This document shows, one piece after another, positions 1 through 64,000 of a stretch of 64,000 bases of DNA. The notes under the pieces were generated by a model. The model worked only from the letters and a program-made list of their open reading frames with translations, made no database searches and was not told the origin of the DNA. How positions within the stretch are numbered: position 1 is the first letter of the stretch; every line of letters begins with the position of its first letter. The stretch comes from SAR202 cluster bacterium bin22 (GTDB taxonomy: Bacteria; Chloroflexota; Dehalococcoidia; Lucifugimonadales; UBA3495), in the NCBI GenBank assembly GCA_002238505.1, contig MPMM01000001.1, positions 1,037,811-1,101,810 of the forward strand, given 5' to 3'. Both the position numbers and the translations under genes were made by a program.

Positions 1-316
1 GCACTAACGCAACGTCCACATGGCCCCCCCGTAGCATTGCAGCCCAATCCACCATACCCACAACTGCGCCACCCCGCTGCAGGGCTACAGGTCTGCCATC
101 AGGACTGGCAAGGGCAGGTCCGGTGGATGAGTGGCCATCACTGGAAGCGCCATATCCCAACGCTCCCGCATCGGACAGAAGCTGCACAGCAGCATCAGGT
201 GGTAACACCGCCGCCACAGAAACCGGCAAACCGGAACCCAGCGCAACCACCTGGCCCGGTTCGAGTTCAGATGCGGCCCTGCGGGCCATTGTAAGTTCGT
301 CCAATCTGGGAGGCAT
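1..316 (-). CDS. 3-oxoacid CoA-transferase subunit B (ScoB/AtoA-like), N-terminal ~105 aa; continues past the left edge
   Basis: Not in the ORF track because there is no stop in the window. Reverse-strand translation from the ATG at 316 gives MPPRLDELTMARRAASELEPGQVVALGSGLPVSVAAVLPPDAAVQLLSDAGALGYG...AMLRGGHVDVALV, which fits the subunit-B N-terminal pattern. An AAGGA RBS lies 5 nt upstream. The gene sits 30 nt downstream of the subunit-A gene. Confidence 0.7.
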   Translation of the reverse strand, partial: MPPRLDELTMARRAASELEPGQVVALGSGLPVSVAAVLPPDAAVQLLSDAGALGYGASSDGHSSTGPALASPDGRPVALQRGGAVVGMVDWAAMLRGGHVDVALV

Positions 317-345
317 GTTTGTCCTTGTGGAAGGAGAAATGGGGT

Positions 346-1071
346 TCAGTCAGATGCCACTAACCGATTTACAAAAATACCAGGGGATATGATAGCTTCG
401 GGGTCCAGCTCTCCCGGTTCAACTATGAGGCCCGCCTCGGCGACGGTAATACGGGCGGCCATTGCCATAACAGGAGCCCAGTTACGGCCTGACCCGTCAT
501 AAATGGCGTTGCCCAGGGTATCAGCCGCAGCTACCTTGATGAGGGAATAGTCCGCCTTCAGCGGCAACTCCAGAACAGCTTCGCCCTGGAGGAAAGAGCG
601 CTTTTCCTTGTCCGCTCCAAACCTTGTGCCCACTGCGGTAGGAAGAAAGACACCGCCTATGCCAGCGCCTCCCGCACGTAGCCGCTCTACCAATACACCT
701 TGGGGAACTATCTCAATATCCAGCCAACCTGCTTGCCAGCTCTCTTCAATGGCGCCACCACTGCCCGGCGAAAAAGGTATGGGGGATATTATTTTCGCGA
801 CCTGGCCGTTGGATACGAGGTTTTCGATGGCTGGCAGCGGGCCCGACCCCAAGCTTGCATAGGGGCCATCCCGGTAAACCAGAGTCAGGTCTTTGCTTCC
901 GCCTTCCAATAAGGCGACCAACAAGCGCTCTGCGACTCCATGCCCCGCGAAACCCGCTACCAAGATCGTGGAGCCATCCTGGACGTCAGCCAGCGCAGCC
1001 TGTGGCGAGTCGTATAACTTCCCCTGGGGCAATTTTGCTCTCCTTGAACGTTTGGCCAATTCTACCAGCAA
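346..1071 (-). CDS. 3-oxoacid CoA-transferase subunit A (ScoA/AtoD family)
   Basis: 241-aa ORF with VPQGVLVERLRAGGAGIGGVFLPT and LPLKADYSLIKVAAADTLGN, typical of family-I CoA-transferase alpha subunits. The B subunit follows directly. Confidence 0.85.
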   Translation of the reverse strand: MLVELAKRSRRAKLPQGKLYDSPQAALADVQDGSTILVAGFAGHGVAERLLVALLEGGSKDLTLVYRDGPYASLGSGPLPAIENLVSNGQVAKIISPIPFSPGSGGAIEESWQAGWLDIEIVPQGVLVERLRAGGAGIGGVFLPTAVGTRFGADKEKRSFLQGEAVLELPLKADYSLIKVAAADTLGNAIYDGSGRNWAPVMAMAARITVAEAGLIVEPGELDPEAIISPGIFVNRLVASD

Positions 1072-1102
1072 TCCTTTACAGGGTAAAAGAGCAAATTCCC
1101 GG

Positions 1103-1135
1103 CAATAGAAAACCGCCCCGGTTGCCCGGGGCGGT
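1103..1135 (-). terminator. Intrinsic terminator after groEL
   Basis: Minus strand reads ACCGCCCCGG-GCAA-CCGGGGCGGT followed by TTTCTATTG, about 40 nt after the groEL stop. Confidence 0.6.
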
Positions 1136-1176
1136 CGAACTATAGACTCGTATGTCCCTTTGCCGTACCTGCTGGA

Positions 1177-2823
<1,647 letters not shown>

Positions 2824-2893
2824 TTAGCGATTTATCGGTTTCTGACAGTGTCCGGACCTTTCGATCCGGCAAAGGAAGGGCGGCGAATCTCGA

Positions 2894-3184
2894 TTAGGAA
2901 ATCTTGGCGAGAACGTCGCTTTCGCGCATGATCAGATAGTCGTCGTCGCCGTCCTTATACTCGGTACCGGCAAACTTGGAGTAAATTACGCGGTCACCCA
3001 CGTTAAGTTCCATGGGAATGCGGCTACCTTCGTCGGTGGCGCGGCCCGGGCCTACGGCTATAACTTCGCCTTCCTGAGGCTTTTCCTTGGCCGTGTCGGG
3101 CAGGAAAATCCCACCGCGGGTGGTCTGCTCTTGTTCAATGGGTTTGATAATTATCCGCTCCCCTAGTGGAGCAAAATTAGCCAT
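2894..3184 (-). CDS. groES: Co-chaperonin GroES (Cpn10)
   Basis: 96 aa with LGERIIIKPIEQEQTTRGGIFLPDTAKEKPQEGEVIAVGPG. A GGAGG-type RBS precedes it. Confidence 0.97.
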   Translation of the reverse strand: MANFAPLGERIIIKPIEQEQTTRGGIFLPDTAKEKPQEGEVIAVGPGRATDEGSRIPMELNVGDRVIYSKFAGTEYKDGDDDYLIMRESDVLAKIS

Positions 3185-3234
3185 GGTAATTTCTCATTCC
3201 TCCTTTCCAATCTAAACTGTGTGTTTACACTCTT

Positions 3235-3261
3235 TTAGCAGTCTCAACGGGAGACTGCTAA
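3235..3261. promoter_or_regulatory. CIRCE operator (HrcA binding site)
   Basis: Perfect inverted repeat TTAGCAGTC-N9-GACTGCTAA (consensus TTAGCACTC-N9-GAGTGCTAA), about 50 nt upstream of the groES start. Confidence 0.85.
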
Positions 3262-3264
3262 TTC

Positions 3265-3293
3265 ATCGTAATAAAGGCGCTACCACTTGTCAA
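3265..3293 (-). promoter_or_regulatory. Sigma-70-type promoter of groESL
   Basis: Minus strand reads TTGACA-N17-TACGAT, immediately upstream of the CIRCE element. Confidence 0.6.
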
Positions 3294-3322
3294 GATATTA
3301 TCCGCCACTTAGTATTTAGCCA

Positions 3323-4135
3323 TTGCATTATGCAGTCTCTGTGAAGGATTCCGCCATTCCTTATCGCCACATAGCGCTCGAGTATGAGGCCGTTGCCAAT
3401 GGGCATTGGGCAACTATGCGCCTGACCAATTTCGACAACGGGAACTGCATTGACGCAGAAATGGCGGAAGAGATCAGGGACGCCTGCCGGATTACAGGAC
3501 AGGATAACGCCTGCCGCCTGCTGGTAGTAACCGGTTCGGGAAGCACATTTTCTGTGGGTCGGGCTTCGGTGGCCGACCTTGAAGGTGAGGTTTCAGGACG
3601 ACTCGCTTCCATGCGCGTGGCAGACTGCCTGGCGGCGCTGCCAGTCCCGGTGCTTATAGTTTTGAATGGGGATGCTATTGGTCACGGACTGGAACTGGCA
3701 TTAGCCGGAGACCTGAGAATTGCCTCTGAATCCGCCGGATTCGCCCTTTGGGAACCAGGCAAGCCAACGATGCCATGGGACGGCGGCACCCAGCGTTTGC
3801 CCAGGCTGGTCGGGCCGGCATGGGCGCTGGATATGGCCCTAACCGGCCGCAAGGTGGGCCCCGAAGAGGCTCTCCGCATCGGGTTGGTTAACCGGGTGGT
3901 CCCAGCGGACCAACTGGAAGCCTCCACCACGGAATTGGTGGGCCAGGTTCTCGCCGCGGCGCCCATTGCCGCACGGCTTGCCAAGGAAACGGTAACCAAG
4001 GGGATGGACCTGACCCTGGACCAGGGATTGGGTCTGGAGGCGGACCTGAGTGTTATCCTGCATAGCACGTCAGACCGTGCCGAAGGGATAGCATCCTTTA
4101 AGGGGAAGCGTCCACCTCGCTATACCGGCGCCTGA
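3323..4135 (+). CDS. Enoyl-CoA hydratase/isomerase (crotonase) family protein
   Basis: 270 aa with crotonase-fold signatures (LLVVTGSGSTFSVG, GDAIGHGLELALAGDLRIAS, ...EGIASFKGKRPPRY). The start is uncertain: TTG at 3323 or GTG at 3341. Confidence 0.8.
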   Translation: MHYAVSVKDSAIPYRHIALEYEAVANGHWATMRLTNFDNGNCIDAEMAEEIRDACRITGQDNACRLLVVTGSGSTFSVGRASVADLEGEVSGRLASMRVADCLAALPVPVLIVLNGDAIGHGLELALAGDLRIASESAGFALWEPGKPTMPWDGGTQRLPRLVGPAWALDMALTGRKVGPEEALRIGLVNRVVPADQLEASTTELVGQVLAAAPIAARLAKETVTKGMDLTLDQGLGLEADLSVILHSTSDRAEGIASFKGKRPPRYTGA

Positions 4136-4161
4136 ATCGAAAACGAAAGGATTTCACGCTC

Positions 4162-4716
4162 TTGAAAGTCAAACTGGACCTGCACACCCACATCTGGGAA
4201 GCATTCAACTTTCAGCCCCCTTCGCTTTCCATTGCGGAGAAGGTTGTTAATCGGATTAAGGAAAGCGGAATTGACGGCATTGCAATTACCGACCACCACA
4301 ATTGGCAGTGGGGCGCAGAATTTCGGGAACTTGTAGAAGAGCACTTCCCGGGCGAGGTAATTATTATTCCAGGCTGGGAGATTGAAATTCGCCCTCCCCA
4401 CAGCCCGTTTGACGAATACCAGGTCAGCGAGTTGCTGCTGCCCGAAGGCGGAGTTTTCCGCATCTACTGCCACCCTGGCTATTACTCTCCCAATATCATC
4501 ATCGAAGAAAACGTCCATGCCATTGAGATAGACAACTATATCCACAACTGGCATATCCGGAAGCCGCTGGTCCAGGAAGTCGCCGACGCCCACTCTCTAA
4601 TGACGGTGGAGGTCAGCGACGCCCATGTGCTCGAAAATGTGGGCCTCCGTTATACCGAAGTGGAACTGGAAGAACTGTACCGGCGCGCCATGCCCCGCGA
4701 CCTGTGGCAAGGCTGA
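4162..4716 (+). CDS. PHP-domain metal-dependent phosphoesterase
   Basis: 184 aa with KLDLHTHIWEA and GIDGIAITDHH motifs, typical of the PHP (polymerase/histidinol phosphatase) fold. TTG start. Confidence 0.65.
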   Translation: MKVKLDLHTHIWEAFNFQPPSLSIAEKVVNRIKESGIDGIAITDHHNWQWGAEFRELVEEHFPGEVIIIPGWEIEIRPPHSPFDEYQVSELLLPEGGVFRIYCHPGYYSPNIIIEENVHAIEIDNYIHNWHIRKPLVQEVADAHSLMTVEVSDAHVLENVGLRYTEVELEELYRRAMPRDLWQG

Positions 4717-4721
4717 CATCC

Positions 4722-5498
4722 ATGTCTGGATACCAGACTCTCATCTTTGAGAAGCATGGCGAGGTCGCCCGCATTTCCCTGAATCGGCCCGGGGCCCTCA
4801 ATTCCTATAACATTCAGATGCGGGACGACTTTAGCGAAGCCTTGACCGCAGTCCAGTACGACGACGAGGTCAAAGCCCTTATAATATCGGGCCAGGGCCG
4901 CGCCTTTTGCGCCGGGGCTGACCTGACAGAGTTCGGAACTGCTCCCTCGCAGGTTGAGGCGCGTCAGGTGCGCTGGCAGCGGGACGTGTGGGGACAACTG
5001 AATAAACTTCGGATTCCTTCCATTGCCGCCATTCACGGATACTGCATAGGTTCTGGAATTGAAATTGCTCTATTCTGTGACCTGCGCATTGTCTCCGACG
5101 ATGCGGTATTTGCCATGCCGGAGGTTAGGCTGGGTATGATTCCGGCGGCAGGGGGAAGCCAGACACTTCCCCGGAATTTCGGAACATCAGCGGCCATGGA
5201 CCTTCTCTTGACAGGCCGCCGGTTCGGAGCGAACGAGGCGCAGGCTCTGGGCCTTGTCACCCGGGTGGTGGCAACGGATGAATTGCAGTCCGCGGCCTGG
5301 GACCTGGCAGAGGTATTCTGCCGGTTGCCAGGGGAGGCAACCGGACCAATAAAGAAGTGCATCCGTGAAGGAATGGACCTGAGTCTCGCCGACGGGTTGG
5401 CGCTGGAGAACAGGCTGGCCCAGATAGCCTACCGGGCCCATGGTACAGATATCAGCAATATCCTGAGCCAACCAGCTTCCAGGGAAAGAGTCGATTAA
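4722..5498 (+). CDS. Enoyl-CoA hydratase/isomerase family protein
   Basis: Contains VARISLNRPGALNSYN, FCAGADL and HGYCIGSGIEIALFCDLRI. The ATG at 4722 lies 5 nt after the PHP stop. The ORF track also offers a GTG at 4704. Confidence 0.85.
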   Translation: MSGYQTLIFEKHGEVARISLNRPGALNSYNIQMRDDFSEALTAVQYDDEVKALIISGQGRAFCAGADLTEFGTAPSQVEARQVRWQRDVWGQLNKLRIPSIAAIHGYCIGSGIEIALFCDLRIVSDDAVFAMPEVRLGMIPAAGGSQTLPRNFGTSAAMDLLLTGRRFGANEAQALGLVTRVVATDELQSAAWDLAEVFCRLPGEATGPIKKCIREGMDLSLADGLALENRLAQIAYRAHGTDISNILSQPASRERVD

Positions 5499-5539
5499 AT
5501 TCGGGGTTCTTTTCCGCATGACGCGACAATGGTGACTGA

Positions 5540-7096
5540 ATGAACACTTCCGAGTTCCTACTAATTGCGGGAGCGATTGTGCCCGACCGACCTGCTCTGA
5601 TGTTCGAAGGAGAACAATTCACCTTCAGCCAGGTTCAGGAACGGGTAAATCGCCTGGCCAATGCCATGGCGGACCTGGGAGTTGCGTCCGGCGACCGTGT
5701 GGCCACCATGCAGGTGAACACTCACCAGAACGTCGAACTCTATTTCGCCACCGCCCTTCTCGATGCGGTCTATGTGCCCCTGAACTTCCGTGCCAAGGCC
5801 GAGGAACTGGCCCAGATGCTGGAAATTGCCAGTCCCAAAGTCCTGTTTATTGGAGAGAGATACTTGCCATTAATCGAGGGGCTGGATTGGCTCTCGCCGG
5901 AGCAGGTGGTGACGATGGACAGCGCTTCAGGGCCGGGCCAGCACTCCTACGAGGAGTTGCTTCAGGCCCCCCCGGACGAGATGCATTTCCCGGAAGGCGA
6001 CAACGACGACACTACCGTTATTATGTTCACCTCCGGCACGACGAGCATCCCAAAAGGCGTGCAGTTAACCCACGACAGTTTTGCCTCCTACCTGCTGGCC
6101 ACAGTGGAGCCGGCAGACCCGGAGATCGAGGAAACTAACCTGCTGACCGTGCCCCTTTACCACATTGCGGGACTCCAGGGAGCGCTGGCGGCCGTTTATG
6201 GTGGTCGAACCTTGGCAATCATGCGCCAGTTCGACCCCGAGGAATGGCTAACGCTGGTCCAGGAGTCGCAGGTGAACCGGGCAATGCTGGTGCCAACGAT
6301 GCTGAAGCGGTTAATGGACTTTCCTGGATTCCATGACTATGACCTGAGCTCCCTTCGGGTTGTCACGTACGGCGCAGCGCCTATGCCGGTACCGGTCATC
6401 CGACAGGCCATCGGGGAATTTCCGGGCGTCCGCTTTATTAACGCCTTTGGTCAGACGGAAACCGCTTCCACCATTACCATGCTTCCGCCGGAGGATCATG
6501 TCCTGGATGGAACTCCTGATGAGGTGGAGGTAAAGCTTCGACGCCTTTCCTCTATCGGCAAGCCGCTGGACGACGTGGAAGTAATGATTGTCAACGAAGA
6601 GGGCGCGCCGGTTGTCCAGGGCGAAGTCGGCGAGATTGTAGCCCGGGGTGCCCGAATGATGAAGGGCTACTGGCAGCAACAGGACGCCACCGTGGACGCC
6701 ATAAGGGACGGCTGGATATATACCGGAGACCTGGCCTACCAGGACGAAGATGACTATATCTATCTCTCCGGCCGCGCCAGGGATTTCATCAAGCGTGGCG
6801 GGGAAATGATTTCCCCCGAAGAGGTGGAGCAGGTATTGATGTCCCATCCCCAGGTGGAAGAGGCCGCCATCATTGGGGTGCCTGACCTGGAGTGGGGCGA
6901 AGAGGTGCGGGCCCTGGTGGTACGACGCTCGGGCGAAGTTGGCGAAACTGATCTGATTGACCACTGTTCCCGGCGCCTGGCCAGTTTCAAGCGGCCCCGG
7001 TCAGTTGTCTTCGTGGACCAGTTGCCCCGCAACGTTATGGGCAAGGTCATGAAACGGGACCTGCGAGAAGAATACGGCTATCCTGTTGGGCAATAG
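5540..7096 (+). CDS. AMP-dependent acyl-CoA synthetase/ligase
   Basis: 518 aa with the AMP-binding motif IMFTSGTTSIPKGV, YGAAPMP, GYWQQQDAT..DGWIYTGDLAY and a C-terminal GKVMKRDL. Confidence 0.9.
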   Translation: MNTSEFLLIAGAIVPDRPALMFEGEQFTFSQVQERVNRLANAMADLGVASGDRVATMQVNTHQNVELYFATALLDAVYVPLNFRAKAEELAQMLEIASPKVLFIGERYLPLIEGLDWLSPEQVVTMDSASGPGQHSYEELLQAPPDEMHFPEGDNDDTTVIMFTSGTTSIPKGVQLTHDSFASYLLATVEPADPEIEETNLLTVPLYHIAGLQGALAAVYGGRTLAIMRQFDPEEWLTLVQESQVNRAMLVPTMLKRLMDFPGFHDYDLSSLRVVTYGAAPMPVPVIRQAIGEFPGVRFINAFGQTETASTITMLPPEDHVLDGTPDEVEVKLRRLSSIGKPLDDVEVMIVNEEGAPVVQGEVGEIVARGARMMKGYWQQQDATVDAIRDGWIYTGDLAYQDEDDYIYLSGRARDFIKRGGEMISPEEVEQVLMSHPQVEEAAIIGVPDLEWGEEVRALVVRRSGEVGETDLIDHCSRRLASFKRPRSVVFVDQLPRNVMGKVMKRDLREEYGYPVGQ

Positions 7097-7155
7097 TATC
7101 TGAACCGACAGACTGGCCGGCTAATACAGGAATTTCCAGCGCGAGGATTACAGGA

Positions 7156-8136
7156 ATGAAAATCGCAGTAATGGGCACCGGCGGTGTTGGAGGCTATTTT
7201 GGTGGCTTGCTGGCCCGGGCCGGCAACGAAGTGACTTTCGTTGCCCGCGGCCCCCACCTGGAAGCGATCAGGGCCAACGGCCTCCGGGTAGAGAGCGCCA
7301 ACGATGGCGATTTCACGGTTCACTGCAATGCAGTCGAGGATACCAGCGGAGTCGAAACCCAGGACCTGGTTCTGTTCGCCGTCAAGATGTACCACAATTC
7401 CGATGCCATTGATTCCGTCAAACCTCTGCTGGGGCCGGATTCCCTGGTGTTGACCCTGCAGAATGGAATAGATAACAGTCAGCAACTGGTGGACGCTTTC
7501 GGCCGGGGACGAGTCTTGATCGGTTCGTGTTACCTGGAGGGTCGAATTCGGGAGCCGGGCGTTGTTACCCAGGGCGGGCCGGGAAGGGCCTCATTCGGCG
7601 AGCTGGAACCGGGAATTACGGAGCGGTGCCAGAAACTGCTCGCGGTTTTTCAGGAAGCCAACTGGCGGGTCGAGCTTGAAGAGAATATGCCTGGCATGCT
7701 TTGGAAGAAATTCTCCTACCTGGCTGGGTCAGCCGCCGTGGGCGCGGCTACCCGAACCCTTTTTGGCGAAATGCGGTCCATCCCCGAAACCAGGGCCATC
7801 ATCCAGGGCGCCATTGAGGAAATCCTGGAAGTGGGACGGGCTTCGGGAGCGCCGATAATGGACGACTCCCTGGATTGGTGCCTTACTTCCCTGGATAACT
7901 TCCCGGCAACGGGAATGTCCTCGCTGGGCAAGGATTTCCTGGAAGGACGTCCGGTAGAATTGGATGGCCTTACGGGCGCCGCCGTTCGCATGGGGCGCGA
8001 ATACGGCGTTCCAACACCCATCAACGACACTTTGTATGGCATCCTTAAGCCCTGGGCCCTGAGAATTGAAGAGAAACTAAACCAACCGATACCCGAGAAC
8101 AAGGTTCTTGGCCCGAAGGAAAACTATATCGACTGA
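7156..8136 (+). CDS. 2-dehydropantoate 2-reductase (ApbA/PanE) family oxidoreductase
   Basis: 326 aa with the N-terminal Rossmann motif MKIAVMGTGGVGGYFGGLLARAGNEVTFVARG and a C-terminal ketopantoate-reductase-like domain. Confidence 0.8.
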   Translation: MKIAVMGTGGVGGYFGGLLARAGNEVTFVARGPHLEAIRANGLRVESANDGDFTVHCNAVEDTSGVETQDLVLFAVKMYHNSDAIDSVKPLLGPDSLVLTLQNGIDNSQQLVDAFGRGRVLIGSCYLEGRIREPGVVTQGGPGRASFGELEPGITERCQKLLAVFQEANWRVELEENMPGMLWKKFSYLAGSAAVGAATRTLFGEMRSIPETRAIIQGAIEEILEVGRASGAPIMDDSLDWCLTSLDNFPATGMSSLGKDFLEGRPVELDGLTGAAVRMGREYGVPTPINDTLYGILKPWALRIEEKLNQPIPENKVLGPKENYID

Positions 8137-8319
8137 AATGCTTTTCCCGGAGTCCGCAAACCACAAGTGCAGCGGTGTCAGCCAGGGAGCAGCGGCTGGA
8201 TGCGAGAATCTGCGGGCCAATACCTTGAACTTAACGAAATGGTACCTGCTTTTGCAGGTTCCTGTTCCCGCGCAAATATTTCCAACATTGTTTGGATACC
8301 TTTCGGAGGCCAGAGATAG

Positions 8320-9291
8320 ATGAAAGCAGCCCGGCTGGTTGGCCCCAGACAGTTTGAGATTATTGATGCAGAAGTACCTGTTCCCGAAGAGGGCCAGTGC
8401 CTGATTAAGCTCGAAAAGATCTCGGTGTGCGGAAGCGACATCCGGCACGAATACAGCCACCTGTTTCCTGAGGACCACTACCCGGGCCGATTGGGAGTTC
8501 CGGGCCACGAGTGCGCGGGAGTTGTAGTGGAAAGCAGGTGCCAGGAGTACCGGGAAGGGCAGAGGGTAATCATCTACCCGGGCCGCGGCGCTAACTCCGG
8601 CGGTCTGGTGGAGTACATTACCTCGGGTCCCGATTTGATGTGCGCTCTGCCCGACGATGGGGATATGGCCGAATGGGTGCTTTGTCAGCCATCGGGAACT
8701 GTCCTCTATTCCGTGCAGCAAATGGGCAGCCTGCTGGGCAAGGACGTAGTGGTAGTCGGGCAGGGAGTCATTGGCCTGTCGTTCACCATGCTTTGCGCTA
8801 GGCTGGGCGCCTACCGGGTGATAGGTATTGACCCCATAAACTACCGGCTGGAGTGGTCAAGGAAAATGGGCGCCACCCATGCATTCAACCCGGACGAGGT
8901 CAACGTCATCGAGGCTATCGAGGAACTGACCGGAGGCCGGGGAGCCGACGTTGTGGTAGAAGCTGCCGGTTACCCGGACAGCTTCAATACTGCCCTGCGG
9001 CTGGTAGCCCAGTTTGGAAAGGTTATGGTTTTCGGGATCCAGGGCGATGAGTTCATACCGGTGGAACACAACCTGCTGATGGAACGTCAGCCCGAATTGA
9101 TTCCCACAACCGGCGGCCGACTGCGGGAACCTATGGCCCCCATAAGGACCATGGTTGACCTGAAGCACCGTGGCTGGTGCAACCCCGGCGAGATGCTCAC
9201 CCACCGTCTTCCCTTTGAGGAAGTTCAAAGGGCCTTTGAAATGTACGAGAACCAGGAAGACGGCATCATCAAGGTCGTAATGACCATCTAA
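8320..9291 (+). CDS. Zinc-dependent alcohol/polyol dehydrogenase (MDR family)
   Basis: 323 aa with CGSDIRHE, the zinc motif GHECAGVV and the Rossmann motif VVVVGQGVIG. Confidence 0.85.
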   Translation: MKAARLVGPRQFEIIDAEVPVPEEGQCLIKLEKISVCGSDIRHEYSHLFPEDHYPGRLGVPGHECAGVVVESRCQEYREGQRVIIYPGRGANSGGLVEYITSGPDLMCALPDDGDMAEWVLCQPSGTVLYSVQQMGSLLGKDVVVVGQGVIGLSFTMLCARLGAYRVIGIDPINYRLEWSRKMGATHAFNPDEVNVIEAIEELTGGRGADVVVEAAGYPDSFNTALRLVAQFGKVMVFGIQGDEFIPVEHNLLMERQPELIPTTGGRLREPMAPIRTMVDLKHRGWCNPGEMLTHRLPFEEVQRAFEMYENQEDGIIKVVMTI

Positions 9292-9328
9292 GAGGGAAAA
9301 AGAGAGTTCAATTAGAAGGAGGACTGAT

Positions 9329-9673
9329 ATGGGAACCTATCGAATGTACACTGGCGACGACGGGCAGACTCACGTTGAGACCATCGATTTGGACAACACC
9401 CCGGACTGGACCAACGCGCAGGATGCTACAACCATCACGTTCCGGGCGGCCCCGGTAGGACGCTTCCAGGACTGGCACCCGGCCCCTCGCGCCCAGTATG
9501 TGATTATTCTGTCCGGACAGTTGGAAATTGGCCTGGGCGACGGCTCCAAGCACGTCTTTGGCCCTGGCGATGCCCGACTGGTGGCAGACACCACCGGCCA
9601 GGGGCACACCACCGCAACCTACGGCGATGTCCCCTGCGTGACAGCCACTATACCCCTCGCCAATCAGGGCTAG
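9329..9673 (+). CDS. Small cupin-domain protein
   Basis: 114 aa. Strong RBS (AAGGAGGA). Beta-barrel-like WHPAPRAQYVIILSGQLEIGLGDG...GDARLV pattern. Confidence 0.55.
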   Translation: MGTYRMYTGDDGQTHVETIDLDNTPDWTNAQDATTITFRAAPVGRFQDWHPAPRAQYVIILSGQLEIGLGDGSKHVFGPGDARLVADTTGQGHTTATYGDVPCVTATIPLANQG

Positions 9674-9702
9674 CCCGACCGGACCGTCGACGAAAATTGT
9701 TG

Positions 9703-9727
9703 GAGGCGGGCCCTGGTGGCCCGCCTC
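9703..9727. terminator. Hairpin between convergent genes
   Basis: GAGGCGGGCC-CTGGT-GGCCCGCCTC, between the cupin gene (+) and the 9727..10089 gene (-). No clear U-tract. Confidence 0.45.
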
Positions 9728-10089
9728 TAGCTTTCGGGGTAAGTCAGCTTCAGAAGCGTGTGCCGGCGGTTCATAGTGTATGGCCGGACATCTTCCGGCC
9801 AGCTTCCCGCATCTACCGCCTCGCTCCAGCCGGCGCCGGTTAGCACTTCGGGTGACTCCAGTTCGTACATGGCATGGTGCTTAGGCTCGTTTTCAATGAC
9901 GATACGCCGGGTCTCTCCACCCATCACCATTACCAGTTCCTGCGTCTCAAAGCGTGCCACGGAAATCACGCCCGGCACCTGGGAAAGCAGGGGGCAATGC
10001 TCGGTGTTATAGACTTCATTGAAACGGTCCTCTCTGTCTGCCTGGACATCCATGCTGGCAATGAACAAGTACCTGGAACGTGGTGGCAT
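9727..10089 (-). CDS. Small alpha/beta-barrel (EthD/DUF4286-like) protein, paralog of 41921..42229
   Basis: 120 aa with a GGAGG RBS. YLFIASMDVQADREDRFNEVYNTEHCPLLSQVPGV aligns clearly with the 41921..42229 product. The family assignment is tentative. Confidence 0.55.
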   Translation of the reverse strand: MPPRSRYLFIASMDVQADREDRFNEVYNTEHCPLLSQVPGVISVARFETQELVMVMGGETRRIVIENEPKHHAMYELESPEVLTGAGWSEAVDAGSWPEDVRPYTMNRRHTLLKLTYPES

Positions 10090-10102
10090 TTTTTATTCCT
10101 CC

Positions 10103-10136
10103 GCAAAAAAATTAGGGCGGGTGACAAACCCGCCCT
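10103..10136 (-). terminator. Intrinsic terminator after the TPP-enzyme gene
   Basis: Minus strand reads AGGGCGGGT-TTGTC-ACCCGCCCT followed by AATTTTTTTG. Confidence 0.7.
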
Positions 10137-10187
10137 GTAAACACCAGAGATATCAGAGTTGTAGGTGGACGTTCAATGGCCGGTCTG

Positions 10188-11834
10188 TTAGAAGGCCCGC
10201 CGGTGGGATGTTTCAGTCTCCGCGCTGGTGATGAACTCCAGCAACACTGCGCGCCCCTCTTCCGTCTGCCGCCGGGCCCGCTGGAAAGCGCCGACAACGT
10301 CATTGGGATCCTCAACGCGCTCGGCATAGCCGCCCATGGCCCTACCCATGTCCGCGTAGTTTCCGCCCAGGTCCCTGGTGCCGTAAAGGGCATGAGAGGT
10401 CGCCATGGCAGAGGTTTCCACCGCCATGGTGGAGTTATTCAGGACTACCGTAATAATGGGAATTCCGCAGCGGGCGGCGGTCTCAAAGTCGAGGCCGGTC
10501 ATGCCGAATGCGGCGTCGCCCATGAAGTTAACGCAGACCTTTTCCGGCTTGGCCAACTTGGCGCCCATCACCAGTCCAAGCCCGGTGCCCAGGCCGTGGG
10601 ACTTGCCCCAGCCCAAGTAAGAGCGAGGGCCCTCGGTGCGGTAGAAAGGCATAATTTGGTCTCGGGGGCTTCCCGAGTCGTGGGTGATTATGGCCTGGCT
10701 GGGCGGGACAGTCTGCATGAAGTCCTTGATGATGCGGTATGGGTTGATGGGAGTGCCCGCGTCATTAAGCTTATGTACCCAGTTGTTCAACCACGCGTCC
10801 CGCTCTGAGCGGATTTCGCCAGCCACGCTGGCATCGTTCTTGCGGCTGTCGCCGACGATTTCCCGGCAGGCCTCAATCATCTGGCGAAGCACCAGCCTGG
10901 CATCTCCCACTATGGGGATATCGACGTCATAGTCCTTGTTAATGTCTCTGGGGTCGTTGGTGGAGTGGATTATGGTCTTGCCCGGCGGGATGTTCATTGA
11001 CATACCGTGTTTGGTGAAGCTGCAGCCGATACCAAAAATAACATCAGACCGCCGCACGAAGTGGTAAACCGGACCGGACATGACGCCCGAGCCACTGCCC
11101 AGAGCCAGGGGATGGGTCTCAGGGAAAGCGCTCTTGCCCAGCAGGGTACTCATCACCGGAACCTGCAGAAGCTCCGCCAGTTCAATAAGCTCGTCATACG
11201 CCCGGGCGTACAGGACACCCTGCCCGGCGTGAATCACCGGATAACGCGCGCTGCACAGGGCTCGGGCCGCCGTTTCCACGTCCGAGGGATTGCCCTGGGA
11301 CAGGGTCCGCCGTACCCGTCCACTCCAGAAAAAAGCGGACTCATCCACCTCTTCGAGGGCGATATCCGAAGGAATCTCCACCATAACCGGCCCTACGCGA
11401 CCCTGATGGAGCCCGGCGAAGGCCCGCCGCATTATCTGAGTCGTACGGGACGGGGAATTGATCTGCTCGACGTACTTGGTAACGCCAGCGTAGTTAGGCA
11501 CGGAATTGAAGTGGGGAGCAATGCCCTGCCGCTCCCGGGGTTCGCCCAGGGGAAGCAACAGGATCGGCGTGGAATCAGAGTATGCAGTAGCCACACCAGG
11601 GTAAGCGTTCTCCGCGCCGGGGCCATACTGCATGGCGAACACGCCCGGAATTTCGCCATCGGTAACGCGGCTGAAACCATCGGCAATGCCCACACCCACG
11701 CGTTCCTGGCGGCATACAATGGGACGGATTCCGGCGGCCGCGGCCGCTTCAATTACCGGGGTGGTCGGAAAACAACTCAGGTATTCTACCCCTTCCCGTT
11801 TGAGAATTTCTGAAATGGCTTCAATAGTATTCAA
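10188..11834 (-). CDS. Thiamine-pyrophosphate-dependent enzyme (acetolactate-synthase-like, function unassigned)
   Basis: 548 aa with an N-terminal TPP pyrimidine-binding domain (GVEYLSCFPTTP..., QYGPGAENAYPGVATAYSDSTPILLL) and a C-terminal GDAAFGMTGLDFETAARCGIPIITVVLNN TPP-binding motif. TTG start with a GAGGGGG RBS. Confidence 0.85.
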   Translation of the reverse strand: MNTIEAISEILKREGVEYLSCFPTTPVIEAAAAAGIRPIVCRQERVGVGIADGFSRVTDGEIPGVFAMQYGPGAENAYPGVATAYSDSTPILLLPLGEPRERQGIAPHFNSVPNYAGVTKYVEQINSPSRTTQIMRRAFAGLHQGRVGPVMVEIPSDIALEEVDESAFFWSGRVRRTLSQGNPSDVETAARALCSARYPVIHAGQGVLYARAYDELIELAELLQVPVMSTLLGKSAFPETHPLALGSGSGVMSGPVYHFVRRSDVIFGIGCSFTKHGMSMNIPPGKTIIHSTNDPRDINKDYDVDIPIVGDARLVLRQMIEACREIVGDSRKNDASVAGEIRSERDAWLNNWVHKLNDAGTPINPYRIIKDFMQTVPPSQAIITHDSGSPRDQIMPFYRTEGPRSYLGWGKSHGLGTGLGLVMGAKLAKPEKVCVNFMGDAAFGMTGLDFETAARCGIPIITVVLNNSTMAVETSAMATSHALYGTRDLGGNYADMGRAMGGYAERVEDPNDVVGAFQRARRQTEEGRAVLLEFITSAETETSHRRAF

Positions 11835-11900
11835 TTAACTACCCCCTCGCATACCTGGATTCCGGGAAGGCTCCTTCGCTCTCAGCCCAACGGGTTCGAC

Positions 11901-12491
11901 TCAGGCCTGGCTTGCCTCGAACTCGGCGATTTTGTCTTCCTGCTGCATGGTCAATCCGATGTCGTCCAGCCCGTTAAGCAGGCAGTAGCGCCGGAAAGAG
12001 TCCACGTCAAACTGCGCCACAATTTCCTCGTTTTCATCCCAAACCCGCTGGCCTTCCAGGTCCACGTGCAGGCGAATCCCCGGGTTCTCAAGGGCCAGGT
12101 CCATCAGCTGCCGCACCGTCTCTTCGGGGAGTACTATGGGAAGCAGCCCATTCTGGAAGCAGTTATTGAAGAAAATGTCGGCGAAGCTGGGCGCTATCAC
12201 GCACCTGATACCGTATTCTCCAAGAGCCCAGGGAGCATGTTCACGGGACGAACCACAACCGAAGTTATTCCCAGCTATCAGGACGCTGGCTCCGGCATAA
12301 CTGGGCTGGTTGAGGACAAACTCAGGCCTGGGACTTCCATCCTCGTTGAACCGCCATCGTTCAAACAGGAACTGCCCGTAACCGGTACGCCGAATGCTCT
12401 TAAGGTGAATCGCGGGGATAATTGCGTCGGTGTCAACGTTGACCCGATCCAGGGGAGCGGCCACCCCGTCAATCTTGATGAAAGGTTCCAT
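11901..12491 (-). CDS. leuD: 3-isopropylmalate dehydratase small subunit
   Basis: 196 aa with [17 protein letters not shown]. Immediately downstream of leuC. Confidence 0.95.
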
Positions 12492-12503
12492 TGTTCTCTA
12501 CTC

Positions 12504-13904
12504 CTACCATTCCCTTATGTCAACAAAGTGTCCGGTGATGGCTGCGGCTGCGGCCATGGGCGGACTCACCAGGTGGGTCCGGCCACCCTTGCCTTGCCGG
12601 CCTTCAAAGTTGCGGTTGGAAGTGGAAGCGCAGCGCTCGCCGGGGGCCAGGATGTCGGGATTCATCCCCAGGCACATGGAACAGCCGGCCACCCGCCAGT
12701 CCAGTCCCGCATCCGTGAAGATCCGGTCCAACCCTTCAGCTTCGGCCTGAGCCTTAATCAGGGCCGAACCCGGAACCACCATGGCGTAAACGTCCGGATG
12801 CACCTTGCGGCCCTTGACTACTTCGGCAGCAGCCCTGAGGTCTTCCAGCCGAGAATTGGTGCAGGCGCCGATAAAGACGCGATCGAGCTTGATGTCGGAA
12901 ATGGGGGTGTCGGGCTCCAGGTCCATATAGGTCAGGGCCCTCTCTGCCGCTTCCCGCTGGGCCTGGTCGCTGAAGGAGTTCGGGTCAGGGACCCTGTCGC
13001 TTACCCTGGCAACCATTCCCGGGTTGGTACCCCACGTTACAAAGGGCTCCAGGGAGGCTGCATCAATCTCCACCAGCCTGTCGAAAGTGGCGCCCTCGTC
13101 CGTTGGCAGCCTTCGCCATTCATCCACGGCCTTTTCGAATTCCTCGCCCTTGGGCGCGAACTGGCGTCCGTTGATGTAGTTGAAGGTGGTTTCGTCGGGG
13201 GCGATCATGCCGGCCCTGGCGCCGCCCTCAATGCTCATGTTGCAGACGGTCATTCGGCCGTCCATGGAGAGGGAGCGGATGGCCTCGCCCGTGTATTCAA
13301 TCACGTGGCCCACGCCTCCGCCAATTCCGATCTGACCAATAATGCCCAGGATGACGTCCTTGGCTACCACACCTGCGGGCAACTGGCCATCGACCCTAAC
13401 TTCCATGGTCCTCGGTTTGAACTGGCGCAAGGTCTGGGTAGCCAGAACGTGCTCAACTTCAGAAGTGCCGATACCCACGGCGAAACAACCCAGGGCGCCG
13501 TGCGTGGATGTGTGGCTGTCCCCGCATACCACGGTCTTACCCGGCAGCGTGTAACCCAGGTCCGGCCCAATTACGTGGACGATACCCTGGTAGGGGCTGA
13601 AGCGGTCAAACAGGGTCAAGCCGAAGTCGCGGGTATTTTCAGTCATGGCATCCAGCTGACCCTTGGAAATTTCATCCGTGATGGGTTGCGAAAGATCCCA
13701 CGTTGGAGTGTTATGGTCAACGGTGGCCACCGTCAGGTCCGGGCGGCGTACGCTTCTCCCTGCCATCCGCAGGCCCTCGAATGCCTGGGGCGTGGTCACC
13801 TCGTGAATCAGGTGCAAATCTATGTAGAGTATTGAAGGCTGCCCCGGTTCCTCATGGACCACGTGGGCGTCCCAAATCTTCTCAAACATCGTCCGTGGCG
13901 GCAT
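12504..13904 (-). CDS. leuC: 3-isopropylmalate dehydratase large subunit
   Basis: 466 aa with [37 protein letters not shown] and [12 protein letters not shown] (aconitase-family Fe-S ligands). Confidence 0.97.
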
Positions 13905-14122
13905 GAAAAGTTCTCTCCCCTCAATAAGAATGTACTATTGGAGCGGCGGGCAAACGGGCCCTCCGTAAGTTCGGGCCATTATAACATTCCCCTATGAGGT
14001 TGACAGCAAAAGTCATTAGCCAGATCTTCCATCGTAGATTGGACCAAATTCCCTGTAGGCAAATGGATACGGAGGCGGGTAGTCAGATTCAGACTATAAG
14101 TGGCAGACATCCACCAAGGCAT

Positions 14123-14400
14123 AAGTCATGTCGCCCTGAGCCTTAAGTCATGTCGCCCTGAGCCTCAAGTCATGTCGCCCTGAGCCTGCCGAAGGGCCTC
14201 AAATCCCTCCCGACTGTCCGGTTGCGGCCCCGATGCTGGGCGGTCCAATCCCCCAACCCACAAGTCAATGTCGCCCTGAGCCTGCCGAAGGACCTCAAAT
14301 CCCTCCCGACTGTCCGGTTGCGGCCCCGATGCTGGGCGGCCCAATCCCCCAACCCACAAGTCAATGTCGCCCTGAGCGCAGCCGAGGGGCCTAAAATCGC
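14123..14400 (+). repeat. Tandem repeats: 22-bp unit x3, then a 95/96-bp unit x2.3
   Basis: AAGTCATGTCGCCCTGAGCCT starts at 14123, 14145 and 14167. The longer unit AAGTCA(A)TGTCGCCCTGAGCCTGCCGAAGG.CCTCAAATCCCTCCCGACTGTCCGGTTGCGGCCCCGATGCTGGGCGG.CCAATCCCCCAACCCAC starts at 14167, 14262 and 14358 (the third copy is truncated). The full copies differ by 2-3 nt. Confidence 0.9.
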
Positions 14401-14509
14401 CGCCACATTACAAGCCAGGGGTAACTCAACCATCGCCATCGGTAGTCTCTCCGCAATGCAGTCCCGTTCGACCTGCGCCTACCGAAGGACATCCCCCTTC
14501 GCGAAAAAA

Positions 14510-15150
14510 CTTCATCCCCCCTCGCCCTATGAGACAGGGGCACGGGGGTGAGGGCCACCCCCACTGACACCACCCCCTTCCTACCCTGGCTAACCCACCC
14601 CTACCATCAAAAGACAATACCAAACATCCCCTCTCGCCCTAAGGGAGAGGGGCCAGGGGTGAGGGCAACCCCAAATACAAACCCTGTCATCCTGAGCGCA
14701 GCCGAAGGATCTATAATCCATACCACATACCATGCCCAGCCAACCGCCACCAACATCAAAACCGAAGTTCCCCCCTCGCCCTATGGGAGAGGGGCCGGGG
14801 GTGAGGGCAACCCCGCCACCGGGCAATCTGGCCAACGGCAGACCACCCTGTCATAACCCTGTCATCCACCCCCACCCCTCAGCTACAAAACAACAGGAAA
14901 TGAAAGGAAATAACAGGAAAAACAAAAAACCTCTTCCGTAGGGGCGGGTTTGAAACCCGCCCCTGACCCTGACAACAAGGGAACCTGAAAGAACCGCAAC
15001 CAACATCAATGCCGAAGTTCTCCCCTCTCCCTATGGGAGAGGGGCCGGGGGTGAGGGCCCCCCGCCACCGGCCAATCTGGCCAACGGCGGACCCCCCAAG
15101 CCATAAACCATGTCGCCCTGAGCCCGGCCGAAGGGCCTCAATTCCTTCCC
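14510..15150 (+). repeat. Composite cluster A of GC-rich palindromic repeat modules
   Basis: Four copies of CCCCTC(G/T)CCCTATGGGAGAGGGGCCGGGGGTGAGGGC-type hairpin modules (about 14516, 14628, 14770, 15021). GTC(A/G)(T/C)CCTGAGC...GCCGAAGG modules at about 14686 and 15112. A perfect palindrome GGGGCGGGTTTGAAACCCGCCCC at 14949-14971. An internal ~110-nt duplication (14740-14850 vs 14990-15098). Confidence 0.9.
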
Positions 15151-15373
15151 GTCCAACAGGTTGCGGGTCCGAAAGCTTGCCTGCGGGCAGGTGTATGGAT
15201 TCTAGTCCCTGCGTAACGGCAATTTTCTTAAAACGCGATTGCCCTGATTAGAACTCCGGTTGAACCCATACCTGCCTGCGCTTATCATAGACAACGGATT
15301 CCCGCATCCAGCGGAAAACCATCGCCGGAATTCAGCCCCGGCCCTATTCGAATCAGCTAACAGGAGCCATACA

Positions 15374-17962
15374 ATGCCCAGCGCCGACGCCGTTGTACTA
15401 CCTGCCAATGTACGCCCTGCCCATTACCAGATAACTCTGCAGCCCGACATGGACAATTTCACCTTTGACGGGCTGGAAGTTATTGATATTGAGGTATTGG
15501 AAACAACCTCTGAGATTGTCCTGAACGCCACGGAATTGCGCGTGCCCGCGGGCATGCTCATCAAGGATGGCCAGTGGATTCGGGCTTCTTCCATCACCCT
15601 CGACGAAGAGAACGAAACCGTTACCCTTGCTTTCCCGAATCCCATTGAACGCGGACCGGCCCAGCTGGATCTGCGGTTCGTGGGCGAGCTTAATGACAAG
15701 CTCCGTGGTTTCTACCGCAGCCAGTACGTAAACCCCGAGGGCGAAGTAAGTTACCTGGCCACAACCCAGTTCGAGGCCACCGACGCCCGCCGGGCCTTCC
15801 CCTGCTGGGACGAACCGGCCTGCAAGGCAACCTTTCAGCTGACCCTTAACATTCCCGCCAGCATGGTGGCCGTCTCCAACACTCCCATCCTAGAACAGGC
15901 AGGACTGGACGCCGGGTTCAAGTCCATCATGTTCGGCCGCACACCCATCATGTCCACGTACCTCATGGCTTTTGTGGTGGGAGACCTGACCTACATCGAA
16001 CAGGAAGCAGCAAGCAACACGACCGTCGGCGTGTGGACCACCCGCGGCAAGGAGGATCAGGGTAGATTCGCCCTGGAAACCTCGGCGCGCATGCTCGGTT
16101 TCTTCAACGATTACTTTGGCATTCCTTACCCCCTCGAAAAGCTGGACCACATTGCCATACCGGACTTTGCCGCCGGCGCCATGGAAAACTGGGGCTGCAT
16201 AACATACCGGGAAACTGCCCTGCTGGTTGACCCGGAGAATTCGTCGGCCGGCACCAGGCAGCGCGTGGCCGAAGTGGTGGCCCATGAAATGGCTCACATG
16301 TGGTTCGGCGACCTGGTGACGATGGACTGGTGGGACGACCTGTGGCTCAACGAGAGCTTTGCCTCGTGGATGGGGACCAAGGCCACCGACTGGGCCTTCC
16401 CCGAATGGGATATGTGGACTCAGTTCGTCAACATGGACACTAACCGGGCCCTCAGCCTGGATGGCCTGAAGAACTCCCATCCTATTGAGCAGGAAGTGAA
16501 GGACCCGGCGGAGATCAGCCAGTTGTTCGATGCCATCAGCTACAGCAAGGGCGCCTCGGTCATCCGAATGCTGGAACAATTCCTTACTCCCGAGGTCTTC
16601 CGCCAGGGGTTGCACCAGTACCTTGACGCTAACCAATACGCCAACGCCCGTACCGAAGACCTTTGGGCTGCCCTGGAAAACGCCTCCCAGCAGCCCGTTA
16701 CCGCCATCATGAATACCTGGACGGGTCAGATGGGCTATCCCGTCCTGCGCGTGGAAACCCGAGACGCTGGCGACCAACTGGAACTGAACCTTTCCCAGGA
16801 GCGCTTTGTTTACGACAATCTCCTTGGAGACTCCGAGCCTGAAGACCAGGTCTGGCAGGTGCCAATAGGCGTTTCACGCAGTGGCAGCGGCGACGTAGAG
16901 TCCCTGGTAATGAACGAGCCCCGCACGCAGGTGCAATTGCCCAGGCCTGCCGGCGGCGACTCCTGGTTCAAGGTCAACCCTTCACAGACAGGCTTTTTCC
17001 GCGTCAACTATTCTGAAGAGGACTGGCAGCGCCTGGTTCCTGCCATTAGTGCGCTGACTCTCCCGGCCACTGACCGCCTGGGCATTCAAAACGACGCATA
17101 TGCCCTGTCCAAGGCCGGACTGCTGCCCATAACCCAGTTCCTGGACATCGCGGCGGCTTACGTAAATGAAACCGACGCTTCCGTCTGGAGTGATCTGGCC
17201 AGCAACCTGAGAGACATTGAGCTTCTGGTAGCCGACGAACCCTGCCACGAGAACTTCCGGTCCTTTGCCCGTGACCTGTTTGGGCCCGCCGCCCGTCGCA
17301 TCGGATGGGATGCCCAGGAAGGCGAGGGACACCTAGACGCCCTGCTGCGCTCCACCGTGCTCAGCCAGGCCGGGGGATATGGCGACGAAGAAATGCTTAA
17401 CCAGGCAACCACGCGACTACAGGGGTATTTGCAGGACGCTTCTTCGGTACATCCCGACCTGCGGGGCGTCGTTTACGGACTGTCAGCCATGGCCGGCGAC
17501 GACGACACCTACAATCTGCTCTGGGACCTGGAACGAAAGGCCGACCTGCAGGAAGAGAAGATCCGGTTGCTGCTGGCCCTTTCCAGGTTCAATCAGGCGG
17601 AACTGCTCCAGGAGACGCTGAGGCGGACCCTGACCGACGACGTCCGCTCCCAGGACACGATCTCGGTGGTAACCGCAGTAGCCGCCAACCTGAAGGGACG
17701 GCAGCCAGCCTGGCAATTTGTCCAGGACAACTGGGACGAGTTCGACCGCCGCTACGGTTCGGGCGGATTCGGCATAATGCGCCTGGTCACCGTCTGCGGC
17801 AACTTTGTGGACGCTTCCAGGATCGAGGAAGCGGAGAACTTCTTCAGGGAACACCCGGCCCCGGCGGCTGAACGCACCATTCGCCAGTCCCTGGAACGGG
17901 TAAGGTTGAACTCTCGGTGGCTGGAGCTTAACCGCGAGGCTTTGGCCGCCAGGTTTGCCTGA
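15374..17962 (+). CDS. pepN: Aminopeptidase N (M1 family zinc metallopeptidase)
   Basis: GAMENWG exopeptidase motif and the HEMAHMWFGDLVTMDWWDDLWLNESFA zinc site (HExxH-18-E). I chose the ATG at 15374 with an AGGAG RBS. The ORF-track TTG at 15260 adds 38 non-conserved residues. Confidence 0.95.
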   Translation: MPSADAVVLPANVRPAHYQITLQPDMDNFTFDGLEVIDIEVLETTSEIVLNATELRVPAGMLIKDGQWIRASSITLDEENETVTLAFPNPIERGPAQLDLRFVGELNDKLRGFYRSQYVNPEGEVSYLATTQFEATDARRAFPCWDEPACKATFQLTLNIPASMVAVSNTPILEQAGLDAGFKSIMFGRTPIMSTYLMAFVVGDLTYIEQEAASNTTVGVWTTRGKEDQGRFALETSARMLGFFNDYFGIPYPLEKLDHIAIPDFAAGAMENWGCITYRETALLVDPENSSAGTRQRVAEVVAHEMAHMWFGDLVTMDWWDDLWLNESFASWMGTKATDWAFPEWDMWTQFVNMDTNRALSLDGLKNSHPIEQEVKDPAEISQLFDAISYSKGASVIRMLEQFLTPEVFRQGLHQYLDANQYANARTEDLWAALENASQQPVTAIMNTWTGQMGYPVLRVETRDAGDQLELNLSQERFVYDNLLGDSEPEDQVWQVPIGVSRSGSGDVESLVMNEPRTQVQLPRPAGGDSWFKVNPSQTGFFRVNYSEEDWQRLVPAISALTLPATDRLGIQNDAYALSKAGLLPITQFLDIAAAYVNETDASVWSDLASNLRDIELLVADEPCHENFRSFARDLFGPAARRIGWDAQEGEGHLDALLRSTVLSQAGGYGDEEMLNQATTRLQGYLQDASSVHPDLRGVVYGLSAMAGDDDTYNLLWDLERKADLQEEKIRLLLALSRFNQAELLQETLRRTLTDDVRSQDTISVVTAVAANLKGRQPAWQFVQDNWDEFDRRYGSGGFGIMRLVTVCGNFVDASRIEEAENFFREHPAPAAERTIRQSLERVRLNSRWLELNREALAARFA

Positions 17963-18006
17963 TCAAGCCCGCCCCAGCTTCACCTGACCCTTTGCGAACG
18001 CCGTCC

Positions 18007-19020
18007 TTATGGGGCGGCGTTCCACAGTCTCATCGCCAGTTCTTCCAGGCGTTCCCGCTGGGGAATGCAATTGAGCCACCGCTCCGGTATGGCTGATGCC
18101 CCGTAGCGGGCGCCAAGTACCGCTCCGGCTACGGCCCCGTTGGTGTCGGAGTCTCCCCCGGCGTCCATGACTTTCACCAGCGCTTCCTCCAGGCCCAGGG
18201 GCGTCTGAGCCGCCCAAAGGCCGAACTGCATGCAGAGCAGGGTATGCCCAATATGGCGATGGTTCCAGCGGAGGCTCTCCACGTCCGGTCCGACTTCCTC
18301 TACCCACTCAGCTACCTCAGAGGGAGCCCCGGCTGAGCCAGCGGCCCGAGCCAGGGAGGCAAAGTCTGGAACGATGCCGTCCAATAGCAAAGCGATAGCA
18401 GCGTTAATTATCACGCAGGACCACTGGCACAGGGGGGAATAGTGGGTGACCATTGCAGATGCGGCGCTGTCCTCAATGAGTTGCGCCGGCCTGGAATGCC
18501 AGAGCAACGCCACTGGCGCACAGCGCATGACCGCGCCATTGGGAGCGATCTGACCATTCTTGTCGTAGATGACCTTCCCTGCTTCAGGTGGGGGATCGCC
18601 GTTCTCCAACAACTCAATCACCGCTGAGGTTGTTATACCAATCCCCCTGCCGTTTTCCCGGCGCCACCTCACCAGCCTCTCAGTGAAATTTTCCACCCAG
18701 TTAACATTGACAGGTCCGTCATCACCATCCAGTAACGATCCACCCAAATCAACAGCCTGGGCCAGGTCGTCATCCATGGCCATCTGCTTCTCGCCCGGGT
18801 CAATCTCCTTGACACCGTTAGGAAGTCGCCTCCTGATAGACTCCCTGGAAAGGCCCTCAACGGGAATGCCCAGCAAATTACCCACGGCAAGGCCCAACAT
18901 CACACCTCGCGCCCGGTCTTCGCGGTTATCCGGTAAGTCAACCTTTCCCCGGTCGAAAAAATCAAACAGGTTTGGAGTGTGACCGATGAACGCGGGGTCC
19001 GCTACTATCAGATACTTCAT
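18007..19020 (-). CDS. ADP-ribosylglycohydrolase family protein
   Basis: 337 aa with DRARGVMLGLAVGNLLG near the N-terminus and a C-terminal GGDSDTNGAVAGAVLGARYG motif. About 35 aa of N-terminal extension. Confidence 0.8.
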   Translation of the reverse strand: MKYLIVADPAFIGHTPNLFDFFDRGKVDLPDNREDRARGVMLGLAVGNLLGIPVEGLSRESIRRRLPNGVKEIDPGEKQMAMDDDLAQAVDLGGSLLDGDDGPVNVNWVENFTERLVRWRRENGRGIGITTSAVIELLENGDPPPEAGKVIYDKNGQIAPNGAVMRCAPVALLWHSRPAQLIEDSAASAMVTHYSPLCQWSCVIINAAIALLLDGIVPDFASLARAAGSAGAPSEVAEWVEEVGPDVESLRWNHRHIGHTLLCMQFGLWAAQTPLGLEEALVKVMDAGGDSDTNGAVAGAVLGARYGASAIPERWLNCIPQRERLEELAMRLWNAAP

Positions 19021-19235
19021 AGGGTTCTTCCTCCAGATTAAACTGTCCCTGGAACTATATTTGTTAAGAAATAGAGCAGGCTGATAGGGTAGCCTGCGCC
19101 AACTGGAAATTCAAAGCTGAAAATCCAGAAATTCGAGGGGCCCTCTTACCTGAAGATGGCTTCGCTCAATTTGACACGCCCACGCCCCGGCCTATAGGCT
19201 GGGCATAATCAAAAAGGATTAACCCGAGTGAAAAT

Positions 19236-22200
19236 ATGCATAATTCAGACCGTATAAATCAACTGAAATCGTTGCTTGGGCATCGAATTCTGGTGGTTGA
19301 CGGGGCGATGGGAACCTCCATTCAGGCCAGAGATTTGGGACCTGAAGACTTCGGCGGAGTCGATTACGAAGGCTGCAATGAATACCTGGTCCTGACCCGA
19401 CCCGACGTAATCGCCGATATCCACGAGGACTTCCTGGATGCCGGAGCAGACATCCTGGAAACCAATACTTTTGGGGCCACGTCGGTGGTGCTGGCCGAGT
19501 ACGACCTTGCCCACGAAGCCCGAAAGATAAACCTGGTGGCAGCCGAACTGGCAAGAAAGGTTGCTGACCAGTTGTCCACACCGAAGAGACCGCGATTTGT
19601 CGCCGGCTCCATGGGCCCTACCACCAAGACCATTTCGGTGACGGGAGGCATCACCTTCGACGAACTGTCCGAGGCTTACTGCGAACAGGCCCTCGGTCTG
19701 GTGGAAGGAGGAGCTGATCTCCTCCTGCTGGAGACCTCGCAGGATACCATCAATGTTAAGGCAGGACTCATCGGCATCGACCAGGCCTTTGCCGAGCTGG
19801 GCTACGAAATTCCGGTGGCCGTCCAGGGAACCATTGAACCAATGGGCACACTGCTGGCCGGGCAAGATGCCGAAGCCTTCTACACATCGCTGGCTCACCG
19901 GGATCTACTGTGGATTGGCTTCAACTGCGCCACTGGCCCAGACTTTATGACTGACCACATACGCACCCTGTCCGGGCTGTCCCGCTTTCCCGTGGCCTGC
20001 CTGCCCAACGCCGGGCTTCCCGACGAGGACGGCAAGTACAACGAGACCCCCGAAATGCTATCCGCTGCGATAGGCCGCTTCATCCAGTCCGGATGGCTTA
20101 ACGTGATAGGAGGCTGCTGCGGCACCGTCCCTGACCACATCCGCCTCCTGGCGGAGAGGGCTGACGGCGCCTCTCCTCGAACCCCGGTACAACTCTCGGA
20201 GAGCCGGGTTTCGGGAATTGAAGCGTTGGTGGTGGACGAGGATACTCGACCCGCCATAGTGGGCGAACGCACCAACGTGCTGGGCAGTCGCCGCTTCCGC
20301 CGCCTCATCAGCCAGGGCAAGTTTGAAGAAGCAGCGGAAGTTGGTCGCCGCCAGGTCCGCAACGGCGCCCACGTCCTCGACGTTTGTCTCCAGGACCCGG
20401 ACCGGGACGAAATGGCCGACGTTATTGAGTTCCTTGAACTGGTAACAAAGAAGGTCAAGAGTCCTATAATGATTGACTCAACTGACGCCGCCGTTATCAA
20501 AGAATCCCTCAAGCGACTGCAGGGGAAGTCCATCATTAATTCGGTCAACCTGGAGGATGGCGAAGCCCGTTTTCAGGCCGTAGCTCCTCTGGCCCGGGCT
20601 TATGGGTCCGCCCTGGTGGTTGGCTGCATCGATGACGACAAGCTGCAGGCCCAGGCCATCACCCGAGAGCGAAAGCTGGAAATCGCCCTTCGCTCCCACC
20701 AGTTGCTTACCGGAAAGTACGGCATCCCCGAGGAAGACCTGATCTTCGATCCCCTGGTATTCCCGGCCGGAACCGGCGACGAGAATTACGTTGGGTCTGC
20801 CGCTGAGACTATCGAGGGCGTTCGCCTGATCAAGGAGGCCCTGCCCAACACGAAGACTGTGCTGGGAATTTCCAATGTCTCATTTGGATTACCCCCTGCC
20901 GGGCGGGAAGTTTTTAACTCGGTTTTCCTCTACCACTGTGTCCAGGCCGGGCTCGATATGGCCATAGTTAACTCCGAAATGATGCAGAGGTACACTTCAA
21001 TCCCTGAAGAGGAACGAATTCTTTCCGAAGACCTCATCTGGAATCGGGGCGACGATCCGGTGGCTGCCTTTGCCGCTCACTTCCGCGACAAGGCGCCCAA
21101 GTCCACTACCGAGGAAAGGCGCAACCTGCCCCTGGACGAACGCCTGGCGCTGGCCATTATTGAAGGCACCAAGGAAGGCCTGGCAGAAGACCTGACCGAA
21201 GCCCTCCAGGGAAGAGCGCCGCTGGAAGTGATTAACGGTCCCCTGATGGCCGGTATGGATGAGGTAGGACGCCAGTTTAACGCCAATCAGTTGATAGTAG
21301 CCGAGGTGCTTCAGTCGGCCGAGGCAATGAAGTTCGCCGTGGCCCACCTGGAACCCCACATGGAACGAACCGACTCTGCCAGCAAGGGCAAGGTCATCCT
21401 GGCCACCGTAAAGGGTGACGTCCACGACATTGGCAAGAATCTGGTGGACATTATTCTGTCAAACAATGGGTACCAGGTCATAAATCTTGGTATCAAGGTG
21501 CCACCCCAGGACCTGATTGACGCCTGCCACCAGCACAACCCGGACATCGTGGGCCTCTCTGGCCTGCTGGTGAAATCTGCCCAGATGATGGTGGAGACAG
21601 TTCGAGACTTCCGCCAGGCGGGCGTGGAACCTCCCATCCTGGTGGGCGGGGCGGCCCTGTCCAACCGGTTCACCCGGCTGCGCATCGCGCCGGAATACGC
21701 TGGTCTGGTGGCCTACGCCCAGGATGCCATGAGCGGTCTGGCCCTGGCCAACACAATACAGGACGCCGACGAACGGCAGAAGCTGGTGTCGGAAATCGAG
21801 GCTGAGACCGATGAACTGCTGAGCGCCGCACAGACGCGCGAACGGTCCGAAGGTGCCGGGGGCGCCGCCGACGTGGCTCCGGCCCAGGTCAGCCACACTG
21901 ACAATATCCCTAACCCGCCCGACCTAAGGCTGCACGTCATCAGCGACTATGACCTTTCAGAAATCTTTCCCTACATAAATCCCCAGATGCTCTACGTGCG
22001 GCACCTGGGCTACAAGGGACGCTTTGCCGAAGCGCTGGAGCGGGAAGAATCCGACGCCCTGGAGCTACGCGACCAGGTTCGGAAAGTGGAAGATATTATG
22101 CTGGCCCATCCTGGAATCCGCGCCAGTGCCGTGTTCAAGTTCTTCCCCTGTCATTCCGACGGACAGACCCTGCAGATATACGCGCCGGACGGGGAAACGG

Positions 22201-22751
22201 TCCTGGAGAGCTTCTATTTTGGTCGCCAGTCTCAGCGCGAGGGGTTGTGCTTGTCCGATTACGCCCGTCCCGCCGGATCAGGTCCGCCCGACTACGTCGC
22301 CATGTTCACGACAACTGTGGGACCGGCGGTGCGCGCCCTGTCCGACGAAATGCGGGAAAACGGCGAATTCCTTAACTCTCATATCCTGCAGGTTCTGGCC
22401 TTGGAGTCAGCAGAGGCCTTTGCGGAACTGCTGCATAAGCAGATACGCCAGATGTGGGGCATTGGAGACCCTGCTGGCCTCACATTCCAGGATTTGTTCC
22501 GCACCCAATACCATGGACGCCGCTTTTCCTTTGGTTATCCGGCCTGCCCTAGGTTGGAAGACCAGGAACAACTTTTCCGCCTGCTGGACGTGACGTCAAA
22601 TATCGGAGTGGAACTGACGGAAGGTTTCATGATGGATCCGGAGGGATCAGTTTCCGCCCTGGTTTTCCACCATCCGGAGGCCAGGTATTTCAACCTGAGC
22701 GAACAGGACATTGACCGGCTGGAAGCGGAAGTTGAGGCCAAAGGCTTATAA
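19236..22751 (+). CDS. metH: Cobalamin-dependent methionine synthase
   Basis: 1171 aa with all four modules: Hcy-binding (RILVVDGAMGT, GGCCGT), pterin-binding, B12-binding (GDVHDIGKN, LSGLL) and the AdoMet activation domain (RFSFGYPACP). Confidence 0.97.
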   Translation: MHNSDRINQLKSLLGHRILVVDGAMGTSIQARDLGPEDFGGVDYEGCNEYLVLTRPDVIADIHEDFLDAGADILETNTFGATSVVLAEYDLAHEARKINLVAAELARKVADQLSTPKRPRFVAGSMGPTTKTISVTGGITFDELSEAYCEQALGLVEGGADLLLLETSQDTINVKAGLIGIDQAFAELGYEIPVAVQGTIEPMGTLLAGQDAEAFYTSLAHRDLLWIGFNCATGPDFMTDHIRTLSGLSRFPVACLPNAGLPDEDGKYNETPEMLSAAIGRFIQSGWLNVIGGCCGTVPDHIRLLAERADGASPRTPVQLSESRVSGIEALVVDEDTRPAIVGERTNVLGSRRFRRLISQGKFEEAAEVGRRQVRNGAHVLDVCLQDPDRDEMADVIEFLELVTKKVKSPIMIDSTDAAVIKESLKRLQGKSIINSVNLEDGEARFQAVAPLARAYGSALVVGCIDDDKLQAQAITRERKLEIALRSHQLLTGKYGIPEEDLIFDPLVFPAGTGDENYVGSAAETIEGVRLIKEALPNTKTVLGISNVSFGLPPAGREVFNSVFLYHCVQAGLDMAIVNSEMMQRYTSIPEEERILSEDLIWNRGDDPVAAFAAHFRDKAPKSTTEERRNLPLDERLALAIIEGTKEGLAEDLTEALQGRAPLEVINGPLMAGMDEVGRQFNANQLIVAEVLQSAEAMKFAVAHLEPHMERTDSASKGKVILATVKGDVHDIGKNLVDIILSNNGYQVINLGIKVPPQDLIDACHQHNPDIVGLSGLLVKSAQMMVETVRDFRQAGVEPPILVGGAALSNRFTRLRIAPEYAGLVAYAQDAMSGLALANTIQDADERQKLVSEIEAETDELLSAAQTRERSEGAGGAADVAPAQVSHTDNIPNPPDLRLHVISDYDLSEIFPYINPQMLYVRHLGYKGRFAEALEREESDALELRDQVRKVEDIMLAHPGIRASAVFKFFPCHSDGQTLQIYAPDGETVLESFYFGRQSQREGLCLSDYARPAGSGPPDYVAMFTTTVGPAVRALSDEMRENGEFLNSHILQVLALESAEAFAELLHKQIRQMWGIGDPAGLTFQDLFRTQYHGRRFSFGYPACPRLEDQEQLFRLLDVTSNIGVELTEGFMMDPEGSVSALVFHHPEARYFNLSEQDIDRLEAEVEAKGL

Positions 22752-22789
22752 TAGTAAGCAGGTAACCCGAATGGTTCGACAAGTGCAAC

Positions 22790-22820
22790 GGCCCCGGGTA
22801 AATCCGGGGCCCTTTTCTTT
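22790..22820 (+). terminator. Intrinsic terminator after metH
   Basis: GGCCCCGG-GTAAAT-CCGGGGCC followed by CTTTTCTTTG. Confidence 0.7.
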
Positions 22821-22854
22821 GAAACCAATAATGCGACGATAGCAAGGAGAGACC

Positions 22855-24483
22855 ATGCTCCCCATAACTCAGGTTGCAGAACAGTTGGGCATAGCCAGCG
22901 AACACCTCATACCCTTCGGCCACCACAAGGCCAAGATCTCCCTGGACTCCCTCAACGGGAGGGAAGGCCAACAGGGGAAACTGGTAGTCGTGACGGGCAT
23001 TACGCCGACGCCAGCGGGTGAGGGCAAGACCACTACATCGGTGGGCCTGACCCAGGGAATGGGCAAACTGGGCCGCAAAGCGGTGGTCACGCTGAGGGAA
23101 CCCACCCTTGGACCCATCTTCGGCATCAAGGGCGGGGGCACCGGCGGTGGAAAGGCCCGAGTAATTCCCGAGGATGAAATCAACATTCACTTCACCGGCG
23201 ATGCGCATGCGGTGGCGTCTGCCCACAACCTGCTGGCGGCGCTGGTGGACAACGCAGTGTTCCGGGGTCAGATTCCGGGTTTTCAACCAACCGGCATACA
23301 GTGGTCCCGGGTTACGGATGCTTCAGACCGCTCCTTGCGGAACATAATTGCCGGTGTGGGCGGAAGCAACAACAGCCCCCTGCGCGAGACCCGATTCGAC
23401 ATAGTGTCGGCATCTGAAATCATGGCGATACTGGCCCTGGCCGCAGACCCTGGCGATCTCCGAGCCCGCTTGTCCAGGATTGTTGTAGGCTTTACCGACT
23501 CAGGCGAGCCCGTTTCCGTGGGAGACCTGGGAGTTGTCGGCGCGCTGATGACCCTGCTCCGCCACACGACCATGCCCAACATGGTCCAAACCCTGGAAGG
23601 CCAGCCTTCACTGATTCACGCCGGACCTTTCGGAAACATCGCGCACGGCTGCAGTTCCATCATAGGCGACAAGGTAGCGCTGGCTTACTCCGACTACGTA
23701 ATCACTGAGGCCGGCTTTGGCTCAGACCTGGGTTTCGAAAAATTCATGCACATCAAGACCAGGCAGAGCGGCCTGCAGCCCAACTCCGCAGTGCTGGTAG
23801 CCTCGGTAAGGGCCCTGAAGTGGCACGGTGGAGCTAACCGACGTGACCTGGCTACTCCTAACCCTGAGGCAGTGACCGCCGGCGGGCCCAATCTGGCCCA
23901 CCACATTGGCATCGTAAAGGGCTTCGGGCTGCCCTGTGTGGTGGCTATCAATCGCTTCGGTACTGACAGCCCCGAAGAGCTGGAAGCCGTCAGAGCCATC
24001 GCCATGGACGCGGGAGCCGACGCGGCGGTGGAGGCCGACGGCTTTGCCCAGGGCGGTGACGGGATGACCGACCTGGCCGATGCGGTGGTAAGAGCCTCGG
24101 AAGGGCAACCCGACGTGACCTACGCTTATCAGCTGGACGCGCCGGTTGAGGAAAAGGTACTTTCCCTGGCCCGCCAGGTCTACCACGCGGACAATGTCAG
24201 CTGGAGCGTTGAAGCGCGTCGGAGTCTTCGGCGGTTTGAGGCGCAGGGCTGGGGAAACCTGCCCATTTGCATGGCCAAGACCCACCTTTCCACATCACAC
24301 GATCCCACACTGCGGGGGAGTCCTTCCGGGTATGCATTCCCCATCGCCGACATTCGGGCCTCGGTAGGCGCCGGGTTCCTCTACGCGCTGGCCGGCCGCA
24401 TTGAGACCCTTCCCGGTCTTCCCACCCGTCCACTTGCCATGGAAATGGATGTGAATGCCGATGGCGAAGTTGTTGGACTTTAA
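22855..24483 (+). CDS. fhs: Formate-tetrahydrofolate ligase
   Basis: 542 aa with GITPTPAGEGKTTTSVGL, EPTLGPIFGIKGGGTGGG and a C-terminal ...MAKTHLSTSHDP. Confidence 0.97.
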   Translation: MLPITQVAEQLGIASEHLIPFGHHKAKISLDSLNGREGQQGKLVVVTGITPTPAGEGKTTTSVGLTQGMGKLGRKAVVTLREPTLGPIFGIKGGGTGGGKARVIPEDEINIHFTGDAHAVASAHNLLAALVDNAVFRGQIPGFQPTGIQWSRVTDASDRSLRNIIAGVGGSNNSPLRETRFDIVSASEIMAILALAADPGDLRARLSRIVVGFTDSGEPVSVGDLGVVGALMTLLRHTTMPNMVQTLEGQPSLIHAGPFGNIAHGCSSIIGDKVALAYSDYVITEAGFGSDLGFEKFMHIKTRQSGLQPNSAVLVASVRALKWHGGANRRDLATPNPEAVTAGGPNLAHHIGIVKGFGLPCVVAINRFGTDSPEELEAVRAIAMDAGADAAVEADGFAQGGDGMTDLADAVVRASEGQPDVTYAYQLDAPVEEKVLSLARQVYHADNVSWSVEARRSLRRFEAQGWGNLPICMAKTHLSTSHDPTLRGSPSGYAFPIADIRASVGAGFLYALAGRIETLPGLPTRPLAMEMDVNADGEVVGL

Positions 24484-24519
24484 TTTACCTCGCCATTCCG
24501 GCAAAGAATACGCTGACTC

Positions 24520-24550
24520 AGCCCCGGAGCGGTCCGCTCCGGGGCTTTCT
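24520..24550 (+). terminator. Hairpin terminator after fhs
   Basis: AGCCCCGGAGCG-GTC-CGCTCCGGGGCT followed by a short TTTCT tract. Confidence 0.5.
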
Positions 24551-24579
24551 AGTCCATTGACTGCCCTAGCGGTGTGGAC

Positions 24580-24608
24580 TTGACATGGGGTAAGTCTCCA
24601 ATTAATAT
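24580..24608 (+). promoter_or_regulatory. Near-consensus sigma-70 promoter of the RHH/GIY-YIG cassette
   Basis: TTGACA-N17-TAATAT. An imperfect inverted repeat TGGACTT / AAGTCTCCA (24575-24600) brackets the -35 box and spacer and is a possible operator. Confidence 0.65.
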
Positions 24609-24650
24609 TACGTGTAAGTAGTAATTATTATTGAAACTTGGAGGAAGGTA

Positions 24651-25049
24651 ATGCAGGAAGAAGAGAAAAGCCGCCGGGAAAGAGTAATACGTGAGGTGAG
24701 CCGAACGGTGGCCGATGCCGTAGTCCGAGGCACTGACGAAGCGGTGTTCGTGGCAGAAAACATTAAGGAAACCATCAAGAGCAAGACATCCGGGGACCGC
24801 ACCACCAGGGACAACGTGGTCATGGTGAGGGTGGACAAAGAAAGTCTGGACAAGATGGATGAACTGGTTGAGGCAGAGATTGCCGGCAGTCGTTCGGAGG
24901 CTGCTGCTTACCTGATAACCGAAGGTATTCGGTCTCGCGAACCCCTCTTTGACGCCATATCAGCCAAGGTCGCTGAAATCAGGAAGGCCAAGGAAGAGTT
25001 GCGGCAGTTGGTGGAGAGTCGGGAGAGGGGAGAAGCTGCCGGCGAGTAG
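24651..25049 (+). CDS. Ribbon-helix-helix (CopG/MetJ-like) DNA-binding protein
   Basis: 132 aa with a GGAGGA RBS. VVMVRVDKESLDKMDELVEAEIAGSRSEAAAYLITEGI fits the beta-strand/helix/helix RHH pattern. Both termini are charged and coil-like. Confidence 0.65.
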   Translation: MQEEEKSRRERVIREVSRTVADAVVRGTDEAVFVAENIKETIKSKTSGDRTTRDNVVMVRVDKESLDKMDELVEAEIAGSRSEAAAYLITEGIRSREPLFDAISAKVAEIRKAKEELRQLVESRERGEAAGE

Positions 25050-25144
25050 AAATACACGGTGAACCGTGCCTAAGGCCCTCTCCAGGCGATAGAACGGTTC
25101 GAGAAGTGGTACGGAAACACCGGGACATCTGGAGGAGGACGACA

Positions 25145-25588
25145 ATGGCAAGGGGATTCGGAACCGGTGGTTATGGTGGCCGCGGAAGCAGTTCTATAGG
25201 CGGTAACGGGGCGAAAGGCAACTCCAAAGGTAGTGGTTCCTCTTGGACAGGAAGCAGGTCAGCCGGCAGTCGATCCACGGGAACCGCGGGCAAACCCAAA
25301 GGGCAAGTCAGGGATGGCAAGGCTGTCCAATACTCCATCAGAGACTCTAAGGGAAACACCAAATACATTGGCACCACCAACAACCCAGCGAGGAGAGCCG
25401 GAGAACACAGGGAAAGCGGCAAGCTGAAAGGCAAGGACAAGCTAGTGGTCGAGACCAGGGCAATTGACCGGAGCAAGGCCGAGAGAGTCGAAGCAGCCAA
25501 ACTGCGGTCCCATCGTCAAAGCCAGGGAGGCAACCCCCGGCACAACGTTACCAGCGACGGCAAGTTCCACCAACCACCGCTGTTCTGA
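25145..25588 (+). CDS. Gly/Ser/Arg-rich N-terminal tail fused to a minimal GIY-YIG-like nuclease domain
   Basis: ATG at 25145 preceded by GGAGGAGGA. About 55 aa of low complexity (GFGTGGYGGRGSSSIGGNGAKGNSKGSGSS...), then VQYSIRDSKGNTKYIGTTNNPARRAGEH, which matches GIY-(10)-YIG-T-N-(3)-R-(3)-H, with a later E (AERVEAAKL) and N (GGNPRHN). Confidence 0.55.
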   Translation: MARGFGTGGYGGRGSSSIGGNGAKGNSKGSGSSWTGSRSAGSRSTGTAGKPKGQVRDGKAVQYSIRDSKGNTKYIGTTNNPARRAGEHRESGKLKGKDKLVVETRAIDRSKAERVEAAKLRSHRQSQGGNPRHNVTSDGKFHQPPLF

Positions 25589-25783
25589 ATTCCAACTGCC
25601 CTGGCATTGTTAGCACATGGAAGCATTGGCACTGTGCAGTAACATTGTTGCAGGTATTGACCAATTGATGCACAATTTTCGTAGCAAACACGTTTCAATT
25701 CCGCAAGCCGGGTGCTACAATTACTGGCAATTTCATCAATCAAAGAATGATGCCCACGTCCTGAACCGGGGCAAGGAAGTTTA

Positions 25784-26455
25784 ATGCGCGTTGTTATGAT
25801 TCATGCCCTGGCGGAGTCGGTGTCGCCCGTCAAGGTGGCTTTTGGCGAGGTCTTTCCCGAGGCGGAGCTGATCAACCTGCTGGATGAGGCCCTCTTCGTT
25901 GACTTTAAGGGCCAGATTACCCCCCAGTTGCGGCGCCGGATGAGTCAGCTTATCTGCTACTGCGAAGAGTACGGGGCGGACGCCATCGGCCTGGCGTGCT
26001 CGGTTTACGCCCCGGTGGTGGAAACGGCTAAAGACCTGGTGGAGGTTCCGGTGGTCTCGTCCTACAGCCCTGTTATGGAAGAGGCAGTAAAGGCTGGCAA
26101 GAGGATCGGGATTGTTGCGTCCGTGGGAGCTACGCTGAGGGATTCGGACTACTACCTGCAGCTCACGGCGGAAGGCCAGGGGCGCTCCATCGAGACCGAA
26201 CTCTGCTTTGCCGAGGAGTTGATTCCCCTGCACCGCACCCAGGGAGAGGAAGCATTCAACCAGCGGCTGGAAGAACTGGTCCTGGACCTCTCCGAACGAG
26301 TGGACGCTGTCCTGCTGGGCCAGTTCTCCATGGCATCTGCGCTGAACAGGCTTCAGGAAGTCTGCCCAGTGCCTGTCCTGTCGGGCCCACACAGCAGCGC
26401 AAACAAGCTAAAGGAACTGCTGTCCGTTCCTGTCTGGCCCGGCCTGAACGACTGA
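25784..26455 (+). CDS. Asp/Glu/hydantoin racemase superfamily protein
   Basis: 223 aa with a two-lobed pattern: GADAIGLACSVYAP and GKRIGIVASVGATL ... AVLLGQFSMA. Confidence 0.6.
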   Translation: MRVVMIHALAESVSPVKVAFGEVFPEAELINLLDEALFVDFKGQITPQLRRRMSQLICYCEEYGADAIGLACSVYAPVVETAKDLVEVPVVSSYSPVMEEAVKAGKRIGIVASVGATLRDSDYYLQLTAEGQGRSIETELCFAEELIPLHRTQGEEAFNQRLEELVLDLSERVDAVLLGQFSMASALNRLQEVCPVPVLSGPHSSANKLKELLSVPVWPGLND

Positions 26456-26524
26456 AGAAACAAGAAGGGTCCGGCATTTCTGGGACAGCCGGACCCTTCA
26501 AGGCCTTATACCATTTCCTCGAGG

Positions 26525-27628
26525 CTAGTTATGACAGCCCCGGGCCTGAATGTCCCAGACCGTTTCAACTACCCCGTTCCTGATCCCCACAAACCTGTCC
26601 CAACGGCTTACCATGGCATCCTGCTGGCCTGGAATGAGCGTAAGCTGGTCTCCGACCTCCAGGGTAAGACCATCGGCGACCTGGAAGATGGTGCGGTCGG
26701 TATCCATTTCCACAGCTTCTACGCCGGGGCGGCCTTCGACTCGGGGCAGACCTTTCAGGCCTCCCACCGCGCGGGCGCCAGCATCACCAACGGCAACGCC
26801 GGGTTTGGGCGTACTGATGATAGTGGTTAACACCTTGCCGGCAAACTGGAAGTCCGGCATGTAGTCGTAGCCGGTTTCCATCACCAGGTAGCTTCCTCCC
26901 TGTATTTCCGTAACCTCGGGCATCTCGCCCGCTACGTCGTAGCTCCAGGTCTCGCCCGTGGAAATTATTTCCACCGGCAGCCCGGCGGCGAGAACCGCCT
27001 CTCGGAGGTCCAGAACTGGTTGAATCAGCCGGTGGGCCTCGGTTACCCTGTCTTCCCGGTCAGAGGAGGGCTCCGACATCATTTGGTGGCTCATTACCCC
27101 TTTGAACGAAAGCCCCGGGAGGGCGTCAATCAACCTGGCCAGGGCCACGCCGGGTTCCACTTCCTGGACACCACACCGGACCAGACCCGTCTCCTGTTCA
27201 ATGACAAGCCCAACGTTCACGCCCAGCCTGGTCGCGGCGCTGGATATATCTCGGGCATTGTCTTCGGTATCGCAGGCCACCAGGATTTCAGCTTCCCGAG
27301 CCAGGTTGCAGAGCCGTTCGATCTTGGCGGGATCCACTACCTCGCTGGTTACAAAAACACTGGGCACGCCCCCGTGGACCATAACCTCGGCCTCTGCCAC
27401 CTTGGCGGCGCACACACCTCCGACGGTGCCGCCCCGTCGGATTTGCCGCATTGCGATAGCCGGGGTCTTATGGTTCTTGCTGTGGCCCCTCAGCTTGCTG
27501 TGGCGACCTTCGTAGAAGCCGGCCATCACGTCCATATTATGGTCTAGGGCGTCCATGTCCAGGACCAGGCAAGGTGTATCCAGGTCTTCTACCGGGGTTC
27601 CCGGCTTGGGGCGATAAAGGTCGTGCAT
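26525..27628 (-). CDS. D-serine dehydratase / D-threonine aldolase-like PLP enzyme (alanine-racemase N-terminal fold)
   Basis: 367 aa with LDTPCLVLDMDALDHNM and LRGHSKNHKTPAIA (H-x-K-x-H-K PLP-lysine motif). GGAGGAG RBS. Confidence 0.8.
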   Translation of the reverse strand: MHDLYRPKPGTPVEDLDTPCLVLDMDALDHNMDVMAGFYEGRHSKLRGHSKNHKTPAIAMRQIRRGGTVGGVCAAKVAEAEVMVHGGVPSVFVTSEVVDPAKIERLCNLAREAEILVACDTEDNARDISSAATRLGVNVGLVIEQETGLVRCGVQEVEPGVALARLIDALPGLSFKGVMSHQMMSEPSSDREDRVTEAHRLIQPVLDLREAVLAAGLPVEIISTGETWSYDVAGEMPEVTEIQGGSYLVMETGYDYMPDFQFAGKVLTTIISTPKPGVAVGDAGARAVGGLKGLPRVEGRPGVEAVEMDTDRTIFQVADGLTLEVGDQLTLIPGQQDAMVSRWDRFVGIRNGVVETVWDIQARGCHN

Positions 27629-27686
27629 TTCAGCTCCTCCAGGGATTGGCTGGTCTTATCGTGAATTCCGGCAAGCGGGACTCTGG

Positions 27687-28847
27687 TCACTCAAGTCTGC
27701 CCCTGGCAGAAATGGGCCAGTAGCCCACCAGCCTGCCGTCTCTTACGGCGCGAAAGTAATCAAACTGGTTGACGCAGAGGGAAAGGCTGTAGGGGACGAG
27801 CCAAACCTTGTCATTGGGACTAAATTCCCCGGTGGCTTCCCCCTCCAATTCCAGAATGCCGTGTTCAGCGCTGAAGCGGGTGGCCACGGCGCCGGGAACA
27901 TCTTCCAGGACCGCCACTCCAAAGTCCGGGCCTGTCGTCTTGTGCCCAGCATCGACTACCGCGCGCTCGGGCACGGGGTGACTGATAACCGTGGCCAAGA
28001 CTTTGGCAGCGGGCTGCAACTCAGGGCGAAACCGGGACATCTGCGCATCCATCAACGGATAAACACCGGCCATCACCTCGGTGACGCCCGGGATTCGGGC
28101 CGCGACATCATAGTTATAGGTGCTGCCCGCGCTCACCAGCGTTATTTCAATCCCGGCATTGTCAATCTGTTCCCTGGCTGCATTAACAACCTGAAGGCGT
28201 CGCAGGGACTCTTCCTCGAGCTGGGGCTGACTGGTGGACGAATACGGGCCCTCGTAGGTCATAAGACCCATTAGCGCCAGGCCGGGGGCTTCCTCCACTG
28301 CCTGAGCCAGCGTCAAAGCCTCGTCGCTGCTACCCACACCACCGTGGCCGTAGCCTGCATCGATGTCGACCACTATTCCCAGGATCGCATCTTCGGCAAC
28401 CGCAGCCTCAGACAGGTCCTGCACGTTCCGCAGGTTATCAACGGCCAGAAACACCCAGTTATCCCGGGCAAGGGCCAACAGGCGGCGAATCTTGGGTCTG
28501 GTTACCACCCGTCCGGTAATCAGGATGTCGTTGAAACCCGCCGATGCGAATGCCTCCGCTTCACCGAGGGAAGCAACTGAAATACCGCCGGTGCAACTGG
28601 GAGCCATATCGATCAGACCCTCATCGGCCGAGACCTGGCGGAGGGCAATCTCCGGACAGCCATGGCAGGATACGTGGGGCCTGACGCAGGCATCGGTTTC
28701 CTGGGTTTCCCCGTCGGGCAGCAATTGGCGGAAGGAGTCATGCAGGGTGTCTATGTTGGCTTCCATGACGTCCAGGTCAACTACCAGGGCCGGCGTATCC
28801 AAACCTTCCACCGGTGTACCAACGGGCTGAAAAATTGGTCGCTCCAT
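27687..28847 (-). CDS. Paralog of the D-serine-dehydratase-like enzyme lacking the motif lysines
   Basis: 386 aa with LDTPALVVDLDVMEANI. The equivalent motif reads VRPHVSCHGCPEIA (K to S and K to G). There is also a ~20-aa insertion before the motif. Confidence 0.75.
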   Translation of the reverse strand: MERPIFQPVGTPVEGLDTPALVVDLDVMEANIDTLHDSFRQLLPDGETQETDACVRPHVSCHGCPEIALRQVSADEGLIDMAPSCTGGISVASLGEAEAFASAGFNDILITGRVVTRPKIRRLLALARDNWVFLAVDNLRNVQDLSEAAVAEDAILGIVVDIDAGYGHGGVGSSDEALTLAQAVEEAPGLALMGLMTYEGPYSSTSQPQLEEESLRRLQVVNAAREQIDNAGIEITLVSAGSTYNYDVAARIPGVTEVMAGVYPLMDAQMSRFRPELQPAAKVLATVISHPVPERAVVDAGHKTTGPDFGVAVLEDVPGAVATRFSAEHGILELEGEATGEFSPNDKVWLVPYSLSLCVNQFDYFRAVRDGRLVGYWPISARGRLE

Positions 28848-29239
28848 CGTTGTCGTCCATCCCTGTAACTAATATCGAGGGCAGAATAGCATAAAGGCTG
28901 GCGTGGTAATACCCTGCGTAGTCCACCCACCCTGTAGTGAATAATCTGCCCCTCACGGGGAAGAGAAGAAGCCCCCGGGAAAACCAATATTCATGCCATT
29001 TTCGACCATTTATTAGCACTTCGTATCTGGAACAGTTCCTTCAACGGCAAGATATATGCCAGAATGGCGGCATCCTTGAGCACTGCCGCAATTGAAACAC
29101 AGGCCCGATGAACAGTTTATGGCGCAATATGGCAGCTTTTCTGCAGGCTCAGGTTACTCCTTTTCCGGGCAGTCCATTCACTATGTTACTCAATGGTTAT
29201 GCAGTCCGGGGAGGGGCAAGTGCACGGTCTTTCGATTGT

Positions 29240-29880
29240 ATCGGTGCAGACTCTTCCTCCGCTCGCTCTAAGCCTGTCGAAGATCCCACCACCAACGATT
29301 TCATCAATAACAGCCTCTCCCTGTGGATAACCGTCTCCGTGCCCCCTCTTGGAAAACCACCATCCTCTAGACACCACCCCCTTCCCACCCTGGATAACCC
29401 GCCCCTACTATTAACAGACAATAACAGCAAAGGACCAGCCACCCGGGCACAAACCCTGTCGCCAGGAACCCCTGTCATCCTGGGCAAAACCGGAGGACCT
29501 GAAATCCATGCAGAGAACCATGTCCCGTCAACCCCAGTCAGAATTCCCCCCTCGCCCCTTGGGAAAGGGGCGCAAGATGAGGGAAACACCCTTTCATCAA
29601 CCTGTCATCTGCCCCCATCCCCAGCTACTAAACAACAGGGAATAAAAGGAAATGACTGGAGAAAACAAAATTCACCCTTTTCACGTAGGGGCGGGTTTCA
29701 AACTCGCCCTTGACCCTGGCAACAAAGAAACCCGAACGAACCGACACCAACCCCAAAAACCAGACTCGCCCCTCGCCCTGTCGGACAAGGGCCAGGTGCA
29801 GGGTATTTCGATTATTTTGGTAGAGTCTTTTCCACCGTTCGCCCTGAGCCCGTCGAAGGGCCGCCCGGAATGGTTCTCCA
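29240..29880 (+). repeat. Composite cluster B of the same GC-rich repeat modules
   Basis: 29371-29870 is collinear with 14567-15150. Compare ACACCACCCCCTTCC(C/T)ACCCTGG.TAACCC at both starts, the GTAGGGGCGGGTTTCAAACTCGCCCTT module at 29685-29711, CCCCTCGCCC...GGG modules at about 29545 and 29768, and GTTCGCCCTGAGCCCGTCGAAGGGCC at about 29843. Confidence 0.85.
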
Positions 29881-30139
29881 GGCTCACCACGAACAAACTC
29901 GAGGAGTTGCCACTGACAATCGAAAGACCCTGGGGGCAAGTGGCAGCAAACGAAAAATGGAGAACCTGGGAGCAATACCGATGGAGCCGAAGAAGACACC
30001 GTAGCCAGTATCCGCCCTTGCATTTCCGGCAACCCAATGCAACAATGCAACCTGATTTTCGCCCAATTCAGGGGGAATTCGCCTCGCAAGAGGGCTGTTC
30101 TGTCGCAGTCCATGCGGGCCACACCAGGAGACTCGTCCC

Positions 30140-31342
30140 ATGCCCGGACTTCTCGAAGGCGTCAAAGTCATCGATTTCACCCATTACTTTGCTGGCCCTT
30201 ACTGTACCAAGCTGCTGGCCACCCTGGGCGCAGAAGTCATCAAGATCGAACGCCCCGGCAGCGGTGACCCCATCCGCGCGATTCCTCCCTTCGCCAGCCA
30301 GCGTCAACCTGGCGAAAGCGGAGCTTGGTTCCTTTATCTGAACACCTCCAAGAAGAGCGTTACCCTGGACCTCAAGACTGAAAAGGGCCGGGACCTGGCG
30401 CTTAAGCTGGTTGCAGAAGCGGACATTGTGGTGGAGAACTTCGCGCCCGGAGTAATGGGGCGGCTGGGACTGGATTACGAGGCGCTGAGCGGTGTTAATC
30501 CGGCCCTGGTGATGACTTCCATTTCCAATTACGGACAGACAGGACCCTACCGGGACTGGAAGGCTGATGAAATCAACCTCTATGCCACCGGGGGCCTGAT
30601 GAACATTACGGGCGAACCCGAGGAACCGCCACTGAAGGAGGGAGCCCCCCTGTCCCAGCTTGGCGCAGGTCAGAACGCCTTTGTCGCCACCATGACCGCG
30701 CTCTTCCATGCAGAGGACACGGAAGAAGGGCAACACATTGACCTGGCCATCGCTGAATACGCCACCAATGTGCTGGAGAACGCACTGATGCAGTACAGCT
30801 ACTCGGGCGTGGAGTTCACCCGGGTAGGCAACCGGGGATACGGCCGGGCCGCCTGGGGCATCTACCCCTGCCAGGACGGCTTCGTTGGCATAATTGCAGG
30901 ACCGGACCAGAATTGGCCCGAAGTATCCAACATAATGGACAGTGAAGAACTGGCGGACCCCCGGTTCGCTTCACGCCAGGGACGCCTGCTGAATGCAGAT
31001 GAAGTGGATGCATTGATGCTGCCCTGGCTGCTGGAGCACGACAAGGTGGACATTTTCAAAGCCGGGCAAGACCATGGCCTGGGCTTTTCCTTCGTGGCCG
31101 GCATGCAGGACATCCTGGAAATGGAACAACTGGTGGCCCGTGACTACTTTGTTGAACTGGACCACCCCATAGCCGGAAACTACCGGTACCCCGGACCTCC
31201 CATAAGCCCGGACTCCGGGAAGTTTGAAGCCTGGGTTTACCGGCGGGCCCCGCTGCTGGCTGAGCATAACCTGGCGGTGCTGGGCGACCTGGGTTACGAC
31301 AGCCAGGGAGTGGAACAACTTTTTGCCGAAGGAGTCATCTAG
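30140..31342 (+). CDS. Family III CoA-transferase (CaiB/BaiF)
   Basis: 400 aa with GVKVIDFTHYFAGPYCTKLLATLGAEVIKIERP. AGGAGA RBS. Confidence 0.9.
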   Translation: MPGLLEGVKVIDFTHYFAGPYCTKLLATLGAEVIKIERPGSGDPIRAIPPFASQRQPGESGAWFLYLNTSKKSVTLDLKTEKGRDLALKLVAEADIVVENFAPGVMGRLGLDYEALSGVNPALVMTSISNYGQTGPYRDWKADEINLYATGGLMNITGEPEEPPLKEGAPLSQLGAGQNAFVATMTALFHAEDTEEGQHIDLAIAEYATNVLENALMQYSYSGVEFTRVGNRGYGRAAWGIYPCQDGFVGIIAGPDQNWPEVSNIMDSEELADPRFASRQGRLLNADEVDALMLPWLLEHDKVDIFKAGQDHGLGFSFVAGMQDILEMEQLVARDYFVELDHPIAGNYRYPGPPISPDSGKFEAWVYRRAPLLAEHNLAVLGDLGYDSQGVEQLFAEGVI

Positions 31343-32617
31343 TTGAGCGCGGCACAACCCCTGAAGAACTTTCGCATACTGGACCTGTCGCGAATCTGGG
31401 CGGGGCCCTACTGCACCAAGCTCTTGGCAGACATGGGCGCCGAGGTCATCAAAATGGAGTCGCTGCGGGTCTATGACTCGCACCGGGGCCCAATTACCCC
31501 GGCGCCCGGAATTGCGGCGTACCCCGATTCGGACCCCGGGGAGGAAGCCTGGAACCGCAATGGATGGTTCAACTGCCTCCACATGAGCAAATATGGCATT
31601 ACCCTGGAACTGACCGAAGAGAAGGGAAGAAGGGTTTTCGAGGAACTCGTTTCAATCAGCGACGTAGTGGTGGAGAACTTCCGCCAGGGCAGCTTGTCCC
31701 GGCTGGGCTATGATTACGAGACCTTGCGCCAGATTCGGCCGGACCTGATTTATGCCTCGATGCCCGCCTTCGGCAACAGCGGACCGTGGCAGAATTACGT
31801 CGCTTACGGCATCGGGCAGGAGCAGCTTTCGGGCATGGCCCATATGACCGGGTATGCAAATGACGGGCCAATGAAATCTGGCATCAATCACGGCGACCCC
31901 ATTACCGGGTCCCATGCTGCCGGAGTTCTGCTGGCCGCGCTGCGTTACCGTCGCCGCACTGGCAAGGGAATGTTTGTGGACGTTTCTCAGCAGGAATCGG
32001 CGGTGGCGCTGATTGGCGGCGAGGTCGTAGCCTACCAGATCAGCGGCGAAGAACCGGAACGCATGGGCAATCACTCACCCTGGTTCGCCCCCCAGAACGC
32101 TTATCCCTGCGCGGGGGAAGACCGGTGGGTAACCATTGGCGTCACCAATGACACCCAGTGGCGCAGCCTGGCGGAAGCCATTGGGCAGCCGGAACTGGCC
32201 GATGACCCCAGGTTTGCTACGAATCAGGACCGACTGCAGCACCGGCGGGAGCTGGACCAGATCCTTGGCGCCTGGGCAGCGGACAAGGACATGTGGGATG
32301 CGACCCACCAACTGCAGGAGAAGAACGTCCCCGCCGGGCCTGTTTTGCGAGGGCCCGACCTGCTGGATAATCCCCATTACACCGACCGGGGCACTTTCAA
32401 CTATGTGGACCACCCCCGGACGGGACCCAAGTGGTACCAGGGGTTTGCTTGGCGAATGTCGAAGACTCCCGGGCAAGTGCACTGGCCGTCGCCCACGTTG
32501 GGCCAGCACAACCGCCAGATTTACCGTGAGCTACTGGGAATCAGAGACGAGAGCATAGACGACCTGGAGTCTGGCGGCGTCATCGGTACGAAGCCCACCG
32601 GGTCGCGGATTATTTAG
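31343..32617 (+). CDS. Family III CoA-transferase (CaiB/BaiF), second copy
   Basis: 424 aa with FRILDLSRIWAGPYCTKLLADMGAEVIKMES. The TTG start directly abuts the preceding stop, with an AAGGAG RBS inside the upstream gene. Confidence 0.9.
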   Translation: MSAAQPLKNFRILDLSRIWAGPYCTKLLADMGAEVIKMESLRVYDSHRGPITPAPGIAAYPDSDPGEEAWNRNGWFNCLHMSKYGITLELTEEKGRRVFEELVSISDVVVENFRQGSLSRLGYDYETLRQIRPDLIYASMPAFGNSGPWQNYVAYGIGQEQLSGMAHMTGYANDGPMKSGINHGDPITGSHAAGVLLAALRYRRRTGKGMFVDVSQQESAVALIGGEVVAYQISGEEPERMGNHSPWFAPQNAYPCAGEDRWVTIGVTNDTQWRSLAEAIGQPELADDPRFATNQDRLQHRRELDQILGAWAADKDMWDATHQLQEKNVPAGPVLRGPDLLDNPHYTDRGTFNYVDHPRTGPKWYQGFAWRMSKTPGQVHWPSPTLGQHNRQIYRELLGIRDESIDDLESGGVIGTKPTGSRII

Positions 32618-32706
32618 TTAAATCTGGAAGGGAGACGGCAGGGGCTGTTAAGGCCACCCCCATGAACTGCGCCTCGCCGTCCTCAGCAACTAAGGAGGAA
32701 ACTGTC

Positions 32707-33480
32707 TTGACCACCCAGACCGAACCCGAAGCAATTTACGAGATCAAGGAAGGCATTGCCTATATCACCATGAATCGCCCTGAGAAGCTGAACGCGATTG
32801 ACCCCAATATGCGTCAGTTGCTGTGGGAGTCCTTTCAGGACGTGAAGAATAACCCAGAAGTGCGCTGCGCCATCGTAACGGGGCGAGGTCGCGCTTTCTC
32901 GACCGGTCATGACCTGGTAGCAATGGCCAACGACCAGGCCAACGAGGGCGTGACCACCGGCGACTTGTACGTAGAGCAGTCCAAGATATACAAGCCCATC
33001 ATTTCCGCCATTAACGGCATATGCCTGGCCCAGGGCTGCGGCATTGCGCTGGGCAGCGACATCCGCATAGCCTCGACGGAAGCCAGGTTTGGCTGGCCCC
33101 AGGCGAAGCGCGGCATTTCCTCGGTCAGCGGGCCGGCCCTGCTGTCCCAGGTGGTGCCGAGGAACATCGCCTTTGAGTTCCTGTTTACCGGGGAGTTCGT
33201 GAATGCGCAGCGGGCACTGGACCTGATGCTGGTCAACTACGTGGTCGAGCCCGATGAGGTGATGCCCAGGGCCGAGGAGATGGCCCGGATGATTATCGCC
33301 AACGCGCCGCTTTCCCTGGCTGCCATCAAGGAGGCGTCCATCAAGGGATCGGAAATGGGAATGCAGGAAAGGGTGGATTTCGCCCAGCAGAAAAGGAACG
33401 AAATTCTGGAAACCGAGGACGCCCAGGAAGGCGTGCGGGCCTTCGCCGAGAAGCGGGCCCCGGTCTGGAAGGGGCGATAA
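32707..33480 (+). CDS. Enoyl-CoA hydratase/isomerase family protein
   Basis: Contains IAYITMNRPEKLNA, GRGRAFSTGHDL, GICLAQGCGIALGSDIRIAS and EGVRAFAEKRAPVWKGR. I chose the TTG at 32707, 7 nt after AAGGAGG. The ORF-track ATG at 32662 has no RBS. Confidence 0.85.
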   Translation: MTTQTEPEAIYEIKEGIAYITMNRPEKLNAIDPNMRQLLWESFQDVKNNPEVRCAIVTGRGRAFSTGHDLVAMANDQANEGVTTGDLYVEQSKIYKPIISAINGICLAQGCGIALGSDIRIASTEARFGWPQAKRGISSVSGPALLSQVVPRNIAFEFLFTGEFVNAQRALDLMLVNYVVEPDEVMPRAEEMARMIIANAPLSLAAIKEASIKGSEMGMQERVDFAQQKRNEILETEDAQEGVRAFAEKRAPVWKGR

Positions 33481-33508
33481 TCAGGTAGGAAACCCAGCCA
33501 AGTCACGA

Positions 33509-33535
33509 GGCGCCGGGGGAAATTCCCCGGCGCCT
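33509..33535. terminator. Bidirectional terminator hairpin
   Basis: GGCGCCGGGG-AAATT-CCCCGGCGCC followed by TTGATTTTT. Lies between convergent genes. Confidence 0.7.
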
Positions 33536-33563
33536 TGATTTTTGCCTGTTTTACATGGGCTGG

Positions 33564-35123
33564 TTACTGGGAGCGGAGAGCCCTTCCCGCCTTGGCTCCG
33601 GTATGCACGCCGTTGTCAATGACGACTCGGCCATTAACGATGACGTAATCTATCCCTTCCGGATATTGTTTGGGGTCCTCAAAGGTGGCTTTGGCTTCCA
33701 CCCGTTCGGGGTCGAATACCACCAGGTCAGCCTTCATGCCGTCGCGAATGATGCCCCTATCTTTGAGGCCTAATCGCTGCGCCGGGTATGAGGTCATTTT
33801 CCGGACACCCTCCTCCAGGGGGAACAAGCCCTCTTCCCGAACAAACTGTCCAAGGACGTAGGGGAAAGTGCCGTAGGATCGGGGATTAGGATAGTCCCCG
33901 GTCAGCAAGCCGTCAGACCCCACCATCTGGGCAGGATGTTTGGCTATACTGCGGATGTTCTCGGGATTTCCGGTGCGGGCAACAAAAGCTACTTCAAGGT
34001 TTTCCTCAATGAGCAGGTCGCAGATGGCGTCCACCATGCGTTTGCCCTGGTGCTCGGCCAGGTCAACCAGGGAACGCCCCTCCCACTCCTTATTCTTCTG
34101 CGAGCCAATGTGGCTGAAAATGTAGTGGTCAAGACTGAGGCCCCACTGGGGTTCGACCGTATCGCCGATCTCATCACGAATGCTTTGCTCGTGAATGCGT
34201 CGGAAGAGGAGGCTGGGCCCCCCGGCGTGGACCCAGTAGGGCAGCAGGGAATGCAAAACCGTACTGGCTGCCGGGTAGGGATACTGGTCGAAGGTTACGT
34301 CGATGCCCGCGTCCCTGCCCTCGTCCACCAAGGACACCATTCGACGGCCAAGGCCTTCCACCGGGCTGTGGTAATGGGAAATGTGGACCGGAACCCCGCT
34401 CTGTTGCCCGACGTTCATCGCCTCCCGGAAGGGGTCCAGAAGCCGGTCGCCCAGGCTGTAGCGGGCATGAGTCATATAGAATCCACCGTAGTCCTTAATG
34501 GCCTCGCATACGGCCACCAGTTCATCGGTGTCGCTGTAGGCGCCGGGGGGATAGGTAAGCCCGGTGGAAAAACCGAAGGCGCCGTCCCGCATGCCCTGCC
34601 GGGCCAGTTCCTGCATCCGGGTGGTTTCGTCATCGGTAGGCAATCGGTCGGCCCAACCCATAGCCTCCACGCGAATAGCAGCGTGGGGTACGAAATAGAC
34701 CACGTTGCAAGAAATCCGGTTGTCCAGCAGATCAAGGAACTCGCTGACCCGGCCCCACCGAACGTCCTGTGGTGGCGTTCCGTTAATTGCAGCAAGGTAA
34801 GTCAGCAGCTCTTCAAGGTGAGCCGGGGAGGTGGGAGCGTAGGACAGCCCGTCCATTCCCAAGGCATCGGTGGTAACGCCCTGCCTGAGCTTGGCTTCAT
34901 TGGCCGGGTCAGTTAGAAGCATCAGGTCGGAATGCGAATGCATATCTATGAACCCGGGACAGATAATGTTGCCATCGGCGTTGATAACACGGTCTGCCGC
35001 CACCGATGAGGTATCGCCCCGCAAGACAGTGACAGTATCACCGTCTATTCCAACGCTTCCTCGGAACCAGGTCTGCCCGGTACCGTCGATAATGCGGCCC
35101 CGGTCAATCAGCAAATCAAACAT
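33564..35123 (-). CDS. N-acyl-D-amino-acid deacylase (D-aminoacylase, amidohydrolase superfamily)
   Basis: 519 aa. MFDLLIDRGRIIDGTGQTWFRGSVGIDGDTV...GNIICPGFIDMHSHSD is the canonical D-aminoacylase N-terminus. C-terminal ADLVVFDPERV. Confidence 0.9.
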   Translation of the reverse strand: MFDLLIDRGRIIDGTGQTWFRGSVGIDGDTVTVLRGDTSSVAADRVINADGNIICPGFIDMHSHSDLMLLTDPANEAKLRQGVTTDALGMDGLSYAPTSPAHLEELLTYLAAINGTPPQDVRWGRVSEFLDLLDNRISCNVVYFVPHAAIRVEAMGWADRLPTDDETTRMQELARQGMRDGAFGFSTGLTYPPGAYSDTDELVAVCEAIKDYGGFYMTHARYSLGDRLLDPFREAMNVGQQSGVPVHISHYHSPVEGLGRRMVSLVDEGRDAGIDVTFDQYPYPAASTVLHSLLPYWVHAGGPSLLFRRIHEQSIRDEIGDTVEPQWGLSLDHYIFSHIGSQKNKEWEGRSLVDLAEHQGKRMVDAICDLLIEENLEVAFVARTGNPENIRSIAKHPAQMVGSDGLLTGDYPNPRSYGTFPYVLGQFVREEGLFPLEEGVRKMTSYPAQRLGLKDRGIIRDGMKADLVVFDPERVEAKATFEDPKQYPEGIDYVIVNGRVVIDNGVHTGAKAGRALRSQ

Positions 35124-35273
35124 TAGCTTGCCTCACAAACAAAGTTGTGGAAAAATGCCGTATTTCGCAATGATTCTAACCACTCTGTGACGAGATGGTG
35201 CAGTTGCTTGATTATCATTGGCAAGACGGGCATAAAGCACAACATATACTGTAGATTATAGCTGGATAATAAT

Positions 35274-35302
35274 TTGACAATGGAAGTGGATGAAAGTATT
35301 AT
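35274..35302 (+). promoter_or_regulatory. Near-consensus sigma-70 promoter ~415 nt upstream of panD
   Basis: TTGACA-N17-TATTAT, within an AT-richer 590-nt intergenic region. Confidence 0.6.
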
Positions 35303-35417
35303 GCGTCTGCACCGCACCCTAATCAAAAGGGGGTTTCCAAGGATGCGTGTAAGTTTAGCACGACAGGGTAAGATCATCCCTTACTCTACGGAGCCCGAAG
35401 GGCAGAAGAACTTTTGT

Positions 35418-35455
35418 GCCGGGTCCCGGTACGATATTAATTCCCGGCGTTTTTT
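35418..35455 (+). terminator. Candidate intrinsic terminator / expression platform
   Basis: GCCGGG ... CCCGGC followed by GTTTTTT. The 5-prime arm can alternatively form GUGCCGG-GUC-CCGGUAC (35416-35432). Confidence 0.45.
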
Positions 35456-35716
35456 CACCTACTTCGGAAATACAGCCTCTCTACCGAGCCGCCAACTCCC
35501 CTGCGAGCATTAGCTCCTTCCACGCTGAACAACTTAGAGTCTTTGTTGGGCAAGTGTGGCTGATACTTAGTCGCTAGAACTACAGCGCAAACGTATCCAA
35601 AAGGTGTGGAACGACTCTACCAGGTAGCTCTTTGAGCCCCGGCTGTAGAGACTCGTGCGCTTTCTTATTCGAGAGATCAATCGGAATCAAACGGACAATA
35701 CAAGGAGGAGAAATAC

Positions 35717-36085
35717 ATGCGACAACTCATGAGGTCCAAGATTCACCGGGCGACAGTCACCAACTGCGACGAGAGCTATATTGGAAGCATCGTTATCGAC
35801 CAGAATCTGATGGACAAGTCGGACATCTGGGAGTACGAGAAGGTACTGGTTTGTGACGTAAACAACGGCGCCCGGTTTGAGACCTACGCGATCTCCGGCG
35901 AGCGGGGCAGCGGAATCATATCTGTCCAGGGAGCTGCAGCCAAGCTTACGAACCCCGGCAACAAGGTAATCATCATGGCCTTTGAGGTTACCGACGAACC
36001 GGTCCGGCCCAAGGCGATCCTGGTCACCGATGACAACGTTTTCGACTATTACCTTACGGAGATCGAAAATGCAATTGCAGTTTAG
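35717..36085 (+). CDS. panD: Aspartate 1-decarboxylase (pyruvoyl-dependent)
   Basis: 122 aa. [24 protein letters not shown] carries the G-S self-cleavage site, plus [38 protein letters not shown]. Confidence 0.95.
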
Positions 36086-36890
36086 CGAGTCAGAAACCGA
36101 ACAATATTACGACCATGAAGATGCCGTTTACCGGGCTCTGTGGGACAAGGACGGCAGCGTTCACTGGGGTTTGTTCGAAGATGGCGCCAACATGACCTTC
36201 CTGGAAGCCGGCGCCAACCTGAACAAGGTAATGGCGGAGCGGGGGCAGCTGGCCGCCGATTCCAACGTCATTGACGTGGGTTGCGGCAGCGGCACTACCG
36301 CGATTGCCCTTTGCAAGGCCGTTGGCTGCCAGATAACCGGAGTGGATTTGAGCGGCGTTCGCATTGCCAACGCCATCGACTCCCTCGAAGAGCACCCGGC
36401 AGAAGTACGGGAGAAGGTCAGCTTCAAGAAGGGTTCCGCGGCGGACCTGCCCATTGAGAAAGAGACCTTTGACCGGGCCTGGAGCCAGGCCACCATTTAC
36501 CACGTACCGGACAAGGTAAAGGTTCTTGAGGAAGTTTACCGGGTGTTGAAGCACGGGGGGATTTTCGTTTTCGACGATCTCATCAAGCCCCAGCCCAATA
36601 TCAGCGAGAAGGCCGTCAAGTTCGTATACGAGCGACTGCTGTTCGACACGGACTTTTCCTTCGAGTCTTACCAGGTAGCGTTGAAAGACGCAGGATTCGA
36701 GGTACTGGAAGCCGAGGATATTTCCCGGCACCTGAAGACCAGCTACCTTATGCTGAGCGACGCTGCTTCCAAGGGCAACGAAGAGCACCTGGAACGGTTT
36801 GCGTTCCTGGCCGAGGCCTACAAGGAGACCGCAGCGGCGGTGGACAATAAGGAACTGGGTTGGGCAATGTTCGTTTGCCGCAAGAAATAG
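36069..36890 (+). CDS. SAM-dependent N-methyltransferase of the sarcosine/dimethylglycine (betaine-forming) type
   Basis: ATG at 36069 (GGAG RBS) overlaps the panD 3-prime end by 17 nt. [57 protein letters not shown] and the C-terminal [12 protein letters not shown] are collinear with my recollection of cyanobacterial/halophile dimethylglycine N-methyltransferases. Confidence 0.8.
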
Positions 36891-36933
36891 GTTCGCGCCC
36901 ATCGCTTGTGGCAGGCGCAGTTCGAGGTAAGCA

Positions 36934-37560
36934 ATGACTCAAAATGATCGCGTTCAGTGGGTGTATTCCTCTCAGAATGAACAGGAACTGGAGGAACGCT
37001 ACGACCAGTGGGCCGAAGAATACGACGCCGACCTGGAGAGTGACTACGGCTGGATCTCTCCTCAGCGTACTTCCGAATACCTGGCCAAGCACGTAGGAAC
37101 GGACGCCTCCATACTGGATGCCGGGGCAGGAACCGGGCTGGTAGGCGAATGCCTTCACAAGCTGGGTTTCAGCAACATGACGGCAATGGACTTGTCGCTG
37201 GGCATGCTGGAAGTCGCCCGCAGGAAGAACATCTACCAGGGGCTGGACCAGATGACCATGGGCGAAGAGTTGGGCTATGCGACTGGCCAGTTCGATGCTT
37301 CAATCATCGTGGGTGTATTCACCCAGGGCCACGCTCCGGCCAGTTCCATTGATGAACTGGTCCGGGTAGTAAAGGCAGGCGGCCATATCGTCTTCAGCCT
37401 CAGAACTGACACTTACCTGGAAAACGGCTTCAAAGACAAGCTGGACTCTCTCGAGTCTGCCGGGTTGTGGAAACTGGTGGAGGTATCGGACGCCTACCAC
37501 CCTCTGCCAAAAGGGGAGCCTGAAGTTATGCACCAAGTGTGGGTCTTTCAGGTCAGTTAG
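36934..37560 (+). CDS. Class I SAM-dependent methyltransferase (Methyltransf_11/25-like)
   Basis: 208 aa with YDQWAEEYDADL, ILDAGAGTGLVG and VKAGGHIVFSL. Lies 44 nt after the previous methyltransferase. GAGGTA RBS. Confidence 0.8.
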   Translation: MTQNDRVQWVYSSQNEQELEERYDQWAEEYDADLESDYGWISPQRTSEYLAKHVGTDASILDAGAGTGLVGECLHKLGFSNMTAMDLSLGMLEVARRKNIYQGLDQMTMGEELGYATGQFDASIIVGVFTQGHAPASSIDELVRVVKAGGHIVFSLRTDTYLENGFKDKLDSLESAGLWKLVEVSDAYHPLPKGEPEVMHQVWVFQVS

Positions 37561-37592
37561 CCCGTTACGGACAGACTCCTGCTGAAACATTT

Positions 37593-37635
37593 GAGGCCTC
37601 ACCTTATCCCCTTCACGGGAACCGGGTGAGGCCTC
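37593..37635. terminator. 11-bp perfect hairpin between convergent genes
   Basis: GAGGCCTCACC-N21-GGTGAGGCCTC. There is no strong U-tract, so its function as a terminator is uncertain. Confidence 0.4.
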
Positions 37636-37657
37636 GATTCAGTCAATGGAACTGCTG

Positions 37658-38062
37658 CTATTCCCTGGTTTCCATGGGCAATCCCCTGTACCTGACCTCA
37701 TCGACACAAATGGGACACCGTTGCTCAACCGCGTGCCCCACTGCGGGCCAAAAGTCCTCCGACGTTAGTCCGCACAGGTAAATGGGCGCCACTTCCTCTA
37801 TCCCCAGACTTTCAACGTAATGGACCTCGCCTCTCCTCTGGGGGTTTGGCCACCACCAGGGCGTTAACTGCCGGGCCAGATTGTCGATGTGGTCCTTGTG
37901 GTCGTCTTGCCAGCCTTCTTCCGGCAATTCGACAACCCAAGCCCGTCCTTCCGCGCCCGACTGTCTCCGGGCGTTCAAGCGACCTTCGCGGATGTAGCGA
38001 CGGATGACGTCCTGCGACACATTCAAGCGCCGCGACGCCTCCTGAATAGTAACTTCTTCCAA
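37658..38062 (-). CDS. Helix-turn-helix (excisionase/MerR-like HTH_17) protein with an uncharacterised Trp/Cys-containing C-terminal domain
   Basis: 134 aa. N-terminal TIQEASRRLNVSQDVIRRYIREGRL. The C-terminus has WWWPNP and CPIC. TTG start with a GGAGGGG RBS. Lies 62 nt downstream of ilvB. Confidence 0.55.
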   Translation of the reverse strand: MEEVTIQEASRRLNVSQDVIRRYIREGRLNARRQSGAEGRAWVVELPEEGWQDDHKDHIDNLARQLTPWWWPNPQRRGEVHYVESLGIEEVAPIYLCGLTSEDFWPAVGHAVEQRCPICVDEVRYRGLPMETRE

Positions 38063-38124
38063 GACTAATTCCCCTCCATTTGTGGGGTTTGAATTGATCA
38101 GCGCTCCATTGTTCTGAAACCTGG

Positions 38125-39822
38125 CTAGCCGGTTTTGGCGCCCGAGGTCAAAGGGTCTTCCATAGTCTCTCCCAGGGAACCTCCCGGGGGCACCATGGGA
38201 TAAAGATTAACCGAATGATCCACTACAAACTCTATCAAGTAGGGCCCGTCATGGGCCTGTGCCTTGCGCAGGGCAGGCATTACGTCTTCCTGGTGGGTAA
38301 CCCGCACGGCCGGAATGCCATAGGCCTCTGACAGCTTAACAAACTCGGGACCCGGAATGGGTACTTCCTTCAAGTGGTTTTCGAAGAACATCTCCTGCCA
38401 CTGGCGGACCATACCCAGGTAGCCGTTGTTTATCAGCGCGATCTTCACGGGAAGATTTTCCTGGGCAACTGTGGCCAATTCCTGGGATGTCATCTGGATT
38501 CCGCCGTCGCCGGCAATGCTCCATACCGGCACTCCGGGCTGGCCCACCTGCGCGCCCATGGCAGCGGGAAGCTCAAAACCCATCGCTCCCAGGCCACCGG
38601 ACGACACAAAGGTGTTGAAACCATTGAAAAAGAGGAACTGGGCTGCCCACATCTGGTGTTGGCCTACACCGGTTACAACTACGGTATCCGGGTTTTCCTG
38701 AATCAGCTCATTCATTTCCGACAGAACATGCTGCGCCAGCAAAGAATCGGTCTTGGGAATAGCCAGAGAAGGATGGTCTCTCTTCAGCTCGTCGATATAG
38801 CCCATCCAATCAGGGCGGTCTACCCTCTTTACCAGGGGAATCAGACCCCGCATGACCACCTTGGCGTCTCCTACCAGGGGAACCTCCACCGGCACGTTCC
38901 GCCCCACCTGGCTGGGCTCGATGTCCAAATGAATAATTCGGGCATGGGGAGCGAAGGTAGAAGCGCGCCCGGTTACCCGGTCGTCAAAGCGCATTCCCAG
39001 ACCCACTACCACGTCGGCCTGGTCAACAACTATGTTGGACCAGTACATCCCATGCATTCCCAGCATACCCAGGCTCAGGGGATGATTCCTGGGGAAGCTG
39101 CTGAGGCCCAGCAGCGTATTGATGACGGGAATACCCGTGGCTTCCGCCAATTCCATCAGCTCTTCCCAGGCGTGGGAAGCGAGTACTCCGTGGCCGGCAA
39201 TCAATACGGGACGTTCCGCTTCGTTGATCAGCTGGGCCGCCCGTACAAGACCTGCCCGGGTTTCATCGGAAATGGGGTCCCTGGCAGGCTCAGGGATATC
39301 CGGATACTCGAACTCGGCCAGTTCCAGCTGCACATCGCGGGGCACGTCAATAAGGACCGGCCCCGGGCGTCCCTCCTGGGCTACTCTGAACGCCTCCCGG
39401 ATGGTGTGGCCCAGGTCGGCGGCAGACATTACCAGATAGGTCCGCTTTGTACAGACCGACGCTATGGAGCAGATGTCGCATTCCTGGAAAGCCTCGGACC
39501 CCAGGGCGGTTCTGGCGACCTGGCCGGTGATGGCGACCATGGGTACCGAATCAGCTTTGGCTCCCATTAGTCCCGTAACCAGGTTAGTGGCCCCCGGCCC
39601 TGAAGTGGCCACACAGACGCCGACCTTGCCGCTAACCCGGGAATAGCCGTCTGCGGCGTGGGAAGCGGACTGTTCGTGGCGAACCAGCACATGTCTCAGT
39701 TGAGGATAACCCCAAAGAGCATCGTAGAAGGGCAAAATCGCGCCGCCGGGGTGACCAAAAATAACGTCAACTCCCTCGCGGAGCAGGCTTTCACAGATGA
39801 TTTCCGATCCTTTGAGTTCCAC
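38125..39822 (-). CDS. ilvB: Acetolactate synthase (acetohydroxyacid synthase) large subunit
   Basis: Contains GSEIICESLLREGVDVIFGHPGGAILPFYDAL, RHEQSASHAADGYSRVSGKVGVCVATSGPGATNLVTG and GDGGIQMTSQELAT. I place the start at the GTG at 39822, 5 nt after GGAGG. The ORF-track TTG at 39888 would overlap the leader terminator. Confidence 0.93.
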   Translation of the reverse strand: MELKGSEIICESLLREGVDVIFGHPGGAILPFYDALWGYPQLRHVLVRHEQSASHAADGYSRVSGKVGVCVATSGPGATNLVTGLMGAKADSVPMVAITGQVARTALGSEAFQECDICSIASVCTKRTYLVMSAADLGHTIREAFRVAQEGRPGPVLIDVPRDVQLELAEFEYPDIPEPARDPISDETRAGLVRAAQLINEAERPVLIAGHGVLASHAWEELMELAEATGIPVINTLLGLSSFPRNHPLSLGMLGMHGMYWSNIVVDQADVVVGLGMRFDDRVTGRASTFAPHARIIHLDIEPSQVGRNVPVEVPLVGDAKVVMRGLIPLVKRVDRPDWMGYIDELKRDHPSLAIPKTDSLLAQHVLSEMNELIQENPDTVVVTGVGQHQMWAAQFLFFNGFNTFVSSGGLGAMGFELPAAMGAQVGQPGVPVWSIAGDGGIQMTSQELATVAQENLPVKIALINNGYLGMVRQWQEMFFENHLKEVPIPGPEFVKLSEAYGIPAVRVTHQEDVMPALRKAQAHDGPYLIEFVVDHSVNLYPMVPPGGSLGETMEDPLTSGAKTG

Positions 39823-39889
39823 AGCAGCCTCCAATACGTTTGCATTCTGCCGCCGAGAAAGGTATCGGGAAGGCCGTCCGTGGGCCAAT

Positions 39890-40170
39890 AAAAAAACCCG
39901 TCCCCCATAGGGACGGGATACATTATTCCCGCGGTACCACCCTATTTATCCGGCGAACCGGACCTCTCTTAGCAGGCACCAACATGCCCCGTCACGGGTA
40001 ACGAGCGACGAACCTCGGCCTGGCTTACTGAGCGACTGTCTGCTCTATTGTCGCGGTTCTGCTGGCAGCTCCGGAGGGATTTTCAACAAGGTTGGCGTAC
40101 CTGCTCACACCATACCAGGTTCGCTTAGCGCCGGGCCTTACCTACTCGTCTCCATCATAGCCTTTAGCTA
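39890..40170 (-). promoter_or_regulatory. T-box riboswitch leader of ilvB
   Basis: Minus strand carries Stem-I elements GCUAUGAUGGAGACGAGUAGG (GA/K-turn plus AGAGUA-like), an AGCGA bulge and a GGUGUGA distal loop. The T-box core AUAGGGUGGUACCGCGGGAA sits at 39928-39946. The terminator CCCGUCCC-UAUGG-GGGACGGG plus U7 sits at 39890-39917. An antiterminator alternative is GCGGGA/UCCCGU. Confidence 0.85.
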
Positions 40171-40176
40171 GTGCAA

Positions 40177-40204
40177 AATATCACATCGGCAAATAGAATG
40201 TCAA
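40177..40204 (-). promoter_or_regulatory. Promoter of the ilvB T-box leader
   Basis: Minus strand reads TTGACA-N16-GATATT with an extended -10 TG (TGtGATATT). Confidence 0.55.
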
Positions 40205-40387
40205 CTATTCTATTGAAAACTAAGGGTCATCCTCTGGTACCACGAGAGGCAGGCAGGCCAATACGGGATCTTTGTCAGGCCGCTATTGCCGAAAACAGTG
40301 ACGCCACGGGACATTTAGTCCCGTGGCGTTTTCCCTTATTGGATGGTGTTGAGTCACTCTCCAGGAGAGACTCTGGAGCTCAACGGC

Positions 40388-41176
40388 CTAGTCGTCGTCT
40401 GCTACTCCGGCCATTTCGCGAGATCCAGCGGCCAGATGCGTGCCATAGAACCGCAGCACCTGCTTCCAGCCATCGACGGCGGCTTCCTGACGGTAGCTGG
40501 GCCGGTCAACGGCGAAGAAGCCATGGCCTGCATTGTCATAGCGGAAGAACTCGTAATCCTTGCCAGCAGCCTTCAAGGCATCTTCCAGGTCATTCACGTC
40601 CTGGGGCGAAGGTCGAGCATCTTCGTTGCCGAACAACCCTAACAACGGACAATTCAGGCCGGAAGTGTAATCCACCGGCGCTACGGGCTGGCGGGAGCGC
40701 TCCAGATCGCCTTCGGGTACGGTGGTTACGCCGCCGCCCCAGCAGTTGACCGCGGCGTCTATTCCGTCCAGGCGGCAGGCAACCAGATAAGTCTGACGGC
40801 CACCGGAGCAGAATCCTATTACGCCAACCTTGTCGTTGTGATAGGGCAGAGAGCGCAGATAGTCACGAGCAGCGGCCACGTCGCCCAGGGTCCTGTCATC
40901 CGGCATTCCACCGGCTTCACGAACGCTGGTGCTGTTGGCTACGGAGTCTCCCTGGCCTTCCCTGAAATGCAGGTTGGGGGAAATACACACGTAACCGTTG
41001 TAGGCGAGTTTGCGGGCCATTTCCTTGGATGCCTCGTCCCAACCGGGCATGTGGTGAATCAATACGACACCGGGGTGGGGCCCAGGGCCCAGCGGACGGG
41101 CCAGGTATGCATCAATCTGGTCGCCATTGTGACCATTGATATTGACAGTTTCTGCAATCAATCCTTCATATGGCAT
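40388..41176 (-). CDS. Dienelactone hydrolase family protein
   Basis: Contains GVVLIHHMPGWDE and GVIGFCSGGRQTYL (nucleophile elbow). I chose the ATG at 41176 with a GGAGGT RBS. The ORF-track start at 41224 is 16 codons further upstream. Confidence 0.85.
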   Translation of the reverse strand: MPYEGLIAETVNINGHNGDQIDAYLARPLGPGPHPGVVLIHHMPGWDEASKEMARKLAYNGYVCISPNLHFREGQGDSVANSTSVREAGGMPDDRTLGDVAAARDYLRSLPYHNDKVGVIGFCSGGRQTYLVACRLDGIDAAVNCWGGGVTTVPEGDLERSRQPVAPVDYTSGLNCPLLGLFGNEDARPSPQDVNDLEDALKAAGKDYEFFRYDNAGHGFFAVDRPSYRQEAAVDGWKQVLRFYGTHLAAGSREMAGVADDD

Positions 41177-41448
41177 ATCGTTACCTCCATTTTTGCGTTT
41201 CATTTCCCGCCATTTACCCGGCACCCAAGGGCTTCGGGCATAGCGGGGATTGTGGGCAGATTACTACGCGGTCAAGACAGTGTCAAATTGGGGCAGGCGC
41301 TCGGTAGCGGCAAGTCGGGTGTCGAACCGAGCAACTTCGCCAGGTCCACGCGGGGCAATAGACCCAAACGAGTTCGATTGACAGTAAGCATGGCGTTAAT
41401 TAGTATCCCAGCATGGCTTAGGCCAAATAACAAAGCAGGAACTGAAAC

Positions 41449-41835
41449 ATGCCGCAAAAGGAAATTATTGCCCATCCCGATATTGCCCAGGGCAGCAACC
41501 CACTGTCCCAGGCGACACGCTTCGGTGACATGGTATTTGTGCAAGGGTGCACCGGTCGCCACCCAACTACGGGAGAAAACGGCGCGGATATCCGCCAGCA
41601 AACCCGCTTTGCGCTGGAACGCATCAAGATGATCCTGGAAGCTGCCGGCTCTTCCATGCACAACGTTTTGACCAATACCTGCTATGTGACCAGCAGGGAG
41701 GACCTGCCAGGTTTCAACGAGACTTATGCCGAGTTTTTCCCTTCGGACTACCCGGCCCGAACAACTATCATTGTTCAGTTCGGTCAGCCGGATAACCTCG
41801 TAGAAGTGACCACGACGGCCTGCATACCCAGCTAA
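41449..41835 (+). CDS. RidA/YjgF/UK114 family reactive-intermediate deaminase
   Basis: 128 aa with LSQATRFGDMVFVQG, QTRFALERIKMILEAAGSSMHNV and YPARTTI...VEV. Confidence 0.88.
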   Translation: MPQKEIIAHPDIAQGSNPLSQATRFGDMVFVQGCTGRHPTTGENGADIRQQTRFALERIKMILEAAGSSMHNVLTNTCYVTSREDLPGFNETYAEFFPSDYPARTTIIVQFGQPDNLVEVTTTACIPS

Positions 41836-41920
41836 CTGCCGGAACCGACAAGAGGTGACGGGGAGGCGCTCCTGAATTCACTAATGGGCACAGCAGGAGC
41901 GCCCCAGGTGGTGTTGATGC

Positions 41921-42229
41921 CTAAATCTTCCGGTATACGATGTGGGAACGGTTGGAGGTATGGGGTCGGATCATGGGCGCCCAGTCGCCAGTATCTGAGG
42001 CGGCAACCCACGCGTCGGTGAAGGGCACGTCGGGCGAGTCAATCTCATACACAGCGGCGAATCTGGCTACGCCCTCAACGTCGGTAGATTCCAGCCGATA
42101 GCGGGTACAACTGTGGACACCAGGCGCTTTTACTATGTTCGGTATATGTTGGGTGTCGTAAATTCGGTTAAAGTCTTCTTCCAGTTCCTCCGGAATGTCC
42201 ATCTGTACCAGGTAAATGTAGTCGGCCAT
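41921..42229 (-). CDS. Small alpha/beta-barrel (EthD/DUF4286-like) protein, paralog of 9727..10089
   Basis: ATG at 42229 with a GAGGAG RBS. YIYLVQMDIPEELEEDFNRIYDTQHIPNIVKAPGV and AVYEIDSPDV...WAPMIRPHTSNRSH align with the 9727..10089 product. Confidence 0.55.
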   Translation of the reverse strand: MADYIYLVQMDIPEELEEDFNRIYDTQHIPNIVKAPGVHSCTRYRLESTDVEGVARFAAVYEIDSPDVPFTDAWVAASDTGDWAPMIRPHTSNRSHIVYRKI

Positions 42230-42393
42230 AGCGACGGTCTCCTCTGCGAGAATACGGAGCCAAGTATAGCGGCCCTTGACTGGCCAGGGTAGCAGGGATA
42301 GAATCATAGTTCAGCGACCGATAGTGAGCCGCTCCTTCAGCGGTTCCCGGTCGCTCCTTTTTTTCCTCCGCCCTTGATTTTAAGCTGCGGTTC

Positions 42394-42430
42394 GTGAAAA
42401 AAGTCCGCACTCCTGAGGAAGTGCGGACTT
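42394..42430 (-). terminator. Intrinsic terminator after the Mo-hydroxylase/CMD operon
   Basis: Minus strand reads AAGTCCGCACT-TCCTCAGG-AGTGCGGACTT followed by TTTTTC. Confidence 0.7.
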
Positions 42431-42589
42431 TCCTTTTAACCCCGTATAAGAATGTAGCGACTCGAGGTCAGTCAATCTTCTGAACCGGGAGGGCGCCAAA
42501 GACTAACGTTCGAGACCATCGTGAAACAGACCTTGATATGGCTCTCATTCGGCAGAAGCGCCGTACAAGTTTGCCTGGCGAATGGGGCA

Positions 42590-43138
42590 CTAATAGGTCA
42601 AATCGGTTTGTACGCCTTCGGGAAGTTCTACTTCCAGGGCCTGCAGGCTATGGGCCAGGCCGTGGTAGTAGGCCACCACAATGAGGGTATCCACTATGCC
42701 GGCATCGCCCACCAGGGACCGCATGGCCTCAAAGGTGGTATCGGAAATCCGGTGCTGGCGCAGTAGTTCCAGAACGAACTGGACTACGGTGGCGTCATTG
42801 GTGTCGAGCCCGGCCGGGGCGCGAAATTCCCGGATGGCGGAAATCAGCTCGTCGCTCAGATTGGCCTCTTTGGCCCCACGCTGATTAACTGTCCACACAT
42901 AATGCCCGCCGGCTTCCCTGGCGGCCGTCAGGATGGCCACAGCCTTAACCCTGGGGTCCAGGGGAGTCTCAAACCGCACGTAGCCGCCCAAGCCGGCAAA
43001 GGCTGCCGATGCCTGGGGGTTGTTCAGCAAGGCAGCATAGTTGCGCTGCACACCGCCCCGGCTGGTCTGAATGTCATCCCATACCGCCTGACCGGCAGCA
43101 TCCATATTCTCTCGCGTGGCGAATGGTACACGAGCCAT
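42590..43138 (-). CDS. Carboxymuconolactone decarboxylase (AhpD-like) family protein
   Basis: 182 aa with RVKAVAILTAAREAGGHYVWTVNQRGA, the CMD-family helical pattern. GGAGGG RBS. Confidence 0.75.
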   Translation of the reverse strand: MARVPFATRENMDAAGQAVWDDIQTSRGGVQRNYAALLNNPQASAAFAGLGGYVRFETPLDPRVKAVAILTAAREAGGHYVWTVNQRGAKEANLSDELISAIREFRAPAGLDTNDATVVQFVLELLRQHRISDTTFEAMRSLVGDAGIVDTLIVVAYYHGLAHSLQALEVELPEGVQTDLTY

Positions 43139-43279
43139 AATTCTATCCCTCCGTTACTATCCAGAGTTGTAACCAATGAAATCGCGAAATCAGAGTGTCC
43201 GGGTCTTATGTCAAACGGCATCCCCGGTAGCGCCGGGGATGCCGTTGAATTCAAGCCCGCTCAAACTGGTTGGGTTGGA

Positions 43280-45562
43280 CTAATCCGCAGCTTGCTGAAC
43301 GTTCTCACCGTTCTTTTCCCACAGCGCCTCCAGGATGGCCCCGGGAGACATGGGAAGCCTTTCCATGCGGACGCCAATGGCGTCATGAATTGCGTTGGCA
43401 ATAGCCGCCATGGGAGGCACAATGGGCACTTCGCCCACGCCCCGCACGCCGTAGGGGTGCCCAGGGTTGGCCACTTCGACGATAACCGTATCGATCATTG
43501 GCAGATCCAGGCTGATCGGCATTCGGTAGTCCAGGAAGCTGGAATTGACCATCTGCCCATCGTCGCTGAAGTAATACTCTTCGTTGAGGGCCCAGCCAAT
43601 ACCCTGAACAACGCCGCCTTGCATCTGGCCCTCCACATAACTGGGGTGGATTGCCTTTCCGGCGTCCTGGACAGTGGTGTAGCGCAGAATGTCCACCTTG
43701 CCCGTTTCGGGGTCAACCTCTACATCCACAATGTGGGTGGAGAAGGCGCCGCCGGCTCCGCGGGGATCAACGCTCACCTGGCTGGAGATGGGACCGCCGG
43801 AACCGTTCAACTGAGCGGCCAGTTCCTTGAAGGTCATCTTTAGGTCGGAGTCGGACTTGTGCTGGAAAACGCTGCCTACCAGTTCCACGTCCTCTGCAGA
43901 GACTTCCCAGATGGTTGCCGCCCGTTCGATCATCTGGTTCTTGATGTCCTGGGCGCATTCGTAGGCCGCCCAGCCGCTGGCAAAGGTGGTACGACTGCCG
44001 CCGGTAAGGAAAGTGTAGCCAACGGAATCGGTGTCGGCCACGCTGGGGCGGACGTCCTCGGCGGGGATTCCCAGGACTTCGGCCGCCTGCATGGCTATGG
44101 AGGCCCTGGTGCCGCCAATATCGGTGGATCCCTCGACCAGGCTGATGGTGCCGTCGGCCACTACACCGATGCTGCAGCTGGACTGCATACCAATGTTAAA
44201 CCAGAAGCCGGAGGCGATACCGCGACCCTGATTGGGGCCGGTCAGGGGACTGTTGTAGTGTTCAGTTGCCTTGGCAGCTTCCACAACCTCAACATTGCCT
44301 ATTACCGGAAATTCGGGGCCGTCAACCCGACGGGTGCCTTCCTTGGAAGCGTTACGGAGACGGAACTCGATGGGGTCCATTCCGATTTCCCGGGCTATTT
44401 CATCCATAACCTGTTCACCACCGAATGCGCCGATGGGAGCGCCCGGGGCCCGGTAGGGGGCCACCTTCGGTTTGTTGACCACCACGTCGTAGCCTTCCGC
44501 GCGGACGTTTTCGATGTCGTAGGGAGCAAACATACACTGAGCGCCCATGGTTACCGGAGAACCAGGGAAAGCGCCCGCCTCCAGAGCCAACGAGGAGTCG
44601 GCGGCAGTTATCTTGCCGTCCCGGGTGGCGCCGACCTTGACCCAGACCGTGGAGCCAGAGGTGGGGCCCGTACTTTCAAAGACATCAGTGCGGGACATCA
44701 GCATCTTCACGGGCTGACCGGTCTTCCTGGAGAGGATTGCGGCCATGGGTTCCAGGTAAACGGGAATCTTGCCGCCGAAGCCACCGCCGATCTCCATGGG
44801 GACTACCTTTATTTGAGAAACCGGCATATCGAGTATCTGGGCCATGGAATCGCGTACGGCAAAGGCGCCCTGGGTGCTAGTCCAGACGGTCAGTTTGCCG
44901 TCGGCATTCCACAGAGCGGCGGCGTTCTGGGGCTCGATGTAGCCCTGGTGCACGGTGCTGGTCCGGAAGGCCCTCTCGACTATTACGTCGGCCTCGGCAA
45001 AGCCCTTTTCCAAGTCACCAATTTCGTACCGGAAATGAGATGCAACATTGCTCAGCTTGTCAGTCCTTTCACCGAGTTCCGTCGTGGTCAGGTCTTCAAT
45101 AACCAGCGGAGCGCCGTCTTCCATAGCCTGGGTAACGTTGATAACCGGCGGAAGGACTTCGTAGTCCACCTCAATCAAACCAATGGCGATTTCAGCCACG
45201 TGAGGATTGGCAGCGGCTACGGCGGCTACGGCGTGACCCCGGTAGAGGGCCTTGTCCTGGGCCAGAATATTTTCGCTGGAGAACCGGACACCACGACCGG
45301 GATTTTCCATGCTGGCCACAGGCAGGTCCTTGCCGGTGATTACGGCCTTGACTCCGGGGTAGGCCTCGGCCTTGCTGGTGTCGATGGACTTGATTCGGGC
45401 GTGAGCGTGGGGGCTGCGCAGGACCTTGCCGTGCAGCAGGCCGGCCATCTGGAAATCGCCGCCGTACTTGGCCCGGCCGGTAACCTTGTCGGTACCGTCG
45501 TGTCGGACGGGACGGCTCCCAACCACGCTGTATTCAGTGTTTGACAGCACAATATTGGACAT
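43280..45562 (-). CDS. Molybdopterin-binding large subunit of a xanthine-dehydrogenase/aldehyde-oxidase/CoxL-type hydroxylase
   Basis: 760 aa with DGTDKVTGRAKYGGD (a/b hammerhead), QGYIEPQ, EIGGGFGGK and VGEVPIVPPMAAIANAI. Confidence 0.9.
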   Translation of the reverse strand: MSNIVLSNTEYSVVGSRPVRHDGTDKVTGRAKYGGDFQMAGLLHGKVLRSPHAHARIKSIDTSKAEAYPGVKAVITGKDLPVASMENPGRGVRFSSENILAQDKALYRGHAVAAVAAANPHVAEIAIGLIEVDYEVLPPVINVTQAMEDGAPLVIEDLTTTELGERTDKLSNVASHFRYEIGDLEKGFAEADVIVERAFRTSTVHQGYIEPQNAAALWNADGKLTVWTSTQGAFAVRDSMAQILDMPVSQIKVVPMEIGGGFGGKIPVYLEPMAAILSRKTGQPVKMLMSRTDVFESTGPTSGSTVWVKVGATRDGKITAADSSLALEAGAFPGSPVTMGAQCMFAPYDIENVRAEGYDVVVNKPKVAPYRAPGAPIGAFGGEQVMDEIAREIGMDPIEFRLRNASKEGTRRVDGPEFPVIGNVEVVEAAKATEHYNSPLTGPNQGRGIASGFWFNIGMQSSCSIGVVADGTISLVEGSTDIGGTRASIAMQAAEVLGIPAEDVRPSVADTDSVGYTFLTGGSRTTFASGWAAYECAQDIKNQMIERAATIWEVSAEDVELVGSVFQHKSDSDLKMTFKELAAQLNGSGGPISSQVSVDPRGAGGAFSTHIVDVEVDPETGKVDILRYTTVQDAGKAIHPSYVEGQMQGGVVQGIGWALNEEYYFSDDGQMVNSSFLDYRMPISLDLPMIDTVIVEVANPGHPYGVRGVGEVPIVPPMAAIANAIHDAIGVRMERLPMSPGAILEALWEKNGENVQQAAD

Positions 45563-45633
45563 AGATAACCCTCACGATTGTGATGTTTAGAAGCGCGAAC
45601 TTAACGAGGCCATTGTACCATACGGGAAGGACT

Positions 45634-46824
45634 CTAACCTTGCTCCGGATTTAGCTCACTGAGCTCCCGAAACACTCGTCCCAGGCGTTCGCACAGCAGA
45701 TCAATGTTTGCGGCGGCATCCCGGTGAGAAATGGCGAACTGTGAGTAATCTTTGTAGTCTCCCTCAACAAACAGGGGGTCGCCTTCAAATGAGCTAACCC
45801 AATTCTCCAGGACGTTGACCAATTGGGGAGGCTGGTCATTGAGGTCCCATCGCGTCATCCCGAAAATGAAACTTCCGGACGAGTAGGAACTGAGGCGATC
45901 GGAAACGGGACTAAGCCAAGCCACCGACAAGGGTAAACGCCAGGCAGGGGACTTGCAGCGAAGGCTAACACTGGTATCTCCATACCGAACAATTCCACCT
46001 GCATGTTCCGTAACATCCAACAGGCGTTGAGCAGCTCTGGAGGCTGCCGGGTCAAGTATTTGGGCTAAGAACTCTTCCTTCGTCAAGCGCCGGCGACGGG
46101 GGGACGTCGGCGACCGACGTTCCGGAGAGTCAAGGGCAGCGGCTGTTCGGCCTATTACGCGGGGCACCAATGTGCTTCCCGCCGCTCCACGAAATTGCTT
46201 TATCTCTACAGCAAGCACTTCTATGCCGGCCATTTGTTGGTTCATGAATTCCACTACCCTGGCCAGTTCGTCAGGTATTCCGTCCGCCACGAAAAGCAAA
46301 CGCATTCGGGCGGCCCGCAGGTTGATTTCGACATCGTCCCAGAATTTGTCGGCATCTGGCTCAGCCTGCAGCAATTGGGCCAGGTCACCCTCCGGATCTG
46401 GGGAACGTTCCTCAAAGGCTCTCCTGATTTCGGAAACATTCCAGGACTGGGTGGCGTGAGCGGCATAGTCCATCATTTGACCTACGACGGACCGGCGAAT
46501 CTCCGAGTTGGTAGAGCGCTTGGCCTCAACCAGAGTGGGAACAGCATCCTGGTCAATAAACAAGTGATCAAGGGCCCAGCGATTGCTACCACCGACTACA
46601 TCAGCTATCCCCTGCTCCCTGCCCACCAGGATGAATCTCCTGTGGTCTTCTGGAGTGATTTGGTCGCCTCCCAGCAAGGACGGGTGGTTTGCCACCAGTT
46701 CCTGCAATCTGTCCTCGCTGGAGAAGAACTCCTCATGCATTGGCTGCAGCTGCCCATCTACGTTCAAGTAAAAATGTTCTCGGACATCTACAATTCTCCA
46801 AAACAGTAAGCCCCCGGCTTTCAC
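45634..46824 (-). CDS. Hypothetical protein with a PD-(D/E)xK (NucS/DUF91-like) nuclease core
   Basis: 396-aa ORF. EDRLQELVANHPSLL...REQGIAD...LDHLFIDQDAVPTLVEAKRS matches the D...(D/E)xK restriction-endonuclease-fold pattern. I do not recognise the C-terminal ~170 aa. The start is uncertain: the GTG at 46824 lies inside a hairpin, and the ATG at 46740 is an alternative. Confidence 0.5.
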   Translation of the reverse strand: MKAGGLLFWRIVDVREHFYLNVDGQLQPMHEEFFSSEDRLQELVANHPSLLGGDQITPEDHRRFILVGREQGIADVVGGSNRWALDHLFIDQDAVPTLVEAKRSTNSEIRRSVVGQMMDYAAHATQSWNVSEIRRAFEERSPDPEGDLAQLLQAEPDADKFWDDVEINLRAARMRLLFVADGIPDELARVVEFMNQQMAGIEVLAVEIKQFRGAAGSTLVPRVIGRTAAALDSPERRSPTSPRRRRLTKEEFLAQILDPAASRAAQRLLDVTEHAGGIVRYGDTSVSLRCKSPAWRLPLSVAWLSPVSDRLSSYSSGSFIFGMTRWDLNDQPPQLVNVLENWVSSFEGDPLFVEGDYKDYSQFAISHRDAAANIDLLCERLGRVFRELSELNPEQG

Positions 46825-46830
46825 CGGGGG
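46798..46830 (-). terminator. Hairpin downstream of tRNA-Met, probable end of the 23S-tRNA transcript
   Basis: Minus strand reads CCCCCGG-TGAAAG-CCGGGGG followed by CTTACTGTTTTGG. Confidence 0.45.
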
Positions 46831-46855
46831 CTGCGTTCACGAACTGATTATTTAT

Positions 46856-46930
<75 letters not shown>

Positions 46931-47021
46931 TTGAGGCATAACGTAGAAATGTGCGCTGGAACAAGAAACCCTGAGTAATTGCCCTGAAAGCTGGTCACTG
47001 TGTCTGAAGTCCATAACGTGG

Positions 47022-50437
<3,416 letters not shown>

Positions 50438-50634
50438 CACGCTAAGAACTCCAAACTTTTCAGTTTGAGTTTTCAGGACAATTTCTCAAGGTTCCTTATT
50501 CAGCTTTTAAGGTGCAAAGAAAAGGGCGGTTGGGTTACCCCAAACCGCCGTTCGGGTTCTCCCACTTTCCATTCTGCTTTCAGGTAATTTTCATACCTTG
50601 CTGCTGAACTCCGCCTGCTTTTCTGTAAGAAGGG

Positions 50635-50663
50635 ATTATAGAGAGGGTTTCAGGGCTCGTCAA
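50635..50663 (-). promoter_or_regulatory. Consensus sigma-70 promoter upstream of the 23S rRNA
   Basis: Minus strand reads TTGACG-N17-TATAAT, about 200 nt upstream of the mature 23S 5-prime end. Confidence 0.7.
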
Positions 50664-50719
50664 GGGGTGATTCAATCAATTCCAGGAATTGGGTCCTCAC
50701 GTACAAATTCCCATTCAAC

Positions 50720-51055
50720 TTAAACCATCATCAGATACACATAGTACCTGATATAGCTTCCCGGCAGTCTCTCTCCCAGTAGCTCGTAGTTCCAGCTGGT
50801 AAAGGCCTCGCCCCAACCTCGAGCGATCAGATCCTTCTCAACGGCGGCGGCGAAGTCACGGGTAGAGGTACTGTAAATTACCACCATTTCATTCCATCCC
50901 TGGTACCTTCGCTCACTCCACAGTCGGGTGGGGTCAGTGGTCAGCCCTATTTCAATGGATTGACTCCTGTCCCGGTACCGCTCAATGGAGCCGTGCAATC
51001 GTTCAAATAACCTGTTGCCGGGCCTGCCGCCAATTTCTCTCCACCTGAGGATCAT
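50720..51055 (-). CDS. Hypothetical protein (111 aa)
   Basis: The ORF starts 12 nt after the upstream crotonase stop, so it could be co-transcribed. I recognise no confident family. IEIGLTTDPTRLWSERR...VVIYSTS...AVEKDLI is only faintly GIY-YIG-like. Confidence 0.4.
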   Translation of the reverse strand: MILRWREIGGRPGNRLFERLHGSIERYRDRSQSIEIGLTTDPTRLWSERRYQGWNEMVVIYSTSTRDFAAAVEKDLIARGWGEAFTSWNYELLGERLPGSYIRYYVYLMMV

Positions 51056-51067
51056 GATCCGCCGCCA

Positions 51068-51913
51068 CTACCTTCCCTTGAATACCGGGGGCCTCTTTTC
51101 CAGGAATGCCCGGACTGCTTCCCGGTGGTCCTCTGTCGTCCTGGCCTGGTCCTGGGCTACATGGGCCAGGTCAAGATGCTCCCGGAAGGACTGGTCCGAG
51201 CCCTGCCGCACCAAGTACTTGATGAGGGATTGAGAACGGGTAGCGCCCTGAGCGATCCGGTCGGCCAGTTCCAGGGATACTTCCATAAGCCGGTCGTCCG
51301 CTACTACCTTGCTTACCAGGCCCAGCCGCAGGGCTTCCTGACCGTCCACCCGATCGCCGGTATATTGCAATAGCAGGGTGTTGCTGACGCCTATAAGCCG
51401 GGGCAGATTCCAGCAACTGCCGTCGGCCGGAATCAGTCCCATTCTGGAGAAGGCTTCGGAAAATGTGGCTTTTTCTGCAGCAAGGCGAATGTCACAGGCC
51501 AGGGCCAGTCCCATGCCGGCGCCTATGGCATGCCCATTTACTGCAGCGATCGTAGGCTTTTGCAATTCCTGCAGTCGCAACACCATTTCCGGAGCCCGGG
51601 AGGATTCCGGATCGAATTTGCGGGCGTATCGGGCCTCCATACTCCCCCATGGCCTGCTGTCTCCCGTTTCACCCCGCGACTCGCGAGACTCGATGCTGCG
51701 GCTGAATCCCCGCACGTTGGCTCCCGAACAGAAGGAGGGATCGGTGCCAGTAAGCAACAACACCCTCAATTCCGGATCATCCTCAAAACGTTCCAGCGCC
51801 TCGAAAAATTCCCGGGCCATGTCCGGGTTGATGGCATTTCGGGTGGGCGGGTCATGCAGTGTTATAAGAAACACCCCGCCCCTGGTTTCGGTCTTCACGA
51901 ATTCGTCTGACAT
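51068..51913 (-). CDS. Enoyl-CoA hydratase/isomerase family protein
   Basis: 281 aa with GGVFLITLHDPPTRNAI, FCSGANV, NGHAIGAGMGLALACDIRLAA and EAVRAFLEKRPPVFKGR. Confidence 0.85.
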   Translation of the reverse strand: MSDEFVKTETRGGVFLITLHDPPTRNAINPDMAREFFEALERFEDDPELRVLLLTGTDPSFCSGANVRGFSRSIESRESRGETGDSRPWGSMEARYARKFDPESSRAPEMVLRLQELQKPTIAAVNGHAIGAGMGLALACDIRLAAEKATFSEAFSRMGLIPADGSCWNLPRLIGVSNTLLLQYTGDRVDGQEALRLGLVSKVVADDRLMEVSLELADRIAQGATRSQSLIKYLVRQGSDQSFREHLDLAHVAQDQARTTEDHREAVRAFLEKRPPVFKGR

Positions 51914-52093
51914 TGTGACTCCAAGCCGTCCTGCAAAATTCTGCGCGGCAGAACTAAGGATTTGACTGACCGCCGATTACGATAGCACAAGGGTTGGTGT
52001 TTTGTGTCACACCGCTTTATAATTTTGCCGACCCCAATGAATACATCCGCAGATAGCTATTTCCGGCCATTGCGGGAACCTGGAGGGAGATCG

Positions 52094-52522
52094 ATGAATC
52101 AAGGCACCATTACTGACCTGCACATCGCCAGGGTTAAGGGTACCCCCTCTGACCCGGTCCAGGAGGCAACTGCCGTCTCCGCTCACGGTCTGGAGGGAGA
52201 CCGCAGTTGCAACGTGCACAATGCCCGCCAGGTGCTGGTGATGGACAAGGAAACCCTGGAGCATTTCGAGCTTGTACCGGGCCAGATTAAGGAGAATATC
52301 ACCACCGTGGGGCTGGACCTGTCCCAAGCCCAGCCGGGGCACGTGTTCTTCATCGGCGAAGACGTGACCATGGAGATGGTAGGGGAGTGTGAGCCTTGCG
52401 GTAAGATGGACGCCATTCGGATGGGCCTGAGGGAGGAACTCAACCACCGCCGGGGCATTCTGGCCATGGTGATGAGCGGCGGATCAATTAAAGTGGGCGA
52501 CGCAATCAGAATCGAACCCTAG
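52094..52522 (+). CDS. MOSC-domain protein
   Basis: ATG at 52094 after GGAGGGAG. Contains HGLEGDR, QIKENITTVGLDL, CEPCGKMD and GILAMVMSGGSIKVGD, typical of MOSC beta-barrel proteins. Confidence 0.8.
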   Translation: MNQGTITDLHIARVKGTPSDPVQEATAVSAHGLEGDRSCNVHNARQVLVMDKETLEHFELVPGQIKENITTVGLDLSQAQPGHVFFIGEDVTMEMVGECEPCGKMDAIRMGLREELNHRRGILAMVMSGGSIKVGDAIRIEP

Positions 52523-52577
52523 GCTGATCTGGGTCTGCCGATTGCCGGGAAAGACCCGTTTACGCGTCAAAATGAGA

Positions 52578-52607
52578 AGGGCCCCTGTCCGGTTGGACAG
52601 GGGCCCT
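52578..52607. terminator. Hairpin between the convergent MOSC and SulP genes
   Basis: AGGGCCCCTGTCC-GGTT-GGACAGGGGCCCT. The flanking A/T tracts are weak. Confidence 0.5.
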
Positions 52608-52656
52608 TTAACATTCTCCTTATCGGCGCCTGGCCGAATTGCAGGTGGCCGCCAGA

Positions 52657-54264
52657 CTACACAGCCAGCATTTCCCGGGCTAGTTCCCTGGCCCCATCCA
52701 GGTTATCGACGAAGTGGTTTTCAGGCACGCTCCCGAAGATATTCAGGGAATTCAGCGTGCTGGCCACAGGTTCCGCCAAGCCCATAACAATGCAGGTTGT
52801 CCCTTCGTCCTCAGCGGTGGATATAACCCGCTCCATCAAGAGGGCCGCGCTATCGTCAACGTAGGTAGTGCGCGAGAAGTCGAGAATCACAATCTCGTGG
52901 TCCTTGATGTCAGGGCCGATTGCCTGGACGAGCCGGTTAGACGAAGCAACGGAGAACTGGCCCCGGAAGGCCACCAGGCCCACCCGCGCGCTGAAGGGAT
53001 CAAAGTCCGTCTCCTCGCCGTCCGGGGGAGGAGTGACACCCAGGAAGTCCATATCCAGCATGGGCGCCGACACGACGTTGTCAACTTCCAGCGTCTCCAA
53101 ACGTCTGGCGTGGGCAAAGCCGGCCGCAATCAACCCGATAGCAACTGCGGTAACCAGGTCAAGGAACACCGTCAGCGCAAAGGTCACCAGCATCACCAAC
53201 AGGTGGTCCCTTCTCACGTGGCGGATTCGCGTGACAAACTTCCAGTCAATTATGTCCCAGCCTACCTTCATCAGGACTGCGGCCAGGACCGCGTGAGGTA
53301 TCGGTTCAACCAACTTTCCCAGCCCCAGTATCAGGGCTACCAATACCAGCGACCTCAGCACTCCGGCGACGGGGGTACGACCACCGGCGCGAATACTGAC
53401 TACCGTACCCAGGGTTGCACCTGCCCCCGGCAGACCTCCGATAAAGCCGGACATCATATTTCCGATGCCCTGGCCTACCAGTTCCTTGTTGGGTTTGTGC
53501 CGGGTTCGGGTTATGGAGTCGGCTATCAACGACGTCAAGAGGCTGTCTATGGAACCGAGGAGGGCGAGGATTATCGCCGGCTGTATAACCCTAATCAGGA
53601 ATTCAGGAGCCAGATGGGGAATATGGAATTGGGGGAGGCCCGTAGGTATTTCACCGATGGTTGGCGCCCCGCCAAGCCAGAACACCCCCAAAAGACTGCC
53701 CGCCACCAGTGCAACCAAAGGACCGGGGATGTACCTGGCAGGCAGACCGCGCCACGAGAAACCGATAATCAGGGCGACCACCGCAATAATCAGCGCGTCA
53801 ATGTTGTAACTGCCCAGCAGCCCTGGCCAGGCACGAATGACGGCCACTGGACCACCGGGGACCGACTGGATGCCAAGGAAGGGCAGAACCTGGATTATGA
53901 TGATAATCACGCCAATTCCGGTCATGAAACCGGATATGACGGAGTAAGGGGTGTACGAGACAAAACGGCCTATTCGAAGCAGTCCCAAAAGGATCTGGAA
54001 CACGCCACCCAGAATAACGACCGTGAAAGCCTCCACGGCGTTGGTAGCGTACTGTGCTACAACAACCGCCATGGCGACAGTCATGGGGCCAGTGGGACCC
54101 GAAATTTGGGAAGGTGTACCGCCAAATACGGCGGCGAAAAAACCGACGGCAATTGCGCTATAGATGCCGGCTTCTGGCCCCAGGCCCGACGCAACGCCGA
54201 AGGCTAATGCTACCGGAAGCGCCACGATGGTAGCCGTGACGCCTCCGAACAAGTCTCCTCGCAA
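52657..54264 (-). CDS. SulP-family anion (sulfate/bicarbonate) transporter with a C-terminal STAS domain
   Basis: 535 aa with GDLFGGVTATIVALPVALAFGVASG, multiple TM segments and a STAS-like C-terminus (HEIVILDFSRTTYVDDSAALLMERV). TTG start. Confidence 0.9.
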   Translation of the reverse strand: MRGDLFGGVTATIVALPVALAFGVASGLGPEAGIYSAIAVGFFAAVFGGTPSQISGPTGPMTVAMAVVVAQYATNAVEAFTVVILGGVFQILLGLLRIGRFVSYTPYSVISGFMTGIGVIIIIIQVLPFLGIQSVPGGPVAVIRAWPGLLGSYNIDALIIAVVALIIGFSWRGLPARYIPGPLVALVAGSLLGVFWLGGAPTIGEIPTGLPQFHIPHLAPEFLIRVIQPAIILALLGSIDSLLTSLIADSITRTRHKPNKELVGQGIGNMMSGFIGGLPGAGATLGTVVSIRAGGRTPVAGVLRSLVLVALILGLGKLVEPIPHAVLAAVLMKVGWDIIDWKFVTRIRHVRRDHLLVMLVTFALTVFLDLVTAVAIGLIAAGFAHARRLETLEVDNVVSAPMLDMDFLGVTPPPDGEETDFDPFSARVGLVAFRGQFSVASSNRLVQAIGPDIKDHEIVILDFSRTTYVDDSAALLMERVISTAEDEGTTCIVMGLAEPVASTLNSLNIFGSVPENHFVDNLDGARELAREMLAV

Positions 54265-54381
54265 TTGGCTTAAGCTGTATTCGAACCTGATGGCAACACC
54301 TTGTTTTTGATGCTCCTGATGGCTAGGGGAAGGCCGGCATTAAGAGCAGAATCCACAACTCCGGACTGAACTGCTTCCCAG

Positions 54382-55749
54382 CTATTTCGCTCCAATCAGC
54401 GTGCTGCGAATGGTCCCGGACAGGTCGGTAACCTCTCCTATGTCCGACCAGGTTTCCACAGTTTCGGCGACCCGGTCTTCGGGCAGTACCAGCCCGGCAT
54501 TCACTTCGAACTTACCCTTGATGTTTTCGAATCCCCAGGGATTCTTCGCCCCTCCCAGGATCATGTCCCGGTCGGTCACGTGTTCAAAAGTGCGGCCGTC
54601 CTTCAGGGTTATGCGAACAGGCAGTCCTTTGAACACTTCCCCGCCGCTCTCTTCCCACTTGGACATGACGCGGGTAGTCACTTTTTCCATGGCTTCGCCT
54701 ATTTCGGGGTCGGCAATCTTCTCATCGGTGAAGGTGTCGATGTTTACCTCACCATCTACCAGCGCAGCAGCCACGTTGTACTTGGCGCTGAACTTGCCCT
54801 TGAGGGTGTCGTCCGGTTCGGTATAAAGCATAACGATGGACAGATAGGACTGATCTACTTCAGCGCTGGCCACGTCATCCCAGGTGAAGTTGTGCTCCCG
54901 CATCAGGCTGAACAGGCTGTCCAGCATGGCATGGTTGCCGCCGCAGCAGGGATACTTCTTGATGATCAACGCGTCCTGAACCCGGAAGGGATTACCCAGA
55001 TTCTCGGCCATCTGGTTCAGGTCATAAATGCCCTCGCCCAAAATGGGGGTGGTAAAACCGAGGGGGTGTTCAAAAATCTGATGCCCGGCGGTAAAGCCCC
55101 GCTGGGCAAACTGGACCGCCATCACTGCATCTCGGCAAGTAAGACCGGCGTGCAGCGGTTTAACCATGGTTCCGAAGTTATGAATGACGCCACCGGCCAT
55201 GGAACCGGCAATGCCCAGAGCGATTACCGTCTGTTCTTGGTCCAGCCCCACCAGCTTGGCGCAGGCGGCGGTGGCAGCCATGCGGCCTATTACTGCCGTG
55301 CTGTGAAAGCCCCGCTCCATCTGGGAGTACTTGGTGGTGTGCTGCAATGCCAGGCCCAGCTCGCACCCAATAACGTAGGCTTCCAGCAGATCCCTGCCAG
55401 TGGCGTTCAGGCTTTCGCCCAATGCCAGCAGGGCCGGGAAAATGGCCACAGTCGGGTGACCAAAGCCGCCAAAGTCGTCATAGTCCAGGGCGTGGCCCAT
55501 AGTGCCGTTCGCCAGCGCGGCGTTGGCGAGAGATGTCTGCAGGCCGGAGGCCAATACGGTGGCCTGGGTGGAACCACCACTGTCATCCACATACTGCTGG
55601 ATTATTTCCCCTACCGGTTGGGTAGAACCGGCCAGGATTACCCCCAGCAAGTCGAAACAGGACTCGTTGGCGACCCTAATCGCTTCAGGGGGAATGTCCT
55701 CGTAGCTGGTGGTAACTACCCAGTTAGCTATAGTTTCGGTTGCTCCCAT
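54382..55749 (-). CDS. MmgE/PrpD family protein (2-methylcitrate-dehydratase-like)
   Basis: 455 aa with ATETIANWVVTTSYEDIPPEAI and GHALDYDD, the PrpD-family N- and C-domains. GGGAGG RBS. Confidence 0.9.
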   Translation of the reverse strand: MGATETIANWVVTTSYEDIPPEAIRVANESCFDLLGVILAGSTQPVGEIIQQYVDDSGGSTQATVLASGLQTSLANAALANGTMGHALDYDDFGGFGHPTVAIFPALLALGESLNATGRDLLEAYVIGCELGLALQHTTKYSQMERGFHSTAVIGRMAATAACAKLVGLDQEQTVIALGIAGSMAGGVIHNFGTMVKPLHAGLTCRDAVMAVQFAQRGFTAGHQIFEHPLGFTTPILGEGIYDLNQMAENLGNPFRVQDALIIKKYPCCGGNHAMLDSLFSLMREHNFTWDDVASAEVDQSYLSIVMLYTEPDDTLKGKFSAKYNVAAALVDGEVNIDTFTDEKIADPEIGEAMEKVTTRVMSKWEESGGEVFKGLPVRITLKDGRTFEHVTDRDMILGGAKNPWGFENIKGKFEVNAGLVLPEDRVAETVETWSDIGEVTDLSGTIRSTLIGAK

Positions 55750-56073
55750 CAGGCAAACCTCCCAATTTCAAGAATTAGCCGGATACCGAATTTCATTGGT
55801 GGCAGCCTCCCCAGTGGGGGCTACACCAGCGTACCCAATTATATACAGCATGTCATTTACGGCAAGGGGAAAAGGGGCGACCCAGGAAATAGGGCATCAT
55901 GCTTTTCCGTATTTTCCGATTCCATTTGGTATGATTCGAACCGAGTCCAGCCGAATCTCAATAATGCGGCAGCCAAGCAACCTGGGGTCAAAACGGAAGT
56001 TAATTCAATGGGTGACTGGCCTGGAACTTGGTGGTGCGCAAGAAAATTTCATGAAGAAATGTGAGGTGTAGTT

Positions 56074-56922
56074 TTGCCCGTGACATTGACTGACCTGGTT
56101 CCCAATCAGACCCCGGTGACCATAGCCGAAGGGTTCCAGTTTACCGAAGGCCCGGTTTGGCACCCGGACGGATATTTGCTCTTCAGCGATATCCCTGCCG
56201 ATACCATTTATCGCTATGTGCCCGGCGGCGTTCCTGAACCTTACATCTGCCCCAGTGGAAACTCCAACGGATTGACGTTCGACCGGGAAGGAAGACTGGT
56301 TGCATGTGAACACGGAGGTCGGAGGGTTTCCCGCCGGGGTGCAAGTGGGGATATGGAGACGCTGGTGGACCAACATGACGGCAAGCGACTGAACAGCCCC
56401 AACGACATTGTGGTTCATTCCGGCGGAGCCATCTTCTTCACGGACCCACCCTACGGCATAGACCCGGATCCGGGCGAACAGGGCTTTAATGGAGTCTTTC
56501 GCCTGGACACGGACGGTTCGATTGCGATGCTGAGCCAAAGCATGAACCGGCCAAACGGTCTGGCCCTTTCCATTGATGAGACAGTTCTATACGTTGACGA
56601 CTCCCGAAACCGGCACGTGCTGGCGTATCCACTGGACAGCAGCCTGGGCGTGGGGGAGCCATCCGTTCTCGTGGATATGGATGTTGATGCACCGGGTGGC
56701 CCGGACGGAATGAAACTGGACAGCCAGGGGAATCTCTACGTAACCGGACCGGGCGGTCTGTGGGTAACGACTACTGGCGAAGAACACCTGGGAACTGTTG
56801 AGTTTCCTCAACTGCCGGCCAATCTGTGCTTTGGCGGCGCCAGTCTCACCACCATTTACGTGACGGCGAGGACGGGCCTATACAGCATTGATGTCAATGT
56901 AACAGGTATTCCGGTCTTCTAG
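56074..56922 (+). CDS. SMP-30/gluconolactonase/LRE-like beta-propeller lactonase
   Basis: 282 aa with FTEGPVWHPDGYLLFSD, RLNSPNDIVVHSGGAIFFTDP, NGLALS and PDGMKLDSQGNLYV. TTG start with a GAGGTG RBS. Confidence 0.85.
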   Translation: MPVTLTDLVPNQTPVTIAEGFQFTEGPVWHPDGYLLFSDIPADTIYRYVPGGVPEPYICPSGNSNGLTFDREGRLVACEHGGRRVSRRGASGDMETLVDQHDGKRLNSPNDIVVHSGGAIFFTDPPYGIDPDPGEQGFNGVFRLDTDGSIAMLSQSMNRPNGLALSIDETVLYVDDSRNRHVLAYPLDSSLGVGEPSVLVDMDVDAPGGPDGMKLDSQGNLYVTGPGGLWVTTTGEEHLGTVEFPQLPANLCFGGASLTTIYVTARTGLYSIDVNVTGIPVF

Positions 56923-57729
56923 TCACGCGCGCTTTAGTGCCTTGAACACCAGGCTTGGCCAGGCAAAGGCGATGTCATCGTCCTGTTCCTGAATCAGGAA
57001 AGTCTGTTTCGCCTGCGGGGTGGCGCTCATGAAGTCACGCCGCAGGGACACTACCTCTGAGTCAGGAGTGGCGGTTCGCTTTACCCAGTCGTTGAACATC
57101 ATGTAAGTTCTTTCGTCGTGCTTTTCAACGACTTGCAGACCACGGCTCTCCAGCATCCCAAGCAGCACTGAAACTTTGCGATTCTCCACGTGGCTGAAGT
57201 CCCGGCGCAACTCGACATCGTTGTACCAAGAGGCGAGAGAGTCATCCTCGGGGGAGACAGAGTCAGCCATGACCAGCGCCCCGCCGGGTTTGAGAATTCT
57301 GCGAATCTCGTCAAAGGCAGCGCCCAGATCTATGAAGTGGTGACCCGCCGCCCGGCAGGTAACCAGGTCGAAAGAATCGGATACAAATGGCAGGGCTTCA
57401 GCCTGATTCTGACACACTACGACATTGGGCAAATTTCGCTCTCCGCCTATTCTCCGGGTTTCCAGCAGCATTTCACGAGTCAGATCGCTGGCAACCACCT
57501 TGCCGGCGTATTCAGCCGCGGCAAATGCCGTAAATCCGGCTCCGGTGCCAAGGTCAACTGCCCATCCGGCGGTAGGAGCTTCAGAAATCATCCGCTGCAG
57601 AGTCGTCAGTCGATTGTCACTGATATGGACCTGGCTGGTTGCATATTGGGCTGCCTGCGAACCAAACATACGCTGGGCCGAGCTTCCCTGGGAATCGTCC
57701 TGGGTATTCAAAGCATTGTCCTGAGTCAT
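56923..57729 (-). CDS. Class I SAM-dependent methyltransferase (type 11)
   Basis: Contains AVDLGTGAGFTA, SFDLVTCRAAGHHF and LKPGGALVMAD. The start is uncertain: ATG at 57729, 57771 or 57798. Confidence 0.8.
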   Translation of the reverse strand: MTQDNALNTQDDSQGSSAQRMFGSQAAQYATSQVHISDNRLTTLQRMISEAPTAGWAVDLGTGAGFTAFAAAEYAGKVVASDLTREMLLETRRIGGERNLPNVVVCQNQAEALPFVSDSFDLVTCRAAGHHFIDLGAAFDEIRRILKPGGALVMADSVSPEDDSLASWYNDVELRRDFSHVENRKVSVLLGMLESRGLQVVEKHDERTYMMFNDWVKRTATPDSEVVSLRRDFMSATPQAKQTFLIQEQDDDIAFAWPSLVFKALKRA

Positions 57730-57965
57730 GTTGCCGCCTTTGAAGCTGTAAGTTTCCGGTTTTCGAGTCATTTTAGGGTGCCCCGTCAGCAGAAACAACC
57801 TGCAGGCGAGGGGTGTTTGGCGGCTACCGGGTCAGCCATCTGTCAAGCTTTGGCAAGCACCAATTTTATCTTGGCTAGCCATTTTCCTGGCCCTGTGTTA
57901 GCCTACAGCCACCTGCAGTTTGGGTACCGCACTCGACATTAGATGGCATTTGGCAGGTATGCAAG

Positions 57966-58274
57966 ATGCGTCGCGAGTTTATTTGTCACAGATGCGGCAA
58001 CGCCAATCGCCGGGGCGCCGAGAATTGCAACTATTGCGGCCTTCAAGTAGGCTGGCGTCCCAGCTTCCCTGACTCCTTCAGGTTCTGGCGCTGGCCTGTC
58101 GGGTTCGTTGAGACTTCCGGCAGCCTTGCAGCATCCCTGGCGGCCACTGTTGAACTGGCTAACCTGGGCAACTGGGCGTCGAATGTCCTGGTAATGCCCT
58201 TATTGGTTTACAGTTCCCTGGCTCTGCTTTACCACCTGTCTTCCCGCTTACCCGATACAGACAACAGGCAATGA
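57966..58274 (+). CDS. Zinc-ribbon protein with a hydrophobic C-terminal half
   Basis: 102 aa. CHRCGNANRRGAENCNYCG is a CxxC-N10-CxxC knuckle pair, followed by two hydrophobic stretches. Its stop overlaps the next start (ATGA). Confidence 0.45.
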   Translation: MRREFICHRCGNANRRGAENCNYCGLQVGWRPSFPDSFRFWRWPVGFVETSGSLAASLAATVELANLGNWASNVLVMPLLVYSSLALLYHLSSRLPDTDNRQ

Positions 58275-58987
58275 AGAACAAGGTCCTCTCCTCTTTCGAT
58301 TCTGCCGTCTCAGACATTGACGACGGCGCAACCATTATGTTTGGCGACTTTGGTGGTCTGGGGGCGCCCCAGAACCTCATAGCGGCGCTTTATCGCCGAG
58401 GGACTCGCAACCTGACTGCCATATCCAATGAACACGGGGGAACCGACGGCAGGGTGGACGTGGGAACCCTGATTGAGGCGGGGCGGGTTAAGAAGATGGT
58501 GTGCTCCATAACCGCGGCAACCCATCCCTCACGGGTTACTCCGTTTGTACGGATGTACAACAATGGCGAACTGGATGCGGAACTGGTGCCCCAGGGGACC
58601 CTGGCCGAGCGGATCAGGGCGGGCGGAGCGGGCATCGGCGGCTTCTACACGCCGACGGGGGCAGGCACGGAAATCGCCGGGGGAAAGGAGTCCAGGGACA
58701 TAGGGGGCCGCAATTTCCTGCTGGAAGTCCCTCTGAAGGCGGACTACGCTTTCATTCGGGCCTGGCAGGCTGACTCCTTTGGCAACCTTCGTTTCAGGTT
58801 GGCCCAACGCAACTTTAACCCGATTATGGCAATGGCAGCCCGGACAACCCTGGTTGAGGTGGAGACACCGGTGGTGGCGACAGGGCAACTCGATCCGGAT
58901 GACATACATGTGCCTGGCGTTTATGTAAAACGGCTAGTGGAGATTCCTCCCGACCGGCTTTACCTCAATGAAGACGTTCTCCTCTGA
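58271..58987 (+). CDS. 3-oxoacid CoA-transferase subunit A-like protein, with no adjacent B subunit
   Basis: 238 aa with VPQGTLAERIRAGGAGIGGFYTPTG and LKADYAFIRAWQADSFGN. Paralog of 346..1071. Confidence 0.85.
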   Translation: MKNKVLSSFDSAVSDIDDGATIMFGDFGGLGAPQNLIAALYRRGTRNLTAISNEHGGTDGRVDVGTLIEAGRVKKMVCSITAATHPSRVTPFVRMYNNGELDAELVPQGTLAERIRAGGAGIGGFYTPTGAGTEIAGGKESRDIGGRNFLLEVPLKADYAFIRAWQADSFGNLRFRLAQRNFNPIMAMAARTTLVEVETPVVATGQLDPDDIHVPGVYVKRLVEIPPDRLYLNEDVLL

Positions 58988-59032
58988 GCTAACTGCTCTC
59001 GGCCTGGGTGATTATCCTTCGGACCGCTTCGG

Positions 59033-59437
59033 TTATCGGAGGCGTTCGAGATCTCCTGCCTCTGTCCAGATGAACGCGTCGTGCTCGGTCAACCTTATGA
59101 ATGAGTAGTCCGCTACGCTTACACTGAAGTTGAACTGCCTAGTTGCCGTGCCTCCCCGAGAGACGTAATTGAAGTAGCCCAGGTAGGCCTCTACGCCGGT
59201 CACCACCAGGCCGGTCTCCTCCTCGACCTCCCGGCGCAATGCAGAAGCCAGGGTCTCTTTCTGTTCTACCAGCCCGCTGGGCAGTTCGCATATCCCGCCC
59301 ATGAAGTCAGCCTGTTTCCTTCGCAGCAGAAGCACTCGACCGAGGCGACAGATTAGAGCGGCTACCACCAGTCTTTCGACGCCGTCGGCGCCGGCGCTGG
59401 CCACAAGCTGGCGCTCAAGGAGCGGAGAGAGGCTCAT
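59033..59437 (-). CDS. NUDIX hydrolase
   Basis: 134 aa with the Nudix box GGICELPSGLVEQKETLASALRREVEEETGL. Confidence 0.85.
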   Translation of the reverse strand: MSLSPLLERQLVASAGADGVERLVVAALICRLGRVLLLRRKQADFMGGICELPSGLVEQKETLASALRREVEEETGLVVTGVEAYLGYFNYVSRGGTATRQFNFSVSVADYSFIRLTEHDAFIWTEAGDLERLR

Positions 59438-59542
59438 CGGGGTTCGCGCCTGGAGAAAAGAGAGAAAGCGGTCATGGAGCGCCGAGACCCGGCAACTGAA
59501 AGATTCTATACGGAAGACTGGAAGACAGCCGGCCAGCCGGCC

Positions 59543-60226
59543 TCAGTTAAGTCGCGGGCCGCGATAGGGGTTGTTCTTGTCCACCTGCTCAGAAATCAAC
59601 TCATTGGCTCTTTTGAGCAAGGGCAGCAGTTGGGAGAGTCGCTCGCTGGCAGTTTCAACTTCCAGCAAATCCTGGCGCATGCCCTGGGGCAGTTCTATGC
59701 TGCCGGTCAAGGTGGAAACGGCTTCGAAAGAGAGGTTCAAGGGATTTTCGGGGACCTCCACAGGAGCGTTCCACGCGCCGGCCAGAGTAGCGATGTGCTG
59801 GAGAAAGACACCGTATTCTTGCCCTACGTCCGACAGCACCTGGGAGTCCAGTTCCCCAACCGCCTCTTCCTTGTAGGCGATCCGGCCAACCATGTGCGGT
59901 TCCTCTTGAACGATCTCCACCAGGTCGAAACGCCGCTCCCCCAGGGCCAGCAGATTCATTCTGCCTTCTTCCAGACGCTGAACCTGGGTTACTCGAGCCG
60001 AGGTGCCAATGCGGAAGGGTTCAGCCGGACCGCCAACTTCCGGCCCTTCCTTGATGAGGACGACGCCAAAAGGCGTTTCCCGGTCGATACAGTCTCCGAT
60101 CATCGCCTTATAGCGTTCCTCGAAGATGTGCAGAGGCAGCCTCATTCCGGGGAACAACACCAGGTTGAGGGGGAACAAGGGCAGTTCCGTCAGGTCGTCC
60201 GGGGGAATCTGATTAGGCTGATTCAT
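59543..60226 (-). CDS. LON substrate-binding (Lon N-terminal) domain protein
   Basis: 227 aa with LPLFPLNLVLFPGMRLPLHIFEERYKAMI, typical of stand-alone Lon-N (PUA-like) domain proteins. Confidence 0.8.
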   Translation of the reverse strand: MNQPNQIPPDDLTELPLFPLNLVLFPGMRLPLHIFEERYKAMIGDCIDRETPFGVVLIKEGPEVGGPAEPFRIGTSARVTQVQRLEEGRMNLLALGERRFDLVEIVQEEPHMVGRIAYKEEAVGELDSQVLSDVGQEYGVFLQHIATLAGAWNAPVEVPENPLNLSFEAVSTLTGSIELPQGMRQDLLEVETASERLSQLLPLLKRANELISEQVDKNNPYRGPRLN

Positions 60227-60486
60227 AAGGGCAGTATATTAGCTGTCAATGGAATCGACAAGCGGAGCGGAATCCGGCAGCGCGAGGTAGTTTGATGGAA
60301 TGCAGGCAACCTCAAGAATCCTGTCGCACTGTGATTGAATGCGTAACAGTTCCAGTCCGACTGACGTCTGCCTTCAATCGGGTACCAAAGGTGTTTGCAG
60401 GATCCTTGATTCATTGCGTGATCCAGTTGAGCGTTGCCCCCTCCCGGCTGCCTTACATATCAAGCAATGGGAACTGGCAATGGCTT

Positions 60487-61155
60487 CTAGACCGGCCATT
60501 TCTCGAGGTTGTATGCCATTTCCCAGAACATGTACTCGAAACGAAGGCTGGTCAGGTAGGCATTGCCCATGGCAGCCACATCGTCGGGGCCAGCGCGTTC
60601 GGCAAGTCGGTTGACCAGGTTGCGGATGGTTTCGGCAAGTTCGGTGAATTCGGGCGACGTGTACATCTGAATCCACTGGCTGTATAGCGGAGCGTCCTGC
60701 GGTTCACCCTGGCGGGCAAGGTGGTCGCCAATTTCCCAGTAGCCCCACTGACATGGGACCAGCGAAGCAACCAGTTCGGGAAAGCTGCCCTGGTGCGCCA
60801 CACTTAACAGGTAGGAAGTGTAGGAGACGGTCGTGGGCGAGGGAACGGTGGTTTCCAACTCCACGGTGGTAATGCCGAACTCGGCGCAATAGCTGCGGTG
60901 CAGATCCATTTCAACGTTAAGGGTCTCGTCCAGCAGGCGGGCAAACCAGCCCATGGTGTCCAGTTCCGGGGCCCGGGCCGCCGCCATGGCCAGCACACGG
61001 CTGTAATCGATGAGATAAACGTAGTCCTGCAGCACATAGTGCTTGAATTTGTCCACTTCGAGGTCGCCGTTTCCCACTCCCATTACGAAGGGATGTTCCA
61101 GGATTGCCTGGCGAATGGGCAGGGCCCTCAGTTCAATGTCATCAGCAAAGGACAT
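60487..61155 (-). CDS. tenA: TenA/thiaminase II family protein
   Basis: Contains HPFVMGVGNGDLEVDKFKHYVLQDYVYLIDYSRVLA and EMDLHRSY. I chose the ATG at 61155 with a GGAGAA RBS. The ORF-track start at 61212 adds 19 non-conserved residues. Confidence 0.82.
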   Translation of the reverse strand: MSFADDIELRALPIRQAILEHPFVMGVGNGDLEVDKFKHYVLQDYVYLIDYSRVLAMAAARAPELDTMGWFARLLDETLNVEMDLHRSYCAEFGITTVELETTVPSPTTVSYTSYLLSVAHQGSFPELVASLVPCQWGYWEIGDHLARQGEPQDAPLYSQWIQMYTSPEFTELAETIRNLVNRLAERAGPDDVAAMGNAYLTSLRFEYMFWEMAYNLEKWPV

Positions 61156-61455
61156 CGGAGTTCTCCATTGGAAGTTCAAGTGGCCAGAAATTATTGAATA
61201 CTCCGGAATCATATCCGGATGGATTATTGGGGGTCAATTGAAAGTACACACGGCTCAGGGCCAACGCGGTTCGCAGACTGCACCGGACCATTCAACTGGA
61301 TACGGAGGTCAACCTTCGCTTGGCTGAGGGCACAGATTACACACCTCCATAATCTATTTGACCTCGCCAGGTGACATGGACCGGATGTTGGGAATGCATT
61401 TTTCCGGTATAATGTCGTGACCAAATATGCCTATCAACCAGGAAAGGTAAACGCC

Positions 61456-61905
61456 ATGCAAGTGATTTTTCTGCAGGATGTGGCCAACCAGGCCCATGCC
61501 GGTGACATTAAGCGGGTAGCCGACGGGTACGCCAGGAATTACCTGATTCCAAAGGGGCTGGCTGAAGTGGTCACGCCCGAAATTCTGAAGCGGGCCCACA
61601 AAATCAAGGTCGCCGGCGACCAGCAGCGAGCCAGGGAAACCCAGGTAATGGAGGAACTGGCCCAGATTCTGGACAACACTACAATCAACGTGGCCGCCCG
61701 GGTCACGCCCACCGGACGTTACTACGGCGCAATCACCGACACCCGAATCGCTGAATGTCTTTCCGAGACTTTGGACCGGGAAATAGACCGCCGCCTGGTT
61801 TCCACCATCGATCCCATCCGCGAACCGGGGGAGTACGAGGCCGTACTGCGTTTGTCGTCGGACATTACCGCTACGATAAACATTGTGGCCGACATAGAAG
61901 TGTAG
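61456..61905 (+). CDS. rplI: 50S ribosomal protein L9
   Basis: MQVIFLQDVANQAHAGDIKRVADGYARNYLIPKGLA is the canonical L9 N-terminus. The ORF-track start at 61417 adds 13 residues. Confidence 0.93.
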   Translation: MQVIFLQDVANQAHAGDIKRVADGYARNYLIPKGLAEVVTPEILKRAHKIKVAGDQQRARETQVMEELAQILDNTTINVAARVTPTGRYYGAITDTRIAECLSETLDREIDRRLVSTIDPIREPGEYEAVLRLSSDITATINIVADIEV

Positions 61906-61908
61906 GAA

Positions 61909-63279
61909 ATGTACGCGGAGCAACTCCTTCCCCACAGCATTGAGGCGGAGGAGGCGGTAATAGGGTCGCTGTTAATTGACAGCGACTCTTTTCTCGACAT
62001 CTCCCACCTGATATCGCCGGATGACTTCTACCGGGACCGCAATCGGCTGTGCTTCGCTGCCTGCGCCGAACTGTTCCGCCGGGGCGACGCAATTGACCAG
62101 ATAACTGTCGCCCGGGAGCTGCAACGTACCGACAACCTGGAAAATGCCGGCGGCATGGCCTACCTCAGCCACCTCGTTTCCACCACCCCCACATCATCTC
62201 ACGCCGGCTACTACGCTCAGGTGGTATATAACACATCCACCATGCGCCGGCTCATCGAAGCCGGTTCCGGCATTTCCGCTATTGGTTACCGGGACAGCGA
62301 CGACGTAGAAAGCACCCTGCGGCAGGCGGAAGACCTGCTCTTTAACGTCCGCACCCGGCGGCAAGAACGCGGGTTCATACCGCTGCGCCAGATTTACGAC
62401 CAATTCCTGGAGGAAAGGGCATCCATAGGCGACCCGCTGGATGATACAGCCCCAGTATTGACCGGATATAACGATCTGGACGAGTTACTGGGCGGGATGC
62501 AGCGGTCCGATATGCTTATCCTGGGCGCCCGCCCCGGGCTGGGCAAGAGCGCGCTGGCGGTGAATGTCTCCATAAATGCGGCCCGGCAGGGTTCCACCGT
62601 GGGCATATTCAGCCTGGAAATGAGCCGGGAGCAGCTGGCGCTGCGTATCCTGGCAGGAGACGCGGAGGTAGATGCCCACCGGTTGCGCCTGGGCCTTTAC
62701 ACGGAGGCGGAAGAGCAGCGAATCATTGACTCCATCGGCAACCTTTCTGAATTGCCGGTGTTCATTGATGACACGCCCTTCCAGGGCATTCCGGAAATGC
62801 GCAGCAAGGCGCGCCGATTGTCCCTTAGCCCGGGAGGTTTGGACCTGCTGATTGTGGACTACCTGCAATTAATCCAGGGCCAGGGCCGGATGCGCGGCAC
62901 CGAGAACCGGGTGCAGGAAATCAGCGAGATTTCCCGCAACCTCAAGGGCATTGCCCGGGACTTGCGATTGCCCATCATTACCTGCTCCCAGCTTAGCCGG
63001 GTAGTGGAAGGGCGCCCGGGCCACCGGCCATTGCTTTCGGACCTGAGGGACAGCGGAAGCATTGAGCAGGACGCTGACATAGTTATGTTTATCTACCGGG
63101 AGGATGTGTACTACACTGAGGACGAATGGGACCAGCATTTTCCCGACCGGCCATTCCCCCGGAACATAGCGGAGATAATCGTGGCCAAACACCGCCACGG
63201 CCCCACGGGAGCCGTCAAGATGCGCTTCCGCAACAACCTGGTAAGGTTCGACGCCCTGGGGCGGGAGGATGACTTTTAG
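61909..63279 (+). CDS. dnaB: Replicative DNA helicase DnaB
   Basis: 456 aa with PHSIEAEEAVIGSLL, Walker A GARPGLGKSA, IVDYLQLI and SQLSR..E.R....P.LSDLRDSGSIEQDADIV. Confidence 0.97.
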   Translation: MYAEQLLPHSIEAEEAVIGSLLIDSDSFLDISHLISPDDFYRDRNRLCFAACAELFRRGDAIDQITVARELQRTDNLENAGGMAYLSHLVSTTPTSSHAGYYAQVVYNTSTMRRLIEAGSGISAIGYRDSDDVESTLRQAEDLLFNVRTRRQERGFIPLRQIYDQFLEERASIGDPLDDTAPVLTGYNDLDELLGGMQRSDMLILGARPGLGKSALAVNVSINAARQGSTVGIFSLEMSREQLALRILAGDAEVDAHRLRLGLYTEAEEQRIIDSIGNLSELPVFIDDTPFQGIPEMRSKARRLSLSPGGLDLLIVDYLQLIQGQGRMRGTENRVQEISEISRNLKGIARDLRLPIITCSQLSRVVEGRPGHRPLLSDLRDSGSIEQDADIVMFIYREDVYYTEDEWDQHFPDRPFPRNIAEIIVAKHRHGPTGAVKMRFRNNLVRFDALGREDDF

Positions 63280-63281
63280 CC

Positions 63282-64000
63282 ATGCCGTTTGAAGGATTCC
63301 CCCGGAATGTTCGTGCCACGCCGGTGCCCGACCCGATTTTCAACTCACTGCTGGAAGAGATCGAAGACCTGGCGGAGTTGAAGGTTACCCTGCGCCTGAT
63401 CTGGCTGCTGGGGCAGCAGCGGGGGCAGATAAGATACGTGGCCGAGCGAAACCTCGAGTCAGATTCAACAATCCTGTTGGCGCTCCGGAGCATGGGAGGA
63501 GACCCCCGGGAACGAATCCAGCAGGGTTTGGCTTTGGCAGTGACGCGGGGTACCCTGCTGCGCCGGTCATCTGAAGACTTTACCGAACGATTCTATTTGC
63601 TGAATACGGAAGAAAACCGGAGGTCACTGGAAAAACGATCGGCAACGTTTGCGCCCTCCGGCATTTCGCCAGACAACACGGACCGGGGAGAGCAGCAGGT
63701 CCGCTCTGTCGCCGGGGTCAGCAGCATTTATGACCTGTATGAGGACAACATCGGGACGATCGGGCCACTGATGGCGGAACAATTGGCGGAGGCGGAAGAG
63801 CGGTATCCGCCCCGGTGGATTGAGGAAGCATTCAGCATTGCCATCAATGAAAACAAGCGGTCGTGGCGTTACATTGCCGGTATTCTGCGGCGGTGGGCCG
63901 CCGAGGGCAGGGGCGGGTTGGAAGTCCGGGATGAGGCAAGTTCGGACCCGCAGCCCGGTATTGGTGTGAAAGCCGGAGCTACCCTATGGGAAGAGGATGG
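63282..64000 (+). CDS. DnaD-domain replication protein, partial; runs off the right edge
   Basis: Not in the ORF track because there is no stop. The ATG lies 2 nt after the dnaB stop and the frame stays open to 64000. IYDLYEDNIGTIGPLMAEQLAEAEERYPPRWIEEAFSIAINENKRSWRYIAGILRRWAAEG matches the DnaD C-terminal domain (DnaB_2) signature. Confidence 0.7.
   Translation, partial: MPFEGFPRNVRATPVPDPIFNSLLEEIEDLAELKVTLRLIWLLGQQRGQIRYVAERNLESDSTILLALRSMGGDPRERIQQGLALAVTRGTLLRRSSEDFTERFYLLNTEENRRSLEKRSATFAPSGISPDNTDRGEQQVRSVAGVSSIYDLYEDNIGTIGPLMAEQLAEAEERYPPRWIEEAFSIAINENKRSWRYIAGILRRWAAEGRGGLEVRDEASSDPQPGIGVKAGATLWEED

What the first reader, a model, noticed from the sequence alone, without database searches (positions are those of the whole stretch)
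35717..37560. panD translationally coupled to a betaine-type N-methyltransferase plus a second methyltransferase: candidate beta-alanine betaine pathway
Aspartate 1-decarboxylase makes beta-alanine and normally sits with panB/panC. Here its 3-prime end overlaps by 17 nt the start of a methyltransferase. That enzyme is collinear along its whole length with sarcosine/dimethylglycine N-methyltransferases, the enzymes that build glycine betaine by stepwise N-methylation (YYD...W....H.G.F, the SAM motif [22 protein letters not shown]-terminal GW..F). A second class-I SAM methyltransferase follows 44 nt later, and the unit ends at a hairpin. No panB or panC is present. The simplest reading is Asp to beta-alanine to N-methylated beta-alanine(s), up to beta-alanine betaine. 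That osmolyte has a known biosynthesis, by a single N-methyltransferase, in Plumbaginaceae plants. As far as I know it has no described bacterial gene cluster. The two-methyltransferase layout mirrors the two-enzyme glycine betaine route of halophiles.
Basis: inference. Interest (0 to 1): 0.8.

Follow-up and report, generated by a model that had tools for sequence, protein, structure and literature searches.

The report
Candidate bacterial beta-alanine betaine operon

Summary
panD (35717-36085) overlaps methyltransferase MT1 (36069-36890) by 17 nt. MT2 (36934-37560) follows after 43 nt, then a strong hairpin (37591-37637).

- panD-MT1-MT2 is complete in 74 of 80 species-level Dehalococcoidia/SAR202 genome loci, down to 54% MT1 identity, although the flanking genes change completely.
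- panD and MT1 overlap in 68 of 75 loci.
- MT1 and MT2 occur fused in one ~465-aa protein in marine cyanobacteria. There the fusion sits beside panD and gamma-butyrobetaine-hydroxylase-like dioxygenases.
- One protein fuses PanD, a glycine/sarcosine-N-methyltransferase-like domain and an MT1-like domain.

MT1's best curated family is sarcosine/dimethylglycine N-methyltransferase, but at 111 bits against a cut-off of 550. It is equally close to the natural-product methyltransferases MitM, AtmM and RebM, so it is a relative, not a member. MT2's closest solved relative is human METTL27, whose substrate is unknown.

A new part: a short ORF (35343-35513) precedes the operon in 89 loci. Only its tail is conserved, ...R-x-R-H/Y-x-L-P-C-E-P followed by a TAG stop. 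That pattern suggests a ribosome-arrest leader peptide.

I found no described bacterial beta-alanine betaine pathway in the library searched.

The parts
35274..35302 (+). sigma-70-like promoter candidate (TTGACA, 17 nt, TATTAT; 11 of 12 matches), about 40 nt upstream of the leader ORF start
   Evidence: This is a consensus match only. Three such sites were found in the region against 1.7 expected by chance, so its function is inferred.
35343..35513 (+). Conserved short leader ORF, 56 aa: MRVSLARQ...NTASLPSRQLPCEH*. Relatives end in ...LPCEP, then TAG. It has an AAGGGGG Shine-Dalgarno-like site upstream.
   Evidence: It is present in 89 loci, upstream and on the same strand. The tail consensus is I-R-S-R-Q-R-H-x-L-P-C-E-P-stop. 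Among 60 distinct tails, Pro-4 is kept in 60, Cys-3 in 59, Glu-2 in 54 and Pro-1 in 57. The stop is TAG in 74 of 76. Changes in the last five codons fall mostly at third positions. Indels in the alignment are multiples of 3. The nucleotide motif hits the + strand 76 times and the - strand 0 times in 1.78 Mb.
35514..35716 (+). 203-nt spacer between the leader ORF stop and the panD start, ending in a strong Shine-Dalgarno site (AAGGAGGAG) for panD
   Evidence: Spacer length is 146-376 nt across loci. Its sequence is poorly conserved. RNAalifold found no conserved structure, and Rfam gave no hit.
35717..36085 (+). panD, pyruvoyl-dependent aspartate 1-decarboxylase (makes beta-alanine)
   Evidence: TIGR00223 scores 119.8 bits, above its cut-off of 106. 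Lys9, His11, Tyr22, the Gly24-Ser25 self-cleavage site, Arg54, Thr57 and Tyr58 are all present. Asn72 is replaced by Gln in every PanD of this operon among the genome loci.
36069..36890 (+). MT1, a class I SAM methyltransferase of the SDMT/PEAMT/RebM/MitM fold group. Its start overlaps the panD end by 17 nt.
   Evidence: The best NCBIfam hit is NF041675 (SDMT) at 111 bits, cut-off 550. The best PDB hits are MitM (100-113 bits), AtmM, RebM, Galdieria SDMT (TM-score 0.74) and plant PEAMTs. The orthologue group is sharply bounded: relatives sharing 54% identity or more score above 320 bits, while the next relatives score 190-290 bits.
36934..37560 (+). MT2, a small class I SAM methyltransferase of the METTL27/WBSCR27 type (COG4976-like)
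   Evidence: The best solved relative is human METTL27 (7qcb), 90 bits, E = 1.3e-24. No curated family passes its cut-off. MT2 is fused C-terminally to MT1-like domains in ~465-aa proteins.
37591..37637 (.). GC-rich 14-bp hairpin between the convergent MT2 gene and the HTH gene; probable bidirectional terminator, without a U-tract
   Evidence: fold energy -44.5 kcal/mol, z = -5.3. The terminator scan did not call it because it has no T-run.

Best explanation
This is a self-contained operon for de novo synthesis of beta-alanine betaine (3-trimethylammoniopropionate). It is most plausibly a compatible solute in marine and sponge-associated SAR202-type Chloroflexota.

Proposed steps:
1. PanD decarboxylates L-aspartate to beta-alanine. 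The enzyme identity is shown by sequence.
2. MT1 and MT2 then transfer three methyl groups from SAM to the amino group, through N-methyl- and N,N-dimethyl-beta-alanine. This step is inferred.

The division of labour is a weak inference by analogy. In the two-enzyme glycine betaine route, and in the triple fusion PanD + GSMT-like + MT1-like, a first enzyme does the early methylations. Here MT2, the METTL27-type enzyme, occupies that position. The SDMT-like MT1 would do the later steps.

Decarboxylation must come first. The pyruvoyl mechanism needs a free primary alpha-amino group to form a Schiff base; this is established knowledge of PanD.

The operon appears to be transcribed from a promoter upstream of a 56-aa leader ORF. 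The invariant ...LPCEP-UAG end of that ORF suggests that a ribosome pausing or arresting at the stop codon sets expression of panD-MT1-MT2. The signal is unknown and this part is speculative.
For: 1. PanD is canonical, with all catalytic and self-processing residues.

2. Translational coupling is conserved. There is a 17-nt overlap here, and overlaps of 17, 20, 8 or 4 nt in 68 of 75 loci.

3. The panD-MT1-MT2 triad is complete in 74 of 80 species-representative genomes, down to 54% MT1 identity.
- The flanks differ completely. Sponge-type genomes have amidohydrolase, HTH and acetolactate synthase genes. Pelagic genomes have DnaE and an alpha/beta-hydrolase gene.
- The gene order varies (panD-MT2-MT1 in L030, L032 and L038), yet the set is kept.

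4. Fusion proteins link the parts.
- MT1-MT2 fusions of ~465 aa occur in many filamentous cyanobacteria, in Mycobacterium simiae and in a proteobacterial MAG.
- PanD-MT1 fusions exist: P0107 and P0291.
- P0280 joins PanD, a domain whose best matches are glycine/sarcosine N-methyltransferases, and an MT1-like domain.

5. In the cyanobacterial loci L090, L093 and L094, the MT1-MT2 fusion is followed directly by panD and then by gamma-butyrobetaine-hydroxylase-like dioxygenases.
- In L091 and L092 the fusion sits beside such a dioxygenase plus a carnitine acyltransferase.
- Those enzymes act on trimethylammonium compounds.

6. MT1's best curated family is SDMT. Iterative amine N-methyltransferases (PEAMT, SDMT) are among its closest solved relatives.

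7. Beta-alanine betaine receives SAM-derived methyl groups in North Pacific microbial communities. The study names no producing organisms (PMC9321204).
Against: - There is no biochemical or metabolite evidence for these proteins.
- MT1's fold group also holds O-, C- and S-methyltransferases at similar distance: AtmM, RebM, TleD, GPP methyltransferase and DsyG. Sequence alone therefore does not fix N-methylation.
- MT1 fails the SDMT family cut-off (111 against 550 bits).
- MT2-type genes with 46-64% identity occur alone in many metagenome contigs, with no panD or MT1 within 7 kb. They interleave with operon-linked MT2s in a neighbour-joining tree. MT2 may therefore have a broader or different role.
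- No betaine transporter or osmoregulator is linked.
- I could not test whether these genomes carry another panD for CoA synthesis, or panB and panC elsewhere.
- The PanD-MT1 fusions could be frameshift errors at an overlapping junction.
- The final product could stop at the mono- or dimethyl stage.
Confidence: 0.6

Rival explanations
1. The methyltransferase pair makes a different or incompletely methylated product. This could be N-methyl- or N,N-dimethyl-beta-alanine only, or the betaine of another amino acid, with PanD supplying only part of the substrate pool.
For: - MT1-MT2 fusions also occur without panD, next to a gamma-butyrobetaine-hydroxylase-like enzyme and a carnitine acyltransferase in L091 and L092. 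That fits a gamma-butyrobetaine/carnitine-type product.
- Some SAR202 loci have the leader ORF plus MT1 without panD: L063, L078, L079 and L106.
- Standalone MT2 genes exist.
Against: - In the window's family, panD is coupled to MT1 by an overlap in 68 of 75 loci, and it is fused to MT1-type domains in three proteins.
- Two methyltransferases are more than a single methylation needs.
- Betaine-specific dioxygenases follow the panD-linked fusion in cyanobacteria.
Confidence: 0.2
2. panD is simply the housekeeping gene for pantothenate/CoA synthesis. The two methyltransferases serve unrelated functions (source annotations call them 'UbiE' or 'TPR repeat methyltransferase') and are only neighbours.
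For: - Source annotations call MT1 'ubiquinone/menaquinone biosynthesis C-methylase UbiE'.
- PanD is fully canonical.
- I could not show that a second panD exists in these genomes.
Against: - UbiE/MenG models score only 55-65 bits against cut-offs of 158-420.
- Synteny survives complete turnover of the flanks and a change of gene order.
- The stop/start overlap is conserved.
- Domain fusions link all three parts.
- The bin RHO2_bin_36 carries two panD-MT1 loci, L002 and L075.
- No panB or panC lies in the 64-kb window.
Confidence: 0.07
3. It is a sulfonium (DMSP-type) pathway. MT1 would be a DsyG/DSYE-like S-methyltransferase and the PanD-like protein the decarboxylase.
For: - MT1 is homologous to DsyG/DSYE and shares the EQYD...H.G, WS...H..DK and GW..F motifs.
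- Wang et al. 2024 considered a Porphyra methyltransferase-PanD fusion a good candidate for that role (PMC11306096).
Against: - Identity to the functional DsyG/DSYE enzymes is only 23-27%. That paper required at least 40% identity and 70% coverage to count a homologue.
- The same paper found that the Porphyra methyltransferase-PanD fusion had neither MTHB S-methyltransferase nor DMSHB decarboxylase activity.
- DMSHB has no amino group, so it cannot form the Schiff base that pyruvoyl PanD needs (established mechanism).
- PanD here passes the equivalog cut-off for aspartate 1-decarboxylase.
Confidence: 0.03
4. The short ORF encodes a precursor or scaffold peptide that the methyltransferases, and perhaps the PanD homologue, modify. 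On this reading the unit is a small RiPP-like system, not an osmolyte pathway.
For: - The short ORF co-occurs with MT1 in 89 loci and has an invariant Cys-containing C-terminal motif.
- MT1 has weak similarity to peptide methyltransferases: LahSB at 32-46 bits. The cyanobacterial MT1-MT2 fusion P0402 weakly matches the daptide methyltransferase model.
Against: - No protease, transporter, cyclase or recognition-domain gene is linked.
- PanD is a canonical free-aspartate enzyme.
- The cyanobacterial panD + MT1-MT2 clusters lack any such ORF.
- Conservation confined to the last 12 or so residues, plus a fixed TAG stop, fits a nascent-chain regulatory peptide better than a core peptide.
Confidence: 0.05

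Closest known systems
Two-enzyme glycine betaine pathway of halophiles: GSMT + SDMT (Halorhodospira, Aphanothece, Actinopolyspora, Methanohalophilus)
   Same: - Stepwise SAM-dependent N-methylation of a small amino acid to its betaine by two class I methyltransferases encoded side by side, sometimes fused.
- MT1's best curated family match is SDMT (NF041675), and its model superposes on Galdieria SDMT at TM-score 0.74.
- A relative (P0280) carries a GSMT-like domain in front of the MT1-like domain.
   Different: - The inferred substrate is beta-alanine, made in situ by a co-translated PanD.
- MT1 scores 111 bits against a cut-off of 550, so it is not an SDMT orthologue.
- The partner is a METTL27-type enzyme, not a GSMT/GNMT-type one.
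- The operon carries a conserved leader peptide.
Beta-alanine N-methyltransferase (BANMT) of Limonium latifolium (Plumbaginaceae)
   Same: The same proposed chemistry and product: beta-alanine -> N-methyl -> N,N-dimethyl -> beta-alanine betaine, with SAM as donor (pathway cited in PMC9321204, and PMC13577585).
   Different: - In the plant, a single trifunctional enzyme does all three steps. It belongs to the plant O-methyltransferase (COMT-like) family; this is my own knowledge of Raman & Rathinasabapathi 2003, not checked here.
- MT1 scores only 18.4 bits on Pfam Methyltransf_2 (cut-off 22.3).
- Plants make beta-alanine by other routes, not by a pyruvoyl PanD in an operon.
Phosphoethanolamine N-methyltransferases (PEAMT/PMT) of plants, nematodes and Plasmodium
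   Same: Iterative triple N-methylation of a small primary amine to a trimethylammonium product. They share MT1's fold group, scoring 57-91 bits against the MT1 family profile and appearing among the Foldseek hits.
   Different: The substrate carries a phosphate, not a carboxylate. Identity is about 18-22%. The plant enzymes are tandem two-domain proteins.
DsyG/DsyGD/DSYE MTHB S-methyltransferases of DMSP synthesis (Wang et al. 2024, PMC11306096)
   Same: - Homologous methyltransferase domain with shared motifs.
- They make the sulfur analogue of beta-alanine betaine.
- They are found in the same kinds of organisms (filamentous cyanobacteria, marine microbes).
- A DsyG-like domain is fused to a PanD domain in Porphyra.
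   Different: Only 23-27% identical to MT1. They catalyse S-methylation, not N-methylation. Their partner is a ureidoglycolate-lyase-like decarboxylase. The Porphyra methyltransferase-PanD fusion was inactive in DMSP synthesis.
Human METTL27 / WBSCR27 (PDB 7qcb)
   Same: It is the closest solved relative of MT2: 90 bits, E = 1.3e-24, aligned over residues 23-184.
   Different: Its substrate is unknown. RNA and protein targets were sought and not found, and a small molecule is not excluded (PMC9240639). It has no operon context.
Termination-stalling regulatory leader peptides such as TnaC (own knowledge)
   Same: A short upstream ORF on the same strand. Conservation is confined to the C-terminal residues that would lie in the ribosomal exit tunnel. 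The last residue before the stop codon is an invariant Pro, and the stop codon itself is conserved.
   Different: There is no sequence similarity to any known arrest peptide and no experimental evidence. The ligand is unknown, and no conserved downstream RNA switch was found.

Membership tests
Aspartate 1-decarboxylase PanD (TIGR00223 / PF02261) | Score above the curated equivalog cut-off | tested here: met
   119.8 bits against a cut-off of 106. Pfam scores 135 bits against a cut-off of 25.
Aspartate 1-decarboxylase PanD (TIGR00223 / PF02261) | Gly24-Ser25 self-cleavage site that forms the pyruvoyl group, and catalytic residues Lys9, Tyr22, Arg54, Thr57 and Tyr58 | tested here: met
   Alignment to the M. 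tuberculosis and E. coli PanD structures. The 'YIGS' or 'YVGS' site is present in all 74 PanD sequences recovered from the genome loci.
Aspartate 1-decarboxylase PanD (TIGR00223 / PF02261) | Asn72, conserved in the characterised enzymes | tested here: not met
   It is Gln in the window and in every PanD of this operon recovered from the genome loci ('VQGAAA' or 'IQGAAA'). P0280 keeps Asn. The consequence is unknown.
Aspartate 1-decarboxylase PanD (TIGR00223 / PF02261) | Aspartate decarboxylation activity | not testable with these tools
   Needs an enzyme assay.
Sarcosine/dimethylglycine N-methyltransferase SDMT (NCBIfam NF041675) | Score above the curated equivalog cut-off (550 bits) | tested here: not met
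   MT1 scores 111.1 bits, E = 9e-32. This is the best of all NCBIfam families, but the match covers only residues 10-229 of 273.
Sarcosine/dimethylglycine N-methyltransferase SDMT (NCBIfam NF041675) | Same fold and collinear architecture as a solved SDMT | tested here: met
   The AlphaFold model (pLDDT 80) matches Galdieria SDMT 2o57 at TM-score 0.74 over about 280 columns. AtmM, SpnF and MitM match equally well or better.
Sarcosine/dimethylglycine N-methyltransferase SDMT (NCBIfam NF041675) | Genomic partner is a GSMT-type methyltransferase | tested here: not met
   The partner, MT2, is of the METTL27 type. Only the distant fusion P0280 has a GSMT-like domain.
Plant beta-alanine N-methyltransferase (COMT-like O-methyltransferase family, PF00891) | Membership of the Methyltransf_2 family | tested here: not met
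   MT1 scores 18.4 bits against a cut-off of 22.3. MT2 has no hit. The family assignment of BANMT is from my own knowledge.
DsyG/DSYE MTHB S-methyltransferases | At least 40% identity and at least 70% coverage to experimentally confirmed sequences (the criterion used in PMC11306096) | tested here: not met
   MT1 is 22.6-27.4% identical to GsDsyGD, Symploca DsyGD, ZnDsyG and two DSYE proteins.
METTL27/WBSCR27-type methyltransferases (MT2) | Significant full-domain similarity to the solved member | tested here: met
   7qcb scores 90.1 bits, E = 1.3e-24, aligning query residues 23-184 with chain residues 34-201. The next PDB hit scores only 33.8 bits.
Ribosome-arrest / leader peptide regulators | Short ORF upstream of the regulated genes on the same strand, with peptide-level conservation concentrated at the C-terminus | tested here: met
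   Found in 89 loci. The invariant tail is P-C-E-P, and variation falls at third codon positions. The stop is TAG in 74 of 76. The ORF lies 146-376 nt upstream of panD.
Ribosome-arrest / leader peptide regulators | Downstream RNA switch (terminator/antiterminator or a masked ribosome-binding site) or a Rho-dependent region | tested here: inconclusive
   RNAalifold on 11 spacers found only a trivial 4-bp stem with no covariation. Rfam gave no hit. Rho dependence cannot be tested here.
Ribosome-arrest / leader peptide regulators | Ligand-dependent stalling of the ribosome | not testable with these tools
   Needs toeprinting, ribosome profiling or reporter fusions.

The most novel reading that the evidence does not exclude
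The unit is a previously undescribed, widespread bacterial route to beta-alanine betaine. It is controlled by a new class of metabolite- or ion-sensing ribosome-arrest peptide (...R-x-R-H/Y-x-L-P-C-E-P-UAG). Its MT2 component would reveal that the orphan METTL27/WBSCR27 family methylates small amino acids. SAR202 bacteria and certain filamentous cyanobacteria would then be major sources of the beta-alanine betaine seen in ocean and sponge metabolomes. Related clusters with gamma-butyrobetaine-hydroxylase-like enzymes and a carnitine acyltransferase would point to bacterial de novo synthesis of carnitine-like compounds.
Probability: 0.25. Interest if true: 0.9.

Novelty: new variant of a known kind. 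Interest (0 to 1): 0.78.

Why it matters
- **An osmolyte without known microbial genes.** Beta-alanine betaine is the nitrogen analogue of DMSP. It is measured in marine particulate metabolomes and takes up SAM-derived methyl groups in situ (PMC9321204). The only biosynthetic enzyme the papers I read cite for it is the plant one. A gene marker for bacterial production would let its sources be mapped in metagenomes and metatranscriptomes. SAR202 is one of the most abundant deep-ocean bacterial groups and a dominant sponge symbiont.
- **An oxygen-independent route.** The pathway costs three SAM per molecule and needs no oxygen or choline. That bears on nitrogen and methyl budgets and on osmoadaptation in the dark ocean.
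- **A lead for METTL27.** The operon gives the first contextual clue to a substrate class for the METTL27/WBSCR27 family, a human orphan enzyme.
- **A possible new arrest peptide.** The leader peptide, if it is one, would be a rare non-model, bioinformatically tractable example with about 60 natural sequence variants.
- **Ready-made fusion enzymes.** The fused cyanobacterial versions are single-polypeptide candidates for engineering betaine production.

Tried and rejected
- **Rfam.** An E-value-threshold search over 35000-37800 gave only a chance miRNA match on the hairpin. There is no riboswitch.
- **RNA structure in the spacer.** RNAalifold on the region from the leader-ORF end to the panD start in 11 loci found no conserved structure or covariation. 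The upstream conservation I first took for an RNA element turned out to be coding.
- **Fold search.** The MT1 model places it in the RebM/AtmM/MitM/SpnF/SDMT/PEAMT/GPP-methyltransferase fold group. That is not diagnostic of substrate or of the atom methylated.
- **DMSP hypothesis.** MT1 is only 23-27% identical to functional DsyG/DSYE, and a published methyltransferase-PanD fusion was inactive. Rejected.
- **Recurring neighbours.** Clustering neighbour ORFs across the 80 loci found nothing beyond the triad that is conserved across clades: no transporter and no regulator. The same holds for standalone MT2 loci.
- **MT2 tree.** A neighbour-joining tree showed that operon-linked and standalone copies interleave, so MT2 is not an exclusive marker.
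- **Mycobacterium simiae fusion.** The P0440 context look-up was not on record.
- **Literature.** Searches for a bacterial beta-alanine betaine pathway, SAR202 plus panD, the homoserine betaine methyltransferase and the peptide motif found nothing relevant.
- **Not possible here.** I could not look up the organisms of proteins from the representative library (P0280, P0255). I could not build a phylogeny with GSMT, SDMT, BANMT and PEAMT sequences, because those sequences were not retrievable; HMM and PDB scores served as proxies.


Full report
**1. The observation**

The window is DNA of a Dehalococcoidia/SAR202-type Chloroflexota. The closest genomes are sponge-derived MAGs, for example RHO1_bin_4 with 93% MT1 identity and the same gene order.

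- panD runs 35717-36085 and encodes 122 aa. It passes the curated equivalog cut-off for aspartate 1-decarboxylase (119.8 against 106 bits).
- MT1 starts at ATG 36069, the start used by all relatives, and ends at 36890. It overlaps panD by exactly 17 nt.
- MT2 runs 36934-37560, after a 43-nt gap.
- A 14-bp GC-rich hairpin at 37591-37637 follows (z = -5.3 against shuffles). It lies between MT2 and a convergent HTH gene and has no U-tract.
- Pfam scans of 30 further large ORFs of the window found no PanB or PanC. They did find a PanE/ApbA-family reductase at 7156-8136, MetH at 19236-22751 and formate-THF ligase at 22855-24483.

**2. The three enzymes**

*PanD.* It aligns with the M. tuberculosis and E. 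coli enzymes. Lys9, His11, Tyr22, the Gly24-Ser25 self-cleavage site, Arg54, Thr57 and Tyr58 are intact. Asn72 is Gln here and in every PanD of this operon among the genome loci.

*MT1.* It is a class I SAM methyltransferase.
- Its best curated prokaryotic family is sarcosine/dimethylglycine N-methyltransferase (NF041675; 111 bits, E = 9e-32, residues 10-229). The family cut-off is 550 bits.
- Against solved structures it is as close or closer to MitM (100-113 bits), AtmM, RebM and SpnF. Galdieria SDMT and plant PEAMTs follow.
- An AlphaFold model (pLDDT 80) gives the same list by fold.
- Lipid (cyclopropane fatty-acid synthase) methyltransferases score much lower, about 40-50 bits.

So MT1 belongs to the fold group that holds the iterative amine N-methyltransferases. 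That group also holds O-, C- and S-methyltransferases.

*MT2.* It matches only generic methyltransferase models. Its one strong solved relative is human METTL27/WBSCR27 (90 bits). The substrate of that enzyme is unknown despite targeted searches among RNAs and proteins (PMC9240639).

**3. Conservation of the unit**

A scan of one genome per GTDB species returned 218 relatives of MT1. The best 80 are all Dehalococcoidia/Chloroflexota, from sponges, the open ocean (Station ALOHA, Tara, SAR202 bins) and other waters.

- tblastn shows panD in 75 of the 80 loci, MT2 in 76, and the full triad in 74, down to 54% MT1 identity.
- The flanks are kept only in the window's own clade. There they are an amidohydrolase upstream, and HTH and acetolactate synthase genes downstream.
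- In pelagic SAR202 the triad sits between dnaE and an alpha/beta-hydrolase gene. Clustering of all neighbour ORFs found nothing else conserved across clades.
- The panD stop and the MT1 start overlap by 17 nt in 19 loci, by 20 nt in 47, and by 4 or 8 nt in two.
- Three genomes have the order panD-MT2-MT1. One has two MT1 copies in tandem.

A set of genes that stays together through rearrangement and complete turnover of its surroundings is a functional unit.

**4. Fusions and links in other lineages**

An exhaustive HMMER search of 1.84 billion representative proteins found 57 clusters at E <= 1e-30. Several of these, and others just below that score, are informative.

- *MT1-MT2 fusions.* Proteins of about 465 aa have an MT1-like N-terminal half (28-43% identity) and an MT2-like C-terminal half (31-43%). 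A follow-up search shows this fusion family mainly in filamentous marine cyanobacteria: Okeania, Symploca, Moorea, Spirulina, Geitlerinema, Tolypothrix and Rhizonema. It also occurs in Mycobacterium simiae and in a proteobacterial MAG.
- *Context of the fusions.* In Okeania sp. SIO1I7 the fusion gene is followed directly by panD. A gamma-butyrobetaine-hydroxylase-like (GBBH_N + TauD) dioxygenase and a short-chain dehydrogenase come next. Two metagenome contigs repeat the order fusion, panD, GBBH-like (L093, L094). In another 3.0-Mb genome the fusion lies beside a GBBH-like dioxygenase and a carnitine acyltransferase.
- *PanD fusions.* PanD-MT1 fusions exist (P0107, 389 aa; P0291). They could in principle be frameshift artefacts at the overlapping junction.
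- *A triple fusion.* P0280 (674 aa) joins three domains. The first is a PanD that passes the equivalog cut-off. The second is a middle domain whose best NCBIfam and PDB matches are bacterial glycine/sarcosine N-methyltransferase and the archaeal GSMT structure, followed by GNMTs. The third is an MT1-like domain. This layout mirrors the GSMT + SDMT betaine pathway with a beta-alanine generator placed in front.
- *A published parallel.* Wang et al. 2024 described a Porphyra protein that joins a DsyG-like methyltransferase to a PanD domain. It had no DMSP-synthesis activity (PMC11306096).

Together these results tie PanD to methyltransferase pairs of this type in at least three unrelated lineages. 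They also tie the pair's product to enzymes that act on trimethylammonium compounds.

**5. Most likely mechanism**

- Shown by sequence: PanD is an aspartate 1-decarboxylase, so it makes beta-alanine.
- Inferred: MT1 and MT2 methylate the amino group three times with SAM to give beta-alanine betaine.
- Established mechanism: decarboxylation must precede methylation. The pyruvoyl cofactor needs a primary alpha-amino group.
- Weak inference by position: MT2 replaces the GSMT-like domain of P0280 and would do the early methylations. The SDMT-like MT1 would do the late ones.

A compatible-solute role fits the marine and sponge habitat, but no transporter or osmoregulator is linked. I put the whole statement at 0.6.

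The main rival (0.2) is that the product differs or is only partly methylated. Coincidental neighbourhood (0.07), a RiPP-like system (0.05) and a DMSP-type pathway (0.03) are unlikely, for the reasons given under the rivals.

**6.

The 590-nt region upstream of panD is not empty.

- Nucleotide conservation there resolves into a short ORF, 35343-35513. It has an AAGGGGG Shine-Dalgarno-like site. A TTGACA-17-TATTAT promoter match lies about 40 nt further upstream.
- The 20-mer CTCCCCTGCGAGCCTTAGCT, allowing up to 3 mismatches, occurs 76 times in the 1.78 Mb of fetched loci. All hits are on the operon strand. All but the extra copy in L055 and the one in L073 lie 146-376 nt upstream of panD, or 276-355 nt upstream of MT1 where panD is missing. 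There are none on the other strand.
- With a peptide-level search, 89 loci have the ORF.
- The peptides are mostly 32-57 aa and diverge freely except for the tail. Its consensus is I-R-S-R-Q-R-H-x-L-P-C-E-P-stop. Over 60 distinct tails, Pro-4 is kept in 60, Cys-3 in 59, Glu-2 in 54 and Pro-1 in 57. In the window the last residue is His.
- Variation in the last five codons falls mostly at third positions: CTC/CTG/CTT/CTA, CCC/CCT, TGC/TGT, GAG/GAA and CCT/CCA/CCG/CCC. Indels between the conserved blocks are multiples of three. The selection therefore acts on the peptide.
- The stop is TAG in 74 of 76, mostly followed by C.
- The spacer to panD is poorly conserved and has no conserved structure.
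- The cyanobacterial clusters have no such ORF.

Conservation limited to the dozen residues that would fill the ribosomal exit tunnel, a Pro before a fixed stop codon, and a position in front of a biosynthetic operon are the hallmarks of termination-stalling leader peptides such as TnaC (my own knowledge). I therefore propose a regulatory arrest peptide, with modest confidence and an unknown signal.

**7. Comparison with what is known, and novelty**

- The chemistry is that of the plant enzyme BANMT. In layout the operon most resembles the GSMT + SDMT pathway of halophiles.
- Membership tests fail for SDMT (111 against 550 bits), for the plant O-methyltransferase family, and for DsyG/DSYE (23-27% identity).
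- Ten full-text searches found no described native bacterial pathway for beta-alanine betaine. A 2025 review of bacterial osmoprotectants and a September 2026 paper on this compound were among the papers read. The Ascaris paper and Boysen et al. 2022 cite only the plant route. Work in subscription journals could have been missed.
- Boysen et al. 2022 show methyl flow into beta-alanine betaine in North Pacific communities and name no producing organisms.

I rate this a new variant of a known kind. It is a new substrate-supply-plus-methylation operon built from known enzyme superfamilies, with a non-orthologous enzyme pair and a new leader peptide.

**8. Limits**

- Everything beyond enzyme-family assignment is comparative inference.
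- I could not inspect whole genomes for other pan genes.
- MT2-like genes of 46-64% identity occur alone in many contigs and interleave with operon-linked copies in a neighbour-joining tree. MT2 may therefore not be specific to this pathway.
- The MT1 model has a low-confidence segment at residues 74-97. I attempted no active-site analysis.

Noticed in passing
window 35343-35513 (+); the same position in L001-L110: Conserved, unannotated short ORF upstream of panD that ends in ...LPCEP followed by TAG (LPCEH in the window). Only the last 12 or so residues are conserved across 89 loci. It is a candidate ribosome-arrest leader peptide.
   Followed up: yes
L090 8001-15837 (Okeania sp. SIO1I7, JAAHGF010000004); also L093 and L094: A cyanobacterial cluster in the order: MT1-MT2 fusion, panD, gamma-butyrobetaine-hydroxylase-like dioxygenase, short-chain dehydrogenase, a pterin-binding protein, a second TauD-family dioxygenase, a CmcI-type methyltransferase and a second dehydrogenase. 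Pterin biosynthesis genes flank it. This suggests that beta-alanine betaine is modified further there.
   Followed up: partly
L091/L092 5015-9404: An MT1-MT2 fusion lies divergent from a gamma-butyrobetaine-hydroxylase-like dioxygenase, a carnitine O-acyltransferase (PF00755) and a cNMP-binding regulator, in a 3.0-Mb bacterial genome. There is no panD. This may be a bacterial route to a carnitine-like compound.
   Followed up: no
proteins P0280 (674 aa) and P0255 (790 aa): P0280 joins PanD, a GSMT-like domain and an MT1-like domain in one chain. P0255 joins an MT1-like domain, a second methyltransferase domain and a TauD-family dioxygenase. The source organisms are unknown because the library carries no names.
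   Followed up: partly
L114-L152 (metagenome contigs): MT2-type genes with 46-64% identity to the window's MT2 stand alone in varied contexts. No panD or MT1 lies within 7 kb, and there is no recurring neighbour.
   Followed up: partly
window PanD residue 72; all PanDs recovered from L001-L080: Asn72 of characterised PanD enzymes is Gln in every PanD of this operon in SAR202. The PanD domain of the triple fusion P0280 keeps Asn.
   Followed up: partly
L002 and L075 (both from MAG RHO2_bin_36, JAPPJA01): One sponge MAG carries two loci. One is a full triad (92% MT1 identity). The other is a divergent panD-MT1 pair (57%) without MT2. This means either two panD copies per genome or a mixed bin.
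   Followed up: no
window 19236-24483: B12-dependent methionine synthase MetH and formate-tetrahydrofolate ligase lie side by side, 11-16 kb upstream of the operon. These are methyl-cycle genes that would regenerate SAM. The linkage may be coincidental.
   Followed up: no
window 30140-33480; the same in L001-L023 and L087-L089: Two CaiB/BaiF-type family III CoA-transferases and an enoyl-CoA hydratase (CaiD-like family) lie just upstream. They are syntenic only within the sponge-associated clade. Their families are those of carnitine/betaine-CoA metabolism, but such genes are very numerous in SAR202.
   Followed up: no
L085 4832-6613: A GmrSD-type (DUF262/DUF1524) restriction-like gene is inserted between the CoA-transferase and enoyl-CoA hydratase genes in one relative. 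It is absent from the window.
   Followed up: no
window 37658-38062 (-): A small MerR/excisionase-family HTH protein is convergent with MT2 and shares the hairpin. It is conserved next to the triad only in the window's clade and in L074. It is a possible local regulator.
   Followed up: no
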